51,788 bases of DNA from a virus. Lineage: Duplodnaviria; Caudoviricetes. The notes under the pieces are model-generated. The model searched no databases. It was not told the origin of the DNA and worked only from the letters and a program-made list of their open reading frames with translations. How positions within the stretch are numbered: position 1 is the first letter of the stretch; every line of letters begins with the position of its first letter. Below, piece by piece: positions 1-51,788 of the stretch. The stretch spans positions 1 to 51,788 of IMG/VR virus record IMGVR_UViG_3300044840_000008. One strand, 5' to 3'. The position numbers and the translations under genes were made by a program.

Positions 1-1
1 C

Positions 2-172
2 AACCGCCGACTCAACTTTCAATGCCGATGCGGCGCCCCCATCTTCACCGCCCAAGTCGATGCTTTCGACACCGACCATCCGACCCTTCCCCCGGCTGCC
101 ATCAAGGCCATGCACTCCATCAGCGCGGACTGCGCTACAGGCCACCAGCTGCAACACGCAGAGCCACACTGA
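2..172 (+). CDS. Hypothetical protein, 5'-truncated by the window edge
   Basis: Frame is open from base 2 (NRRLNFQCRCGAPIF...EPH*); its TGA overlaps the next ATG (TGATG). Confidence 0.5.
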   Translation, partial: NRRLNFQCRCGAPIFTAQVDAFDTDHPTLPPAAIKAMHSISADCATGHQLQHAEPH

Positions 173-378
173 TGACGGACCCGTTCGCAGGTCCATACAC
201 GCTGAGAGAGCAGTGGTCACGCCTAAAGGCCCGCTTCGTGGTGCGCCGCTGTATCCGCTCCCACCGGCTGGGACCGTGCCGCCACTGCCCGGTGTGCACG
301 AACTGGCATGACTGCCAGGTCTGCGATCTGCCTTCGCGAGTGGATTATTCAATCCGGTGCAACTTGGAGCAAGGCTGA
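172..378 (+). CDS. Small Cys-rich hypothetical protein
   Basis: ATG172 coupled by TGATG; CRHCPVC and CQVC motifs. Confidence 0.55.
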   Translation: MTDPFAGPYTLREQWSRLKARFVVRRCIRSHRLGPCRHCPVCTNWHDCQVCDLPSRVDYSIRCNLEQG

Positions 379-677
379 TGCCCAAGCTCACTGTGTTGGT
401 GGACGATGAGACAGCCTTTGAAGGCATCGTTCCCGAGTGGACTCTTCCGTCGTATCCGGAGCAGTTCCCCAACGCCCTCCAACCCCAACCTGGGATGAAG
501 CCACCCCCATTGGCGAAGCTGATGATGCTCACCGCACTCATCGAAGTCTTCAGAAGAGCGTTGAACAACGCGAACTTCCAGCCCATCAGCGTGGACGTGA
601 AGACCCAACAACCCGGGTCGTTCACCCTGAGCGTCGAGATGGCGATGCACAACCCACACGGCGAACTGGAGGCCTGA
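378..677 (+). CDS. Hypothetical protein
   Basis: TGATG coupling at both ends, GGAG upstream; MPKLTVLVDD... Confidence 0.65.
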   Translation: MPKLTVLVDDETAFEGIVPEWTLPSYPEQFPNALQPQPGMKPPPLAKLMMLTALIEVFRRALNNANFQPISVDVKTQQPGSFTLSVEMAMHNPHGELEA

Positions 678-844
678 TGCGAGTGACCTGCTTCCAATGC
701 GAGAAGCGCACAGGCTCATACCAGTACACCGGGTATGACGACGAAGGCCACGGCACCATCCCGATGTGCGACCAGTGTATGGGCATCTACGTGGCACCCA
801 CAGTGGGTGTGAACTTCGTCGAGCCCTGGACCATCCTCACCTGA
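677..844 (+). CDS. Small zinc-ribbon-like hypothetical protein
   Basis: GGAGG RBS then ATG677; CFQC...CDQC. Confidence 0.55.
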   Translation: MRVTCFQCEKRTGSYQYTGYDDEGHGTIPMCDQCMGIYVAPTVGVNFVEPWTILT

Positions 845-847
845 CCC

Positions 848-1126
848 ATGCCATCCAAGGGCACGACTAGCCAACGCGGCTACGGCGTAGCGCACCGCAA
901 GCTCCGCGAGCGTTACGAACCGTTAGTGCGTTCAGGGCAAGCCGTCTGCGCCAGATGTAACAACCCCATCCCAGCGGATGCTGATTGGGATCTCGGCCAC
1001 AACGATGATGACCCCACGCACAAGACGTACAACGGACCTGAACACATCGGCTGCAATCGAGCCACCAAGGGCCGCAAGCGTCAGCCGGCGACCACAGAGA
1101 CCACCGACGCATCACGCGCCTGGTGA
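848..1126 (+). CDS. HNH endonuclease, terminase-associated type
   Basis: RGYG...CARC...WDLGH...PEHIGCN motifs; position upstream of the small terminase as in cos phages. Confidence 0.85.
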   Translation: MPSKGTTSQRGYGVAHRKLRERYEPLVRSGQAVCARCNNPIPADADWDLGHNDDDPTHKTYNGPEHIGCNRATKGRKRQPATTETTDASRAW

Positions 1127-1587
1127 CACTCTTCGTCGTCGTGGGCCCACCAGCATCAGGCAAGTCCACATGGGTACGTGAGCACGCCCAACCAGGTGAC
1201 ATCACCATCGACTTCGACGCCCTGGCCAACGTACTGAGCCCACCAGATGACAAGCCGCACAAGCACCCACCCCACGTCCAGGCAGTGACCAAGGCAGCAC
1301 GCCAAGCAGCCATCGACACCGCCCTCAGGCACACCCACACAGTCGACGTGTACGTCATCCACTCGATGCCCGGCACCAAGACGATGGACGCATACCGAGC
1401 ACACGGCGCCCAGATCGTGGTCATCGACCCAGGCAAGTCAGTCGTCATGGCGAGATGTAAGGCCGAACGCCCCTGGCAGATCCAGCAGGCCGCCAAGGAG
1501 TGGTACGCCAACCCACCCGCCCAGCAAACATCGGCAACGAGCCAGCAAACATCAGGGCATGCAGGCGACACCGCCCGCGAATGGTGA
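1123..1587 (+). CDS. P-loop NTPase / kinase-like (AAA_33-like) protein
   Basis: N-terminal Walker A VVVGPPASGKST followed by IDFD. Confidence 0.75.
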   Translation: MTLFVVVGPPASGKSTWVREHAQPGDITIDFDALANVLSPPDDKPHKHPPHVQAVTKAARQAAIDTALRHTHTVDVYVIHSMPGTKTMDAYRAHGAQIVVIDPGKSVVMARCKAERPWQIQQAAKEWYANPPAQQTSATSQQTSGHAGDTAREW

Positions 1588-1798
1588 ATAACCGCAGGTC
1601 AGAGGCACTTTCGCGATGATGACCAGCGCCGCGCAGCATAACCGCAGGTCAGGGGGGGTAGGGGTGCCGCGAGGACCCTGCCGGCCAGTCGACCCCAAGC
1701 ACTCCTATGCGATCTATGTATGACGATTTTCCACACCCACCACGGCCGGCGGACCCACGCCAGCAAACTCCAGCAAACATTGGCGCTAACCCAGCAAC
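1521..1798 (+). repeat. Repeat cluster in the putative packaging (cos) region
   Basis: ATAACCGCAGGTCAG at 1588 and 1638; CCAGCAAAC at 1521, 1542, 1760 and 1770, CCAGCAAC at 1791; G-tract at 1652-1664; mostly in the non-coding gap before terS. Confidence 0.65.
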
Positions 1799-1818
1799 TT
1801 CGAAGGCGGTGATCTGAC

Positions 1819-2127
1819 GTGGCGAAACCCGGTTTGCGCCTCGCAGGCGCCGATGAGGAAGCACCGAAGTCGGCAACGAAACCCAAGTCGGTTTCGCAGG
1901 CGGCAGCTGGTGGGGATCACCGCGAACTGTTGGTAGCGATGCGGGAACGGATCGCAAACACCGTGTCTGACCCGTCGTGCCCGCCAAGGGATTTGGCTGC
2001 GTTGACGCGCAGGTTGCAGGACATCGCCAAGGAAATCGAGTCGATCGACCTTCGGGCCAAGCAGGAAGCGGCGGAGGGTGGCAGTGACGGCCCTGGCGAC
2101 GAAACCTGGAACTCAGAAGCTATCTGA
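1819..2127 (+). CDS. terS: Terminase small subunit
   Basis: PPRDLAALTRRLQDIAKEIE helix typical of actinophage small terminases; directly upstream of the large terminase. Confidence 0.75.
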   Translation: MAKPGLRLAGADEEAPKSATKPKSVSQAAAGGDHRELLVAMRERIANTVSDPSCPPRDLAALTRRLQDIAKEIESIDLRAKQEAAEGGSDGPGDETWNSEAI

Positions 2128-3523
2128 GGTCGCGCGGCACGTCGTTCAGCCGGCCGGGATCGTGTCGACGGGCTGGCCGGCTGTTCACGCGACGTGCCGG
2201 GAAAAGCTGGGAATCACGTTCGACGGCTGGCAGCAGGGCGCGGCGCGGCTGATTCTCGCGAAGCGCGAGGATGGGAAGCTCGCCGCCACCGTTGGTGGGG
2301 TTGGGATGTCTCTTCCGAGGCAGGTCGGCAAGACGTATCTGTTGGCGGGTCTGATCTTCGGGTTGTGCGTCAATCAACCTGGGCTGTTGGTGATCTGGTC
2401 TGCCCACCATGCGCGGACGCATGAAGAGACGTTCCTGTCGATGCAGGCGTTCGCCGAACGGCAGAAGGTCAAGGCGTACATCGACCGCGTGTACCTCGGG
2501 TCTGGTGATGAGGAGATCCGGTTCCACAACGGGTCTCGAATCTTGTTCGGCGCCCGTGAGCGTGGGTTCGGCCGCGGCATCCCTGGTGTTGATGTGCTGA
2601 TCATGGATGAGGCGCAGATCCTTTCGGAGCGGGCGTTGCAGAACATGCTCGCGACGATGAACACGTCGCAGTTCGGGTTGCACGTGTACGTCGGGACACC
2701 GCCGAAGCCGGAAGACAATTCGGAGTCGTTTACCCGGATGCGTGACGATGCGTTGACTGGGGCGAAGACGAACCTGGTGTGGATCGAGTGCGGCGCCGAC
2801 GATGATGCCAATTTGGATGATCGGAAGCAGTGGGCGAAGGCCAACCCGTCATTTCCGCACCGGACGCCGGTCGAGGGCATTGAACGGCTGCGGGAGAAGC
2901 TTGACCCTGATGGCTTCAAGCGTGAGGGCCTTGGGCTCTGGCTGTCGACCTCGGGGCAGTTGATCTCACCGGCGGTGTGGTCGGCGCTTACGGACGTGGA
3001 GTCGAAGCCGACGGACCCGGTGTCGTTCGCGGTGTACGTGAATCGGATGCAGACCCACGCCGCGATAGGTGTCGCTGGGTACCGCACTGATGGTCGGATG
3101 CACGTCGGGATCGTGGAGACACAGCCAGGGACGGCGTGGATACCCGATCGGGTCCTTCAGTTGCGGGACAAGTGGAAACCGTGCGCCACGGTCATCGACA
3201 ACTTCTCCTCAGCTGCTGCTTTGATCCCGGCCATTGAGGAGCTCGGCGTCGAAGTCTTGACGACGACGGGCGCAGACATGGCCAGGGCGTGCAGCGGCTT
3301 CTACTCCGCGGTCCACGAAGACAAGCTCAGACATGGTGGCGCACAACCCCTGGCCGACTCCGTGGCTGCAGGGAAGAAGCGTGACCTGCTCGATGGATGG
3401 GCGTGGAACAGAAAAGACAGCAGTAGTGACATCACCCAACTCGTTGCGGTGACGCTCGCTCTTCATGGCCTGAACGTCAATGGCCGCACACCGGAAATCG
3501 AGGCTTGGGGAATGCTGACGTGA
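2078..3523 (+). CDS. terL: Terminase large subunit
   Basis: Walker A PRQVGKT, Walker B LIMDEAQ, GTPP, WAKANPS, C-terminal nuclease DITQLVA. Confidence 0.95.
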   Translation: MAVTALATKPGTQKLSEVARHVVQPAGIVSTGWPAVHATCREKLGITFDGWQQGAARLILAKREDGKLAATVGGVGMSLPRQVGKTYLLAGLIFGLCVNQPGLLVIWSAHHARTHEETFLSMQAFAERQKVKAYIDRVYLGSGDEEIRFHNGSRILFGARERGFGRGIPGVDVLIMDEAQILSERALQNMLATMNTSQFGLHVYVGTPPKPEDNSESFTRMRDDALTGAKTNLVWIECGADDDANLDDRKQWAKANPSFPHRTPVEGIERLREKLDPDGFKREGLGLWLSTSGQLISPAVWSALTDVESKPTDPVSFAVYVNRMQTHAAIGVAGYRTDGRMHVGIVETQPGTAWIPDRVLQLRDKWKPCATVIDNFSSAAALIPAIEELGVEVLTTTGADMARACSGFYSAVHEDKLRHGGAQPLADSVAAGKKRDLLDGWAWNRKDSSSDITQLVAVTLALHGLNVNGRTPEIEAWGMLT

Positions 3524-3690
3524 ACTCTTGGATTGCACTGGCATTGGCGGTGATTGCCGTACTCGCGTACTCGGCGATCGTAGCCGGTGCGGCAGTCATC
3601 TGGGGCTTGGGCGTCGCACTGCTGACCAGTGGTGTCCTACCACTGGTGGCGGTCATCTTCTACGTGCTCTATGACCCGGACAAAGCCTGA
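3520..3690 (+). CDS. Small two-TM membrane protein
   Basis: GTGA overlap; two hydrophobic stretches; common position between terminase and portal. Confidence 0.65.
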   Translation: MNSWIALALAVIAVLAYSAIVAGAAVIWGLGVALLTSGVLPLVAVIFYVLYDPDKA

Positions 3691-5075
3691 TGGCGAACCT
3701 GTTGTCGCGGATGAAAGCTACCGAGCGTTCATCGCGGGACATGTCGTTTGATCAGTACGCGGCGATGCTCGGTCAGTTCCAGTTCAACGGATTGACGTAT
3801 GGCTCCCCGGGTATGCAGCAGACGTTGGCCGGTACGGCCACGGAGATGCCGACGAACAACTTCATTGGCCTCGCGTCTCAGGCTTACGCATCGAATGGTG
3901 TGGTGTTCGCCTGCATGCTGGTCCGCCAGTTGGTGTTCTCTTCGATCAGGTTTCAGTTCCAACAGATTTTGAACGGGAAGCCATCGAAGACGTTCGGTGA
4001 TCAGACACTCGGCGTGCTGGAGCGGCCGTGGCCGGGTGGTACGACACAGGATCTGTTGTCGCGGATGATTCAAGACGCAGACCTGGCGGGAAACAGCTAC
4101 TGGGTTCGTCAGGGTGACGAGTTGGTCAGGTTACGTCCCGACTGGGTGCAGATCGTCGGGACTCCACGAACGATGGGGACGGCAGACTCCAGCCGCGGCA
4201 ATGGCCAGGTCGGTTGGGTGAAGAAGGGCTACCTCTACACCGAGAACGGGTGTCACCCAAGCAACTCCCATGAGGCAGTCGCGTTCACGGTCGAAGAGGT
4301 CGTGCACTTCGCGCCGATACCCGATCCGCTCGCGGTGTTCTCTGGGATGTCGTGGCTGACGCCGATCCTGCGTGAAATTCAGGCCGACCACTCGATGACC
4401 AGGCACCAGCGGAAGTTCTTCGACAACGGCGCTACGCCGAACATGATCATCAAGCACGCGCTTGGCACGACGAACGACTCCATCACGAAGTTCTCAGAAG
4501 AGGTGCTGGCGAAGTTCGCCGGTACCGAGAACGCCTACAAGACACTGAATCTGTACCCCGGCGCCGACGCGACAGTGGTCGGCGCGGACCTGCGCAGTAT
4601 TGACTTCAAAAGTGTGCGCGGCGGCGGGGAGACCCGCATCGCCGCCGCCGCTGGAGTCCCGCCGGTGATCGTCGGTCTGTCTGAAGGATTGGCTGCGGCG
4701 ACATACTCGAATTACGGCCAAGCGCGCCGCCGGTTATCCGATGGTACGGCGCACCCGTTGTGGCAGAACGTTGCCGGGTCAATCGAGAACGTCGTTCCGC
4801 CTCCCGGTAATGGAACGCGGTTGTGGTACGGAACCGCTGACGTCCCATTCCTGCGTGAGGACGAGAAGGACGCCGCCGATATCGCGCAAGTCAAGGCCAC
4901 CACCGTCAACACGTACATCATCGCCGGGTTCGAACCGGATTCGGCTGTAGCAGCGGTCGACGCCGACGACATCAACCTATTAGTCCATACCGGTCTGACC
5001 AGCGTGCAACTCGTTGAGCCGGGCCAAGATCCGCCGCCGCCAGCCCCGACGGACCCACAGGTAGGAGGAGCATAG
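3690..5075 (+). CDS. Portal protein, HK97 family
   Basis: LAGNSY, LRPDWV, GMSWL, FFDNGATP, IAAAAGVPPVIVG, YSNY motifs. Confidence 0.93.
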   Translation: MANLLSRMKATERSSRDMSFDQYAAMLGQFQFNGLTYGSPGMQQTLAGTATEMPTNNFIGLASQAYASNGVVFACMLVRQLVFSSIRFQFQQILNGKPSKTFGDQTLGVLERPWPGGTTQDLLSRMIQDADLAGNSYWVRQGDELVRLRPDWVQIVGTPRTMGTADSSRGNGQVGWVKKGYLYTENGCHPSNSHEAVAFTVEEVVHFAPIPDPLAVFSGMSWLTPILREIQADHSMTRHQRKFFDNGATPNMIIKHALGTTNDSITKFSEEVLAKFAGTENAYKTLNLYPGADATVVGADLRSIDFKSVRGGGETRIAAAAGVPPVIVGLSEGLAAATYSNYGQARRRLSDGTAHPLWQNVAGSIENVVPPPGNGTRLWYGTADVPFLREDEKDAADIAQVKATTVNTYIIAGFEPDSAVAAVDADDINLLVHTGLTSVQLVEPGQDPPPPAPTDPQVGGA

Positions 5076-6016
5076 TGACGACAGCGCAACGCAAGGCGGC
5101 ACCGCCGCGTGAGGACGTCTGCCGGTCGGTGCCGTTCACGCTGACCCGCGACGGCCTGCCCACTGACGGTCGGACGTTCGCTGGCTATGGCGCAGTGTTC
5201 AACTCGCCCACCCGGATTGATTCATGGGAGGGCACCTTCGACGAGCAGATCGCCCCAGGTGCGTTCCGCAAGTCCCTTCGTGAGCGCACACCGAAGTTCC
5301 AGTTCGACCACGGTCAACATCCACTCATCGGATCGGTGCCAATCGGCACCATCGCCGACATCCGCGAGGACGACAACGGCCTCTACGTCGAAGCACGTAT
5401 GGGGCAGCACATCCTCATCGACCTCATCCGTGAGGCCATCGAGACCGGCGCGATTGACGGTATGTCGTTCCGGTTCTCCGTGGTCCGCGATGAGTGGCGC
5501 GACGCAGAAGGAAAGACCGTCAAGCCCGAGGACGTCGAAGAGGCGCTCTGGACGGGATCGCGCGGTGTGCTGCTGCGGACGCTGAAAGAGGTCAAGGTGG
5601 CCGAGGTTGGCCCCGTCGTGTGGCCGGCCTACTCCGACACCACCGCAAGTATGAGAACCGCTGGCGTCGTCGAGATCGACGGCGCCCGTTTGCAAGACCC
5701 CGAGCAGCGCAGGTTGCTCGGAGAACTTTTACTGCGCGCAGACGCAGTGGAGAACGCCCCCGAAGAGGGCGAGTCCAACGCAGAGCCGCAAGACACCCCC
5801 GATGATTCGGTGGCCGTTGAGCACTCGGACGAGGACACCGACACGCCGCAATCCACCTCACCCGAGGCCGGGGAGCACGAGCCGGAAACCGACACCGAAA
5901 TCCCAACCGATGCAATCGACGACGCACGAGCAGCCGCCACCGAGCGACTGTTCACCACTGCGCTCGCCCAAGTTCGCACCGCGCGGGAATCAACCCCACC
6001 CATGAAAGGACTCTGA
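5075..6016 (+). CDS. Capsid maturation (prohead) protease, HK97 family
   Basis: FAGYGAVFN, EQIAPGAF, FDH, GMSFRF, EVGPVVWPAY motifs; acidic C-terminal tail. Confidence 0.92.
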   Translation: MTTAQRKAAPPREDVCRSVPFTLTRDGLPTDGRTFAGYGAVFNSPTRIDSWEGTFDEQIAPGAFRKSLRERTPKFQFDHGQHPLIGSVPIGTIADIREDDNGLYVEARMGQHILIDLIREAIETGAIDGMSFRFSVVRDEWRDAEGKTVKPEDVEEALWTGSRGVLLRTLKEVKVAEVGPVVWPAYSDTTASMRTAGVVEIDGARLQDPEQRRLLGELLLRADAVENAPEEGESNAEPQDTPDDSVAVEHSDEDTDTPQSTSPEAGEHEPETDTEIPTDAIDDARAAATERLFTTALAQVRTARESTPPMKGL

Positions 6017-7479
6017 TGTCTGTCGAACTGACTCATCAACAGGCCCTGCACCGCGAGAAGGACATCCAGGACGAACTGGAGCGGCTCAAGGCGAAGAAGG
6101 ATAAGGCCCCCGAGGATCACGCAGCGGTCCCCACCTTGCTCGAGGAGTTCCGTTCGGTGCACGAGCACCGGTTGGACCTGGAGCACGATGCGGCGCTCGA
6201 CGAGATCCGCTCCGCCGCAGCCAGCGGCGCTCCCGCTACCAGCGAGGCTGTTGGCGCAACCGTCGTCGATCAGGGTGAGCGTTCCGGACAGCGGTTCGGC
6301 GCACAGCTTGGCAGTACGGGCAAGTACAAGAACCCGTGGGATCTGTCCGAAGTTCGCTATTCGGGCAACCGTGACAGCGAGCTGCGTGCGCGTGCGCTCG
6401 GCGCCATCGAGCAGATGCCGTTCGCGGAGGACAAGGTCCGTGAAGCGGCCACCAAGTTCGTCGAGCGGGATCGTCACAACAAGGCGACCGATCTGGCGCT
6501 GCACACCACGTCGCCGCTCTACGGTGAAGCGTTCACCAAGATCATCCGGTCGAACGGCCAGATGGCTGCGCTCACCACGGAGGAGCAGGGCGCGATCGCT
6601 CGCGCCATGTCGCTCACCGACTCTGCCGGCGGATATTTGGTGCCGTTCCAGTTGGACCCCACCGTCATCCTGACGGCCAATGGATCGGTCAACGAGATCC
6701 GGCAGATCAGCCGCGTGGTTACCGCCACCGGTGACACGTGGAACGGAATCTCCTCGGCTGGCGTCACCGGCTCATGGGATGCGGAAGCCGCCGAGGTTTC
6801 CGACGATGCGCCGACCTTGGCTCAGCCGTCCATCCCGATCTACAAGTTCCAGGTGTTCGTCCCCGTGACGCACGAGGTCGCGATGGACGCACCCGGGCTC
6901 GCCAACGACGTCGCCCAGTTCATCGCGTTCGAGAAGGACGCGAAGGAGGGCACGGCGTTCGCCACCGGTTCGGGTTCGAGCCAGCCGACCGGCATCGTGA
7001 CCGCACTGGTTGCGTCCGCCGGCAGCGCAAGCGTGGTCAACTCGGCCACCACCGACACCTTCGCGTTGGCGGACGTGTACGCGCTGGATTCCGCTCTCCC
7101 GGCACGGTATGCGGCGAACGGCTCCTGGTTGGGTCACCGCGGCGTCTACAACCTGATGCGGCGCTTCGACACCGCTGGTGGTGCGGCACTGTGGGGTTAT
7201 CTGGCCGACGGCCGTAACCACAACCTGTTGGGTCGCCCAGACTACGTGTCGGAGGCAATGGACGGCGTCCTGAACACGTCGGCGGAGAACTACTTCCTGA
7301 TCTTCGGGGACTTCTCCAACTACGTGATCGCCGACCGTTTGGGCGTCACCATGTCCTACATCCCACACCTGTTCGGTTCGAATGGGCGTCCGACGGGGCA
7401 GGCCGGCTGGCACGCGTGGCTGAGAGTCGGAGCTGACTCGGTAAACGACGCGGCATTCCGCATGCTGGATGTCACGTAG
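6016..7479 (+). CDS. Major capsid protein, HK97 fold with N-terminal delta/scaffold domain
   Basis: GGYLVP, G.GSSQPTGI, LLGRP, FGDFSNYVIADR motifs; follows the protease. Confidence 0.95.
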   Translation: MSVELTHQQALHREKDIQDELERLKAKKDKAPEDHAAVPTLLEEFRSVHEHRLDLEHDAALDEIRSAAASGAPATSEAVGATVVDQGERSGQRFGAQLGSTGKYKNPWDLSEVRYSGNRDSELRARALGAIEQMPFAEDKVREAATKFVERDRHNKATDLALHTTSPLYGEAFTKIIRSNGQMAALTTEEQGAIARAMSLTDSAGGYLVPFQLDPTVILTANGSVNEIRQISRVVTATGDTWNGISSAGVTGSWDAEAAEVSDDAPTLAQPSIPIYKFQVFVPVTHEVAMDAPGLANDVAQFIAFEKDAKEGTAFATGSGSSQPTGIVTALVASAGSASVVNSATTDTFALADVYALDSALPARYAANGSWLGHRGVYNLMRRFDTAGGAALWGYLADGRNHNLLGRPDYVSEAMDGVLNTSAENYFLIFGDFSNYVIADRLGVTMSYIPHLFGSNGRPTGQAGWHAWLRVGADSVNDAAFRMLDVT

Positions 7480-7496
7480 TCATATCTGCTGTAAAC

Positions 7497-7533
7497 GGTT
7501 GCGGCGCACAGTGAAATGCTGTGCGCCGCAACC
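7497..7533 (+). terminator. 15-bp perfect hairpin after the capsid gene (partial terminator or mRNA stabiliser)
   Basis: GGTTGCGGCGCACAG-tgaaatg-CTGTGCGCCGCAACC; no U-tract. Confidence 0.6.
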
Positions 7534-7566
7534 TGCAAGCAACCAATTCCAGCTAGGAGTTCCGCA

Positions 7567-7848
7567 ATGAGCTTTCGTTGCATCAACGCGTTCTCGTTCG
7601 GTGACACCGTGTACGCCAACGGATACGAGGCGGCCGACGGTGATCCGATCCTGAAGACGCACGCTGATCACTTCGCAGAGGTGGATAATTCGCCGTTCGT
7701 GGGGCGTGCGGTGGAACAGGCCGTCGCGGAGCCCGGCGGTTTGCGTGCGGTGTCGAAGAAGAAGGCACCCGCGAAGGCTGCTCCCAAGCCAGCCGCCCAT
7801 AAAACGGCCGACGACTCGCCGGCTGAATCCGACGAGGAGAAGAAGTAA
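7567..7848 (+). CDS. Hypothetical head-region protein
   Basis: AGGAG RBS before ATG7567; VEQAVAEPG motif and Lys/Ala-rich tail. Confidence 0.7.
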   Translation: MSFRCINAFSFGDTVYANGYEAADGDPILKTHADHFAEVDNSPFVGRAVEQAVAEPGGLRAVSKKKAPAKAAPKPAAHKTADDSPAESDEEKK

Positions 7849-8261
7849 TGCGCAGCGTCTACAACAACGTCCTGCCCGTGATCGCGCTGACCAGTGCGTC
7901 CCGGACCGCCAACTCCGCCGTGAATGGTACCGAGGTCGACCTGGCGGTGTACAACAACAACTTCCGTTCGGTGTCGTTCGTGGTCACCACTGGCACCATC
8001 ACCGACGGTGCGGTCGTGTTCAAGATCCAGGAGACCGACACCACCGGTACGGGTTACACGGACGTGCCATCCGATCACCTCCTAGGGTCGGCACCGACCA
8101 CCGCATCGACCGACGACGACAAGGTGTTCCACTTCGGGTTCATTCCAACGAAGCGGTTCTGCCGCATCGTGGCCACGCAGTCGGGTGCGACATCGGGCGG
8201 CATCTATTCGGCCGTCGCACTTCTGTCGGCTGGGTCGAACGTTCCTCCGCAGCGTTCCTGA
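7848..8261 (+). CDS. Putative capsid decoration/cement protein (Bbp16-like beta-sandwich)
   Basis: Thr/Ser/Val-rich, predicted beta; GTEVDL...KIQE...KRFCRIV pattern; position after capsid. Confidence 0.5.
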   Translation: MRSVYNNVLPVIALTSASRTANSAVNGTEVDLAVYNNNFRSVSFVVTTGTITDGAVVFKIQETDTTGTGYTDVPSDHLLGSAPTTASTDDDKVFHFGFIPTKRFCRIVATQSGATSGGIYSAVALLSAGSNVPPQRS

Positions 8262-8264
8262 TCG

Positions 8265-8756
8265 ATGACGGTCAACTACGCAGACGCAGCATTGGCGGCT
8301 GCCCGCCGATACTGCGGCTGGGTAGTTACCCCACCGGAAACCATCACCGTCACGGTGGACGGTCCTGGTGGTCGGGTGTTGTCGTTGAAGTCGTTGTACC
8401 TCACCGCCATCACGGCGGTCATCGAGGATGACGTCGTGTTGGACGTGGCCGATCTTCGGTTCTCGCGGGATACCGGTGTGGTGTACAAGAAGCACGGTCG
8501 GTGTTGGTCTTGTCATCCCGGGGCGATCACCGTCACGTTCACTCACGGCCATGACGAGGCGCCGGATTTCGATGCGGCGGTTGAGCAGGCGGCGTTGGCG
8601 TTGACCGTGTCGGCTGGCCGGGATGATCCGGCGATGACGCGTAAGCGGGTCGACGACGTGGAGTACGACTGGTCGGTCTCCCTGCTGCAGGGCGGTGCCT
8701 TGTCTGGGTCGGCTAAGGCCTTGTTGGATGCCTACCGGATTCTGCCGATCTCATGA
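8265..8756 (+). CDS. Head-to-tail adaptor
   Basis: AARRYCGW, VTFTHG, LLDAYRI motifs; gene order. Confidence 0.85.
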   Translation: MTVNYADAALAAARRYCGWVVTPPETITVTVDGPGGRVLSLKSLYLTAITAVIEDDVVLDVADLRFSRDTGVVYKKHGRCWSCHPGAITVTFTHGHDEAPDFDAAVEQAALALTVSAGRDDPAMTRKRVDDVEYDWSVSLLQGGALSGSAKALLDAYRILPIS

Positions 8757-9091
8757 GCTTCGGGTCAACGACGGTGACGTTCATCAGCGAAACCCCCGCG
8801 GGTGCCCGCGGGAAGCTGGGTACGCAAACCCCGGTTGAAGCACGGGTGGCTGTGCCTGGCTGCCGGTTCCGGCCGTTGTATGCGCGGGAGATGCCAGAAG
8901 ACCTGACGAACCTTGCTACGCAGGTGTGGCGGTGCACGGCCCCCCCGGAAGCGGCTGCTATCGCGGCGAAGTCCACCGGTGTGATCGAGGTGGATTCGGT
9001 GAAGTACAAGATCATCGGCGGCGCACGACCGTTTGAGGACTTCACTAACCCGTTCAAGGTCACCATCGACTGTCAAAGGAACCCGGCCTGA
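8753..9091 (+). CDS. Head-to-tail stopper
   Basis: VPGCRFRP, W.CTAPP, YKIIGG motifs; gene order. Confidence 0.75.
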   Translation: MSFGSTTVTFISETPAGARGKLGTQTPVEARVAVPGCRFRPLYAREMPEDLTNLATQVWRCTAPPEAAAIAAKSTGVIEVDSVKYKIIGGARPFEDFTNPFKVTIDCQRNPA

Positions 9092-9489
9092 TGGCGAACT
9101 CGTTGCGGGATGTCGGTATCTCCGATGATGATCTGAACCGGGCGATCGAATCCTCTGCGCAGGTGCGGGCGGAGAAGATCAAGAAGGCGAAAGAGGTTGC
9201 CGCCTTCGCTAAGTCGATCGCCCCGAAGGACACCGGCAAGTATGCGGCGGGTATCGAGGTGCAGAAGACGAAGACCGGGAAGATTCGGGTCGTCGCCACC
9301 GCCTGGTATTCGCACCTCATCGAGTACGGCACCGGACCAGACAAGAAGGGCAGCGGCAAGGATCGTTACCGCCCCGGCGCGGGTGTGAAGCTCGGCCCCG
9401 ATACCCCTACCCCGGAGTTCGCGATATTCGCGAAGACGGCTGCTGCTTTCGGTGGTACCGCTGGGGGTGTGCTCTCCGATGACGGTTGA
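9091..9489 (+). CDS. HK97 gp10-like neck protein
   Basis: AKSIAPKDTGKYAAGI and HLIEYGT motifs. Confidence 0.8.
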   Translation: MANSLRDVGISDDDLNRAIESSAQVRAEKIKKAKEVAAFAKSIAPKDTGKYAAGIEVQKTKTGKIRVVATAWYSHLIEYGTGPDKKGSGKDRYRPGAGVKLGPDTPTPEFAIFAKTAAAFGGTAGGVLSDDG

Positions 9490-9907
9490 TCTGTTGGAGG
9501 AGTCCGCGGCCGACGTCGAAGAACTACTCATTGTGTGGTTGACACCGTTGGGGCCGACCGCGTTCCGCAAAGCCGCTACCGATGACTTGTCGGACCTACC
9601 GTTCCGGGTGGTTCGAAGGATCGCCGGCGCTGAGGACGAATGCGAATCCCTGGACTCCCCAATCGTGTCTGTCCACACGTTCTGTGACGCGTCCGATCCC
9701 GATGAGGCGATGGACGAGTGCAAGAGGACTCACAAGCGAATGATGCTGCTTGCGCGGGAGCTTCCCGAGATCGTCTTGGCTGATGGCCGCCAGGCGTGTG
9801 TCGAATCTGTTGAGTGCGTTGAGAAGCCGACGTGGGTGGATTACACCGACGAGATTTTGCGCAAAGTTGGCCGGTATCAACTCGGCCTCACCATCGTCGC
9901 GGAATAG
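9479..9907 (+). CDS. Tail terminator
   Basis: DVEELLIVWL, LPFRVVRRIAG, VSVHTF, RKVGRY; precedes the major tail gene. Confidence 0.8.
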   Translation: MTVDLLEESAADVEELLIVWLTPLGPTAFRKAATDDLSDLPFRVVRRIAGAEDECESLDSPIVSVHTFCDASDPDEAMDECKRTHKRMMLLARELPEIVLADGRQACVESVECVEKPTWVDYTDEILRKVGRYQLGLTIVAE

Positions 9908-10007
9908 CCCCCCGCGCAGCCCCCCAATGGGGCACCTGATCTAGCCCAACCCAACCGCCGGGATGACCTTCCGGTTATTTCACCATCCCCGAAAGGAAGC
10001 CACAGAC

Positions 10008-11081
10008 ATGGCGATTCCCTCAACCGGCACGACCTGGAAGTCCGGCGGCTTCAACGACGTCGACAGCAGCTTCCTTGAGCGTGGCGGCAAGATGGCGGCG
10101 TTCTGCCGTCAGGCGCAAGGCGCGGCCACGAACCTTTCGCCGCACTCCGATTCGGCCGGCACCGTGAACTGGGCGCCGTTCGCCGCTGACGGACAGTTGC
10201 GCGACGACCTGTTCGCCTTTATCAAGTCCGGCGGGTACTGGATTCCGAATCCCACAGACAACGAGGGCTTCCACCTGTTGGGTGCGTTCAAGGAAGGCGA
10301 TGGGCCGACCGTCAAGTCCGACTCCAGCGACGACGACTACATGATCGAACAAAGCAACTTCCCGTTCGACTCGGACCGGGTGAAGGACGACATCCCCTTC
10401 ACTCTCACCCCGGTGGAGACGCTGAAGCCAGTTCTCCGTCGTATCCGCAACGGGCTGCCGTTGGTCAATGCCAACGGCGACAACTTGGTGGAGTACCCCG
10501 GGCAGGCGAACACCATCTACGTCACCCCGCTGGATTACACGCCGATCAACTACCAGTTCCTTCTGCTGCGGGAGTTCAACAAGCCGTCGGGGAAGATCCA
10601 AACCGTCAAGGCGTACGACTTGGTGAAGATCAACAAGATCGGCGATTCGAAGTTCGGCAAGAAGGACGCCGAAGCCGCCGAGCTCACGTGCAAGCCCCTC
10701 CCTTCGGGGTTCTTCATGGGTGTTCAGGACGGCGAGTACCAGCCGATCATCAAGGCGGAGTGGATCGGTGGCCCCGGATACGCGGCCCTGTACGGGTCGC
10801 CTACGCATCAGTTCACCGTCACGTTGGGCACGCAGTCCAGCGGTACGTTCACCCTGACCTACGGCGGCCTGACGACGGCGACGATCGCGTTCGGCGCTGC
10901 CGCTTCCGCAGTGAAATCGGCCCTGGTGCTGCTGGATGACGGGTTCGACGCTTCCGACTGGACCGTCGCCGGTTCCACGGGCGGCCCGTACACGGTGACT
11001 GTTCCCGTCATCGGGACCACGTTGTCGGGTTCGGGTGCCTCGCTGGGTACGCCGGGCACGTTCGTCATCGCCCCCGTTTAA
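10008..11081 (+). CDS. Major tail protein with C-terminal Ig-like domain
   Basis: GAAAGGA RBS; N-terminus of mycobacteriophage type; C-terminal GTFTLTYGG...GGPYTVT domain; followed by tail chaperones. Confidence 0.85.
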   Translation: MAIPSTGTTWKSGGFNDVDSSFLERGGKMAAFCRQAQGAATNLSPHSDSAGTVNWAPFAADGQLRDDLFAFIKSGGYWIPNPTDNEGFHLLGAFKEGDGPTVKSDSSDDDYMIEQSNFPFDSDRVKDDIPFTLTPVETLKPVLRRIRNGLPLVNANGDNLVEYPGQANTIYVTPLDYTPINYQFLLLREFNKPSGKIQTVKAYDLVKINKIGDSKFGKKDAEAAELTCKPLPSGFFMGVQDGEYQPIIKAEWIGGPGYAALYGSPTHQFTVTLGTQSSGTFTLTYGGLTTATIAFGAAASAVKSALVLLDDGFDASDWTVAGSTGGPYTVTVPVIGTTLSGSGASLGTPGTFVIAPV

Positions 11082-11084
11082 CAG

Positions 11085-11128
11085 AGACCCCGGCGGGGTG
11101 CGTTGGGCTAGCGCATCCCGTCGGGTCT
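11085..11128 (+). terminator. GC-rich imperfect hairpin after the major tail gene
   Basis: AGACCCCGGCGGGGTGCG...GCGCATCCCGTCGGGTCT pairs with G-U wobbles. Confidence 0.5.
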
Positions 11129-11159
11129 AGCCCTCTAGCCCACTGAAAGGTAGCCCACC

Positions 11160-11708
11160 ATGTCTCAACCCGTTCTCGACGATGACGAACCGAAACTGCC
11201 TCCCGTATCAGTGGAGGCGGAAGATGCTGCGCGGGAACAACTCGCGGAGTACTTCGGGTTCGCCCGGCACGCCTACATCACTGCTGGTGGTGAACGGTTC
11301 GAGATCACGAACCAGAACCTGCTTTCGGAAGAGCAGCAGGAGCGGTACGACGAAGTTCAGGCCGAGCTCCGGACTTTGGACCATGAAACGGTGGTGATCC
11401 GCAACGCGATCACCAACGAGGTGGTGGTGGATCCGAAGACGGGCGAACCTCTGACGGATCGGGTGTTGATCGAACCGCACACGAAAGATGGTGTGTTGGT
11501 GAAGCCCACGTATTGGTCGCGGGTCCTTCGGGCGATCATCGGTGAGGACGCGCATGGGCGGTTCATTGCCAAGGGTGGCCGGTCGTCTGAGTTCCGGCTG
11601 GTGTGGTCGAGGATGACCAGGGAGATGTTGGAGCGCGCAGCCGAAGACTCGAAAAGTAAAGATAGCTCTCGAGATATGGCGAAGGTGGCCAACCGAAATC
11701 GAGGTTGA
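11160..11708 (+). CDS. Tail assembly chaperone (short form)
   Basis: Between major tail and tape measure; DSKS at the putative shift site TCGAAAAGT. Confidence 0.85.
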   Translation: MSQPVLDDDEPKLPPVSVEAEDAAREQLAEYFGFARHAYITAGGERFEITNQNLLSEEQQERYDEVQAELRTLDHETVVIRNAITNEVVVDPKTGEPLTDRVLIEPHTKDGVLVKPTYWSRVLRAIIGEDAHGRFIAKGGRSSEFRLVWSRMTREMLERAAEDSKSKDSSRDMAKVANRNRG

Positions 11709-12090
11709 CCTCGACAATGCGCCTGCCTTGTACAGCCTTGCTGATTGGTTGCAGGGCACCCGTGATGAGCACGGTCGACTGAAGTTGTCGTCGCGGAAGT
11801 TGTTGGTGTTCCTCGAGCGGTCCCGGGATTCTTCGGAGTACCACAAGTGGGCACTGAGGAACGGTGACCTCACCCACGATCAGGATGTTGCACGGAAGAT
11901 GCACAACCTGATCGGGAAGCTTACCGCTTCTTACCTTTCCGCGCATGGCGTTGAGGGTGAAGACGCCTTGTATTACCCGGTGGAGTCACGGATCGAGTAT
12001 GTGCAGCGGTGGCTCGCCGCGGAAGCCGATTTCCTGGAAAACGAAGCCGATGCAGAGCCGGACATCATCGGCAGCCTGTTCGGTAACTAG
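11653..12090 (+). CDS. Tail assembly chaperone, frameshifted C-terminal extension
   Basis: +1 frame open from the A-run: KVKIALEIWRRWPTEIEVDL...LSSRKLLVFLE; no strong RBS for the internal TTG11728. Confidence 0.75.
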   Translation, partial: KVKIALEIWRRWPTEIEVDLDNAPALYSLADWLQGTRDEHGRLKLSSRKLLVFLERSRDSSEYHKWALRNGDLTHDQDVARKMHNLIGKLTASYLSAHGVEGEDALYYPVESRIEYVQRWLAAEADFLENEADAEPDIIGSLFGN

Positions 12091-12107
12091 CCCAAAGGAG
12101 GTGTCTC

Positions 12108-15100
12108 ATTTCAGTTTTCATTGACGTCAAGTCAAGATTTGATGACGCCTCTGGGAAGAAAGCCGCTGAGGAAGCAAAGGCGTATTTCGCCAACGCGGGT
12201 ACTTCGGCTGGTAATGACTTCTCTGGGAACTTCGCGAAAGCTGTTGAGAGCGATGGGAAGATCCGTGCTGCCGCGGACAAGGTCGCAGATTCGCTGGACA
12301 AGATCACCGCTGCCGAGGCGAAGCGTGCCACGCAGATGGAGAAGTCGAAGGCCGTCAATGAGGCCATCACGAAGGCTGAGGCGGACCTCGTCAAGCTCCG
12401 CGGTGTGGATCATGTCAAGGCCGCTGAAGAGATTCTGAGTCTAGAGAAGAGCCTCGGTGATCTTCGGCAGAAGAGCATCGATATCGACAACAAGCTGGTC
12501 GTGTCGTCCGCTGCTGTTACTCGGGCCAATCGCGATAAGGCTAGGGCCGTCAGTGAAGCCGGAGACGCCTATCGGAAGATGGGCAACGACGCCGACGATG
12601 CGGGCAAGAAGCTCGACGAGTTGAAGTCGAAGCTGTCCGGTATTGGTGACGGTGGGGCTGGGTTCGCGAAACTGAACCTCGGACTCACCGGCATCGGCCT
12701 CCTTCCGGCTGCGGCTACTGCCATAACTGAAGTCGCCGGGGCCTTGAACCAGTTGGCCGGCGCCGGGTTCGCGGTTCCGGGGATCTTCGCGGGCATCGCC
12801 TCCTCTGTGGGTGTTGGTGCTTTGGGTATGCACGGTATGTCGGATGCCATCAAGGCCGTCGATAAAGCATCCGACGGGACGAAGTCCTCGGTGGAGGCGG
12901 CGAACAAAGCCCTGGCCGGACTGGACCCGACCGCGGCTGGTGTGGTGAAGACCGTCGTCGGGCTGAAGGGGACGCTCACTGATCTGGAGCACCTCTCCGC
13001 GGGGAACATGTTCGCTGGGGTGTCGAATGACCTGAAGGGCCTTGCCGCAGCGGATCTCCCCGCTGCGACCCGAGGTGTCGACGGTCTTTCGAAGGCGTTG
13101 AATCAGAACCTCCGCGAGGCGATCCGCTCGTTGGGGACTAGTTCGTCTCAGGGGTTCTTGGATCGGATCTTCGGGAACACGGCGGACGCGCAGTCGAAAC
13201 TCACGCAGGCTATTAACCCCATCGTTCATGCGGTGGGGGAGCTTAGTGCTGTCGGCTCGGATTCGCTACCGCGCTTGGCTACGGACATCGGGAACATCGC
13301 GGACAGGTTCGACCGGTTCATCTCCGCTGCTGACTCCAGCGGCAAGTTGGACAAGTGGATCAACGACGGCATCACCGGATTCGAACAACTCGGCAACACC
13401 GTCTTGAACATCGGCAAGTCTTTCGAGTCGGTCGTTCAAGCGGCTGGCGGCGGGACCGGTTTGTTGGGGACGTTGGAGTCGGCCTCGCAAAGGTTGGCGA
13501 CGTTCCTCGACTCGGCGAACGGGCAGCAGACACTCTCACGGTTCTTCGCAGAGGGTCGGGACACGTTGGGGCAGTTGAAGGACATAGCCGTCCAGGCGGG
13601 TCCGATCCTGGCTGGGGTGTTCCAATCTGGCCTGGCCGCGGCACACCTGTGGCTACCGGTCATCAAAGACGTCCTGCAGACCATCAACTCCATTCCTGGT
13701 GGCGCTCAGGCGGTTGTGGGTGCGTTCGCGGCGTGGGAGTCCATCAAGGGTGTTGCGTCCCTGGCGACTTCGCTGAACGGGATTGCGAACATTCTGAAGT
13801 TGATTCTCCCCGAGGCGGCTACGGCTGGTGCTGGTGGTATCAGCGCCGCGCTCGCAGGGATCACGCTTCCGGCGTGGATGGCGTCGCTCATGGCGGTTGC
13901 GGGACCGGCGGCTGTGGTCGCGGTGGCCGCTGGCGGCGGAATAGCGCTTGGACAGTGGTCAGACCCTGAAGGCAAGACCAACGAGATCGTCGCCACCGGT
14001 AGGGGTGGTCGTGGTGCGAACGCTGGGGCATTAGCCCGCGGTGGGTTCGGTTCGGCCCCCACGCCTTCGCCCGGCTATAGCGGTGGCTATAGCGGTGGTG
14101 GTGGAAGTTTCGACATCGACGGGAGACGACCAGCCCCGGGGTACGAGGGGTTCCTGAATCCGAACTGGAAGCCTGTACTCGACACCGCCCCTGGTGGCCC
14201 GGGGACGTTCCGCCGCCGTGACGGCAGCCTCGGAACCCTCCCATCGAAGGACGGCGCCATTCCGGGGACGCCCGGGGTGAGTTCCTACACCGACCCCGCC
14301 ATCACATCAGGTGGTGGGAGTGGTGCGGCTGGTACTCCGTTCATCGACCCGTCGAAGTACATGGCGGGCGACCCGCTGGCTGGGATGCCCGCTGCGGTCG
14401 CGGGTTCGGACCCGCAGAAGGTGTTCGAAGCCGACAGTGCGCTCATCACGAACACGCATGACCTGGAGCAGAAGAAACTCGCCCTGCAGGTGTTGGAGGC
14501 CAAGGGCACTGCCACCCAACAGGAATTGTTGACGGCGAAGAACGATCTGCAGGAGAAGGAACGCTCCCTGTATGACGCGCAGGCCAAGGACATCGCCGCG
14601 CGTACCAATCAGATGAAGCAGTCCACCCAGGACCTCAAAGACGTGTTCGCGCCGATGGATCAGGACTTCGGACTGTCCAAGGGCATTCCGGGGTTGGTGG
14701 AGAACCTGACGAAGCTGTTCGGGAACATTGCCCTCGCCGGGACGATCGCCAAGTCACCCACGTTGCAGGCTGCTGCGGCATCGCTGATGGCCCCGCAAGG
14801 ATCGGGTAGCGGCACGGCATCCGGCCCAGGCTATGGATACGGATCCGGCGGCGGCGGTGCTGGTTTCGCGAACCCGAACGTCAACGCGATGATCGCAACG
14901 GCTCAGGCCGGTAGCGGCGGGAAGTACGGTGCCGCATCGGACCTCGCCAACGGTCTATCCGATTGCTCGGGTGCGGTCTCGGACCTGTATGAGGTTCTCA
15001 AGGACGGCCAGTCCACTCCAGCCCGTGATTTCACCACCGCCGACTTCGCCACACCAGCAGGTGCCGCGAAACTGGGATTCCAGCCCGGCTACATGCCAGG

Positions 15101-15953
15101 GGCTTTCAACGTCGGCGTTCATCAGGGCGGCCCCGGCGGCGGTCACATGGCGGCAACACTGCCCAACGGCGTCAACTTCGAATCCGGCGGCGGGACAGGC
15201 CAAGGCGCAACCTACGGCGGCAACGCGGCTGGCGCGCTCAACCCTGAGTTCGAAAGCCAGTATTACATCCCCGTCGGTGGCGCTCCTGCAGCTTCTGCGA
15301 TCGGTCCGACACCCATTGGTGGGGGTGTCGGGCCGAACCTCTATTCCCCGGCGAATACCAGCCCCGGGCTCAGCAATCCTGCGGCTCCACTGCCCACCGG
15401 GGGCGGTATGGGCGGCGGCCTGGGTCTCAATGCCCCGCAATCGGGTATTGGTGGTTTCAACACCGGTGTCCAACCGGCTGCGAACCCCGGCGGTGGGGGG
15501 ATCGGCATCACCCCCGGAGGAACCCTCGACTCTGCGCTGACCGCAGCAGCGTCGATCATGCCCGGTGGCGGAGCAGCTGCGCAGGTCGCCATCAAGGAAG
15601 CATCGCGTGCCATCCAATTCGCTGGCCAGGCCGCCAGTATCGGCGTTTCCGGTCTCATGGAGACTGTTCTCCCAGCCGGTTCCCCTCTCGCCGCCAATTC
15701 GTGGTTCTCGAAGATCGCTGGCGGCCTGGCCGGTGCCCGCCCCGCATCCCCCAACAAGGCGGGCGGACCCAACGGCGGGCAACCCGGGCAAGCAGCACCA
15801 CCCATGGGCACCCCAGCCAGTGGGCAGGGCGCAGGCCCCGCACCGGGTCCGGGTGTGACGGTGAACTACACCAACAACCAAGCCACCGAAGACCGCGCAG
15901 GCGCCGACCTAACCTCGCATCTGACGGCGATGAACTCCGGGGTCGGTCACTGA
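12108..15953 (+). CDS. Tape measure protein (probable ATT start, 1281 aa)
   Basis: Longest ORF, Ala/Gly-rich; frame open from 12087; AAGGAGGT 5 nt before ATT12108; first in-frame ATG is 12336; DCSG...GH...E domain near the C-terminus. Confidence 0.92.
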   Translation: MSVFIDVKSRFDDASGKKAAEEAKAYFANAGTSAGNDFSGNFAKAVESDGKIRAAADKVADSLDKITAAEAKRATQMEKSKAVNEAITKAEADLVKLRGVDHVKAAEEILSLEKSLGDLRQKSIDIDNKLVVSSAAVTRANRDKARAVSEAGDAYRKMGNDADDAGKKLDELKSKLSGIGDGGAGFAKLNLGLTGIGLLPAAATAITEVAGALNQLAGAGFAVPGIFAGIASSVGVGALGMHGMSDAIKAVDKASDGTKSSVEAANKALAGLDPTAAGVVKTVVGLKGTLTDLEHLSAGNMFAGVSNDLKGLAAADLPAATRGVDGLSKALNQNLREAIRSLGTSSSQGFLDRIFGNTADAQSKLTQAINPIVHAVGELSAVGSDSLPRLATDIGNIADRFDRFISAADSSGKLDKWINDGITGFEQLGNTVLNIGKSFESVVQAAGGGTGLLGTLESASQRLATFLDSANGQQTLSRFFAEGRDTLGQLKDIAVQAGPILAGVFQSGLAAAHLWLPVIKDVLQTINSIPGGAQAVVGAFAAWESIKGVASLATSLNGIANILKLILPEAATAGAGGISAALAGITLPAWMASLMAVAGPAAVVAVAAGGGIALGQWSDPEGKTNEIVATGRGGRGANAGALARGGFGSAPTPSPGYSGGYSGGGGSFDIDGRRPAPGYEGFLNPNWKPVLDTAPGGPGTFRRRDGSLGTLPSKDGAIPGTPGVSSYTDPAITSGGGSGAAGTPFIDPSKYMAGDPLAGMPAAVAGSDPQKVFEADSALITNTHDLEQKKLALQVLEAKGTATQQELLTAKNDLQEKERSLYDAQAKDIAARTNQMKQSTQDLKDVFAPMDQDFGLSKGIPGLVENLTKLFGNIALAGTIAKSPTLQAAAASLMAPQGSGSGTASGPGYGYGSGGGGAGFANPNVNAMIATAQAGSGGKYGAASDLANGLSDCSGAVSDLYEVLKDGQSTPARDFTTADFATPAGAAKLGFQPGYMPGAFNVGVHQGGPGGGHMAATLPNGVNFESGGGTGQGATYGGNAAGALNPEFESQYYIPVGGAPAASAIGPTPIGGGVGPNLYSPANTSPGLSNPAAPLPTGGGMGGGLGLNAPQSGIGGFNTGVQPAANPGGGGIGITPGGTLDSALTAAASIMPGGGAAAQVAIKEASRAIQFAGQAASIGVSGLMETVLPAGSPLAANSWFSKIAGGLAGARPASPNKAGGPNGGQPGQAAPPMGTPASGQGAGPAPGPGVTVNYTNNQATEDRAGADLTSHLTAMNSGVGH

Positions 15954-17644
15954 TGATCCGCTACCCCAAAGGCCTAGTCCCGCATGGCGCCTACCAACTG
16001 TTGAAGGGCACGCACGCCAACCTGTCCCTCTCCGCCCATGACGACTCGGTCCTGTTCAACCTCATGGGCGGTTTGGCTCTCCCTGACTACACGCAACCCG
16101 AATCAGTCACGTTGAAGAAGGGCGGGTTGAAGGGGCTGATCCCGCCGTGGCAGACCATCGACCACAAAGGTGCCACGGAGGACGGGACGACGTTCGTCAC
16201 CGCCCTCTATGACCCCATCGAAGTCGACATGACCGTCGTTGCGCGGGGTCGGGACGCGAAGCACACCCGCAGGGTCGTCAAGGATCTCATCGCCTCAATC
16301 GATGCGAAGAAGCAGTCCGAGCTGGCTTTCACCACTCAGGATGGCGGCCGGTGGTGGGCGCCCATCCGCTGGTTCAAAACCCCACCAAACACGTATGAGG
16401 GTGCGCAGCGCCGCCGCCAAGAACTCACCCTGAGACTTAGGGCCGACAACGGGTTTTGGCGCACGTTCGACGACGTCAGTGCTTTCCAGTTCGCCTACGA
16501 AGACATGACGGACACGTTCACCACCGACTACTCAGGTGACCACGACTTGGGACCGAACTGGCCGCAGCACTACACCGGCACCGGGTTGGGATACTGCACG
16601 TCGAATGGTGACCACGCCTACTGGGTCGACGGCGCCAACACCACATCCAGGGAAGTCGTCAACGGCCCCTACAAAGACTTCGCCACTGACACCGACAACC
16701 AGGTCATCAACATCGTCACGGGTTCCATCCCGGAGATCACCTTCCCAGACGGTGCGGAGAACCACATTTGGGGACGGATGGGCGTCTCCAGTGGGGCGTG
16801 GGACGGCAACGGCATCAAGCTGCAAATCGGCTGGGGCACAATGGTCCTGTCCCGGTTCAACGCTTTCACCGAGACGGTGATGCGGACGTGGATAGAGGTC
16901 ATCCCACCACTGCCGGGGGAGAAGTTCACCCTGGTCTGCGGGTTCGACGGAAACCCCCGCCTGTTCAAGGTCCTGCGCAACGGCGCCGAACTCCATTCGT
17001 TCGTCGAGACCGGTACCGGCTCAGCCCTTGGATCCGCTTATCGGGGGATCGGGTTCGGGATGCGGGCCGGCGCCGCCCTGATCACCCAGGCCACCCCGGG
17101 GATCGTGAGGAAGGTTTCCGCCGGCGACAACTCGATCGTCACCCAGTCCGGATACCTCACCCGGTTGAACATTGGTGATCAGCCGCTGCGCGACCGGTAC
17201 ACCTTCTACGGGCCGGGAACCTTCACCATCGCCAACGGTCCCGGGGCTAGTGATTCGGTGACGTTCGGGCCGTTGCTGGCGAATCAGATCGTCCAGATAC
17301 GCACGGACAACCGGAAGATGACCGTCGTCGACCTCACGTCGACTCCTCCGACTCCGCAGGACCTGACCCTGTTCCAGGAAGCGCTGAAGGACCTGCTGGA
17401 CTTCGCCTCCGGCAACAATGTCCCACCGCTGTTCGTGGCGATCGAGTCGGTTTTCGGTATCGCCCCACCGCAGGGGAACCTGTACTCCCTACTCAAGGGG
17501 AGGTTCTCTGAGGCGGCGGCCATCCCCCCGAAATCGCCTGGCGCACCAGCTGCGCCGTACTCGGTGGCGGTATCCATCGCGGGCGGCAACGCCAACTCCC
17601 GGGTCCTGGCCGCGGGAACGCCCTTAAGGCGATACCCCCACTAA
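15953..17644 (+). CDS. Minor tail protein (distal tail-like)
   Basis: TGATG coupling to tape measure; LKGLIPPWQTIDHKGATEDG, RWWAPIRW, GTPLRRYP. Confidence 0.85.
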   Translation: MIRYPKGLVPHGAYQLLKGTHANLSLSAHDDSVLFNLMGGLALPDYTQPESVTLKKGGLKGLIPPWQTIDHKGATEDGTTFVTALYDPIEVDMTVVARGRDAKHTRRVVKDLIASIDAKKQSELAFTTQDGGRWWAPIRWFKTPPNTYEGAQRRRQELTLRLRADNGFWRTFDDVSAFQFAYEDMTDTFTTDYSGDHDLGPNWPQHYTGTGLGYCTSNGDHAYWVDGANTTSREVVNGPYKDFATDTDNQVINIVTGSIPEITFPDGAENHIWGRMGVSSGAWDGNGIKLQIGWGTMVLSRFNAFTETVMRTWIEVIPPLPGEKFTLVCGFDGNPRLFKVLRNGAELHSFVETGTGSALGSAYRGIGFGMRAGAALITQATPGIVRKVSAGDNSIVTQSGYLTRLNIGDQPLRDRYTFYGPGTFTIANGPGASDSVTFGPLLANQIVQIRTDNRKMTVVDLTSTPPTPQDLTLFQEALKDLLDFASGNNVPPLFVAIESVFGIAPPQGNLYSLLKGRFSEAAAIPPKSPGAPAAPYSVAVSIAGGNANSRVLAAGTPLRRYPH

Positions 17645-17802
17645 TGATTGTCATCAACGTCGTCCCCGGATCGGTGACGACCGGTTTGTGGTGCCCGAAA
17701 TGCCTACTCCCCAGCCGGTATGAGACGAACCTCTATCTGCTGTTCGAGAGCGGCCCGCACTGCATAGGTCCGGCTAGCCGCTGCGACGGGTGCGCATCGT
17801 GA
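17644..17802 (+). CDS. 52-aa CxxC...CxxC microprotein (not in the ORF track)
   Basis: TAATG and GTGA coupling on both sides; MIVINVVPGSVTTGLWCPKCLLPS...RCDGCAS. Confidence 0.55.
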   Translation: MIVINVVPGSVTTGLWCPKCLLPSRYETNLYLLFESGPHCIGPASRCDGCAS

Positions 17803-19490
17803 CGTCCACGGAGATCGTCCGCTGGCAGTCCGAACTCCAAGGGTCCGACCCCTACCGTGCCGCTATCGCTGCCGAACGCCTCGCCGACGTCAAGGACAAC
17901 ATCGACCAGGACTTCGTGTTCCGGGTGTTCGACAAACTCTGGAGACAGGTCGACGAGCTCGGCGGCGACCTCATGGACGGGTCGGGAACCATCCCGCGCA
18001 ACGACAAGCCGACCGCCATGTTGAAGGTCAAGGGCGAATCGAATCTCATCGAAACGCTGATGGACTGCCGGTCGACGATGGTCGGCGTCACGATGGAAAC
18101 CGAGGGCATTCGGCAGGCGTACTACGTCGACACTCACGAATACAACTATGACAAGGCGTCGTGGACTGGGACCGCGAATTGCTTTGGCATCTACGATATT
18201 TTGTTCTACCTGCAAATCTGGCCTGAGTGGTTCCTGCCTATCCAAGTGCAGCCTGTTTCCCATGCCGTATTTATTGGTCCCCTGGTCACTGTTGTAGAGA
18301 ACATGATCGCCGAGTGCGCGATCCGCATCCAGTCGGGGTTGTGGGAGTTCGTCAACAACGCGGCCTCGTTGAACCCGGACATCCGGGCCTGGTTCGGCAC
18401 CCTGCTGCAGTCCAACGGGAACATCTTCGAGGCGTTGAAAACCCCCCTGTATGTGGTGATGTCCAACCCCTTGCTGGACGGTTCCCCGTTGGTGGCGAAG
18501 ACGGTACGGATGCAGTCCTGCGGCGAAGTCATCAAGGAGTTGACTGCACCGTACGGGGTGGACGTCCGGGTGGACTTGTGGCTGCCGGGGGATGACCAGC
18601 CCGACGCCTGGGCCAACCTCGACCAACCCACCTATGTGGTGACGGTCAAGGACCGCAGCCAGATCGAGGGGCCGACGAAGACGATCCTCGACTCAGTTCT
18701 ACGGACCGTCGTCGACCTGGGCGGCTCGTTGGGGGACTTGTTCCAGCCGGTCATCACCGACGTTCCCGGGATGAACGGCGTCTACCAGGCACCCATCCTG
18801 GGGCTGAACTTCGTTGCCCCCTACGCGATTCTGATCGCCCCAGACGCGGGGACCGACGATAAATCCTCTTTGGTGTCGTGCAAGATCATCGACCACACCC
18901 CCAAGGGCTGGCAGCACATCATCGGCGGCAAATCCCCGAAGTGGCTCAACGACCTCATCAACGCCACCCTGTCCTGGCTCATCGACTCCATCTCGATAGT
19001 CATTGGCATCACAGGGATTCCGTCGAATCTGCTGGACGGTTTCCTCAACGACGCCTTCCTCGCATTCCAGTTGATCGAACTGTACGACCGGCGCAATCAG
19101 GTCGGCCCCTACCACCCGAACATTGAACGGTTCACTGCTACGGGTTCTGCCCCGTACAACATCGAGGCCCTCTTCTCCTTCATTGACGCAATTTGGGCGA
19201 GCCGCGGATACACAAGCGCCCTCGCAACTTTCAGGAATGGGGACGTCTACCGGTTGGGGAAGGACATCTTCCCCGGCGGTCTCGTCTCCATCGTCTACAT
19301 GGGTCGGAAGTTTCTGTTCACCGACTACATCGAAAACATCATGTGGAAGATTTCCCCGACTGAGCGGGACGTGATCATCCAGGTCGGTGATGGGAAGGCC
19401 GATGCCCCACCGCTAGCCAGATTCCAAGCCTTAATTACGGGTCTTCAGGAGAGCTTCAACGTCCTGACGCTAAGCCCGAACAACGGATAG
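17799..19490 (+). CDS. Minor tail protein (baseplate hub-like)
   Basis: WFLPIQVQP, LWLPGDDQPD, GGKSPKWLN motifs; GTG17799 overlaps the previous stop. Confidence 0.85.
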   Translation: MTSTEIVRWQSELQGSDPYRAAIAAERLADVKDNIDQDFVFRVFDKLWRQVDELGGDLMDGSGTIPRNDKPTAMLKVKGESNLIETLMDCRSTMVGVTMETEGIRQAYYVDTHEYNYDKASWTGTANCFGIYDILFYLQIWPEWFLPIQVQPVSHAVFIGPLVTVVENMIAECAIRIQSGLWEFVNNAASLNPDIRAWFGTLLQSNGNIFEALKTPLYVVMSNPLLDGSPLVAKTVRMQSCGEVIKELTAPYGVDVRVDLWLPGDDQPDAWANLDQPTYVVTVKDRSQIEGPTKTILDSVLRTVVDLGGSLGDLFQPVITDVPGMNGVYQAPILGLNFVAPYAILIAPDAGTDDKSSLVSCKIIDHTPKGWQHIIGGKSPKWLNDLINATLSWLIDSISIVIGITGIPSNLLDGFLNDAFLAFQLIELYDRRNQVGPYHPNIERFTATGSAPYNIEALFSFIDAIWASRGYTSALATFRNGDVYRLGKDIFPGGLVSIVYMGRKFLFTDYIENIMWKISPTERDVIIQVGDGKADAPPLARFQALITGLQESFNVLTLSPNNG

Positions 19491-19498
19491 GAGACCTT

Positions 19499-20341
19499 GT
19501 GCCCATTGAGCCATACCCCACAGTGACGGCGAACGGCCAAGAGTACTGGTCTGTTCCCTGCTTGGTGGCCAAGGAGTCCGACCCGGAGAACGGGGCGTAC
19601 GTCTACTTCGCGAAACCCCTCAACGGGGTGACGGGTATTTCCGGTTTGGTGAAGGGCGACAACGGGAAGCACACCGAATTCCAGGAGGCGGTGGACTTCA
19701 CGTCCCTCGCCTACAACGATGCAACAGCGTCGTCGATGTCGGTCGTTGAGGTCACTCCGGGTAGTGACACGGTCTCCCAGGTCGTCAAGTTGGCTGTCGC
19801 GTTGCACGAGGGTGTACCGGGGGCTGACGGCACCACGTCGCTGGACTTGGACTCCATCACCGGAACTTCGGCGACGGGGAAGTCGATCGTCGTCAACGCA
19901 TCCAATGACGGGTTCGACTACGCCACCCTGTGGACGGGTGGGATGCACTGGCCCGCCACCGTCTCCGAAACCTCCGCGCAGACCGCCGGTGCGACGCTAT
20001 CCACGATCACCGTCGCAACCAACACCTACCTGTCCGACTGGCGGCCGCTGATCCTAGCGTCCACCACCATCAACGGATCAACCACCGACGTGATCGTCGA
20101 CATCATCGCCCGCCTGAATAACGCCACCACGGGCGCGGTCGTCGGTAGGGGGTACGGGATCAACGGCACCAACGACAAACTGGTTCTCAACTCCGGGCCT
20201 GATGCGGGAGCCTCGAGCTCGGTGAACAAGATCAACGCCGGGGATGCTGCCACCATCTACCTCCGTACCGAGAAGCAATCCGGTACCGCTACTTATTCGA
20301 CCAGCCACACACGGTTCAGCTTGGTGGCCGTCCGCGCATGA
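19499..20341 (+). CDS. Minor tail protein
   Basis: AGGAG RBS; Thr-rich; DWRP...DIIARLN...G.VVGRG pattern; gene order. Confidence 0.75.
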   Translation: MPIEPYPTVTANGQEYWSVPCLVAKESDPENGAYVYFAKPLNGVTGISGLVKGDNGKHTEFQEAVDFTSLAYNDATASSMSVVEVTPGSDTVSQVVKLAVALHEGVPGADGTTSLDLDSITGTSATGKSIVVNASNDGFDYATLWTGGMHWPATVSETSAQTAGATLSTITVATNTYLSDWRPLILASTTINGSTTDVIVDIIARLNNATTGAVVGRGYGINGTNDKLVLNSGPDAGASSSVNKINAGDAATIYLRTEKQSGTATYSTSHTRFSLVAVRA

Positions 20342-21594
20342 GTGAGGCGCCTGACTACGCCACTGCGATCCCGAACCTGGCGTCCATTCATACGATGCCC
20401 ACCCTTCCGGGTGAGGCAGGGCAGATCGGGCTGACGCAGGACCAGCTGGAAACCTTCGTCAAGAATTTGATCGAAGGCATCGTCCGGGAAGTCGTCCTCG
20501 ACGTCGTCGGTGTCCTGCTTCCCGGGCCAGCTGCTCAGCAGTTGGCGAACTGGGCCGGGGACATCGTCGACCAATTCTTCAACATCGGAAGCTTGTTCAA
20601 CGGGGTAGACCTGTCCTCCGGCAGTCTGAACCTGTCAGACGTGTGGACCGGCGTCATCAACGTATTCCTCAACCCGCTCAACCTGATCGAACTTGGCGGC
20701 CAGAGTCTCACCAACCTCGCGTCCCTGCTGGGCATCAACATCAACCAGTCCACGGGGACATTCGACCCGATTGATGCGTTGGTCGTCGCTCCCGTCCAGG
20801 GTGTCCTGACGTTGCTCGACAACATGTTCAACGCCACCGCCACCACTACGGGAACGGGGCACACTCAGGATGAGGTTGCGACCGCGTTGACCGGCCAGAC
20901 CGACACCGTTGCCGGTACCGCGTCCACGTTGGCACAAGTGGTCGCCGGATTCGGTGCGGGCACCCCCGACGCCGACGACTTCGAGCGCACCTCCAGCGTG
21001 AACTTGGGTGCGAACTGGATGAACCTGTTTAGCTCCGGGACCGGGCCGTTGGCGACCCCAAATGGGCATGACGCTCACTACGGAGGATCCGCAGAGTACT
21101 TGTCGATCAAGACGGACATTCAAGCCTCCACGGACCACCAAATCGTCTCTGTCATTCTCGCCCAGGCGATTCCGGCGTGGGGATTCTTCACCCCCATCCC
21201 CTTCGGCGGCTACAACGACATCTGGCTTAGGTGTACGAACTTCACCACGTGGGCCACCCGAACGGGAATTAGGCTGAGGATCAACTCTGCCGCGTATGCG
21301 GCGGGTTACAACTTGTCGTGGTTCAATGCCGGAACCGAAACCATCCTCGCCTCCAACTCCATGCCATCGGTACCCGGTACTGGTGCGGTCATCTCATTGG
21401 AAGCTGGCGCGGGCGGCACCAATCTGCGGTTCGTCGCCAGCCTCAACGGTTCACCGTTCATGGACTTCACCGACACTGGCACGTCGTCGTTCGGTGCGTC
21501 GTACCTCTACCGGGGGATGGGTGGAAACACGGGCACTGGCGGCGGCCCCATCCAGGGTTCAGCTGACCTCAAGGGCTGGACGGCGCAGGGATGA
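20338..21594 (+). CDS. Minor tail protein with C-terminal lectin-like beta domain
   Basis: DDFER...LGANW and GASYLYRGMG motifs; ATGA overlap. Confidence 0.75.
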   Translation: MSEAPDYATAIPNLASIHTMPTLPGEAGQIGLTQDQLETFVKNLIEGIVREVVLDVVGVLLPGPAAQQLANWAGDIVDQFFNIGSLFNGVDLSSGSLNLSDVWTGVINVFLNPLNLIELGGQSLTNLASLLGININQSTGTFDPIDALVVAPVQGVLTLLDNMFNATATTTGTGHTQDEVATALTGQTDTVAGTASTLAQVVAGFGAGTPDADDFERTSSVNLGANWMNLFSSGTGPLATPNGHDAHYGGSAEYLSIKTDIQASTDHQIVSVILAQAIPAWGFFTPIPFGGYNDIWLRCTNFTTWATRTGIRLRINSAAYAAGYNLSWFNAGTETILASNSMPSVPGTGAVISLEAGAGGTNLRFVASLNGSPFMDFTDTGTSSFGASYLYRGMGGNTGTGGGPIQGSADLKGWTAQG

Positions 21595-21857
21595 CAAGCC
21601 CGGAAGATCCGCCGCCCGCACCGTCCCCGGAGGATGTACAGAAGTTCATCGAGGACTTCCACAACTCGTACCCGACGCCTGCCGTGCACGAAGGCGTCGA
21701 CAGTCCGATGTTGGTTGCCTTCACGGCCATCCGGCAGTTCGTAGAAGAGGTCCGCGGCACACAAGCCTCCACCACCAACCACGTCGAGACCCTCACGTGG
21801 CTGCACGCCGAGCTCGCGCACGCAGTGAACACACAAGACGATGGAGTTGCCGAATGA
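21591..21857 (+). CDS. Hypothetical tail-region protein
   Basis: ATGA overlaps at both ends. Confidence 0.6.
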   Translation: MTSPEDPPPAPSPEDVQKFIEDFHNSYPTPAVHEGVDSPMLVAFTAIRQFVEEVRGTQASTTNHVETLTWLHAELAHAVNTQDDGVAE

Positions 21858-23902
21858 CTTTGCCTAGCTTCGCCGTTACGGGGAACCTGTTCGACATTCC
21901 CGGGCAGAACGACGGCAGTCACCTCCTCACCACCGGATTGAAGGCGCGCGTCGAGTTCACCCCCAACGTCACCGGCCCGGTGAAGTGGGAAGACGCCAAC
22001 TACTGGATCAAACCGGTCGGGGTGACCGTCAGTTCCGACGGATCGCTCTCCGATGTGGATGCCCCAATCCTGCTACTGGCCAACGACGCCGGGTTGAACG
22101 TCTCCGGCATTCAGTGGACCGCACACATTCTCATCCCCGGCGCGAAGAGTATCGACGTCACCTTCAACGCCCCCGGTGACGGACAGTCCGTGGACTTGGC
22201 GGCGGTAACCCCGGCGCCCGCAGCCCCAGTGGACGGGGATGTGCCCGACATCCCCGACTGGAATGATCTGGGCGGTAAACCGGCGGTCATTGCGGCCGGG
22301 GCGACGCAAGCTCTGGCCCGCACTGCGATAGGCGCTGTCGCGGCAGCTGACATCACCACGGCAGTGAACGCCGTGATCAATGGCGCCCCGGGCGCTTTGG
22401 ACACCCTCAACGAGTTGGCTGCCGCGTTGGGTGACGACGCCAACTTCGCGACTACCGTCACCAATGCTCTTGCCGGGAAGGCGCAGGGATTAACCGCCAC
22501 CGCAGTGAAGACGGCCAACTACACGGCGGCCGTTGGGGATCTGGTGCTCGTCGATGCATCATCTGGGGCGATAACGATCACCGCCCCAACGGCACCGGCG
22601 GACAAGTCGCGGATCGGTGTGAAGCTCATCAGCGTGTCCGTCCTGAATGCCGGGTTCGCCGCTACGCTCACCCGTGGCGGCTCGACTGACGTCTTCAACA
22701 AAGCCAGCGGTTCTACATCGCTGACGTTGGATGACCAAAACCAGGTGATGATCTGTCAGTACATTGCCGCTACCGGCGTGTGGGTGGTGGAGGACAACCC
22801 ATCACGGGCTTCGCTGGATGCGCGGTATCTGCCGGGGAATCTGAAGGTCAACTTCGCCGGGAAAGCCAACTCCTCTTCTGTTCCGAAGCTGTTCGACACA
22901 CTGCAGCCATTGTCCGAGCTCGTTGGTGTGGGCACGAATTCGCAGGGCATCGTCAACAACGGTGCCTACACGTTCGCCCCGACCAACTCGTCTGGCTCAG
23001 CGGCGGACTATCTCCGCTTCCAACTGCCTGCGAACATCACTAGGGGAAGGCTCACGTACCAGTTGGCTGGTGCGGGTGGGGTGTGCATGGCCTTCGGTAA
23101 GCAGGCCATCGCCGCAGGCCAGGTTCCTGACTTGTCGCAGCACCTTTCGATGGGTTCCACCAACTTCAGCCTCGGCTACTGGGACGGCCCCACCGGCGGC
23201 AACACGGGATTCCATTCGCTGAACACGACGTCGTGGACGACGTACGGGCAGGCCCCCACCCTCGACGGGTTCACCACCTACACAGTGGAAACCGTGCACG
23301 TCGGGAGCAAGATTTACATTTTCCTGCCCGACGGGTCTTCGATCTGGGTGACCAACGCGGCCGTCTCCGGCAACGCGGGACCGTACGGGTTCATCGAGTG
23401 CTTCAACAACGTGGGCACCGATGCCCCTGCAAGGATCGTCAGCTTTGAGGCGTGGACTGGTGTGCAGCCGGTCCCGTTGAACCGTCCGTGGGTGTTGTCC
23501 CGCAGAGCCGTCACGACCACCACCACCACACTGACCGCCTCTACCCCCACGAACCCAGCGGGGATCGTGTCCAACACGTTCCTCGCCCCGGCTACCGGGG
23601 CGATCAAGTGCACCATGTCGGTGTTCTTCAACGTCGTCACCGCCGGCAACATTTTCATGGGCTGCATCCCGTATGCGACCGGCTCATCGAGGTTTGGTGG
23701 GGCGTATTACGACCAGGTGCAATCCACGTCGGGTGTGCAGATGCGGACGGTGGTGCAGATCCTCACCGGCCTGACTCCGGGGCAGTGGTACACCGTTCTG
23801 CCGGAGGTGATGTCCACCGCGTCGGACACGCAGTACCTCATCAACACCGCGCAGGGCAAGTACCACTCGCTGACCGTCGAACCGTATCTGGGTGCGGCAT
23901 GA
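21854..23902 (+). CDS. Tail fibre / receptor-binding minor tail protein (682 aa)
   Basis: GGAG RBS and ATGA overlap; W.DLGGKP, ARTAIGA, APGALDTLNELAAALGDDANFATTVTNALAGK fibre motif; beta-rich C-terminus. Confidence 0.8.
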   Translation: MTLPSFAVTGNLFDIPGQNDGSHLLTTGLKARVEFTPNVTGPVKWEDANYWIKPVGVTVSSDGSLSDVDAPILLLANDAGLNVSGIQWTAHILIPGAKSIDVTFNAPGDGQSVDLAAVTPAPAAPVDGDVPDIPDWNDLGGKPAVIAAGATQALARTAIGAVAAADITTAVNAVINGAPGALDTLNELAAALGDDANFATTVTNALAGKAQGLTATAVKTANYTAAVGDLVLVDASSGAITITAPTAPADKSRIGVKLISVSVLNAGFAATLTRGGSTDVFNKASGSTSLTLDDQNQVMICQYIAATGVWVVEDNPSRASLDARYLPGNLKVNFAGKANSSSVPKLFDTLQPLSELVGVGTNSQGIVNNGAYTFAPTNSSGSAADYLRFQLPANITRGRLTYQLAGAGGVCMAFGKQAIAAGQVPDLSQHLSMGSTNFSLGYWDGPTGGNTGFHSLNTTSWTTYGQAPTLDGFTTYTVETVHVGSKIYIFLPDGSSIWVTNAAVSGNAGPYGFIECFNNVGTDAPARIVSFEAWTGVQPVPLNRPWVLSRRAVTTTTTTLTASTPTNPAGIVSNTFLAPATGAIKCTMSVFFNVVTAGNIFMGCIPYATGSSRFGGAYYDQVQSTSGVQMRTVVQILTGLTPGQWYTVLPEVMSTASDTQYLINTAQGKYHSLTVEPYLGAA

Positions 23903-23991
23903 CCATCGGGCTCCTCATCATGGCCGGGCTGTGGCTGGTCGTGAAAGTGGTTGCCGCCAAGGAACACATCGAAGGGTTGACCAATGGCTAA
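23899..23991 (+). CDS. 30-aa membrane microprotein
   Basis: ATGA overlap; MTIGLLIMAGLWLVVKVVAAKEHIEGLTNG. Confidence 0.4.
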   Translation: MTIGLLIMAGLWLVVKVVAAKEHIEGLTNG

Positions 23992-24139
23992 CTTCCCCGA
24001 TTGGGCGTGCGGTGAATGCGCTGTCATGCAGGACGGTGACGCCGACCGCGACATCCACAACGACCAGGCCATCTGCGCGAAGTGCGTGAAGAAGTTGGGT
24101 AAGAAGATCACCCGCCCCGAGGGGATCGAAGCACCCTAG
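23984..24139 (+). CDS. 51-aa CxxC...CxxC microprotein
   Basis: GAAGGG RBS; MANFPDWACGECAVM...AICAKCVKK. Confidence 0.55.
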   Translation: MANFPDWACGECAVMQDGDADRDIHNDQAICAKCVKKLGKKITRPEGIEAP

Positions 24140-24154
24140 CTCGGGAGGTCCGCA

Positions 24155-24280
24155 ATGGCGCGGTATGGCTTCGGCTGCCTCATCGGCTGCTTCCTTGGCG
24201 TCCTTTGCGCTGCCGTGGCTGGGGGCTGCTGGCTGATTTTCGGTGGCGAGACCTTCGTCGACCACTTCATCGACTTCTAA
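24155..24280 (+). CDS. 41-aa membrane microprotein
   Basis: GGGAGG RBS; MARYGFGCLIGCFLGVLCAAVAGGCWLIFGG... Confidence 0.55.
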   Translation: MARYGFGCLIGCFLGVLCAAVAGGCWLIFGGETFVDHFIDF

Positions 24281-24285
24281 CTTTC

Positions 24286-24311
24286 CCCGCTACCGACTGG
24301 TAGCGGGTCTT
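24286..24311 (+). terminator. Hairpin between the tail and lysis regions
   Basis: CCCGCTACC-gact-GGTAGCGGG followed by TCTT. Confidence 0.55.
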
Positions 24312-24333
24312 CGCCATGCCTGAAAGGACCCAC

Positions 24334-25530
24334 GTGTTCACCAGTTACATCCGTCGCCCCCGCACATCGAACCCCGTCTCACTCACCCCGAGACAGGTCG
24401 CCACCGCGTATCACTTCCCGCTCGACAAGGCCACGGGGAAGGGGTACACGGGCGGGATCATCGAGCTCGGCGGCGGCTACACCCTCAAGCAAGTAGACCA
24501 GTACTTCACCCAGCAGGGTTTACACGCGCCAACATTCGTGTCCGTACCCGTCGCGGGAGGGTCGAACACCGAGGACGGTGTCGACGGTGCCGACGGGGAA
24601 GTGCAGCTCGACATGATCGTCGCCGGAGCAATAGCAACGGGTGCGACGTTCCGCGTGTACTTCGCGGGAAACACCGACGCCGACTTCCTTGCCGCTTTGA
24701 AGCAGGCAACGGGTGAGTGTGACGGCGTCTCCATATCTTGGGGCGCAGCGGAATCCGATTGGTCCGCGACGGTGATGGATCAGTTCGAAACCGTCATCAA
24801 ATCCGCTAGAGCCAAGGGTGTCCCGGTGTTCGCCGCGGCCGGTGACTCGGGGTCGAAGGACTCCACCACGTCCAATCAGACTGACTTCCCAGCATCCTCC
24901 CCAAGCGCGATTGGTTGCGGCGGAACCCGGCTCACTCTCAATGCTGACGGTTCGCGTGCCGCAGAGGTGACGTGGGACGACTCAGACACCCAATCCGCAA
25001 CCGGCGGCGGAGTATCCAAACACTTCCCCGGTAGGGACGTTCCCGACGTTGCAGGCAACGCCGACCCCAACTCGGGTTACGAAATCCTCATCGACGGACA
25101 GTCCGAGGTCATTGGGGGAACCAGTGCCGTCGCCCCGTTGATGCTCGGCTTGCACGCTCTGTTGTGGGAGTTGAACGGTGGGAAGGGCTTCGACTTCCTC
25201 AACCTCATCGTCACGAACCCGCAGAGTTGTTTCGACGTCACGGCGGGAGACAACGGCGGATACCGTGCCGGGCCTGGCAGGGATGAAGTCACCGGGTTCG
25301 GTGTACCCGACGGCGGCCTGTTGGCTGCTGCACTGCTTGGGGGAGTAGCACCACCGGCACCACCAGTCCCGCCGGTGAATCCGCCGGCCACCACGTTCCC
25401 GGTCGCCGCAATCAACGCATGGCTGACCCACAAGCACGACTACACCAAACCCGAAGCCGCCGCAGCCGCCGCGATCATCGCTTGGGCGCCATCCGCAGGA
25501 ATCACCCTGGGCCCGTTGGTGGTCAGGTGA
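24334..25530 (+). CDS. S53-family (sedolisin/kumamolisin-like) serine-carboxyl protease, catalytic domain only
   Basis: GAAAGGA RBS before GTG24334; IIELGGG, DGEVQLD (Glu/Asp), SISWG, AAGDSG (oxyanion Asp), DFPASSP, CGGTRL, ATGGGVS, PDVAGNADP, GGTSAVAP (Ser), FDVTAG and AGPGRD..TG.G.P Ca-site. Confidence 0.93.
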   Translation: MFTSYIRRPRTSNPVSLTPRQVATAYHFPLDKATGKGYTGGIIELGGGYTLKQVDQYFTQQGLHAPTFVSVPVAGGSNTEDGVDGADGEVQLDMIVAGAIATGATFRVYFAGNTDADFLAALKQATGECDGVSISWGAAESDWSATVMDQFETVIKSARAKGVPVFAAAGDSGSKDSTTSNQTDFPASSPSAIGCGGTRLTLNADGSRAAEVTWDDSDTQSATGGGVSKHFPGRDVPDVAGNADPNSGYEILIDGQSEVIGGTSAVAPLMLGLHALLWELNGGKGFDFLNLIVTNPQSCFDVTAGDNGGYRAGPGRDEVTGFGVPDGGLLAAALLGGVAPPAPPVPPVNPPATTFPVAAINAWLTHKHDYTKPEAAAAAAIIAWAPSAGITLGPLVVR

Positions 25531-25676
25531 TCGAGGACCGCTGCATCATCGACGGCTGCCCCGCCTGCGACCACCAGTCGCTCAGAGCGGCGTTCAAGCA
25601 GTTCCGCTACGTCCTACGTGCTTGGACCCTCCATCGCCTCTTCCAAGCCCGCGCACTGTGGCGCGGCCACACCTAA
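25527..25676 (+). CDS. 49-aa hypothetical protein
   Basis: GTGA overlap with the protease stop; MIEDRCIIDGCPACDH... Confidence 0.5.
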   Translation: MIEDRCIIDGCPACDHQSLRAAFKQFRYVLRAWTLHRLFQARALWRGHT

Positions 25677-25692
25677 ACCGAAAGGCCCTACC

Positions 25693-26022
25693 GTGCAGAA
25701 CTTCCTCGTATCAATCTTGGTCAAGCTGCTGTCCGATCCCAAGGTCCAGGCGTTCCTGATGCAGATCGTCGACCGCCTCGCCGAAACCCTCCTACCGAAG
25801 TTGGCCGCAGTAATCCCCGCAGCCGTAGCCGCCGGGATCAAAGGCCTGGGTGGGCTCATCCCCGACATCCATTTGCCGGGGTTGGACAACATCACCGAGA
25901 CCATCCGCAGCGACGTCAACGCCCTACTCCCCGAGGACATCGACATCCCGATCCTTTCGGATGCCTTCGAGAAGATCACCGGCCTTGACCTCACCGACAT
26001 CCTCACGGGACGCCAGAAGTAA
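25693..26022 (+). CDS. Ms6 Gp1-like lysis accessory (lysin export chaperone-like)
   Basis: Directly upstream of lysin A; amphipathic Leu/Ile/Asp/Pro-rich sequence (IVDRLAETLLP, DIPILS) resembling Ms6 Gp1 as I recall it. Confidence 0.55.
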   Translation: MQNFLVSILVKLLSDPKVQAFLMQIVDRLAETLLPKLAAVIPAAVAAGIKGLGGLIPDIHLPGLDNITETIRSDVNALLPEDIDIPILSDAFEKITGLDLTDILTGRQK

Positions 26023-27866
26023 TGGCAGTCCGCGTTGTCAACGGCAACACCAGCACTGAGGATGGATGGCCGCTAGTCGACCAGGCTGGATGTACGTGGA
26101 TCACCGTCCCCGGCACCAACCCGAAGGTGACGATCCAGGTCCAGACGGGCATCCCGGCCGTGCTACTCGGCGCGTGGGAAGCGGACTGGAACGCGTACAT
26201 CGAGCCGCTCGAGGACCCCACCACCGGATGCTGGACCGAAGGTAACTCGGTACTAGGTCAGCCCGGCGAGAACAACGGGTCGAACCACCTCGGGGGCACA
26301 GCTGTTGACAGCTGCTGGGAGCGGCACCCCATGGGGCCGGAAGCCCCCAGCGCGGCATCTGGTTTCTCGCAGGCGCAGTACGACGAGATGCAGCGCATGA
26401 AGGCGTACTACACCTTCACCGCGAAGGACGGGCGCGTCATCCAACTCGTCTGGTGGGCCAACGACTGGGACACCCCCCACGACAGTATGCACAGCCAAAT
26501 GGGCTACTACACATACCAGTACCGCGGCGAAGTGCAGGACTGGATCAACACCCACATCCGTGCTGACGACTTCTCAACCTACCGGCGGGGCAACGCTCCA
26601 CCGCCGCCCATTGGTCTGACCGCGCGGAACCTTTCGGATGCAATGGGTGGCGCTGTCTCCCTCGACCGCTACGCGCAGCTGCTCCCCGGCTACCGGGCGG
26701 CGTGCGTTGAAGCTGGGCTATCGGGGAACCTGAACCGGCTGGCCATGTTCGCGGCTCAGTTGGGTGAGGAGTCCGGCGGCCTGAAGTGGATGGAAGAGAT
26801 TGCGTCCGGCTCGGAGTACGAGGGCCGTTCGGATCTGGGGAACACCCAACCGGGCGACGGGGTGCGGTTCAAGGGCCGCGGACCCATCCAAATCACGGGC
26901 CGCAACAACTACTCGCAACTGTCCCAGTGGGCGTTCGGCAAGGGCTACGTCCCGTCTCCGACGTTCTTCGTGGACAACCCAACTCAACTCTCCACCGACC
27001 AGTACGGGTTCCTCGGACCGGTCTGGTACTGGACTGTCGCCCGCCCACAGATCAACTCCCTCTGCGATGCGGGGGACATCGTCGGCGTCACCAAAGCCAT
27101 CAACGGTGGCACCAACGGCCTTCAGGACCGCACCAACCGGTGGAACCACTGCCTAGCCATGGGGTTAGCGCAACTCGACGTACAAGGCACCACAGGCCCG
27201 ACACCCGACACAGGAGATGATGACTTGAGCGCCGAAGCCGAACGCATGATCAAGGAACTCTACGACGAGTACCGCAAGGAAAAGACAGGTCCTTCAAGGT
27301 CGTTCATGGTGCCCGACGGGAATCCCGTCGACTCGCCGCTGGGGTTCCTCTGGAACATCGACGGCAACGTCGAGAACATCAACATCACACTCGGCTACCT
27401 GTTCGGCACGACATTGGCGGAGGAATTCGTCAACACGGTTGCCAGCACGGGCGTCGCGCCAGCGTCCTGGGCAGGCAACGTCAACCGAGCATGGCTGCAG
27501 CAGTACGGCCAGCAATGGTGCCTGGGTCTCATTGATTTCAGGGCGGCCATACAGACGGCTCTCCAGAGCGCAGGTGCTGTGCCGGTCGTCAACAACGCAG
27601 CGCCAACCATCGTCACTGCGTCGATCACACCCGCTCAAGCTCAGGACATCGCCAACAGGATCGGCCAGCAGATCGCAATCCCGGCCACCCCGCCTGCCGC
27701 GACAGTGCCAGCGGTCGTCGACAGTCCGGCCGGTTTGGGAGACATCGTGAAGACGGTCGTCGACGCGGTGGAGCAACTGAAACTCTCCGATGCGCTATCG
27801 ACCCAGGACTACGCCACCCTCGCAGCCTCTATCAAGATCCTCGAAATGAAGAACGGAACCGCATGA
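26022..27866 (+). CDS. lysA: Lysin A (M15-like peptidase + GH19 glycoside hydrolase + C-terminal domain)
   Basis: SNHLGGTAVD...DSMH peptidase motifs; AQLGEESGGL, YEGRSDLGN, FKGRGPIQITGRNNY, TKAINGG.NG GH19 motifs. Confidence 0.95.
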   Translation: MAVRVVNGNTSTEDGWPLVDQAGCTWITVPGTNPKVTIQVQTGIPAVLLGAWEADWNAYIEPLEDPTTGCWTEGNSVLGQPGENNGSNHLGGTAVDSCWERHPMGPEAPSAASGFSQAQYDEMQRMKAYYTFTAKDGRVIQLVWWANDWDTPHDSMHSQMGYYTYQYRGEVQDWINTHIRADDFSTYRRGNAPPPPIGLTARNLSDAMGGAVSLDRYAQLLPGYRAACVEAGLSGNLNRLAMFAAQLGEESGGLKWMEEIASGSEYEGRSDLGNTQPGDGVRFKGRGPIQITGRNNYSQLSQWAFGKGYVPSPTFFVDNPTQLSTDQYGFLGPVWYWTVARPQINSLCDAGDIVGVTKAINGGTNGLQDRTNRWNHCLAMGLAQLDVQGTTGPTPDTGDDDLSAEAERMIKELYDEYRKEKTGPSRSFMVPDGNPVDSPLGFLWNIDGNVENINITLGYLFGTTLAEEFVNTVASTGVAPASWAGNVNRAWLQQYGQQWCLGLIDFRAAIQTALQSAGAVPVVNNAAPTIVTASITPAQAQDIANRIGQQIAIPATPPAATVPAVVDSPAGLGDIVKTVVDAVEQLKLSDALSTQDYATLAASIKILEMKNGTA

Positions 27867-28201
27867 GCACACCACTGAACATCGACACCATCGTGCCCAC
27901 CAAGTGGAAGGGTCTGGTCGCGCTCATCGGCACAGGACTGAGCTTTCTGGTGCCTTACATCATTCAGGTGGAGCAGTTCCTGCCGTCGCCGTGGCCGGCA
28001 GTCATCGGCGCCGTGCTCTGGGTGCTGACCGTCAGCGGTGTCGTACGCGCCCCGTACGTACCTACAGGTGCTGTGCTGGCACCGAACACCCCTGCCGTCG
28101 CCGTGGCAGCGCAGCAAGCCGTCACGCAGGCGGCAGTCTCGCAGGCTCAGCCCACGTCAAAGGGTGGCTGGACGAGCCCCTACCCACGCCCGCGCCCGTG
28201 A
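27863..28201 (+). CDS. Holin
   Basis: Two TM segments (WKGLVALIG..., VIGAVLWVLTVSGV); between lysin A and lysin B. Confidence 0.8.
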   Translation: MSTPLNIDTIVPTKWKGLVALIGTGLSFLVPYIIQVEQFLPSPWPAVIGAVLWVLTVSGVVRAPYVPTGAVLAPNTPAVAVAAQQAVTQAAVSQAQPTSKGGWTSPYPRPRP

Positions 28202-29211
28202 TAGTTGGTGGGGCCTGGGTCGGCTTAGGTCTCGGAGACAGCAGTCCCGAAATCCGCAAGATCAAAGGATTCATGCGGATCTGGTACCGGTCCTACGCCG
28301 GCACGCTGGCCGACACCGAACTGTACGACCAACAGATGGTGTCGGTCGTCTACATCATGCAGGGCAGGCTCCGCGACAGCGGAAAGCTCCCCGCCAACAA
28401 GGTGAACGGCATCATCGGTGCGTCGACCAAGGTGGCCATGGGCTACCTGGCTGCCACTACCGTCGACATCCGCCCTGTGTTGTTCACCGTGTGCGGTACC
28501 GGGGTGCCGTGGTGGATTGGCCCTGACGCCGACATGGCTCGCGCTGTGGAGAATCAGTACCTCTGGCAGCCCATCGGGTACCCGGCGGCGCCCGTACCGA
28601 TGGGTCCCAGCATCGCAGAGGGCCGGGGCGAGCTAGTGAATCAGTTCACCATCCACCGCGTCCAGGTCGAGCGCAACGGCGCGGTGCTGGCCGGGTACAG
28701 CCAGGGCGCGTGCGTGACCTCTGAGTGCTGGGAGGGTGACATCAAGCCCGTTGGTGGCGCACTGAACTGGGCCAAGCCCTACATCCGCAAGGCGGTCACA
28801 TGGGGCAATCCCGACCGTGAGCAGGGGAAGGTCTGGCCGGACTTCGCCGCGGGCCAGGACGTCGCTCCGGCTAATAGCTCTGGGGTGACCGGCACGCTGA
28901 TGGTCAATACACCGGACTGGTGGCGCAACTATGCCCACAAGGGCGACCTGTACGCCGCCGGCGGAACCGGTTCCCCTGGTGATGCGTCCAGCCAGGACAA
29001 AACGGCAATTTGGCAGATCATCCGCGGCACAAAGGTATTCAGTGGCCCGGACAGTCTGCTGGCCCAGTTCCTGGAGATCGCCCAGTCGCCCATCCCCGGC
29101 GCGATCGGTGCGTTCAAGGCCATGTGGGATGCGGGTGCGTTCTTCGGCGGGGGGCTGACGCAGCACACCAGCTACAACGTCGGTCCTGCGATCGACTACC
29201 TCCGAAGCTAG
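28198..29211 (+). CDS. lysB: Lysin B (cutinase-like mycolylarabinogalactan esterase)
   Basis: GTGA overlap; VGLGLGDSSPEIRKIK N-terminus, GYSQGA nucleophile elbow, WGNP, GDLY, C-terminal His. Confidence 0.93.
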   Translation: MIVGGAWVGLGLGDSSPEIRKIKGFMRIWYRSYAGTLADTELYDQQMVSVVYIMQGRLRDSGKLPANKVNGIIGASTKVAMGYLAATTVDIRPVLFTVCGTGVPWWIGPDADMARAVENQYLWQPIGYPAAPVPMGPSIAEGRGELVNQFTIHRVQVERNGAVLAGYSQGACVTSECWEGDIKPVGGALNWAKPYIRKAVTWGNPDREQGKVWPDFAAGQDVAPANSSGVTGTLMVNTPDWWRNYAHKGDLYAAGGTGSPGDASSQDKTAIWQIIRGTKVFSGPDSLLAQFLEIAQSPIPGAIGAFKAMWDAGAFFGGGLTQHTSYNVGPAIDYLRS

Positions 29212-29213
29212 CA

Positions 29214-29339
29214 ATGGTCACCGATGCGCAGCTGGTCGTGGTGCTCGCCATCGTAGCCGTCTGGTACTTCGCGATCGTCACTACAGCCTTGACTACCGAA
29301 GCCCGCCACCGACGTTCAACCGAAGGGAGGACCCCGTGA
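29214..29339 (+). CDS. Single-TM microprotein
   Basis: LVVVLAIVAVWYFAIV; GTGA overlap with the next gene. Confidence 0.5.
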   Translation: MVTDAQLVVVLAIVAVWYFAIVTTALTTEARHRRSTEGRTP

Positions 29340-29746
29340 CGGGCTTCGACATACCGGAGTCGACAGTACGGGGGGCGTTCCACCGGACGTTGATGTATCA
29401 GATGCTGTGGATGGTCCTCGTCGGCGCCGTGATGTTGGCGATGCCGGATAGCCGATTCACGTCCTCCTCATGGCAGTTCATCGAAATGGCGCCCCACGGA
29501 GATGACCTCGTCGGCGCCGCCTACGTCCTCCTTGGCTGTGTCATGGCGTTCTGCCTGTGGCGGGAGGATCAGCGGGCGTTGAGCTTCGCGGTGGGTTTCG
29601 CCGGAATGTTGAACTGGACGATGGGAGTGTTCCTGCTCGTGGGTGCATTGAACGGCTCAAGCGGCGGTTTGGGTTTCCCCCTCGCCTTATACCCGGGCTG
29701 GCACATGATTTCCACGGCTGCGACTTTGTCCAAGGGCCGTGGCTGA
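29336..29746 (+). CDS. Multi-pass (about 4 TM) membrane protein
   Basis: GGGAGG RBS; four hydrophobic segments. Confidence 0.75.
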   Translation: MTGFDIPESTVRGAFHRTLMYQMLWMVLVGAVMLAMPDSRFTSSSWQFIEMAPHGDDLVGAAYVLLGCVMAFCLWREDQRALSFAVGFAGMLNWTMGVFLLVGALNGSSGGLGFPLALYPGWHMISTAATLSKGRG

Positions 29747-30239
29747 ACAGGTTGCGTGGCTGCGCAGGCGGCTACGGGCCTTCCTCACAGCCATCGACGC
29801 GGAGTCCATCGCCTCATTCCAGGCCATGTACTACACGCTGATCATCACGGCGGGACTGTATTTGGTGTTCGCCGCCACAGCACCGCCGCAGAACGTGGAA
29901 CCCGTCATGGGGCATCCGCAGTATCAGTGGTGGTTGGGGTTGAACATCGTGTGTCCGGCGATGTCGCTGATCGGACGAAGGTTGACGACTAGGGCGGGGA
30001 AAGCGGCTCCGGGGGAGCCGAATCCGGGTTTGGGTGCGGCGTGGATGCAGTTGACCGGGGATGCCGGGGTGTGGTTCGCGATCATCTTGTACGTCTGGTG
30101 TGTCGCAGCCACGTCCTGGTGGGGTCAGGGTTTGTATGGTGCTTTCTTCGTTCTGATGGGCATTCCGGGCGGGGGCATGTTCACGCTGCGCTCCTTCCGT
30201 AGGTTGTTGCAGATCAAGCGGCGTGAGAAGCGGCTGTGA
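29739..30239 (+). CDS. Multi-pass (about 4 TM) membrane protein
   Basis: Four hydrophobic segments, basic C-terminus. Confidence 0.75.
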   Translation: MAEQVAWLRRRLRAFLTAIDAESIASFQAMYYTLIITAGLYLVFAATAPPQNVEPVMGHPQYQWWLGLNIVCPAMSLIGRRLTTRAGKAAPGEPNPGLGAAWMQLTGDAGVWFAIILYVWCVAATSWWGQGLYGAFFVLMGIPGGGMFTLRSFRRLLQIKRREKRL

Positions 30240-30664
30240 TGAACAGCATCGACTCCGCGGTCACCGTCGCCGTCGCCGTCGTCTCCTCCGGTGGTTTGTG
30301 GGGGTTCATGCAGTTCATCGTTGGGCGGCGGTCGGAGGCTGCCCGGCAGATCGCGGAACGTGAACAGCGCGACTCCGACCGCAATACCTTGTTGGCGGAG
30401 GCGCAGCGTACCGCCCAAACCACCGCCTTGGAGAGTGTGGGCAAGGCCAACAAGGTTTTGAAGGAAACCTGCGACGACTGCCTGTCGAAGTTGCACAAGA
30501 TGGAGCGCCGCGACCTTCGTAGGGATCGTATCGAGGACGCCATGTTGGATGCGATGGTCGAAGTGGTTCCGCTACTCCCGGCTGATGGTGAGCAGACGGC
30601 AGCGTTGCGGGCGGCTATCCGCACCGCCAGACAGGCACGTTACGAGCTCGACGACGACAACTAG
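30236..30664 (+). CDS. Protein with N-terminal TM and coiled coil (possible lysis accessory)
   Basis: AVTVAVAVVSSGGLWGFMQFIV then charged helical region with CDDC. Confidence 0.75.
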   Translation: MMNSIDSAVTVAVAVVSSGGLWGFMQFIVGRRSEAARQIAEREQRDSDRNTLLAEAQRTAQTTALESVGKANKVLKETCDDCLSKLHKMERRDLRRDRIEDAMLDAMVEVVPLLPADGEQTAALRAAIRTARQARYELDDDN

Positions 30665-30686
30665 ACCTACTTACCCGACAAGCGAA

Positions 30687-30718
30687 AGCCCCGCCCACTC
30701 TTCGGAGTGGGCGGGGCT
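30687..30718. terminator. Bidirectional intrinsic terminator
   Basis: 14-bp perfect stem AGCCCCGCCCACTC-TTCG-GAGTGGGCGGGGCT with cUUCGg loop between convergent operons. Confidence 0.9.
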
Positions 30719-31016
30719 ATTCGTCGTCTGCGGGTAACTGCCCCACTGCAGGCGCATCGCCGCCGAGATGGCGCGCGTATTCCTCGGCTTCTTCGACGGA
30801 GTTGAACCCGAGCGCGCGCAGCATCTCGCCCCACGTCGGGCGTACCTCGGTCGTCGTGGTCTCAACGCCTTCGGCGCGGAGTTGAGCGTGGAACTCATCT
30901 TCGGACGGTCTTGGCATCAACGCCTCCTTGTGGTCTGCGCAGTCCCCGCAGTGTTCAGCATTATCGCCGTCTGCATCTCCGCAGACTTGGCAGTACCACT
31001 TAGGCCAGTCACTCAT
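30717..31016 (-). CDS. CxxC...CxxC hypothetical protein, paralogue of 47951-48217
   Basis: 66 of 84 residues identical to the + strand copy. Confidence 0.8.
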   Translation of the reverse strand: MSDWPKWYCQVCGDADGDNAEHCGDCADHKEALMPRPSEDEFHAQLRAEGVETTTTEVRPTWGEMLRALGFNSVEEAEEYARHLGGDAPAVGQLPADDE

Positions 31017-31206
31017 TGCTGGTCAGGTGGATCGTGATGCCGGGCAGACTCATCAGCACGCCGGTGAAGTGCTTGGCATGCTCGGCTTCGCTCATGTCCT
31101 CTTCGAGGCTGCAATCGCATCCGATTGGCTTGCCCCAGTAGTCGAAGACCAGGCGATGCTTCTTTACGGCTGCGCCGATCAGAGTCCGCACGTCCGAAAC
31201 GCTCAT
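31009..31206 (-). CDS. Small hypothetical protein (CxC...HxxH)
   Basis: AGGAG RBS; overlaps the next gene. Confidence 0.65.
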   Translation of the reverse strand: MSVSDVRTLIGAAVKKHRLVFDYWGKPIGCDCSLEEDMSEAEHAKHFTGVLMSLPGITIHLTSNE

Positions 31207-31254
31207 GTCATCTCCTATTTATAGGGACTACCGGGAAATCTCTACCTATGTCAG

Positions 31255-31605
31255 TTAGTCAGGCCAGCGGCCTTCGTAGACATCCGTTCGCTCGGGATGC
31301 GGCGTGATGCGGTACAGCACCTCACGATTGACCCCCTTGATGTGGAGAATTGACCGCAACCGGAAGCACGCCAAGTTGCTGTGTTCGTGAGCGTCGAAGC
31401 AAGTCTGTTCGTCGGAGAAGTCCATCCACAGCATCTCATCGGGCTCGTAGATGGCTCGGTCGAGGATCTCAGTCATGATCAGTACGTGCGGGTCCGCGTG
31501 GTCGATGTGCAGCTCATCGACCCACGTTCCTTCGTTGCGCTGCCTACGTATCAGGCATTCGCCCACGGTGTTCATTGTGCTCCTGTCGGCTCGCCGATAG
31601 CCCAT
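31255..31605 (-). CDS. Hypothetical protein (start may be 31576)
   Basis: Tiles the leftward block; AGGAG before ATG31576. Confidence 0.65.
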   Translation of the reverse strand: MGYRRADRSTMNTVGECLIRRQRNEGTWVDELHIDHADPHVLIMTEILDRAIYEPDEMLWMDFSDEQTCFDAHEHSNLACFRLRSILHIKGVNREVLYRITPHPERTDVYEGRWPD

Positions 31606-31611
31606 GTGCGT

Positions 31612-31845
31612 TCAGGCTCCAGTGACCCATCTCGGGTCACCCGACTGATACCAATCCAACTGCTGGTCTGCGCGGGCGCGTAACCCCTCAGCACGCGCCC
31701 GCCGACCATCTCTCTCCTCCTGCAACTCCCGCCAAGCGACAGGTGCAGCCTTCACAACAGCCCAGAAGATGAGTCCGAGCACTACCAGCTTCCAGTAAAC
31801 GGCCACGAAGCCGACGAGAAGCAACAACCCAACGAAGCCCTTCAC
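31612..31845 (-). CDS. Membrane protein
   Basis: GTGA overlap; hydrophobic N-terminus then LRARADQQ..W..GDPR. Confidence 0.6.
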   Translation of the reverse strand: MKGFVGLLLLVGFVAVYWKLVVLGLIFWAVVKAAPVAWRELQEERDGRRARAEGLRARADQQLDWYQSGDPRWVTGA

Positions 31846-32033
31846 AGCGCGAGTATCGCGTTCTGGACTGCGGCCGACACCGTCCCGACGCGGTGCCCGA
31901 AGAGGACATCGCCATCCATGTTGTTGCGGACTCCGCACGAGCACACGCTGTCGCCCTTCAGCGGCTCATGCGCGCTCATCGCACTCTCAATGGCGTCGTC
32001 TATCCGCTCCTGCTGCCCGTCCGTCAGCCTCAT
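31842..32033 (-). CDS. Small hypothetical protein (H...CSCG...H)
   Basis: ATGA coupling. Confidence 0.55.
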   Translation of the reverse strand: MRLTDGQQERIDDAIESAMSAHEPLKGDSVCSCGVRNNMDGDVLFGHRVGTVSAAVQNAILAL

Positions 32034-32197
32034 GGCTGCCCCTGCTTCAGTACCGAGACCAGCGGCTTGTACCCGGCACACCAGCAGTCGTTGCCTGTGT
32101 CGTCTGGGCAGATGTCGCACAAGCAGCGTTCCTGACAGTCGCCTATCGGTCCGTTGTGGTCTGCTTCTCCGTGTCCGCATTTGCAGTCGCCGGTCAC
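32030..32197 (-). CDS. 55-aa Cys-rich microprotein (8 Cys)
   Basis: GAGGGG RBS; CKCGH...H...CQERCLCDIC...CWC. Confidence 0.55.
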   Translation of the reverse strand: MTGDCKCGHGEADHNGPIGDCQERCLCDICPDDTGNDCWCAGYKPLVSVLKQGQP

Positions 32198-32319
32198 GGT
32201 TGGTTCCCCTCTACAGCCACAGCCCGGTCCTTCGATCCTCCGCAGAAGTAGCAGCGGATTCTGCCGTGGTCGTAGCCGCATGTGCACCGTGTGCGCGGTT
32301 CGCTCTGCTCGTCAGCCAT
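32194..32319 (-). CDS. 41-aa Cys-rich microprotein
   Basis: MADEQSEPRTRCTCG...CYFCG...AVAVEGNQP; coupled at both ends. Confidence 0.5.
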   Translation of the reverse strand: MADEQSEPRTRCTCGYDHGRIRCYFCGGSKDRAVAVEGNQP

Positions 32320-32554
32320 TCCCCGGCCCCTCTACAGCCACAACAGCTGGGACGGCCCGGGTGGAGCAGATAAGGCCTACCTGCATCGCACCCTTGCTGT
32401 CGTCGTCGAACACTGGCTGAGACAGCATCTCGTAGTCGGTGTTGGGGCTCAGGTTGTCCAGCACCGCCGTGTTGTCGTCGTCGAACACCAACTCCACCGG
32501 GGTGTCTGGAGAGCCTGCGACTCTAGCCAAGTAGTGCCACGCAACCACTCTCAT
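32312..32554 (-). CDS. Hypothetical protein
   Basis: GGAAGGA RBS within the 32-bp repeat; MRVVAWHYL... Confidence 0.6.
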   Translation of the reverse strand: MRVVAWHYLARVAGSPDTPVELVFDDDNTAVLDNLSPNTDYEMLSQPVFDDDSKGAMQVGLICSTRAVPAVVAVEGPGNG

Positions 32555-32756
32555 GGCTTCAATCCTTCCACCACGTCTACTGCTCTCTGTGCAGCCCGGG
32601 GTTGCCCCAGACCACTTCCACGGGAGTCTCGTCACCGTCCACCGAATCCGTTGCAAGCCGCATAGCTTGTCGCCAAGCGCCTCGCGCCTTCGCCGCCGCC
32701 TGCTCCGTGGTGTCGGCTCCGTCGCTCATGGCTTCGATCCTTCCACCACGTCTACT
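32550..32756. repeat. 32-bp direct repeat (1 mismatch) at 32550-32581 and 32725-32756
   Basis: CTCATGGCTTC[A/G]ATCCTTCCACCACGTCTACT. Confidence 0.9.
32577..32729 (-). CDS. 50-aa hypothetical protein between the two repeat copies
   Basis: Starts at the ATG in copy 2 and stops at a TAG in copy 1. Confidence 0.5.
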   Translation of the reverse strand: MSDGADTTEQAAAKARGAWRQAMRLATDSVDGDETPVEVVWGNPGLHREQ

Positions 32757-32932
32757 CCGTCGACCAGAATTCGTACGGGCCTGCCTCCAGTGCGGATCAT
32801 GATGGTGTCGCAGTAGTCGTTGCCGCCTTCGTTGTACTCCACGTCAATCGGTTCGCCGGAGGAGAAGGGGATTCTCATCATTGGCCAGCCGGTATCGCCG
32901 CGCTCAAGGGTGGCGAAGTCTTCTCTATCCAT
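32726..32932 (-). CDS. Hypothetical protein
   Basis: AGGAG RBS; MDREDFATLE...VVEGSKP. Confidence 0.6.
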   Translation of the reverse strand: MDREDFATLERGDTGWPMMRIPFSSGEPIDVEYNEGGNDYCDTIMIRTGGRPVRILVDGVDVVEGSKP

Positions 32933-32942
32933 AGCTTTGCTC

Positions 32943-33107
32943 CTAGGCCCGATGCCGGGTCTGTAGTTCGCTGATGTTCCACCAGTGGTTATTCGGTTCA
33001 AACCAGACGCGGTAGCGGTTGCCGGTGATGTCAGCGCGGAATGCCGCCTGGTGGTATGCATCGTGCCACCGCTTGAACCAACTGTGCCCGTCTGGCCTGC
33101 CGTCCAT
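32943..33107 (-). CDS. Small Trp-rich hypothetical protein
   Basis: GGAAGG upstream; MDGRPDGHSWFKRW... Confidence 0.45.
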   Translation of the reverse strand: MDGRPDGHSWFKRWHDAYHQAAFRADITGNRYRVWFEPNNHWWNISELQTRHRA

Positions 33108-33141
33108 CGTTAGCTGCCTTCCGTGATAATTCCGCGGGCGG

Positions 33142-33309
33142 TCATCGCGTGGGCGTCCATTGACCTGGGAATGCGTAGCACTCGCCCTCGTATGCCCCGT
33201 CAAGCCTGATCTTGGCGACCAGTTCGCCGCCGACTGCATTGACCTCAATCAACTCGCCAGCCTTACCGGCGTGTGGGTGGTCGTCCTTGAGTAGTGCCCG
33301 TCGCTTCAT
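33142..33309 (-). CDS. Small hypothetical protein
   Basis: AAAGGA RBS; MKRRALLKDDHPHAG... Confidence 0.55.
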   Translation of the reverse strand: MKRRALLKDDHPHAGKAGELIEVNAVGGELVAKIRLDGAYEGECYAFPGQWTPTR

Positions 33310-33485
33310 GTCGTCCTTTGCTGGGTTGGTTTTATAACGCCGCGCTCGGTCATCTTGCAGTCTTCGATCGCTGCTACTGCTCTCTCGGCGGCTTTGAGCT
33401 GAAAGCTCGCGGGTCCGTACCGGGTGTGGCAACGATCCCGATGAACCACAGCCCGAGACAGGAGAGCAGCGAGATCAATCGGCAT
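33306..33485 (-). CDS. 59-aa hypothetical protein, possibly the leaderless first gene of the leftward operon
   Basis: ATGA coupling downstream; TATTGT -10-like hexamer 7 nt before the ATG. Confidence 0.45.
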   Translation of the reverse strand: MPIDLAALLSRAVVHRDRCHTRYGPASFQLKAAERAVAAIEDCKMTERGVIKPTQQRTT

Positions 33486-33505
33486 GGAAGGGACAATACG
33501 CTTCC

Positions 33506-33713
33506 GGCTACAGCGTTGGCTACAGCGACTCGTTAGAAATTGCTCTGACCTGTGCCCCCACCAGGGCTCGAACCTGGGACCTGCGGATTAAAAGTCCGAC
33601 AGATAGGGTAGGCTGAGAGCAGGTAGGATGATTAATCCGCAGGTCAGGCATATTTCAGTCTAGACACGTCGGGACATGGCTAGACACCGCAATGGCTACA
33701 GTGTGGCTACAGT
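33506..33713. other. attP: attP: 46-bp core (33553-33598) matching the 3' half of tRNA-Lys(UUU), with paired integrase arm-type repeats
   Basis: Minus strand CGGA-CTTTTAA-TCCG CAGGTC CCAGG-TTCGAGC-CCTGG TGGGGGCA (anticodon arm, T arm, acceptor strand, no D arm); GGCTACAG tandem pairs at 33506/33518 and 33694/33705; adjacent to the integrase. Confidence 0.92.
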
Positions 33714-33725
33714 AGATTGGACGCC

Positions 33726-34967
33726 ATGAGTCCCCACCGCAAGCCCGGCGACCCGTACAAGCGCAAGGACGGCCTATGGGTCGGCGCCGTCACGCTCCCG
33801 AGCACGGACGGCAAGCGCCGACGAGTGACGGTTTCATCGAAGGACTACAACACCGCCGTCGCCGAGCTCCGCAAGCTCCGCAAGAAAGTCGCCAAGGGCG
33901 AGATCTCCACGACCGGCAATACCACAGTGAAGACGTGGCTCGAGCATTGGCTGGAGAACATCCAACGTCCTCACATCCGCCCGAGCACGTATCGGTACTA
34001 CGAGGGAACCGTCCGCGTTCACCTCATTCCGCATCTAGGTGGGAAGCGACTCAACCGGCTCACCCCGGAGGATGTGCGGCAAATGCACAAGGCCGTCCAG
34101 GTCGCTTCCGATCGCAACGCGCAGAAAGCCCAGCAGGTTCTTCAGAGGGCATTGAAGGACGCCGAAGCCGAGGGGCTGATCGACCGGAACGTGGCCGCGG
34201 TGGTCCGCAAGCCCAAGCACTCCCCGGAGGAGAAGGACGCGCTGTCGATAGAAGTGGCTGCGCATGTCCTCAGGACAGCTGAAGCATCACGTGATGAATT
34301 GGCGTCGCGGTGGGCGGTCGCCTTCTGGACGGGAGCGAGGCAGGCTGAATTGCTGGGCCTGACGTGGGACCACGTGGACTTCGACAAGGCGCAGTTCCTG
34401 ATCGAGTGGCAGCTGCAGGGAATGCCCATGTCTCACGGCTGCGGAGAAGAAGTCGAGGGGAAGTTTCCGTGCGGGAAGGTGCGGCCAGGATTCTGCCCAC
34501 AGACGAAGTTCAACGCTCCGCCCGGGTTCGTCGCCCGCGAGTGCCACAAGAGTCTGTTCTGGACCCCTACGAAGACCAGGAAGGGCAAGCGCAAGGTTCC
34601 CATCTTACTGCCCCTGGTCGACGTGCTACGGGAGCACAAGGCCAATGATGGCTACAACCCCCACAATCTCGTCTGGCACCACCCCGACGGTCGGCCCTGG
34701 TCGCAAACCGTAGACGCCAAGGCCTGGAAGGACCTGCTGATCCGGGCGAAGGTCGGCCACGTCGGGGTGCACAACATCCGCCACACCACCGCCACTCTTC
34801 TCCAGGCCGGCGGTGGCGACGAGATGAACAGGATGGCCCTGATGGGGCACTCCTCAGCGGCTTCGCAGCGCGGCTACATCCACGTGGAGGATTCCGGGGT
34901 GCGCAAGATGCTCGAGGTACTCAACGCGCTGACGCCCAGCCCTCCACCTGTTCACGAAGTGAACTAG
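33726..34967 (+). CDS. int: Tyrosine integrase
   Basis: N-terminal arm-binding YKRKDGLW; GARQAE (R), HNIRH, MGH, RGY catalytic motifs; TAGATT 7 nt before ATG33726 suggests a leaderless start. Confidence 0.96.
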   Translation: MSPHRKPGDPYKRKDGLWVGAVTLPSTDGKRRRVTVSSKDYNTAVAELRKLRKKVAKGEISTTGNTTVKTWLEHWLENIQRPHIRPSTYRYYEGTVRVHLIPHLGGKRLNRLTPEDVRQMHKAVQVASDRNAQKAQQVLQRALKDAEAEGLIDRNVAAVVRKPKHSPEEKDALSIEVAAHVLRTAEASRDELASRWAVAFWTGARQAELLGLTWDHVDFDKAQFLIEWQLQGMPMSHGCGEEVEGKFPCGKVRPGFCPQTKFNAPPGFVARECHKSLFWTPTKTRKGKRKVPILLPLVDVLREHKANDGYNPHNLVWHHPDGRPWSQTVDAKAWKDLLIRAKVGHVGVHNIRHTTATLLQAGGGDEMNRMALMGHSSAASQRGYIHVEDSGVRKMLEVLNALTPSPPPVHEVN

Positions 34968-35009
34968 ACAGCGACTGTCACATTCCGAACTGAACGGAAC
35001 TTGCTGTGT

Positions 35010-35039
35010 GTGCTGTTACCGGCCAGTAACGGCACTTAT
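35010..35039 (+). terminator. Putative terminator after the integrase
   Basis: GTGCTGTTAC-cggcca-GTAACGGCAC followed by TTAT. Confidence 0.5.
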
Positions 35040-35302
35040 GCCTGTAGGTGGCGGGATGGTAGCCGGGGGGTGAATTAACCGGTGGCACAACACGTTCAGC
35101 AAATCATCACATGCGTCAATGTTGATTTGTCGAAACCCTTGCCGACCAGGTAATGCGGTGTCAACAATGGGTGACGGTGCCGTGGTGGGCAGTATTCCAT
35201 CACTTCGGTCGGGCTGGGGCGTTGGACAGAACACTGCCAGTGGTTGTACGGGTCACCCGAAGGTGGCGAATAAGCTAACTACCCAGCCAGGAAGTTGCCC
35301 CC

Positions 35303-35518
35303 ATGCACGACGAGCGCGTTTCAGATCACGACGATGCACTCAAAGATCATCTGTCGGACATCCACCGCAGGTCCCGCAACATACTTGATGTCTGTCCTGC
35401 GAAGAGTTGGGATCTAGGTGAGGCCGGGATCGTCCTCGCCGCTCTCGAAACCATCGTCCGAGGTCGTCAGAGGATGGGTGATGTCATCGACATGCCGCGT
35501 GGCAAGGCGATGCGCTAA
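35303..35518 (+). CDS. Possible 71-aa protein overlapping the repressor 3' end in antisense
   Basis: AGGAAG upstream; plausible helical sequence; 105-nt convergent overlap. Confidence 0.4.
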   Translation: MHDERVSDHDDALKDHLSDIHRRSRNILDVCPAKSWDLGEAGIVLAALETIVRGRQRMGDVIDMPRGKAMR

Positions 35519-35818
35519 CTCTTCGAGGAGATCGCGGTCAGCCAGGGCGGTGGGGGAGAACGTCACCTCGAAGGCGCCCTCGACTTCGCCGGGTTCGAGA
35601 TAGCCCGCAGCCATCAGCGCCTCGACTGGGCGCAGATGGAATGCGCGGGCAAAGGCTACGACGTTCTCGGCGCTGGGGCGTATCTCACCGGAGAGCCAGC
35701 GGGACACGATTGATGTGCTGACGCCCGCCGCCGCGGCGATGTCCTTGCGGGCGTGTCCGGTGCCGCGCACGTATTCGGCCCAGGTGCGGGGTTTCCGTAC
35801 CGCCAAGATTGCGGCCAT
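35414..35818 (-). CDS. Immunity repressor (XRE-family HTH)
   Basis: ARKDIAAAAGVSTSIVSRWLSG HTH; VEALMAAGYL; divergent from the Cro-like gene. Confidence 0.88.
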   Translation of the reverse strand: MAAILAVRKPRTWAEYVRGTGHARKDIAAAAGVSTSIVSRWLSGEIRPSAENVVAFARAFHLRPVEALMAAGYLEPGEVEGAFEVTFSPTALADRDLLEELAHRLATRHVDDITHPLTTSDDGFESGEDDPGLT

Positions 35819-35856
35819 CCTTTGCCTTCTGTTCTACGTCCGGTGACGTGCGCTGA

Positions 35857-36069
35857 AGTATATGGCGTACACGCAATCCCCATGCTAGTTCCCAGTATTG
35901 CGCCGACGCAACATAGCTGGCAAAACGAATCCCCACCATGTCATTCAGCACGTCGCACGCCTGCACGCCATTGCGTGCACGCAAGCTGAAGAAATCATAA
36001 GAATCGCCACACGGGTGAAGATGCTTGCCTGAGGTGCGTGCACGTACTACTGTGCAACGCATGCACGCA
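35857..36069. promoter_or_regulatory. Lysis-lysogeny switch: divergent promoters and five GCGTGCACGC-type operators
   Basis: Sites at 35865, 35959, 35973 (perfect TTGCGTGCACGCAA 35971-35984), 36036, 36059; rightward TTGCCT-17-TACTGT (36025-36053); leftward TATACT (35857-35862). Confidence 0.75.
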
Positions 36070-36102
36070 TCAGTGCGCAACCCCCAGTTCAGGGAGCCCG
36101 AC

Positions 36103-36360
36103 GTGGCCACAATCGCCTTACGGCACGACCAACTCACCAAGTACCGGCGACTAGCCAGCCTTGGTGGGAACACGGCCATCACCACGGACGCAGGGTTCGC
36201 CAAACTCATCGAAGTTCACCCCGCACAAGTCTCGCGAGTACTCACGGGCAAGAGCGCCCCAGGTACCCGCTTCATTGCCGGAGTCCTTGAACTGTTCGGC
36301 GCCGAATGCTTTGCCGACCTGTTCTCCGTCGAGCCCGACGACAACGGGGAAGCGGCATGA
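36103..36360 (+). CDS. Cro-like HTH protein (alternative start ATG36061)
   Basis: AGGGAG RBS; FAKLIEVHPAQVSRVLTGKSAPG HTH. Confidence 0.82.
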   Translation: MATIALRHDQLTKYRRLASLGGNTAITTDAGFAKLIEVHPAQVSRVLTGKSAPGTRFIAGVLELFGAECFADLFSVEPDDNGEAA

Positions 36361-37205
36361 GCACCGACTTGGTCGTCCCCGACGACGCGCTGGTGTTCGC
36401 GGGCGATGACGGTGACCCGTTTACCACATCGCTGGTCATCGCCGAGCAGACCGGCAATGAGCACGCTTCGATCATCAAGCTCGTTCGCGACAACGGGGAC
36501 GACTTGAACGACGTCGGAACTTTGCGATTTCAAATCGCGAAGTCTGGCGGACGCCCAACGGAGTTCGCGGTCCTGGACGAGCCCGCCGCGGCATTGTTGA
36601 TGACCTACCTACGTAACACGCCGAAGGTGAAGGACTTCAAGAAGCGGTTGGTTGTCGGCTTCTACACCATGCGGCAGATGCTCACGCAAGCCCGTCCCGC
36701 GCTTCCCGATATCACTACCCCGGACGGCCTGCTGGCGCTGACGGAGATGTTCTCCGATACCGCCAAGCAGTTGGTGGCGGCGCAGGCCGAGAAGAAGATG
36801 CTCGAGGCTGCGATCGAACGAGACGCCCCGCTGGTCGCCAAGGCTGAAGCGCACACCGTTTCTGACTCCGCTATCCATCGCCAGGAGTTCTCCCGTGAGG
36901 TGAAGACGTGGGCGCAGAAGCAGAACGTCGTGATCCTCCAAGACGAGGTGATGCGGTTCCTTGGCCACATCGGCCTGTTCATTCGAGGCGAACGCTCTGA
37001 TACCGGGCACGCCACCTCGGAGGCGATCCGACGCGGCCTTGCCTTCACCGACAAGGGAACCAGCAAGAAGAACGGCCACGCCTACGCAGTCGGCAAGCTG
37101 ACGCCACTTGGCCAGGACTACGCGTGGAAGCGGATCACCAAATACGTCGCGGAGCACGGGCATCTCGTACTTCCCCGCGAGTTGCGCGGGGGTGACCCAG
37201 CATGA
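36357..37205 (+). CDS. Antirepressor (Rha-family N-terminus with ANT/KilAC-like C-terminus)
   Basis: TTSLVIAE...H, GGRPT, LLMTYLRN, FKKRLV motifs; C-terminal KLTPLGQ. Confidence 0.85.
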   Translation: MSTDLVVPDDALVFAGDDGDPFTTSLVIAEQTGNEHASIIKLVRDNGDDLNDVGTLRFQIAKSGGRPTEFAVLDEPAAALLMTYLRNTPKVKDFKKRLVVGFYTMRQMLTQARPALPDITTPDGLLALTEMFSDTAKQLVAAQAEKKMLEAAIERDAPLVAKAEAHTVSDSAIHRQEFSREVKTWAQKQNVVILQDEVMRFLGHIGLFIRGERSDTGHATSEAIRRGLAFTDKGTSKKNGHAYAVGKLTPLGQDYAWKRITKYVAEHGHLVLPRELRGGDPA

Positions 37206-37519
37206 GGTTCAACGGCGATTACCTGTACCGAGTTCGTGTCAACAGCTATCCAGAAGGCTCGTTTGAGCCGGTAGATCCGGAAGAAGAGTATTGGCGGCCA
37301 GTCCCGGGATGGTCTCCTCCCGGCTGGCGCCCGCGTGACAACTACGTCGAAATCATGGGCACCGCCGAGTTCATCTGGCCGGTAACCAACAAGGTGTACG
37401 GCAGCCAGTCGACGGCCAAGAAGCGCGCCGATCTGCTCGAATCCTACGGCGCGACAGCGGTTGTCGAACGGTCGAGCCGAATCGTATGGCCCGCCGTCAG
37501 TGAGGAGGCTGCGGCATGA
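37202..37519 (+). CDS. Hypothetical protein
   Basis: ATGA coupling at both ends. Confidence 0.75.
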   Translation: MRFNGDYLYRVRVNSYPEGSFEPVDPEEEYWRPVPGWSPPGWRPRDNYVEIMGTAEFIWPVTNKVYGSQSTAKKRADLLESYGATAVVERSSRIVWPAVSEEAAA

Positions 37520-37704
37520 GTGACCGTCTGTACACGAAGAAGCAGGCCGCCGAGTATCTGGCGATGTCGGTGCGGGTGTTGGACCGCCGCATCGAGGCCG
37601 GCGCCATCACCGCAGTAGTTGATGAGCGGTCGGTGAAGTTCCGGGAGTCGGAACTGCTGCGCTACATGGATGACCTCCCGAGCCGTGAGCCGAGGTCCGC
37701 GTGA
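37516..37704 (+). CDS. Excisionase-like HTH DNA-binding protein
   Basis: LYTKKQAAEYLAMSVRVLDRRIEAG winged-HTH pattern. Confidence 0.8.
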   Translation: MSDRLYTKKQAAEYLAMSVRVLDRRIEAGAITAVVDERSVKFRESELLRYMDDLPSREPRSA

Positions 37705-37880
37705 GGCATTACAAGCACTTCAACGCCCCCATCACGGATGAGTATCACTTCCTTTGCACTCATTGCTCATCCCCGTTCACCGCTGGGAAGCCGACCCGTA
37801 CTTGTCCTCGTTGCCGTGTCGGTGCGATGTCGGCTGGGCAATGTGATCCGGAACTAGTGGGGGAGATGTCAGGTGTCTGA
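37701..37880 (+). CDS. Zinc-ribbon microprotein
   Basis: GTGA overlap; CTHC...CPRC. Confidence 0.5.
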   Translation: MRHYKHFNAPITDEYHFLCTHCSSPFTAGKPTRTCPRCRVGAMSAGQCDPELVGEMSGV

Positions 37881-38052
37881 GGCCGAACTGCGCAAGGAGT
37901 TGGAGCGCGCGAACGACGTGATCGCTGAGTTCCGTAAGCGTGACGCCGCAGCGGACAGGATCATCGACCGCCTCACTTCCGAGCGGGATCAGGCGCGGGC
38001 TGAGCGGGATACCGCGGTAGCGGCGGCAGCGTTCCAAAGGACCCGACTATGA
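37873..38052 (+). CDS. Small coiled-coil protein
   Basis: GGAG RBS; MSEAELRKELERANDVI... Confidence 0.5.
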   Translation: MSEAELRKELERANDVIAEFRKRDAAADRIIDRLTSERDQARAERDTAVAAAAFQRTRL

Positions 38053-38125
38053 CCCAACTCGTCATTTCCAGCTGCGCTGTCGCCGCTACCTGGTTCTTCG
38101 TGTGGCTGGACAGTAAGGACCCCTC

Positions 38126-38722
38126 ATGACGTTGAGGCTTGCTGCGTTCCAACACTTCTGCGGCCGGTTCGCCGATGCGCTCCTGACATCTTGGTCGCCC
38201 CTTACCTACGAACGTGGCGACTTCCTTGCAGCAGATGCGTTGTCGGACAAAGAAGCCGAGGAAGAGGTGTGGGGGCCGGACGAGTTGGCCCGCGAATGCG
38301 GTGTCACCGTCCACGAATCGAGGCCGTGGTGGGCGCCGTTGCCTGGCGAACCCGGCTTCCCTGACTCCCCGGTGGGGGTGAGCACTTCCCCCCCGATAGT
38401 GCCCCCCACTGGGTTGGACCCGTCGCCCACCATCATCGAGTCGGCGCCCCCGCCGCAGGTGTGCGGCGATGGCCCGGACGGTGATAGCGACATTCCCCCG
38501 TCGCCGCCGTCCGGGCACCCAATCTCCCTGCCGATGTTCAGGTTCGGTGACCTCCAGGCCATCGCTGCGGAGTACATCGAGGACAGCTGCTCACAGAAGC
38601 CGCTGTTTCCGGGCAAGAAGGAATGGTCTCACCACGTCGCGGAGATCGTCGTCTCCGCTGTGCTGGCTGAACTCACCGGACTTGCGTGGGATCAGTCCCA
38701 CCAAAAAGAAGCCCAGAAATAA
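38126..38722 (+). CDS. Hypothetical Pro-rich protein
   Basis: AAGGA RBS; 198-aa ORF. Confidence 0.65.
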   Translation: MTLRLAAFQHFCGRFADALLTSWSPLTYERGDFLAADALSDKEAEEEVWGPDELARECGVTVHESRPWWAPLPGEPGFPDSPVGVSTSPPIVPPTGLDPSPTIIESAPPPQVCGDGPDGDSDIPPSPPSGHPISLPMFRFGDLQAIAAEYIEDSCSQKPLFPGKKEWSHHVAEIVVSAVLAELTGLAWDQSHQKEAQK

Positions 38723-38725
38723 GAC

Positions 38726-38755
38726 GGTGCCGCCCGAAGCGACTCGGACGGCACC
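38726..38755 (+). terminator. Intergenic hairpin
   Basis: GGTGCCG.CCGA...TCGG.CGGCACC. Confidence 0.45.
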
Positions 38756-38777
38756 ACGACAACAGGAGGTAAGTCCA

Positions 38778-39152
38778 GTGTCACGAAACAGCATATCTGA
38801 GTGGATCAAGGAGAAAGCGGGACCGGTGGGGACGCTGTTCCTGGCGTCTTTGATCATCGGCGCAAGTATCGGTTCGGCCGCGAAGGCCCACGCTGATCCG
38901 GAGTCGGTGAACGACTACACGTTGCGCAATGCTTCCGCGATCTGCGCGATGCTCGGCAACGACGACTCCGATGCCGGGATCACGGAGATCCTGCAGAAGC
39001 TATGGGCCGCGGGAGTGCAGCCGTTCCAAAGCGGTGAAGTGCTGTATCAGGCGGTGCACAACATTTGCCCAGCTTTCGAGCCTGAGGTGTTGGCGTGGGC
39101 CAACGACCACAAGCCGTCTGGCGGGTCCATCGGCGGTGCTTCCCGCGCATGA
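38778..39152 (+). CDS. Secreted DUF732-like protein
   Basis: AGGAGG RBS; signal peptide ending AHA|DP; ICAML...ICP Cys pair. Confidence 0.7.
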   Translation: MSRNSISEWIKEKAGPVGTLFLASLIIGASIGSAAKAHADPESVNDYTLRNASAICAMLGNDDSDAGITEILQKLWAAGVQPFQSGEVLYQAVHNICPAFEPEVLAWANDHKPSGGSIGGASRA

Positions 39153-39249
39153 GTGACATCTCCGGCGTGATCGGCTGGCTGGACAAGCTGCTCGACGCCA
39201 CCGAGGCGGCCTGCTGGCGTGTCCTCGGCATCGAATCGAAGGGCGACAA

Positions 39250-39468
39250 ATGAGCCAACTGAAGCTGAGGGATGGGTTCGTTGATCCCGACCGTTTGACG
39301 GTCTCCTACAACGACAAGACGGTAACCGTCGGCCTGTGTGGTGTTTCTTGGTCGGGCACTGATAAGGATTTGGATCAGTTGGTTCGGGCGTTTGTGTTGT
39401 TGCGGGCTGAAGCGCAGACGAAGCGGGCAGTGGTCGAGGCCATGCTGCCGCACAAGGACACCGCGTGA
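39250..39468 (+). CDS. Hypothetical protein
   Basis: Coupled ORF. Confidence 0.6.
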   Translation: MSQLKLRDGFVDPDRLTVSYNDKTVTVGLCGVSWSGTDKDLDQLVRAFVLLRAEAQTKRAVVEAMLPHKDTA

Positions 39469-39974
39469 GCCGCCAGCTGGTCGTGGTCGACCTAGAGACC
39501 ACCGGATTGTCGAAGTATGCGTTCCCCCTGGAGGTCGCTGCAATCAACGTGGACACCGGCGAGGAACTCCAGTTCGTGCCATACGTCACCGATTCGGTGC
39601 TTGGTGGAGCAGACCCCAAGGCGTTGCAGATCAACCGCTACTACGAGCGTGGCGTGTGGGCAGAGATGCTCGACGCGGATGCCACGAAGGAGAAGTGGGA
39701 TGTGCTGCTGAACATGCTGGACGGCAACACCCTCGGCGGTTCCAACCCACGCTTCGACGCCATGATCATGGCCCGCTTCATTGGGGAGCCGTGGCACCAC
39801 CGCCTCGCTGATCTGTCGGCGTATGCGGCAGGTTGCCTCGATCTGAGTCTGAATGCGCTTCCGGGGCTTGCTGATGTGTGCAAGCGCCTAGACATCACGA
39901 ACCACGAAGAGCATTCGGCGTACTACGACGCACAGGCGACAGCTGAGTGCTTCAAGGCGTTGATGCGCCGATGA
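39465..39974 (+). CDS. DnaQ-like 3'-5' exonuclease (DEDDh)
   Basis: VDLETTG, NPRFD, HSAYYDA motifs. Confidence 0.9.
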   Translation: MSRQLVVVDLETTGLSKYAFPLEVAAINVDTGEELQFVPYVTDSVLGGADPKALQINRYYERGVWAEMLDADATKEKWDVLLNMLDGNTLGGSNPRFDAMIMARFIGEPWHHRLADLSAYAAGCLDLSLNALPGLADVCKRLDITNHEEHSAYYDAQATAECFKALMRR

Positions 39975-40174
39975 GCATCAACGATGACGCGCAGATGAGG
40001 CGCACACCCCGCCGCCGTTGCCCAGTCTGCTGGCGGCTTGTCCAACGCACCATCCACGAAACCATCGAAGGGCACTGGGACTCAGTGCTCCGTCCGTGCC
40101 CCGGTTCCGCGCATCCGTACGCGATCACGTTGGCGGCCAAGACAAAAGACACGCTGAGAAAGAGGGCGGCATGA
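39971..40174 (+). CDS. Small Cys/His hypothetical protein
   Basis: CPVC...H.D....CPGS. Confidence 0.6.
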   Translation: MSINDDAQMRRTPRRRCPVCWRLVQRTIHETIEGHWDSVLRPCPGSAHPYAITLAAKTKDTLRKRAA

Positions 40175-40521
40175 ACCGTGACTGGATGGTGTCTGCGAAA
40201 TGCCGGGGTGTGGACCCTGACCTGTTCTTCCCGACGTCTACGGGTAATGGTGCCCGTACGGCGGTGGCTGCGGCTGCTGTGATCTGCCGTGGTTGTCCCG
40301 TCGTCGGGGAGTGCCGGGAGTACGCCCGGGAGTTGAACGTGCCTTTCGGGGTGTGGGGTGGGGAGGGCCGCCCGGGTGTTCATTCAGGCTTTGGTGGGAA
40401 TCGGGTGTTGGCTCCGCATGGCACGGAAGCAGCGGCTAAACGGCATTACCGGAACGGTGAGAAGCCTTGCGGGGCCTGCCTTGAGGCTAGAACCTTGGCG
40501 CGGGTAAGGCGGGGCCAGTGA
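40171..40521 (+). CDS. whiB: WhiB-family transcription factor with C-terminal His/Cys finger
   Basis: CRGVDPDLFF, CRGCPVVGEC, GVWGG; HGT...RH...PCGAC. Confidence 0.9.
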   Translation: MNRDWMVSAKCRGVDPDLFFPTSTGNGARTAVAAAAVICRGCPVVGECREYARELNVPFGVWGGEGRPGVHSGFGGNRVLAPHGTEAAAKRHYRNGEKPCGACLEARTLARVRRGQ

Positions 40522-41318
40522 TTGAGGACGTTGATACCCGTATCACCAACCGGATCGCGGAAGTGAAAGCAGCTGTCGCGGTACTAGACCTGCTGCCTAC
40601 TCCTCCGAGCCACTGGAACTGGGATTGCACCGAAGTGCTTGACACCGAAAGGGGCTGGCACACGGTAACAATTTCGCTCCTTAATGAGGATCGTGAGGTT
40701 GTTCGTAAGGCATCAATCGCCGCCGATCTGTACGGGCTCTCTGGGGTTCGTGAACGCGCCGTTCGCATGATTGAGATGGTGACTGAGGCTGAAGCAGCGG
40801 CCGAGCACTGGCGGCCTGTCGTGGGGTTTGAAGGCATGTATGCGGTAAGCGACTTTGGCCGAGTGCGCTCGATTGAGCGGAACGTGCTCTGTAAGAACGG
40901 TTCATCGAAACGCATTCATGCACTGGAGATGAAGGTCGGTGTAGACAAGATCGGTCGGCATTACGTGAGGTTCAGTGCCGGCAATGTACATCACTCCCGA
41001 AAGGTTCATCACCTTGTGCTCGAAGCCTTTGTTGGGCCTCGACCGTTCGGTAAGGAGTGCTGCCACAACGACGGCAACCCCGGCAACAACCACGTGAGCA
41101 ACCTGAGGTGGGATACCCGGTCTTCCAACGTAAATGACGCGATCAAACACGGAACCCATTGGGGGGCGGCGAAGACGCGTTGCAAGAACGGCCATGAGTT
41201 CAACAAGGCCAACACCCGCTGGCGCAAGGGTTATGTCGGTAGGCGGGATTGTCGTGCGTGTCAACGTGATCGGTACGCAGCGAAGGTTGGACGAAAGGGG
41301 ATGAGAGATGCGGGCTGA
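40518..41318 (+). CDS. NUMOD4-HNH endonuclease with an unrelated N-terminal domain
   Basis: WRPVVGFEGMYAVSDFGRVRS, VHHLVLEAFVG, HNDGNPGNN, CKNGHEF...CRAC. Confidence 0.9.
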   Translation: MIEDVDTRITNRIAEVKAAVAVLDLLPTPPSHWNWDCTEVLDTERGWHTVTISLLNEDREVVRKASIAADLYGLSGVRERAVRMIEMVTEAEAAAEHWRPVVGFEGMYAVSDFGRVRSIERNVLCKNGSSKRIHALEMKVGVDKIGRHYVRFSAGNVHHSRKVHHLVLEAFVGPRPFGKECCHNDGNPGNNHVSNLRWDTRSSNVNDAIKHGTHWGAAKTRCKNGHEFNKANTRWRKGYVGRRDCRACQRDRYAAKVGRKGMRDAG

Positions 41319-41535
41319 TAGTCGAATTGACACTGCGCTTGCAGACGTTAAGGCAGGTAGTGCCGCCATCGACGACGCAAGGTGCACTGTCGCGGAACTG
41401 TTGGAGGAGTGCTCCATTTCTGACCGCGACCAGATGGCGCTACAGGTCATGCGGGACGCGATGAATCTGATTATCGAGAAGTCCAATGCCGTTATCGGCG
41501 GGTTGGTTCGAGTACAGGAGAGGCAACAGCCATGA
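41308..41535 (+). CDS. Hypothetical protein
   Basis: N-terminus resembles that of 40518. Confidence 0.65.
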   Translation: MRADSRIDTALADVKAGSAAIDDARCTVAELLEECSISDRDQMALQVMRDAMNLIIEKSNAVIGGLVRVQERQQP

Positions 41536-41777
41536 GTCTTGTCTACGTCGTTTTGAAGCAGGCCCCACTGTCCCGGCTGCCGTTCCGTCAGCAGCGGTGG
41601 TACTGGCTGGCGAAATCCGGTGACAACCAACGCAAACTCGCCCGTTCGTCGGAGCGTTATTTCAACCGTGTCGATGCGATCAACGCGATCAACGTGCTGT
41701 TCGCGGACGCCTCGAATGTGTACCGGCGGGAAGCCGAGCTCGGTGACGTGATGCTCCGTCTGGCCAACCCGCTGTGA
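41532..41777 (+). CDS. YegP/DUF1508-like protein
   Basis: WYWLAKSGDNQRKLARSSERYFNRVDAINAI pattern. Confidence 0.65.
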   Translation: MSLVYVVLKQAPLSRLPFRQQRWYWLAKSGDNQRKLARSSERYFNRVDAINAINVLFADASNVYRREAELGDVMLRLANPL

Positions 41778-41929
41778 CAGATCCGAGGCTTTCCGGCCGC
41801 TGCCTGGAGGCGGCACAAACCCTCGAGGAAATGGGGGAGTTGTACGACTTCCTCTACCCCGCATCGTCGGAGTGGTCTGCCATCGCTCTACGTAGAGAAG
41901 CCGAAGTGATTGCGGAGGAAGACCTGTGA
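41774..41929 (+). CDS. 51-aa hypothetical protein
   Basis: GTGA overlaps at both ends. Confidence 0.5.
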   Translation: MTDPRLSGRCLEAAQTLEEMGELYDFLYPASSEWSAIALRREAEVIAEEDL

Positions 41930-42894
41930 CACTGAAGACACGCCAGCCTACGGGTGCTGTGCCGTGGCCCCTGGTCCTCGTCGAGGGTGGCGAGAAGGCG
42001 GGAAAGTCGTGGGCCGCAGCAGTCCTCTCATCCTCGGAGCAAGTCGGGCGGACGCTGTGGATTGACTGGGCTGAAGGTGCTGCCGACGAGTACGGCGCCA
42101 TCCCCGGAGCACGGTATGAAGTCATCGAGCATGACGGCACCTGGAACTCCATCCTCGAGCAAGTCAAAGCAGCTAGGGATGAAGCCCGACTTGCGGTGGA
42201 TGCGGGGGAGAAGCCCGTTGTCCTGGTGCTGGATTCGATGACCGCCGAGTGGGACGACCTGAAGGAATGGGTCGACGGGAAAGCCCGCCGCCGGGAGGCG
42301 AACGCGAAGCGGTTGGAGAAGGACCCCGACGCGGAAGTGCAAATAACGACAGACCTTTGGAACCTCGCGACGGCACGGCACAAGGAGTTGATGCGGGTTT
42401 TGATGCGGTTCCCCGGGATCGTCGTGATGACCGCTAGGGGTGCCGATCAGGTGGCGATGGAGAACGGGAAACCCACCACGAAGCGGGTGTGGAAGGTGGA
42501 GGGGCAGAAGAACCTCGGCTACGACGCCTCCGTGTGGGTGCGCCTGTCCCGTACTGAGACTCCGCAGATCATCGGAGCCAGATCGGTCCACGCCGGCATC
42601 GTCCCCGGTGACGACAAACCCAAACGAGTTCCGGAGTTGACGTTGGAACAGTTGGTGTTCGAAATATTGAAGTGTGATCCGAAGACAGCGCACGTACGGG
42701 ACTTCCAATCAGTGCAGGACCGGGTGCTGGACTTCCTCGACCGCATTGATGCTGTGACATCCAAGGATGAGTTGACGGCGTTGTGGCGGGAAGCGAAAGC
42801 CGCTGAGGTGCTCCCCATTGGCGCGTTGGATGGGCCGACCGTGGAAGCGGCGATCATGGCGCGTGCAGCGCAACTAGAGGCCGCTGAGAAGTGA
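41926..42894 (+). CDS. AAA/RecA-like ATPase (Sak4-like recombination protein)
   Basis: Walker A EGGEKAGKS, Walker B VLVLDS, VVMTAR. Confidence 0.8.
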   Translation: MTLKTRQPTGAVPWPLVLVEGGEKAGKSWAAAVLSSSEQVGRTLWIDWAEGAADEYGAIPGARYEVIEHDGTWNSILEQVKAARDEARLAVDAGEKPVVLVLDSMTAEWDDLKEWVDGKARRREANAKRLEKDPDAEVQITTDLWNLATARHKELMRVLMRFPGIVVMTARGADQVAMENGKPTTKRVWKVEGQKNLGYDASVWVRLSRTETPQIIGARSVHAGIVPGDDKPKRVPELTLEQLVFEILKCDPKTAHVRDFQSVQDRVLDFLDRIDAVTSKDELTALWREAKAAEVLPIGALDGPTVEAAIMARAAQLEAAEK

Positions 42895-43051
42895 CCCGGA
42901 AGTGTGTCAATCCCAAGCATGTTGGTACCCCCACGGATGCGGGGTTCTCCACTGACTGGTGTCGACTGTGTGGAGGGGTGCGACTAATCAAGCCTGCCCC
43001 GGCGGTTGAGGTTGATGAAGACGAAGCCACCGCGCATTTGAACGGAATCAC

Positions 43052-43759
43052 GTGGTAGCGCGTCCGCTGCTTTTGGATCTGTTCTGCGGTGCAGGAGGAG
43101 CTGCTATGGGATACCACCGCGCCGGGTTCGACGTCATCGGCTACGACATCGCTCCCCAACCCAACTTCCCGTTCGAGTTCATCCAGAGTGACGCACTCGC
43201 CATCGAAGCGATTGAAGGTGTTGCCGCGATCCATGCTTCTCCGCCGTGCCAGTCGTACCTGAATCTTGGTGCGGTCAATCGGTCGATGGGGCGGAAGTAT
43301 GCCCATGAGGATCTGATCGGCCGGACGCGGGAGCTGCTCGAGTCCACCGGCCTGCCGTACGTCATTGAGAACGTGGCCGACGCCAAACCCCAACTACGTG
43401 ACCCGGTGCGGATCTGCGGTACCGGCCTAAACCTGCCCATACGCCGGCACCGCCTGTTCGAGTCCAACCTCCCCCTAACCGGCATCCCCTGCGCTCACGA
43501 CAGGTTCACGGAGAAGAAGTACTGGACCGGTTGGAGACCCAATGGGGAACACCGACTCTCGACTGTGGTGCAGGTGTACGGCAATGCGGGCGGTCGGGAG
43601 CACTGGCCCGCCGCGATGGGCATTTCGTGGATGACTGCTGCCGAGATGTGCGAAGCCATACCGCCGTCTTATACAGAAGCTATCGGCAAACAATTGCGGA
43701 AGCGTATAGCATATATGAATGGCCCGACAGATAACGCTTTGCAAGGTGGTCGATTGTGA
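43052..43759 (+). CDS. DNA cytosine-5 methyltransferase (compact)
   Basis: LDLFCGAGG (motif I), ASPPCQ (IV), IENV (VI), RRHRLF (VIII), EAIPP (X). Confidence 0.9.
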
Positions 43760-44234
43760 CCGCCGAATTGTCAGTCACGAACTCTGCTGCCTCCATTGGC
43801 AGCGGTTGCAACGGAGTGGCACCACTGACGCTCCGGTTCACCAGTGGGGAAAACGCAAACCAACTCCATGCAAGGTCGAGGGTTGCGATCGAAACATCGC
43901 GAGCAACGGTATGTGCCACGTGCATTGGCAGAGATTCAAGCGACTTGGGCACACGGATCTCGTACCCCGTGAACGCAGGCCGTACATCGACGCGTCCGGC
44001 TATGTGCGGCTCCGTATCAAGGGTGAGCGACAAGGCCAACTACAACATCGGATCATCATGTCTGAGCACCTTGGACGCCCTCTTTGGCCAGATGAAAACG
44101 TCCATCACATCAACGGGGTTAAGGCCGACAACCGTATTGAGAATCTCGAGCTTTGGTCCACCCACCAGCCAACAGGACAGAGAACAGACGACTTGCTTGA
44201 GTGGGCGCAGGAGATTATCCGCCGCTACGGCTAA
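43719..44234 (+). CDS. HNH endonuclease
   Basis: Two C.V.GC...C..H repeats; [25 protein letters not shown]. Confidence 0.9.
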
Positions 44235-44251
44235 CTGGCTAGAGCCTGCCA

Positions 44252-45052
44252 ATGGCTAATGCGGCGGGGTTCATCCAGGAGTCCATCTGGCGAGACGCGC
44301 ACTGGCGCCAGCTGTCTCGGTCGGCGCAGGCGTTGTACATGCAGCTGCTGAGTCAGAAGGAATTGGATTGCGCCGGCATCCTTCCCCTGCAGCCGAACAA
44401 GTGGGCCAAGGGCTGCGACTCGCTCACCGTCGAGCAGGTGTGGGAAGACCTTGAGGAACTGCAGCGGGAGCGGTTCGTCTACTACGACAATGACACCGAC
44501 GAAGCCTTCATCCGGACTTACATCCGCAACTCGAACGTGGCGAAGTCGCCGAACATGCGCAAGGCAGCACGACGTGCCGCGGTGCTGGTGGGTTCGGATG
44601 TTCTCAAGCCGCTACTGGCCGTCGAACTACGTGCCACAGGCGATCCGGAATGCGTGTTGGTTGCAGCCCAAATAAACCCTTCGGGAACCCCTCCCGAACC
44701 CTTCCCGAACGGTTCCAATCGAACCGTTTCGGAACCCTTTGGGGAACCCCCGGGTGTGGGTGAGGGTGTGGGGACGGGTGTCACCTTGGTCAGTAGTTCA
44801 GTTGGCGAGGATGAGCCCTCCCCGTTTTGCTCAAGGCATCCAAACGACACGGAGAAGGACTGCTTTGCGTGCGGGCAAGCCCGCCGCTCATTCCCAGAAC
44901 GCAAAGCAGCTTGGGACAAGGCCGTTCGTGATGCCGATGCCAACGCACGCCAGGCCGCTATTAAGGCGTGCCTGCTCTGCGATGAGTTCGGGGAGATCAC
45001 GTTCGACGACTCCGTTCGGAAGTGCAATCACGAGGAGGCAGTCAATGGCTGA
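44252..45052 (+). CDS. RepA-like replication initiator
   Basis: IWRDAHWRQLS..AQALY N-terminal winged helix; internal iteron-like repeats; C-terminal CSRHP..CFAC..CLLCD..CNH. Confidence 0.75.
   Translation: MANAAGFIQESIWRDAHWRQLSRSAQALYMQLLSQKELDCAGILPLQPNKWAKGCDSLTVEQVWEDLEELQRERFVYYDNDTDEAFIRTYIRNSNVAKSPNMRKAARRAAVLVGSDVLKPLLAVELRATGDPECVLVAAQINPSGTPPEPFPNGSNRTVSEPFGEPPGVGEGVGTGVTLVSSSVGEDEPSPFCSRHPNDTEKDCFACGQARRSFPERKAAWDKAVRDADANARQAAIKACLLCDEFGEITFDDSVRKCNHEEAVNG
44674..44778. repeat. Iteron-like repeats within the initiator gene (putative origin)
   Basis: RAAC[C/G] units start at 44674, 44685, 44696, 44707, 44721, 44732, 44744; followed by GGG runs. Confidence 0.6.
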
Positions 45053-45206
45053 TCAGTGCAAGGCCACCCCGCTGGGTGGTGGCCAATGCGAACTCGACAA
45101 GGGTCACGACGGGAAGCATCTGCTGCATTTCCCCGCCGGCGGTGTCTTCTCTTGGACGCATGAGTCTCAGGTGGCGCTCATCAATGCCTATGAGCGTGGC
45201 TACTGA
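45045..45206 (+). CDS. Small Cys/His protein
   Basis: GGAGG RBS; C...CELDKGHDGKH. Confidence 0.55.
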   Translation: MADQCKATPLGGGQCELDKGHDGKHLLHFPAGGVFSWTHESQVALINAYERGY

Positions 45207-45586
45207 TGAGCCCGCAGAGGATTCAACGGCGTCGAACCAAGGGCTGGCGAATGCCCCCGGGAGCCGCGTACGTCGGTCGCGGCTCGAAGTGGGGCAACCC
45301 GTTCCGCGTCGGCAACAACGAAGAGTTCGGTGAGGTTCCCACCCGCGAGGAGGCGGTGAGCCTGTTCGAGCGTTGGTGGACGACCCCGGCCAAGTTCGTC
45401 ATCCCGTGGCCGCCACCACTCGATGAGTTGCTTGAGCTTCGCGGCAAGGACTTGGCGTGCTGGTGCCGCATTGACCTCCCGTGCCACGCCGACGTGCTGC
45501 TGAAGCTGGCCGAACGGTACGCCCAGTTCCGTGATGAGAATCCGCAGTGCTTCGCCGCTGTCCCGGCTGTTGGTGAGCAGCCATGA
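45206..45586 (+). CDS. DUF4326-family protein
   Basis: PQRIQRRRTKGWRMP, YVGRGSKWGNPF, LRGKDLACWC, CHADVL. Confidence 0.85.
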   Translation: MSPQRIQRRRTKGWRMPPGAAYVGRGSKWGNPFRVGNNEEFGEVPTREEAVSLFERWWTTPAKFVIPWPPPLDELLELRGKDLACWCRIDLPCHADVLLKLAERYAQFRDENPQCFAAVPAVGEQP

Positions 45587-45960
45587 GCGGCACTTGCGGC
45601 AAGTGTGGCCACGATGAACACATCGGGCTCTGCGGATGGCAGAAGACCGAGACGATTCGCGATGACGTCGGCTACGGAGGCATTCCACCCACGGGCATCA
45701 CGCGGACGATGCTCGTCGACTCCTGCAGCTGCCTCCATGGCATCGAGGTTGGGCAGTGGGTGACGTGGGAGGCGTCGAACGGCTGGAAGGTGCGCGGCCA
45801 GGTCACTGAGGTTCGGGAGGACGGCTACACGGTCGAGCATTTCCCCGACTCTCTTCCTTGGCTGCCTTTGGAGCCGCTAGGAACCCCTGAGACGCCGTTG
45901 GGGCCGTTGGGGGTTGTGGGTAGTGCGGCCAGCCCCCCGGAGAGCGGAGAAGCGAAATGA
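45583..45960 (+). CDS. Hypothetical protein
   Basis: Coupled ORF; CGKCGH. Confidence 0.6.
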   Translation: MSGTCGKCGHDEHIGLCGWQKTETIRDDVGYGGIPPTGITRTMLVDSCSCLHGIEVGQWVTWEASNGWKVRGQVTEVREDGYTVEHFPDSLPWLPLEPLGTPETPLGPLGVVGSAASPPESGEAK

Positions 45961-46169
45961 GCCCCGATGTGGTCTCAAGAGCAAAAGCAGCATTGGAAGG
46001 CGTGATCGAAGGACCGTGGGAGATGCGAGACGGCTTCGTCTACCCGCTCAGCATCAGCGCGCGCCTTGGTGGAATACGTCCCAGAGACGCCGAGTTCATC
46101 GCGGCGGCGAGGTCGCTGATTCCGGAGTTGATCGCCGAGGTTGAGAAGCTGCGGGAGGCTGCGGAATGA
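45957..46169 (+). CDS. Hypothetical protein (Ead/Ea22-like C-terminal motif)
   Basis: GPW...DAEFIAAARSLIPELIAEVEKLR. Confidence 0.7.
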   Translation: MSPDVVSRAKAALEGVIEGPWEMRDGFVYPLSISARLGGIRPRDAEFIAAARSLIPELIAEVEKLREAAE

Positions 46170-46729
46170 CGCGCGGTAAGCGGAATGACGCGCCATGCGA
46201 GGTAGACGGCTGCACGAAGCGTTCCTGGGGGCACGGTCTGTGTCAGGCGCACTACACGCGGATGCGCCGGCGTGGAACGACGGAACTGCCAGAAGCAACC
46301 GAGTCAGAGCGGTTCTGGAGCCAAGTGGCGAAATTGGATGGCTGCTGGTCTTGGACAGGTTCGCTCACCGGCAAGGGCTATGGGTCGTTCTCTGCGACGG
46401 GCCGTCGCACCGTTTCCGCCCACCAGTTCTCGTATCTCGATGTGGTTGGCGAGATCCCCGAAGGCACCGAACTTGACCATCTGTGCCGCAACCGTGCCTG
46501 TGTCAATCCCGACCATCTAGAGCCTGTCACGCACCGCGAGAACGTTCTCCGCGGCACTGCCCCGACGGCGGAGAACGCTCGCAAGACGCACTGCAAGAAC
46601 AGGCATGAATTCACGCCCGAGAACACCAATCTGAAGAATGAAGGGAAGCGCCGTGAGTGCAGAACCTGCAAGGCAGAGGACAACCGGCAGCGGTACCTCG
46701 CGCGAACTGGCCGAGTGGACTGTCCCTGA
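46166..46729 (+). CDS. HNH endonuclease
   Basis: RFWSQV, CWSWTG, GYG, LDHLCRNRACVNPDHLEPVT, HCKNRH...CRTC. Confidence 0.92.
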   Translation: MTRGKRNDAPCEVDGCTKRSWGHGLCQAHYTRMRRRGTTELPEATESERFWSQVAKLDGCWSWTGSLTGKGYGSFSATGRRTVSAHQFSYLDVVGEIPEGTELDHLCRNRACVNPDHLEPVTHRENVLRGTAPTAENARKTHCKNRHEFTPENTNLKNEGKRRECRTCKAEDNRQRYLARTGRVDCP

Positions 46730-46786
46730 GCTCTTGGCGGAGGTCGAGCGGCTGCGGGCGCTGGTCAACGAGATGGCGGCTCAGCG

Positions 46787-46930
46787 ATGAGCGCCGAGTA
46801 CAAGACCTGCTACCGCTGCGGTCGCTTCGGTAGTCGCGGGTTCGTCAAGCATTGGCATTCCGGTAGGGACCAGTGCGCCAGCTTGAACGCTTGCGAGGAG
46901 CGGCAATACCAGAAGTGGATGGGTCGATGA
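46787..46930 (+). CDS. 47-aa Cys-rich microprotein
   Basis: ATGA overlaps; CYRCG...C....C. Confidence 0.5.
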   Translation: MSAEYKTCYRCGRFGSRGFVKHWHSGRDQCASLNACEERQYQKWMGR

Positions 46931-47226
46931 GCGCCGGGGTGAGCGCCACCATCGTTGCCCGGGTTATCGACGCCCACACCCCAACAGGTTCCGAACCCAA
47001 CATCACCTGCTGGTGCGGCGAGCGGTTCGAGTCGTGGGCTGAACACGCAATGCACGTCGCACCCCTCATCCTGGCGTCTTTGGACCTCACCGAGGAGACG
47101 CGGGAACTAGCTGACGGCATGGGCGGCATGACCGTATCCGGCTTGGGGAAGGTCACCACGTACTCGCGGCCTTGCACCCGCCAGCGCCGTTGGGTGTCTT
47201 CGTGGACCTCGGGGAGCGCGGAGTGA
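46927..47226 (+). CDS. Hypothetical protein (H...CWCG...HxxH)
   Basis: Coupled ORF. Confidence 0.6.
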   Translation: MSAGVSATIVARVIDAHTPTGSEPNITCWCGERFESWAEHAMHVAPLILASLDLTEETRELADGMGGMTVSGLGKVTTYSRPCTRQRRWVSSWTSGSAE

Positions 47227-47420
47227 TGAGCGGGTGGGTGACTGAGCGCAGCGTCGACAACCGCAACGAGGTGCACGTCATGCCGCGCCAAGACCTCATC
47301 AGGCACACCACCGCTGGTTGTGCTTGCGGCACGACCACGGAACCCGTCGAACGTGAAGACGGCAGCTACGGCTGGCTCATCACCCACCACAGCCTCGACG
47401 GAAGAGAGCAGACCGAATGA
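47226..47420 (+). CDS. Small His/Cys protein
   Basis: HVMP..D...H....CACG...HHSLDGRE. Confidence 0.6.
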   Translation: MSGWVTERSVDNRNEVHVMPRQDLIRHTTAGCACGTTTEPVEREDGSYGWLITHHSLDGREQTE

Positions 47421-47719
47421 GCGCCATCTACCAAGTCCCCGCCGAGGTGGTCATGGCCATCGTGAAGGACGGCGACGAAATCGGCTGGGACGAAGAACTC
47501 CAATGGCTGTGGACTGAACACCGCACCGAACTGCTGGAACTGATGGATTCGGTGCTGGCCGACGGTTTCCGTGAACCTATCTTCGTCGGCAACGACGGAC
47601 GCTTATGGGACGGCCACCACCGCCTCGCCGTGGCTTTGGCGTTACGTGTTCCGCTGCCAACGGAATTCGCTCCTGAACCGCCGGTTCCCTCTACCAGCAG
47701 GGAGCAGCCAAGTGAGTGA
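47417..47719 (+). CDS. Stand-alone ParB/Srx-like domain protein
   Basis: GFREPIFV...LWDGHHRLAVA. Confidence 0.8.
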   Translation: MSAIYQVPAEVVMAIVKDGDEIGWDEELQWLWTEHRTELLELMDSVLADGFREPIFVGNDGRLWDGHHRLAVALALRVPLPTEFAPEPPVPSTSREQPSE

Positions 47720-47951
47720 GCCAACCGAAGTCATCGCGTCGGCGATGCCGAAGTGGTCCAACCGAATGTGGCTGGCACGAAAGGCGGTCGCTGCACTGAA
47801 AGCAGCGGGATACCGGCTAGAGGAGCGAACGATGGTCGACCGCGATCTTGCGGTCCGTCAAATCTTGCGTGCCTACATCGACGAACGGTTGGTACGCAAG
47901 GCGTTCAACGAACTCTTGAGCGTGCTTGGGCTACGCGGGGAGGACGAGTAA
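47712..47951 (+). CDS. Hypothetical protein
   Basis: GGGAG RBS; coupled. Confidence 0.55.
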   Translation: MSEPTEVIASAMPKWSNRMWLARKAVAALKAAGYRLEERTMVDRDLAVRQILRAYIDERLVRKAFNELLSVLGLRGEDE

Positions 47952-48217
47952 TGAGGGATTGGCCCCAGTGGTACTGCCAGGTCTGCGGAGAAGCGGACGG
48001 CGCGAATGCTGAACACTGCGGAGACTGCGCAGACTACATCGCGGACACGTTACCCAGACCATCCGAAGATGAGTTCCACTCCCAGCTACGCGCCGAAGGC
48101 ATCGAAGTCACCGCCACGGAACACACGCCAACATGGGCTGAAATGCTGCGCGCCCTGGGATTCAACACGGTCGAAGAGGCCGAGGAGTACGCGCGGCATC
48201 TCAAGGAGAAGCCGTGA
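47951..48217 (+). CDS. CxxC...CxxC hypothetical protein, paralogue of 30717-31016
   Basis: GGAGGA RBS; TAATG coupling; 66/84 identity to the minus-strand copy. Confidence 0.8.
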   Translation: MRDWPQWYCQVCGEADGANAEHCGDCADYIADTLPRPSEDEFHSQLRAEGIEVTATEHTPTWAEMLRALGFNTVEEAEEYARHLKEKP

Positions 48218-48510
48218 CCGCACCTGATGAGTGCGCTGGATTCGACGCCTACATGGCATCGCATGAGGCCACCGAGGCGGCGTTCCGAGTCAAGCGGAAC
48301 GGCACTCAGCACGCCTACGACGTGTGGTGGGCGGCACTGGAAACCGAAGCAGCGTTATGGGCTGCTCTGCCGAATACCGGCAGGAAGGCGATGAACGGGT
48401 GCGGCTGCTGGTGTTTCGAGTGCACGAACCGGAACGCGGGCTGGCACTGCCACGGCCCATTGTGCGAGGACGGCAAGAGCGAAACGGAGCAGGCCGATGA
48501 GCCGATGTGA
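48214..48510 (+). CDS. Hypothetical protein with Cys-rich C-terminus
   Basis: AGGAG RBS; CGCWCFEC. Confidence 0.6.
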   Translation: MTAPDECAGFDAYMASHEATEAAFRVKRNGTQHAYDVWWAALETEAALWAALPNTGRKAMNGCGCWCFECTNRNAGWHCHGPLCEDGKSETEQADEPM

Positions 48511-48622
48511 AGCCGAGATGTGCCCGATGTGGGACGGCGACGGATGCCCATGCGACACCTTCGGATTGGACCCCGACGACCTTCCCACCGGCGGTATCCT
48601 CTCCATCGAGGAGAAGCCGTGA
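48497..48622 (+). CDS. 41-aa microprotein
   Basis: GGAG RBS; MSRCEAEMCPMWDGDGCPC...EEKP. Confidence 0.5.
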   Translation: MSRCEAEMCPMWDGDGCPCDTFGLDPDDLPTGGILSIEEKP

Positions 48623-48816
48623 CCGGACCGGAAGAGGTTGCCGCCGTAGCCCTCTCGATAGTTGACCGGTTGCGGGTAGCTGAGTTGTCGTGTCGTGACC
48701 GGTATGTGAACCCGCATAGGGAATCCGCTTCGTTGCCGGTGGTGCGTGAGCTCGCGGAAACCCTTGCCGCGCTGGCCGTGCTGGTCGCGGAACTCACGGC
48801 TGAGGAGACAGCGTGA
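48619..48816 (+). CDS. Hypothetical protein
   Basis: AGGAG RBS; GTGA overlaps. Confidence 0.55.
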   Translation: MTGPEEVAAVALSIVDRLRVAELSCRDRYVNPHRESASLPVVRELAETLAALAVLVAELTAEETA

Positions 48817-49580
48817 GCACGTACACGGTGGACGAGTTGTTCGCGATGAAGGCTGAGAAGTGGGCCGAGAAGTGGGCACCCCTCAACACGTACGTCACTT
48901 CGACGGCTCAGGCTGACGGTGCTGCGTGGCAGCCCATCGGGTACATCTCCGAGGAAGGGATCGCCACAACCCCTGAGCCGGTCGTTGAGGCACTGAAGTG
49001 TGGTCACTGCGGCCGGGATTGGCACACCGCTCCTTTGACGAAGCGGGTTGCGGACATGGTGCGCAACCACCGGTTCGACCCAACGTATAAAGCGGCTGAG
49101 GATGAGTCGCCGATCGAGTGTGTCGGCTCCGACACCTACGGACCCAACCGCCCGCACATGGCTTCTGGTGGGGGCACCGGAACTTATCTCACCGGGAAAG
49201 TCGTCTGGTTAGACGAACTCATCACGGCAACCATCAACTACACGACCGAAGCGTTAGGCATCATCCCGGACCTGCAGTGGCCGAAATGGGAGTCCTCTTG
49301 GACGCTCCCACCGGCACCGTGGATCACGTTCTATGACGAGGCATACCAACCGCTAACCCCGCCGTGCCCACCTGACCTTGAGCTAGATGTCAAGTTTGGT
49401 CCCGAGCATTGGCCCGTGGAACACGTCGCATTGTTCCCGCCCCACCTGGAGCTCGTAGCGAAGGTTCACCCCAACGAGTGGCGTGAACCCATCCCCCTCC
49501 CGGCATCTCCCGGGCTTGACGTCTCCACATTGGTGGAGCAGTTCAACAAGAAACACAACTGGAATGGAGTCAACAAGTGA
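48813..49580 (+). CDS. Hypothetical protein
   Basis: 255-aa ORF; CGHCGRDWH. Confidence 0.7.
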   Translation: MSTYTVDELFAMKAEKWAEKWAPLNTYVTSTAQADGAAWQPIGYISEEGIATTPEPVVEALKCGHCGRDWHTAPLTKRVADMVRNHRFDPTYKAAEDESPIECVGSDTYGPNRPHMASGGGTGTYLTGKVVWLDELITATINYTTEALGIIPDLQWPKWESSWTLPPAPWITFYDEAYQPLTPPCPPDLELDVKFGPEHWPVEHVALFPPHLELVAKVHPNEWREPIPLPASPGLDVSTLVEQFNKKHNWNGVNK

Positions 49581-49876
49581 AGGTTTCAGAGTTTCTGGCG
49601 CAGGCACGGGACGAGTTGTTCAAGGGCTGGACGAAAGGCTCCTACCAAAACGAGGACGGCCAATGCTGTGCCATCGGCGCCATCGAGCGGGTCGCCATGA
49701 ACACCATGGCCATCGAGGAGGCAGGGAAGGCGCAGGAAGCGATCAACGCCAAAGCCCGCGAAGTCCACGGAGTTAGTCAGGTGCAGCACATCAACGACAG
49801 CATGGGGACGTCGAAGCAGGACATGCTCGACCTGTTCGACAAGACCGTGATCGGGCTTGAGGAACGCGGCGAGTGA
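49577..49876 (+). CDS. Hypothetical protein (DUF6197-like)
   Basis: GWTKGSY...CCAIGAI...IND motif. Confidence 0.65.
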   Translation: MKVSEFLAQARDELFKGWTKGSYQNEDGQCCAIGAIERVAMNTMAIEEAGKAQEAINAKAREVHGVSQVQHINDSMGTSKQDMLDLFDKTVIGLEERGE

Positions 49877-50301
49877 GAACCCCATGGGAGGCACCACTGA
49901 CAGTCCCTGATCCGTTGGCTTGGGAGTTGGACGGGGTCTGTCGGCAGGTCGACGTGGGGGACGTGTTCTATCCCGAGGCCGGCGGTTCGACGCGCAGCGC
50001 GAAGTTGATCTGCAGGGACTGCCCCGTCACCACGGAATGCCTTGAGCATGCGCTGGCCAACGATGAAAGGCATGGGGTGTGGGGCGGATTTTCCGAGCGG
50101 GAGCGGTACCGCATCTCTCGGGGCGAGGATGTGCCGTTCCGTATCCCGGGTGAGTCGAAGACGAGGCAGGCGTTCAACGAATGTCAGGAGTGCGGCGGGT
50201 CGTGTGAGGGTCGGGCGAAGTTCTGCACGGATGACTGCCGTACCGCTGCGATAACTCGACGTCGCCGGAATCGGTACCTGACCCTGAAGGACCCGGCATG
50301 A
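49873..50301 (+). CDS. whiB: WhiB-family transcription factor with C-terminal zinc finger
   Basis: CRQVD...FYPE, AKLICRDCPVTTEC, HGVWGG.SERER; CQECG...FCTDDC. Confidence 0.92.
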   Translation: MRTPWEAPLTVPDPLAWELDGVCRQVDVGDVFYPEAGGSTRSAKLICRDCPVTTECLEHALANDERHGVWGGFSERERYRISRGEDVPFRIPGESKTRQAFNECQECGGSCEGRAKFCTDDCRTAAITRRRRNRYLTLKDPA

Positions 50302-50471
50302 GCGACCAGGAACGCGCACGGGAACTGTTTGAGCGCCGCTACTACGCCAGCCCCGACTCAGGCATCATCAGCGACGCCATCAACCACGCGGCCATCGAAC
50401 TGCTCAAGTCAGACCCCGATGAGTACTTCCGACTCAGCCGAATCTGGCGCCGGATGCAGGACACCGCATGA
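50298..50471 (+). CDS. 57-aa hypothetical protein
   Basis: AAGGA RBS; ATGA overlaps. Confidence 0.55.
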   Translation: MSDQERARELFERRYYASPDSGIISDAINHAAIELLKSDPDEYFRLSRIWRRMQDTA

Positions 50472-50674
50472 ACCACGACGGCGTGTTCGATGATCTGGGT
50501 GGTGGTGTTCCACAGGACGATTCGACCGATGCTTGGGACGTCGGAGGTGCCATCTACGAGGCGTGCGAAGCGTGTGGGGCAGCGCGTGGCTCCAGGTGCA
50601 CGGTGCAGACGGCTTCGGGACGTAGGGAACGCGGGATGCCTTGCCTTGGACGCCTGAAGGGCCAGACAGCATGA
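50468..50674 (+). CDS. Small zinc-finger-like protein
   Basis: CEACGA..G..C...PC..R. Confidence 0.6.
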   Translation: MNHDGVFDDLGGGVPQDDSTDAWDVGGAIYEACEACGAARGSRCTVQTASGRRERGMPCLGRLKGQTA

Positions 50675-50889
50675 GCGACGACGGACTAATCCAACACCTC
50701 TACGGCCTCACTGAAGCTGAAGTACGCGCGGAGATCGTCAAGCGTGCAGGCGAAGCGATCTTGCGCCGCTACCCAGACATCCAGGACTGCGTCATCGACA
50801 CCGTGGTGGAGGAAGTGCTCAACGCGACCGTTGAGGCTGAGGCAGACGACGTGATGTGGGCGTACATGACGTTGATCGGCTGGTGGTGA
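50671..50889 (+). CDS. Hypothetical protein
   Basis: ATGA coupling. Confidence 0.55.
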   Translation: MSDDGLIQHLYGLTEAEVRAEIVKRAGEAILRRYPDIQDCVIDTVVEEVLNATVEAEADDVMWAYMTLIGWW

Positions 50890-51098
50890 TGACTCCCTGC
50901 GTGTGCGGTTGCCCAGCTGCCCTTCACATGAATTACGAGGACTGCTGCATCAACTGGCACACGGACGGCTGTCAATCCTTTGTTGCGGACTGCGAGCCTG
51001 ATGATCAGAAGTACCCGACACCCGCCCCGTTCAGTAATCACTACCCGGCAGACGGCCGATACAAGACACCGAAGAACGGATGGCCGCTCCATGACTAG
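50886..51098 (+). CDS. Cys-rich hypothetical protein
   Basis: CVCG....H....CC......C..F. Confidence 0.5.
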   Translation: MMTPCVCGCPAALHMNYEDCCINWHTDGCQSFVADCEPDDQKYPTPAPFSNHYPADGRYKTPKNGWPLHD

Positions 51099-51726
51099 TC
51101 CCAAGCCCATCGACGAAGACGGAGCTCTCCGCCCTGCTCTCCAAGCGTTGGAAGACGCAGTACACGCCCTGTGTGGGACGAAGTACGAGTATCTGGACTC
51201 GAAGCTCATCTCCACCCCATCGCTGTACCTGCAGTTGATGGATGCGGTGACTGGTGAGCAGGTCAATGCTGGTGGTGGGGGATTGTCGAAGTCCCGCCCA
51301 CCACTGTGGCTGGACGCCTTCGATTTGCTTCATGAGATCGACGTCGCACTGGAGATTTGGCAGCCCGCCTACACAGGTGTCCCCGCCTCAGTCGGCCGGA
51401 TGCACTGGCTCTTACAGCGGAAGTGGCGCCCCCAGGACGTGAGAAGCATCGAACAGTTGGCCAACAACCTCCGCGGATGGGCTGTGAAGATCAACAACCG
51501 ACTCAACCCCCAACCACGCAAAACACTCCCAGCACCGTGCCCTGCATGTGGTGTGGAAACCGTCTATCGGAAGGACGAATGCGGCGAACCCATCCGACAA
51601 CCCGCCCTCCAAATCAGCGCGTTGGGCTGCCAGTGCATGTCCTGCAGATACATGTGGGAACCATCCCGCTTCTACATCCTGGCTGGCGCTTTGGGCTACC
51701 CGATGCCCGAAGGCGTCCTCGAATGA
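51091..51726 (+). CDS. Actinophage-type protein with C-terminal zinc ribbon (possible late regulator)
   Basis: PSLYLQL, SRPPLWLDA, PCPACG...CMSC...W motifs; last gene of the early operon, followed by TTGACA at 51776. Confidence 0.7.
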   Translation: MTSPKPIDEDGALRPALQALEDAVHALCGTKYEYLDSKLISTPSLYLQLMDAVTGEQVNAGGGGLSKSRPPLWLDAFDLLHEIDVALEIWQPAYTGVPASVGRMHWLLQRKWRPQDVRSIEQLANNLRGWAVKINNRLNPQPRKTLPAPCPACGVETVYRKDECGEPIRQPALQISALGCQCMSCRYMWEPSRFYILAGALGYPMPEGVLE

Positions 51727-51788
51727 ACCCGACGACACGCGGCATTATCGGCTCACGGTCACAGAATAAACGGTATTGACAATCAACG

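What the first reader, a model, noticed from the sequence alone, without database searches (positions are those of the whole stretch)
24334..25530. Phage-encoded kumamolisin/sedolisin (S53) protease at the head of the lysis cassette
Seen: every S53 hallmark is present and in order: Glu/Asp (GEVQLD), oxyanion Asp (AAGDSG), catalytic Ser (GGTSAVAP) and the Ca-binding loop. The gene has its own RBS after a hairpin and runs through closely spaced or overlapping ORFs into the Gp1-like gene, lysin A, holin and lysin B. Established: S53 enzymes are acid-active cellular proteases, normally made with a large pro-domain and often secreted; I know of no role for them in phage lysis modules. The phage already has a separate capsid protease. 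Inference: a candidate undescribed protease-assisted lysis or dispersal system (envelope or biofilm protein degradation, lysin or holin processing, destruction of defence proteins) or a virion-borne enzyme, perhaps activated on release into acidic surroundings.
Basis: partly seen in the sequence, partly recalled or inferred. Interest (0 to 1): 0.88.

Follow-up and report, generated by a model that had tools for sequence, protein, structure and literature searches.

The report
Prodomain-less acid protease in a mycobacteriophage
A temperate mycobacteria-type phage carries an intact kumamolisin-like (S53) protease gene that lacks the usual prodomain and export signal and sits just ahead of its cell-bursting genes; the gene family is common in uncultured phages, its job is untested, and it is most likely an accessory protein-cutting enzyme released at lysis.

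Summary
Window 24334-25530 (the open frame starts at 24316) encodes a kumamolisin-type S53 peptidase. It matches PDB kumamolisin-As at E 3.8e-68, and the AlphaFold model superposes at TM 0.85. All catalytic, oxyanion and Ca-site residues are kept. It has no prodomain, no signal peptide, a Pro-rich linker and a small C-terminal two-helix domain of unknown family.

It lies between the last tail-fibre gene and lysin A, a putative holin and lysin B of a temperate siphovirus. No homologue was found in 50,697 deposited phage genomes. At least 76 IMG/VR contigs and several Mycobacterium assemblies carry relatives.

In 9 of 16 non-redundant loci with at least 53% identity, the gene directly precedes an endolysin, and four endolysin families are involved. 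In two relatives it lies about 20 kb from lysin B, near the terminase. In more distant phages the context is mixed. The flanks are mosaic: S53 is the only gene shared across these loci.

Best reading (0.45): a late, autonomous accessory protease released at lysis and acting on host envelope or external proteins, possibly gated by acid pH. That role is inferred, not shown.

The "Gp1-like" label is unsupported. This scan had already noted the same kind of gene on two other genomes, with the same reading. Eight literature searches found no description.

The parts
21854..23902 (+). last tail-fibre / minor tail gene (682 aa) upstream of the S53 gene
   Evidence: 16 PHROG matches of tail-fibre type, best 1.4e-13. 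No similarity to the upstream genes of other S53 loci.
23899..24280 (+). three small ORFs between fibre and S53: 30-aa hydrophobic peptide (23899-23991), 51-aa Cys-rich ORF (23984-24139), 41-aa hydrophobic peptide (24155-24280)
   Evidence: Read from the sequence. Kyte-Doolittle maxima are 2.2 for the 30-aa and 41-aa ORFs. No Pfam match (51-, 41- and 30-aa ORFs), no PHROG match (51- and 41-aa ORFs), no NCBIfam match (51-aa ORF). Whether they are coding is unverified.
24286..24307 (+). perfect 9-bp stem / 4-nt loop hairpin just upstream of the S53 gene
   Evidence: The 71-nt context folds at -20.1 kcal/mol, z -1.64, and 16 of 200 shuffles fold as well. Not called a terminator by the scan. A perfect hairpin of at least 7 bp upstream of S53 was found in only 4 of 16 loci.
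24322..24328 (+). GAAAGGA ribosome-binding motif, 5 nt before GTG 24334
   Evidence: Sequence. The same GAAAGG motif precedes GTG 25693.
24334..25530 (+). S53 (kumamolisin-type) peptidase gene, 398 aa from GTG 24334 (404 aa if from ATG 24316); pI 4.6, 40.6 kDa
24334..24372 (+). short N-terminal segment (residues 7-19 of the 404-aa frame) with conserved I-R-x-P-R-T/S motif; replaces the ~170-190 aa prodomain
   Evidence: I12 is at least 90% conserved and P15 is invariant in 31 sequences. Residues 13-19 align to the last residues before the mature N-terminus of pro-kumamolisin 1t1e. Maximum hydropathy in the first 60 residues is 0.18, so there is no signal peptide or membrane segment. pLDDT is 50-70.
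24373..25362 (+). catalytic domain (residues 20-349); catalytic codons E95 24598-24600, D99 24610-24612, S270 25123-25125; oxyanion D177 24844-24846; E50 24463-24465 and W142 24739-24741; Ca-site D307 25234-25236 and D323 25282-25284
25351..25395 (+). Pro-rich linker (about residues 346-360)
   Evidence: Sequence and alignment. pLDDT is below 50 at residues 351-355.
25396..25527 (+). C-terminal ~40-aa two-helix domain of unknown family
   Evidence: Helices 363-371 and 378-394. An HMM of it finds it only on the S53 proteins of the window, L002, L003, L006, L007, L008, L010 and L011. No Pfam match. No usable Atlas match. A database search with the region alone found only itself.
25527..25676 (+). 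possible 49-aa Cys-containing ORF whose GTG overlaps the S53 stop codon (unverified)
   Evidence: No NCBIfam match. No similar frame in 17 related loci.
25693..26022 (+).
   Evidence: phrog_3888 at 5.8e-12 and phrog_6229, both of unknown function. No tblastn hit in 50,697 phage records. No NCBIfam match. Hydropathy 1.75 at residues 38-56. Its stop overlaps the lysin A start.
26022..27866 (+). lysin A (614 aa)
   Evidence: phrog_317 at 3.3e-106. tblastn hits in 1,408 phage records, 1,216 of them Mycobacterium phages, best Acolyte lysin A at 51%. Weak Peptidase_M15_4 and Glyco_hydro_19 matches, both below the Pfam cut-offs.
27863..28201 (+). putative holin (112 aa), called so by position and hydrophobic segments only
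   Evidence: No PHROG or NCBIfam match. Hydropathy maximum 1.96. ATGA and GTGA overlaps with lysin A and lysin B.
28198..29211 (+). lysin B (337 aa)
   Evidence: phrog_102 at 5.4e-90.

Best explanation
The gene encodes a genuine and probably active kumamolisin-type S53 serine-carboxyl endopeptidase of a phage-borne lineage that has no prodomain. It is a mobile accessory late gene of temperate mycobacteriophages and prophages. It is most often lodged between the tail genes and lysin A.

Proposed mechanism:
1. The protein is made late in the cytoplasm without an export signal (shown: no signal peptide; inferred: late timing, from position).
2. It is harmless there because sedolisin chemistry needs acid pH, so an inhibitory prodomain is dispensable (inferred from family knowledge).
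3. It leaves the cell only when the holin and the lysins open the envelope.
4. It then cuts host envelope or extracellular proteins rather than a phage partner. This would help release or dispersal, or destroy receptors on debris, especially in acidic habitats (inferred).
5. The C-terminal two-helix domain on a Pro-rich linker would be a targeting or regulatory module (inferred).
For: Identity:
- PDB match at E 3.8e-68 with all eight functional residues kept.
- Those residues are invariant or at least 90% conserved in 31 homologues.
- Fold TM 0.85 to kumamolisin-As.

No prodomain:
- The alignment starts at mature residue 3.
- PF09286 has 0 matches in six frames of the whole 51,788-bp record at E <= 1. 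The same search finds it in frame upstream of cellular S53 domains in G010 and G042, and in viral L020.

No signal peptide: hydropathy maximum 0.18 in the first 60 residues.

Clade:
- The window sits in a 35-tip FastTree clade (support 100) that is prodomain-less in 34 of 35 tips.
- In IQ-TREE it sits in starred sets of 13 rows (12 without N-extension, 1 intermediate) and 24 rows (21 and 3).

Late or lysis position:
- The gene is directly upstream of lysin A, the putative holin and lysin B here.
- It lies within two genes upstream of an endolysin in 9 of 16 non-redundant loci of at least 53% identity. The endolysins belong to four PHROG families: 317, 700, 12609 and 3084.
- Where it is not near lysins (L010, L024), it still lies in the late region, 1.6-5 kb upstream of the large terminase.

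Autonomy: S53 is the only gene shared by the 17 loci compared. Lysin A similarity exists only in L003 (37%) and L011 (49% over 198 aa). Fibre similarity exists in none.

Acid optimum and synthesis as a proenzyme as family traits: abstract of PMC2635056 as shown in the listing, plus recalled knowledge of kumamolisin.
Against: - No experiment bears on expression, activity, pH dependence, substrate or lysis.
- In L024's record (100% complete) lysin B lies about 20 kb from S53. In L010's record it lies about 22 kb away.
- For L012, L014, L015 and L016 the neighbours tested singly gave no endolysin. In L006 the downstream genes are cellular: a prepilin-peptidase family gene and chorismate synthase.
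- Among 56 more distant viral loci, endolysin families are a small minority of neighbours. The other neighbours include DNA polymerase, ligase, primase, integrase, terminase and tail fibres.
- None of 50,697 deposited phages has the gene, including over a thousand mycobacteriophages that carry a related lysin A. It is therefore dispensable for lysis of laboratory hosts.
- The position directly after the tail-fibre gene fits a tail-linked role as well.
- Folding of a sedolisin without its prodomain is not established.
- The function of the C-terminal domain is unknown.
Confidence: 0.45

Rival explanations
1. Virion- or tail-associated enzyme. The protease rides on the tail, or is packaged, and cuts surface proteins of the mycobacterial envelope during adsorption or entry. 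The C-terminal domain would dock it to the virion.
For: - The gene follows the last tail-fibre or minor-tail gene here and in L002, L003, L007 and L008.
- In L012 it precedes a minor tail protein, and in L004 a minor tail gene follows the lysin.
- Tail-fibre families, including collagen-like minor tail families, are among the upstream neighbours in distant loci.
- A small terminal domain on a flexible linker could be a docking module.
Against: - No recognisable virion-anchoring or fibre domain is present. The C-terminal domain occurs on no other protein of these loci.
- The upstream tail genes are unrelated between phages that share the S53, so a specific docking partner is not conserved nearby.
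- In L004 and L005 the two upstream genes tested have no tail match, while the endolysin is adjacent.
- The C-terminal extensions of 10 longer relatives carry no Pfam domain.
Confidence: 0.2
2. A cargo gene (moron) with a role unrelated to lysis or the virion. Examples would be degradation of host defence or regulatory proteins inside the cell, or a benefit to the lysogen. The tail/lysis junction and the region before the terminase would simply be permissive insertion slots.
For: - It is a stand-alone cistron with its own ribosome-binding site. A hairpin lies upstream and a gap of up to 162 nt lies downstream.
- The flanks are mosaic and S53 is the only shared gene.
- Genomic positions vary among relatives.
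- It is sporadic in genomes: the phage type was found in 1 of 401 genomes of the family of G001, and that one is G001 itself.
Against: - No promoter-like site was found on the + strand in 21000-31500, though that scan covers only sigma-70-type consensus.
- The gene has the same orientation as the late genes and lies inside them in the window and in all nine loci where it precedes an endolysin.
- Sedolisin chemistry is poorly suited to the neutral cytoplasm (family knowledge).
- With no signal peptide, a lysogen could not secrete it.
Confidence: 0.15
3. A maturation protease for a phage protein. It would trim the tail fibre (as the self-cleaving chaperone domains of some fibres do) or process lysin A or the holin.
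For: It is adjacent to both a fibre gene and lysin A. Kumamolisins accept Pro-containing and collagen-like substrates (recalled). Collagen-like minor tail families occur near some distant homologues.
Against: The putative substrates are not conserved. Fibres upstream share no similarity. The adjacent endolysins belong to four different PHROG families, while the S53 proteins stay 56-69% identical. In two relatives the gene is about 20 kb from the lysis genes.
Confidence: 0.07
4. An inactive relic or an assembly artefact.
For: The lack of a prodomain could mean a truncated, non-folding remnant. The window is a metagenome-derived virus record.
Against: - The frame is intact with no stops.
- All catalytic and Ca-site residues are conserved across 31 homologues of 56-84% identity.
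- Hundreds of relatives have the same length.
- The same arrangement is found in independent assemblies, including isolate genomes.
- Composition matches the neighbours.
Confidence: 0.03

Closest known systems
Kumamolisin / kumamolisin-As (MEROPS family S53, sedolisins; PDB 1gt9, 1sio; pro-form 1t1e)
   Same: Same fold (TM 0.85, 44% identity). It keeps the Ser-Glu-Asp triad, the oxyanion Asp, the Glu32-Trp129 pair typical of kumamolisins, and both Ca-site Asp.
   Different: There is no prodomain of about 190 aa: only 13-19 residues precede the mature-domain start. There is no signal peptide. A loop of about 20 residues is missing between the SKHFP and GRDVP segments. It has an extra Pro-rich linker and a two-helix C-terminal domain. 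It is encoded by a phage.
Cellular pro-S53 peptidases of the family of G001 (the assembly holding L008, titled Mycobacterium sp. E1747), open frames of 525-564 aa
   Same: 45-51% identical over the catalytic domain. Same family.
   Different: They carry Pro-kuma_activ (PF09286) in the same frame upstream. They fall in the other half of the tree. They were found in 5 of 401 genomes searched.
The phage-borne prodomain-less S53 clade in IMG/VR contigs and Mycobacterium assemblies, named only by pipelines as 'S53 family peptidase' or 'kumamolisin'
   Same: 55-80% identical, 335-430 aa, same architecture. The window's protein is a member.
   Different: Nothing essential. The flanking genes differ. 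I found no paper on this clade.
Mycobacteriophage lysis cassette (lysin A, lysin B, holin; Ms6 Gp1 chaperone, recalled)
   Same: Gene neighbourhood and orientation. The layout of catalytic domain, linker and small terminal domain resembles modular lysins.
   Different: It is not homologous to any lysis protein. It has no peptidoglycan- or mycolyl-hydrolase domain. It is not present in deposited mycobacteriophages.
Subtilisin-like S8 proteases of large Bacillus phages (phrog_3677; annotated 'peptidase S8 family protein')
   Same: These are the only deposited-phage matches. They share the subtilase fold superfamily.
   Different: The similarity is very weak: E 0.1-0.5, 27-30% identity over about 35% of the query. 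The family and the catalytic triad differ.
Intracellular subtilisins (ISPs) of Bacillus (recalled, not tested)
   Same: A subtilase-fold enzyme made without a classical prodomain and with only a short N-terminal extension. This is a possible analogy for how such an enzyme is kept quiet.
   Different: They are family S8 and cellular. No sequence comparison was made here.

Membership tests
Peptidase family S53 (sedolisins) | Subtilisin-like alpha/beta fold of the peptidase unit | tested here: met
   AlphaFold2 pLDDT 84.4. Foldseek to kumamolisin-As gives E 2.4e-36 and TM 0.85 by target. Pfam PF00082 scores 31.3 bits against a cut-off of 21.8.
Peptidase family S53 (sedolisins) | Ser-Glu-Asp catalytic triad (kumamolisin S278, E78, D82) | tested here: met
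   S270, E95 and D99 align to them. They are invariant in 31 homologues. Codons verified.
Peptidase family S53 (sedolisins) | Asp in the oxyanion hole (D164) in place of the subtilisin Asn | tested here: met
   D177 in AAGDSG aligns to D164 and is invariant.
Peptidase family S53 (sedolisins) | Ca-binding site with two Asp (D316, D338; the ligand list is recalled) | tested here: met
   D307 and D323 align to them. Both are at least 90% conserved.
Peptidase family S53 (sedolisins) | Synthesis as a precursor with an N-terminal prodomain (Pro-kuma_activ, PF09286). This is typical of all characterised members but is not part of the peptidase unit. | tested here: not met
   Only PF00082 was found. 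The alignment starts at mature residue 3. PF09286 has 0 matches in six frames of the whole record.
Peptidase family S53 (sedolisins) | Acidic pH optimum | not testable with these tools
   Stated as a family trait in the abstract of PMC2635056 (listing). It needs an enzyme assay.
Kumamolisin subfamily | Glu32-Trp129 pair linked to the triad | tested here: met
   E50 and W142 align to them and are invariant. Their structural role is recalled.
Phage lysis cassette component | Adjacent to, and in the same orientation as, endolysin and holin genes | tested here: met
   S53 ends at 25530 and lysin A starts at 26022. The putative holin and lysin B follow.
Phage lysis cassette component | Linkage to lysis genes conserved among relatives | tested here: inconclusive
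   9 of 16 close loci are adjacent to an endolysin. Two lie about 20 kb from lysin B. One is flanked by cellular genes. Distant loci are heterogeneous.
Phage lysis cassette component | Effect on lysis when removed or expressed | not testable with these tools
   Needs genetics.
Endolysin (peptidoglycan hydrolase) | A peptidoglycan-cleaving catalytic domain or a cell-wall-binding domain | tested here: not met
   No such Pfam or PHROG match for the S53 protein or its C-terminal domain.
Phage head-maturation protease | Location in the head module and membership of prohead protease families | tested here: not met
   A separate gene at 5075-6016 matches phrog_80 at 1.2e-43. S53 matches none of those families.
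Mycosin (type VII secretion S8 protease, TIGR03921) | Score above the curated cut-off | tested here: not met
   24.9 bits against a cut-off of 278.75.
Ms6 Gp1-like lysin chaperone (for the 25693-26022 neighbour) | Sequence relationship to an annotated Gp1 or lysin chaperone | tested here: not met
   It matches only PHROGs of unknown function. No tblastn hit in 50,697 phage records. No NCBIfam match. No reference Gp1 sequence was compared directly.

The most novel reading that the evidence does not exclude
A phage-specific lineage of sedolisins has dispensed with the prodomain because neutral cytoplasmic pH, not a prodomain, keeps it silent. It serves as a third, protein-cutting enzyme of mycobacteriophage release alongside lysin A and lysin B. 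It would switch on only when lysis exposes it to an acidic cell wall, soil or phagosome-like surrounding. There it would strip envelope or matrix proteins, or receptors on cell debris.
Probability: 0.25. Interest if true: 0.8.

Novelty: new variant of a known kind. Interest (0 to 1): 0.6.

Why it matters
Sedolisins are textbook examples of proteases that need a prodomain for folding and latency and that are secreted or lysosomal. A large lineage that lacks both the prodomain and an export signal would be a natural test of how such enzymes fold and are held in check. It is carried by phages and keeps every catalytic residue.

For phage biology, it points to an accessory activity next to the lysis genes of mycobacteria-type temperate phages. 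That activity is missing from all deposited phage genomes, including the many isolated on M. smegmatis. Phages of environmental or slow-growing mycobacteria may therefore face an envelope or habitat problem that laboratory phages do not.

If the enzyme acts on mycobacterial envelope proteins at acid pH, it could also be a useful reagent.

Tried and rejected
C-terminal domain:
- An HMM built from 26 sequences found the domain only on S53 proteins of 8 loci. It found it on no lysin or tail protein.
- Pfam at E <= 1 found nothing.
- The Atlas gave no usable feature hit, and only short-helix structural look-alikes below its naming bar.
- A search of the 5.8-billion-protein set with residues 352-404 alone returned only the query. 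A 53-aa piece cannot reach significance there.

C-terminal extension as a replacement for the prodomain:
- The raw association is strong. 88 of 119 prodomain-less tips have an extension of at least 30 aa, against 36 of 105 prodomain-bearing tips. The Fisher test on the at-least-30-aa and at-most-15-aa classes gives odds ratio 4.6, p 1.6e-7.
- Phylogenetically independent pairs do not support it. Of 12 pairs, 2.5 went the same way, 1.0 the other way and 8.5 showed no difference; median p 0.625. Rejected.

Domain fusions as clues: the 10 longest relatives in the clade have no Pfam domain in their extra 150-400 residues.

A conserved regulatory hairpin: a perfect stem of at least 7 bp upstream of S53 occurs in only 4 of 16 loci.

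Insertion scars: only short, imperfect two-copy repeats flank the gene.

Promoters and terminators: no + strand promoter-like site was found. One weak terminator-like site lies inside the 41-aa ORF. The numbers are at or below shuffle expectation.

Single origin of prodomain loss: not supported. FastTree needs 26 changes of state over 224 labelled tips. IQ-TREE needs 16, of which at least 12 are forced by starred branches. N-extension length is an imperfect proxy: L055 and L068 have 117-132 aa extensions without PF09286.

The Gp1-like label: no support.

Mycosin: far below the cut-off.

The viral structure library could not be searched; the tool was not accepting jobs. No complex prediction was run, because no binding claim is made. 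Supplementary files of papers were not consulted.
Full report
WHAT IS THERE

The window is a 51,788-bp IMG/VR virus record, linear and estimated 91% complete. It has the gene order of a temperate actinobacterial siphovirus:
- large terminase 2078-3523
- portal 3690-5075
- head-maturation protease 5075-6016
- major head protein 6016-7479
- major tail protein 9963-11081
- tape measure 12336-15953
- minor tail and fibre genes up to 23902
- lysin A 26022-27866
- lysin B 28198-29211
- integrase 33717-34967

Lysin A has tblastn matches in 1,408 deposited phage records, 1,216 of them Mycobacterium phages. With lysin B present as well, the host is a Mycobacterium or a close mycolic-acid relative.

THE GENE

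An ORF runs 24316-25530 (404 aa). GAAAGGA lies 5 nt upstream of it. ATG 24316 follows directly on a perfect 9-bp hairpin (24286-24307). Homologues begin at the equivalent of residues 5-8.

The protein matches kumamolisin-As (1sio) at E 3.8e-68, with residues 20-349 aligned to residues 3-364 of the mature enzyme. It matches pro-kumamolisin (1t1e) at 3.3e-66, sedolisin at 9.3e-16 and human TPP1 at 3.7e-07.

Counting along the printed alignment gives these equivalences, and every codon was checked:
- E50, E95, D99, W142, D177, S270, D307, D323 in the phage protein
- E32, E78, D82, W129, D164, S278, D316, D338 in kumamolisin

An AlphaFold2 model built on 31 homologues has pLDDT 84.4 and pTM 0.81. 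Its best PDB match is kumamolisin-As at TM 0.85 and 44% identity.

WHAT IS UNUSUAL ABOUT THE PROTEIN

1. It has no prodomain.
   - Only 13-19 residues precede the point where mature kumamolisin begins. Residues 13-19 align with the last residues of the pro-kumamolisin linker.
   - Pfam finds only PF00082.
   - The Pro-kuma_activ family (PF09286) has no match in any of the six frames of the whole record at E <= 1.
   - The same search finds PF09286 in frame just upstream of cellular S53 domains in G010 (both copies) and G042, and in viral L020.
2. It has no signal peptide or membrane segment. The hydropathy maximum over the first 60 residues is 0.18.
3. The short N-terminal segment carries a conserved I-R-x-P-R-T/S motif. 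I12 is at least 90% conserved and P15 is invariant.
4. After the catalytic domain come a Pro-rich linker and a two-helix domain of about 40 aa (helices 363-371 and 378-394). That domain has no Pfam family, no usable Atlas match and no other carrier in the loci I hold.

HOW WIDESPREAD IT IS

- tblastn against 50,697 deposited phage records found nothing at E <= 1e-5. At E <= 1 it found only seven records of large Bacillus phages. Those hits are S8-type proteases at E 0.1-0.5, covering about 35% of the query.
- The 5.8-billion-protein set gave 7,876 proteins at E <= 0.001 among 8,000 scored candidates. The best 120 are 55-80% identical (100% for the window's own protein) and almost all 308-432 aa long. 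JGI names many of them 'kumamolisin'. NCBI names some 'S53 family peptidase' of Mycobacterium colombiense, M. intracellulare, Mycolicibacterium sphagni and Mycolicibacter heraklionensis.
- The 50%-identity representative library has 9,390 matches at E <= 0.001 and 1,105 at E <= 1e-30. These are a mix of proteins in which the match starts near residue 5-40 and proteins in which it starts near residue 120-200.
- In 401 genomes of the family of G001, 6 matched at E <= 1e-30. Only G001 itself has the phage type (72% identity, 409-aa frame). The other five have 525-564-aa frames at 45-51% identity.

PHYLOGENY

I cut out the catalytic domains of 340 matching rows and dropped 5 that covered fewer than 280 profile positions. 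I left out 15 duplicate loci, the fragment L009 and L001, which is the window itself. Dereplication at 72% removed 96 rows. A FastTree tree was built from the remaining 239 tips.

- The window lies in a 35-tip clade with support 100. In it, 34 tips have at most 45 residues before the domain. One (L006) has 61, probably from an over-long start call.
- At the midpoint root, one half of the tree has 120 tips. Of these, 97 are without an N-extension, 13 have 100 residues or more and 10 are intermediate. It holds 42 of the 61 viral loci.
- The other half has 119 tips: 92 with an extension, 22 without and 5 intermediate. It holds 19 viral loci and all 7 cellular rows.
- Two of the long extensions in the first half (L055, L068) have no PF09286 match.
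- An IQ-TREE quick tree of 96 rows puts the window in starred sets of 13 rows (12 without, 1 intermediate; SH-aLRT 100) and 24 rows (21 and 3; SH-aLRT 99).
- Loss of the prodomain is not a single event over the whole family. FastTree needs 26 changes of state. IQ-TREE needs 16, of which at least 12 are forced.

These samples are biased towards best hits.

GENOMIC CONTEXT

Sixteen non-redundant loci are at least 53% identical to the window's protein. This counts the window itself, merges L013 with L012 and drops L009. In nine of them an endolysin lies within the next two genes downstream:
- the window, L011 and L003 (phrog_317 type, or similarity to the window's lysin A)
- L002, L007 and L008 (phrog_700)
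- L004 (phrog_12609, with a holin-family match at its C-terminus)
- L005 and L017 (phrog_3084)

Upstream genes are minor tail or fibre proteins in the window, L002, L003, L007 and L008. The two upstream genes tested in each of L004, L005 and L006 had no PHROG match.

The remaining seven loci behave differently:
- In L010 the gene lies 1.6 kb upstream of the large terminase.
- In L024, whose record is 100% complete, it lies about 5 kb upstream of a 61%-identical terminase. An HNH-type gene follows it.
- In these two records lysin B lies about 22 kb and about 20 kb away.
- L016 is followed by a ParA-like gene and L012 by a minor tail protein. For L014 and L015 the neighbours tested gave nothing informative.
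- L006, on a MAG chromosome, is followed by a prepilin-peptidase-family gene and chorismate synthase.

For 56 loci (seven of the close ones above, plus 49 with lower identity) I pooled all neighbours of at least 120 aa within 2.5 kb and scanned each one.
- Downstream, 128 proteins from 54 loci gave endolysin families with 2, 1, 1 and 1 members among the 25 listed families. The rest included DNA polymerases, ligase, terminase, integrases and others.
- Upstream, 144 proteins from 56 loci gave endolysin families with 3, 2, 2 and 2 members. There were several tail-fibre and collagen-like minor-tail families, four HslV-family peptidases and four primases.
- Only the 25 commonest families are printed and one protein can match several, so these are bounds, not exact counts.

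The flanks are mosaic. In an all-against-all comparison of 18 loci, S53 is the only window gene with matches in all 17 others. Lysin A matches only L003 (37%) and L011 (49% over 198 aa), and the fibre matches none.

HOW IT PROBABLY WORKS

Shown:
- an intact enzyme under selection on every catalytic residue
- no prodomain and no export signal
- the same orientation as the late genes, and inside them

Inferred:
- The gene is expressed late.
- Because sedolisins need acid pH, the enzyme is harmless in the neutral cytoplasm without an inhibitor domain. The family trait comes from the abstract of PMC2635056 seen in the listing, plus recalled work on kumamolisin.
- It reaches its substrates only after the holin and the lysins open the cell.
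- Phages that share the S53 do not share fibres or lysins, so the substrate is more likely a host or environmental protein than a neighbour-encoded phage protein.

I give this reading 0.45. The rivals are a tail- or virion-borne enzyme (0.2), an unrelated cargo gene sitting in permissive slots of the late region (0.15), a maturation protease for fibre or lysin (0.07), and a relic or artefact (0.03).

Against the lysis reading stand four points: the two relatives in which the gene is far from the lysis cassette, the mixed contexts of distant homologues, the absence of the gene from every deposited mycobacteriophage, and the lack of any experiment.

COMPARISON WITH WHAT IS KNOWN

By its peptidase unit the protein is a member of family S53, kumamolisin subfamily. 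Fold, triad, oxyanion Asp, Ca site and the Glu-Trp pair were all tested and met. It fails the one feature that every characterised sedolisin shares outside the peptidase unit, the prodomain.

It is not an endolysin, not the head protease, and not a mycosin (24.9 bits against a cut-off of 278.75).

The neighbour called 'Gp1-like' matches only PHROGs of unknown function. It has no match in deposited phages and has a hydrophobic segment. The label is therefore unsupported.

Eight full-text searches found no paper on S53 enzymes in phages or on prodomain-less sedolisins:
- sedolisin + bacteriophage
- S53 + mycobacteriophage
- kumamolisin + phage
- S53 + auxiliary metabolic genes + peptidase
- sedolisin + prodomain + lack
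- serine-carboxyl + prophage
- mycobacteriophage + lysis cassette + serine protease
- sedolisin + viral genomes

I saw the listings and abstract starts. I also read passages of PMC5900883, PMC9671378 and PMC10888907, none of which was relevant. Supplements were not available.

EARLIER NOTES OF THIS SCAN

After I had stated my reading, look-ups by words and by sequence returned two earlier reports on other genomes, e1-6002300 and e1-3277189. Both describe a prodomain-less S53 gene ahead of phage lysis genes and give the same tentative reading. They agree with this report but are not independent evidence. The claims were re-tested here on this DNA.

This report adds:
- the counter-examples
- the mosaic-flank argument
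- the whole-record absence of PF09286, with controls
- the negative test of the idea that the C-terminal extension compensates for the missing prodomain

VERDICT

This is a real feature. It is a new variant of a known enzyme family, in a setting not described in print. The function is inferred only. Interest 0.6.

Noticed in passing
window 23899-24280: Three small ORFs fill the space between the tail-fibre gene and the S53 gene. Two are short hydrophobic peptides (30 and 41 aa). One is a 51-aa ORF with two Cys pairs. None matched any family in the libraries each was scanned against. They could be membrane or lysis-timing proteins, or not genes at all.
   Followed up: partly
window 25527-25676: A 49-aa ORF with three Cys starts at a GTG that overlaps the S53 stop codon and fills most of the 162-nt gap before the next gene. 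It has no NCBIfam match and no counterpart in 17 related loci.
   Followed up: partly
L004:7107-8216: One 369-aa frame next to the S53 gene matches an endolysin family (phrog_12609, residues 32-194) and a holin family (phrog_443, residues 295-366). This is either a lysin-holin fusion or two genes merged by my ORF call.
   Followed up: no
L034, L058, L080 (IMG/VR contigs named GVMAG): Contigs labelled as giant-virus MAGs carry S53 genes (36-38% identity to the window's protein). L034 and L058 have G+C of 25-26% and N-terminal extensions of 109-130 aa. L080 has G+C of 51% and only about 27 residues before the domain.
   Followed up: no
L006:7854-10926: In a MAG chromosome of an uncultured actinobacterium, a phage-type S53 gene (66% identity, with the C-terminal domain) is followed directly by a prepilin-peptidase-family gene and chorismate synthase. 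It sits at a prophage edge or is a captured copy.
   Followed up: partly
window 12336-15953: The tape measure protein has an internal stretch (residues 854-1013) that matches an endolysin PHROG (phrog_971, 1.7e-11). This looks like a lysin-like motif inside the tape measure.
   Followed up: no
upstream neighbours of distant S53 loci (alignment A3): Four upstream neighbours match the HslV-family peptidase phrog_1040 and four match a DNA primase family. A subgroup of phages therefore keeps the S53 gene beside a second peptidase.
   Followed up: no
L003:7164-7508: In this relative the small gene between S53 and lysin A has a weak HNH endonuclease match, below the Pfam cut-off. The gene in that slot is therefore not conserved between phages.
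   Followed up: no
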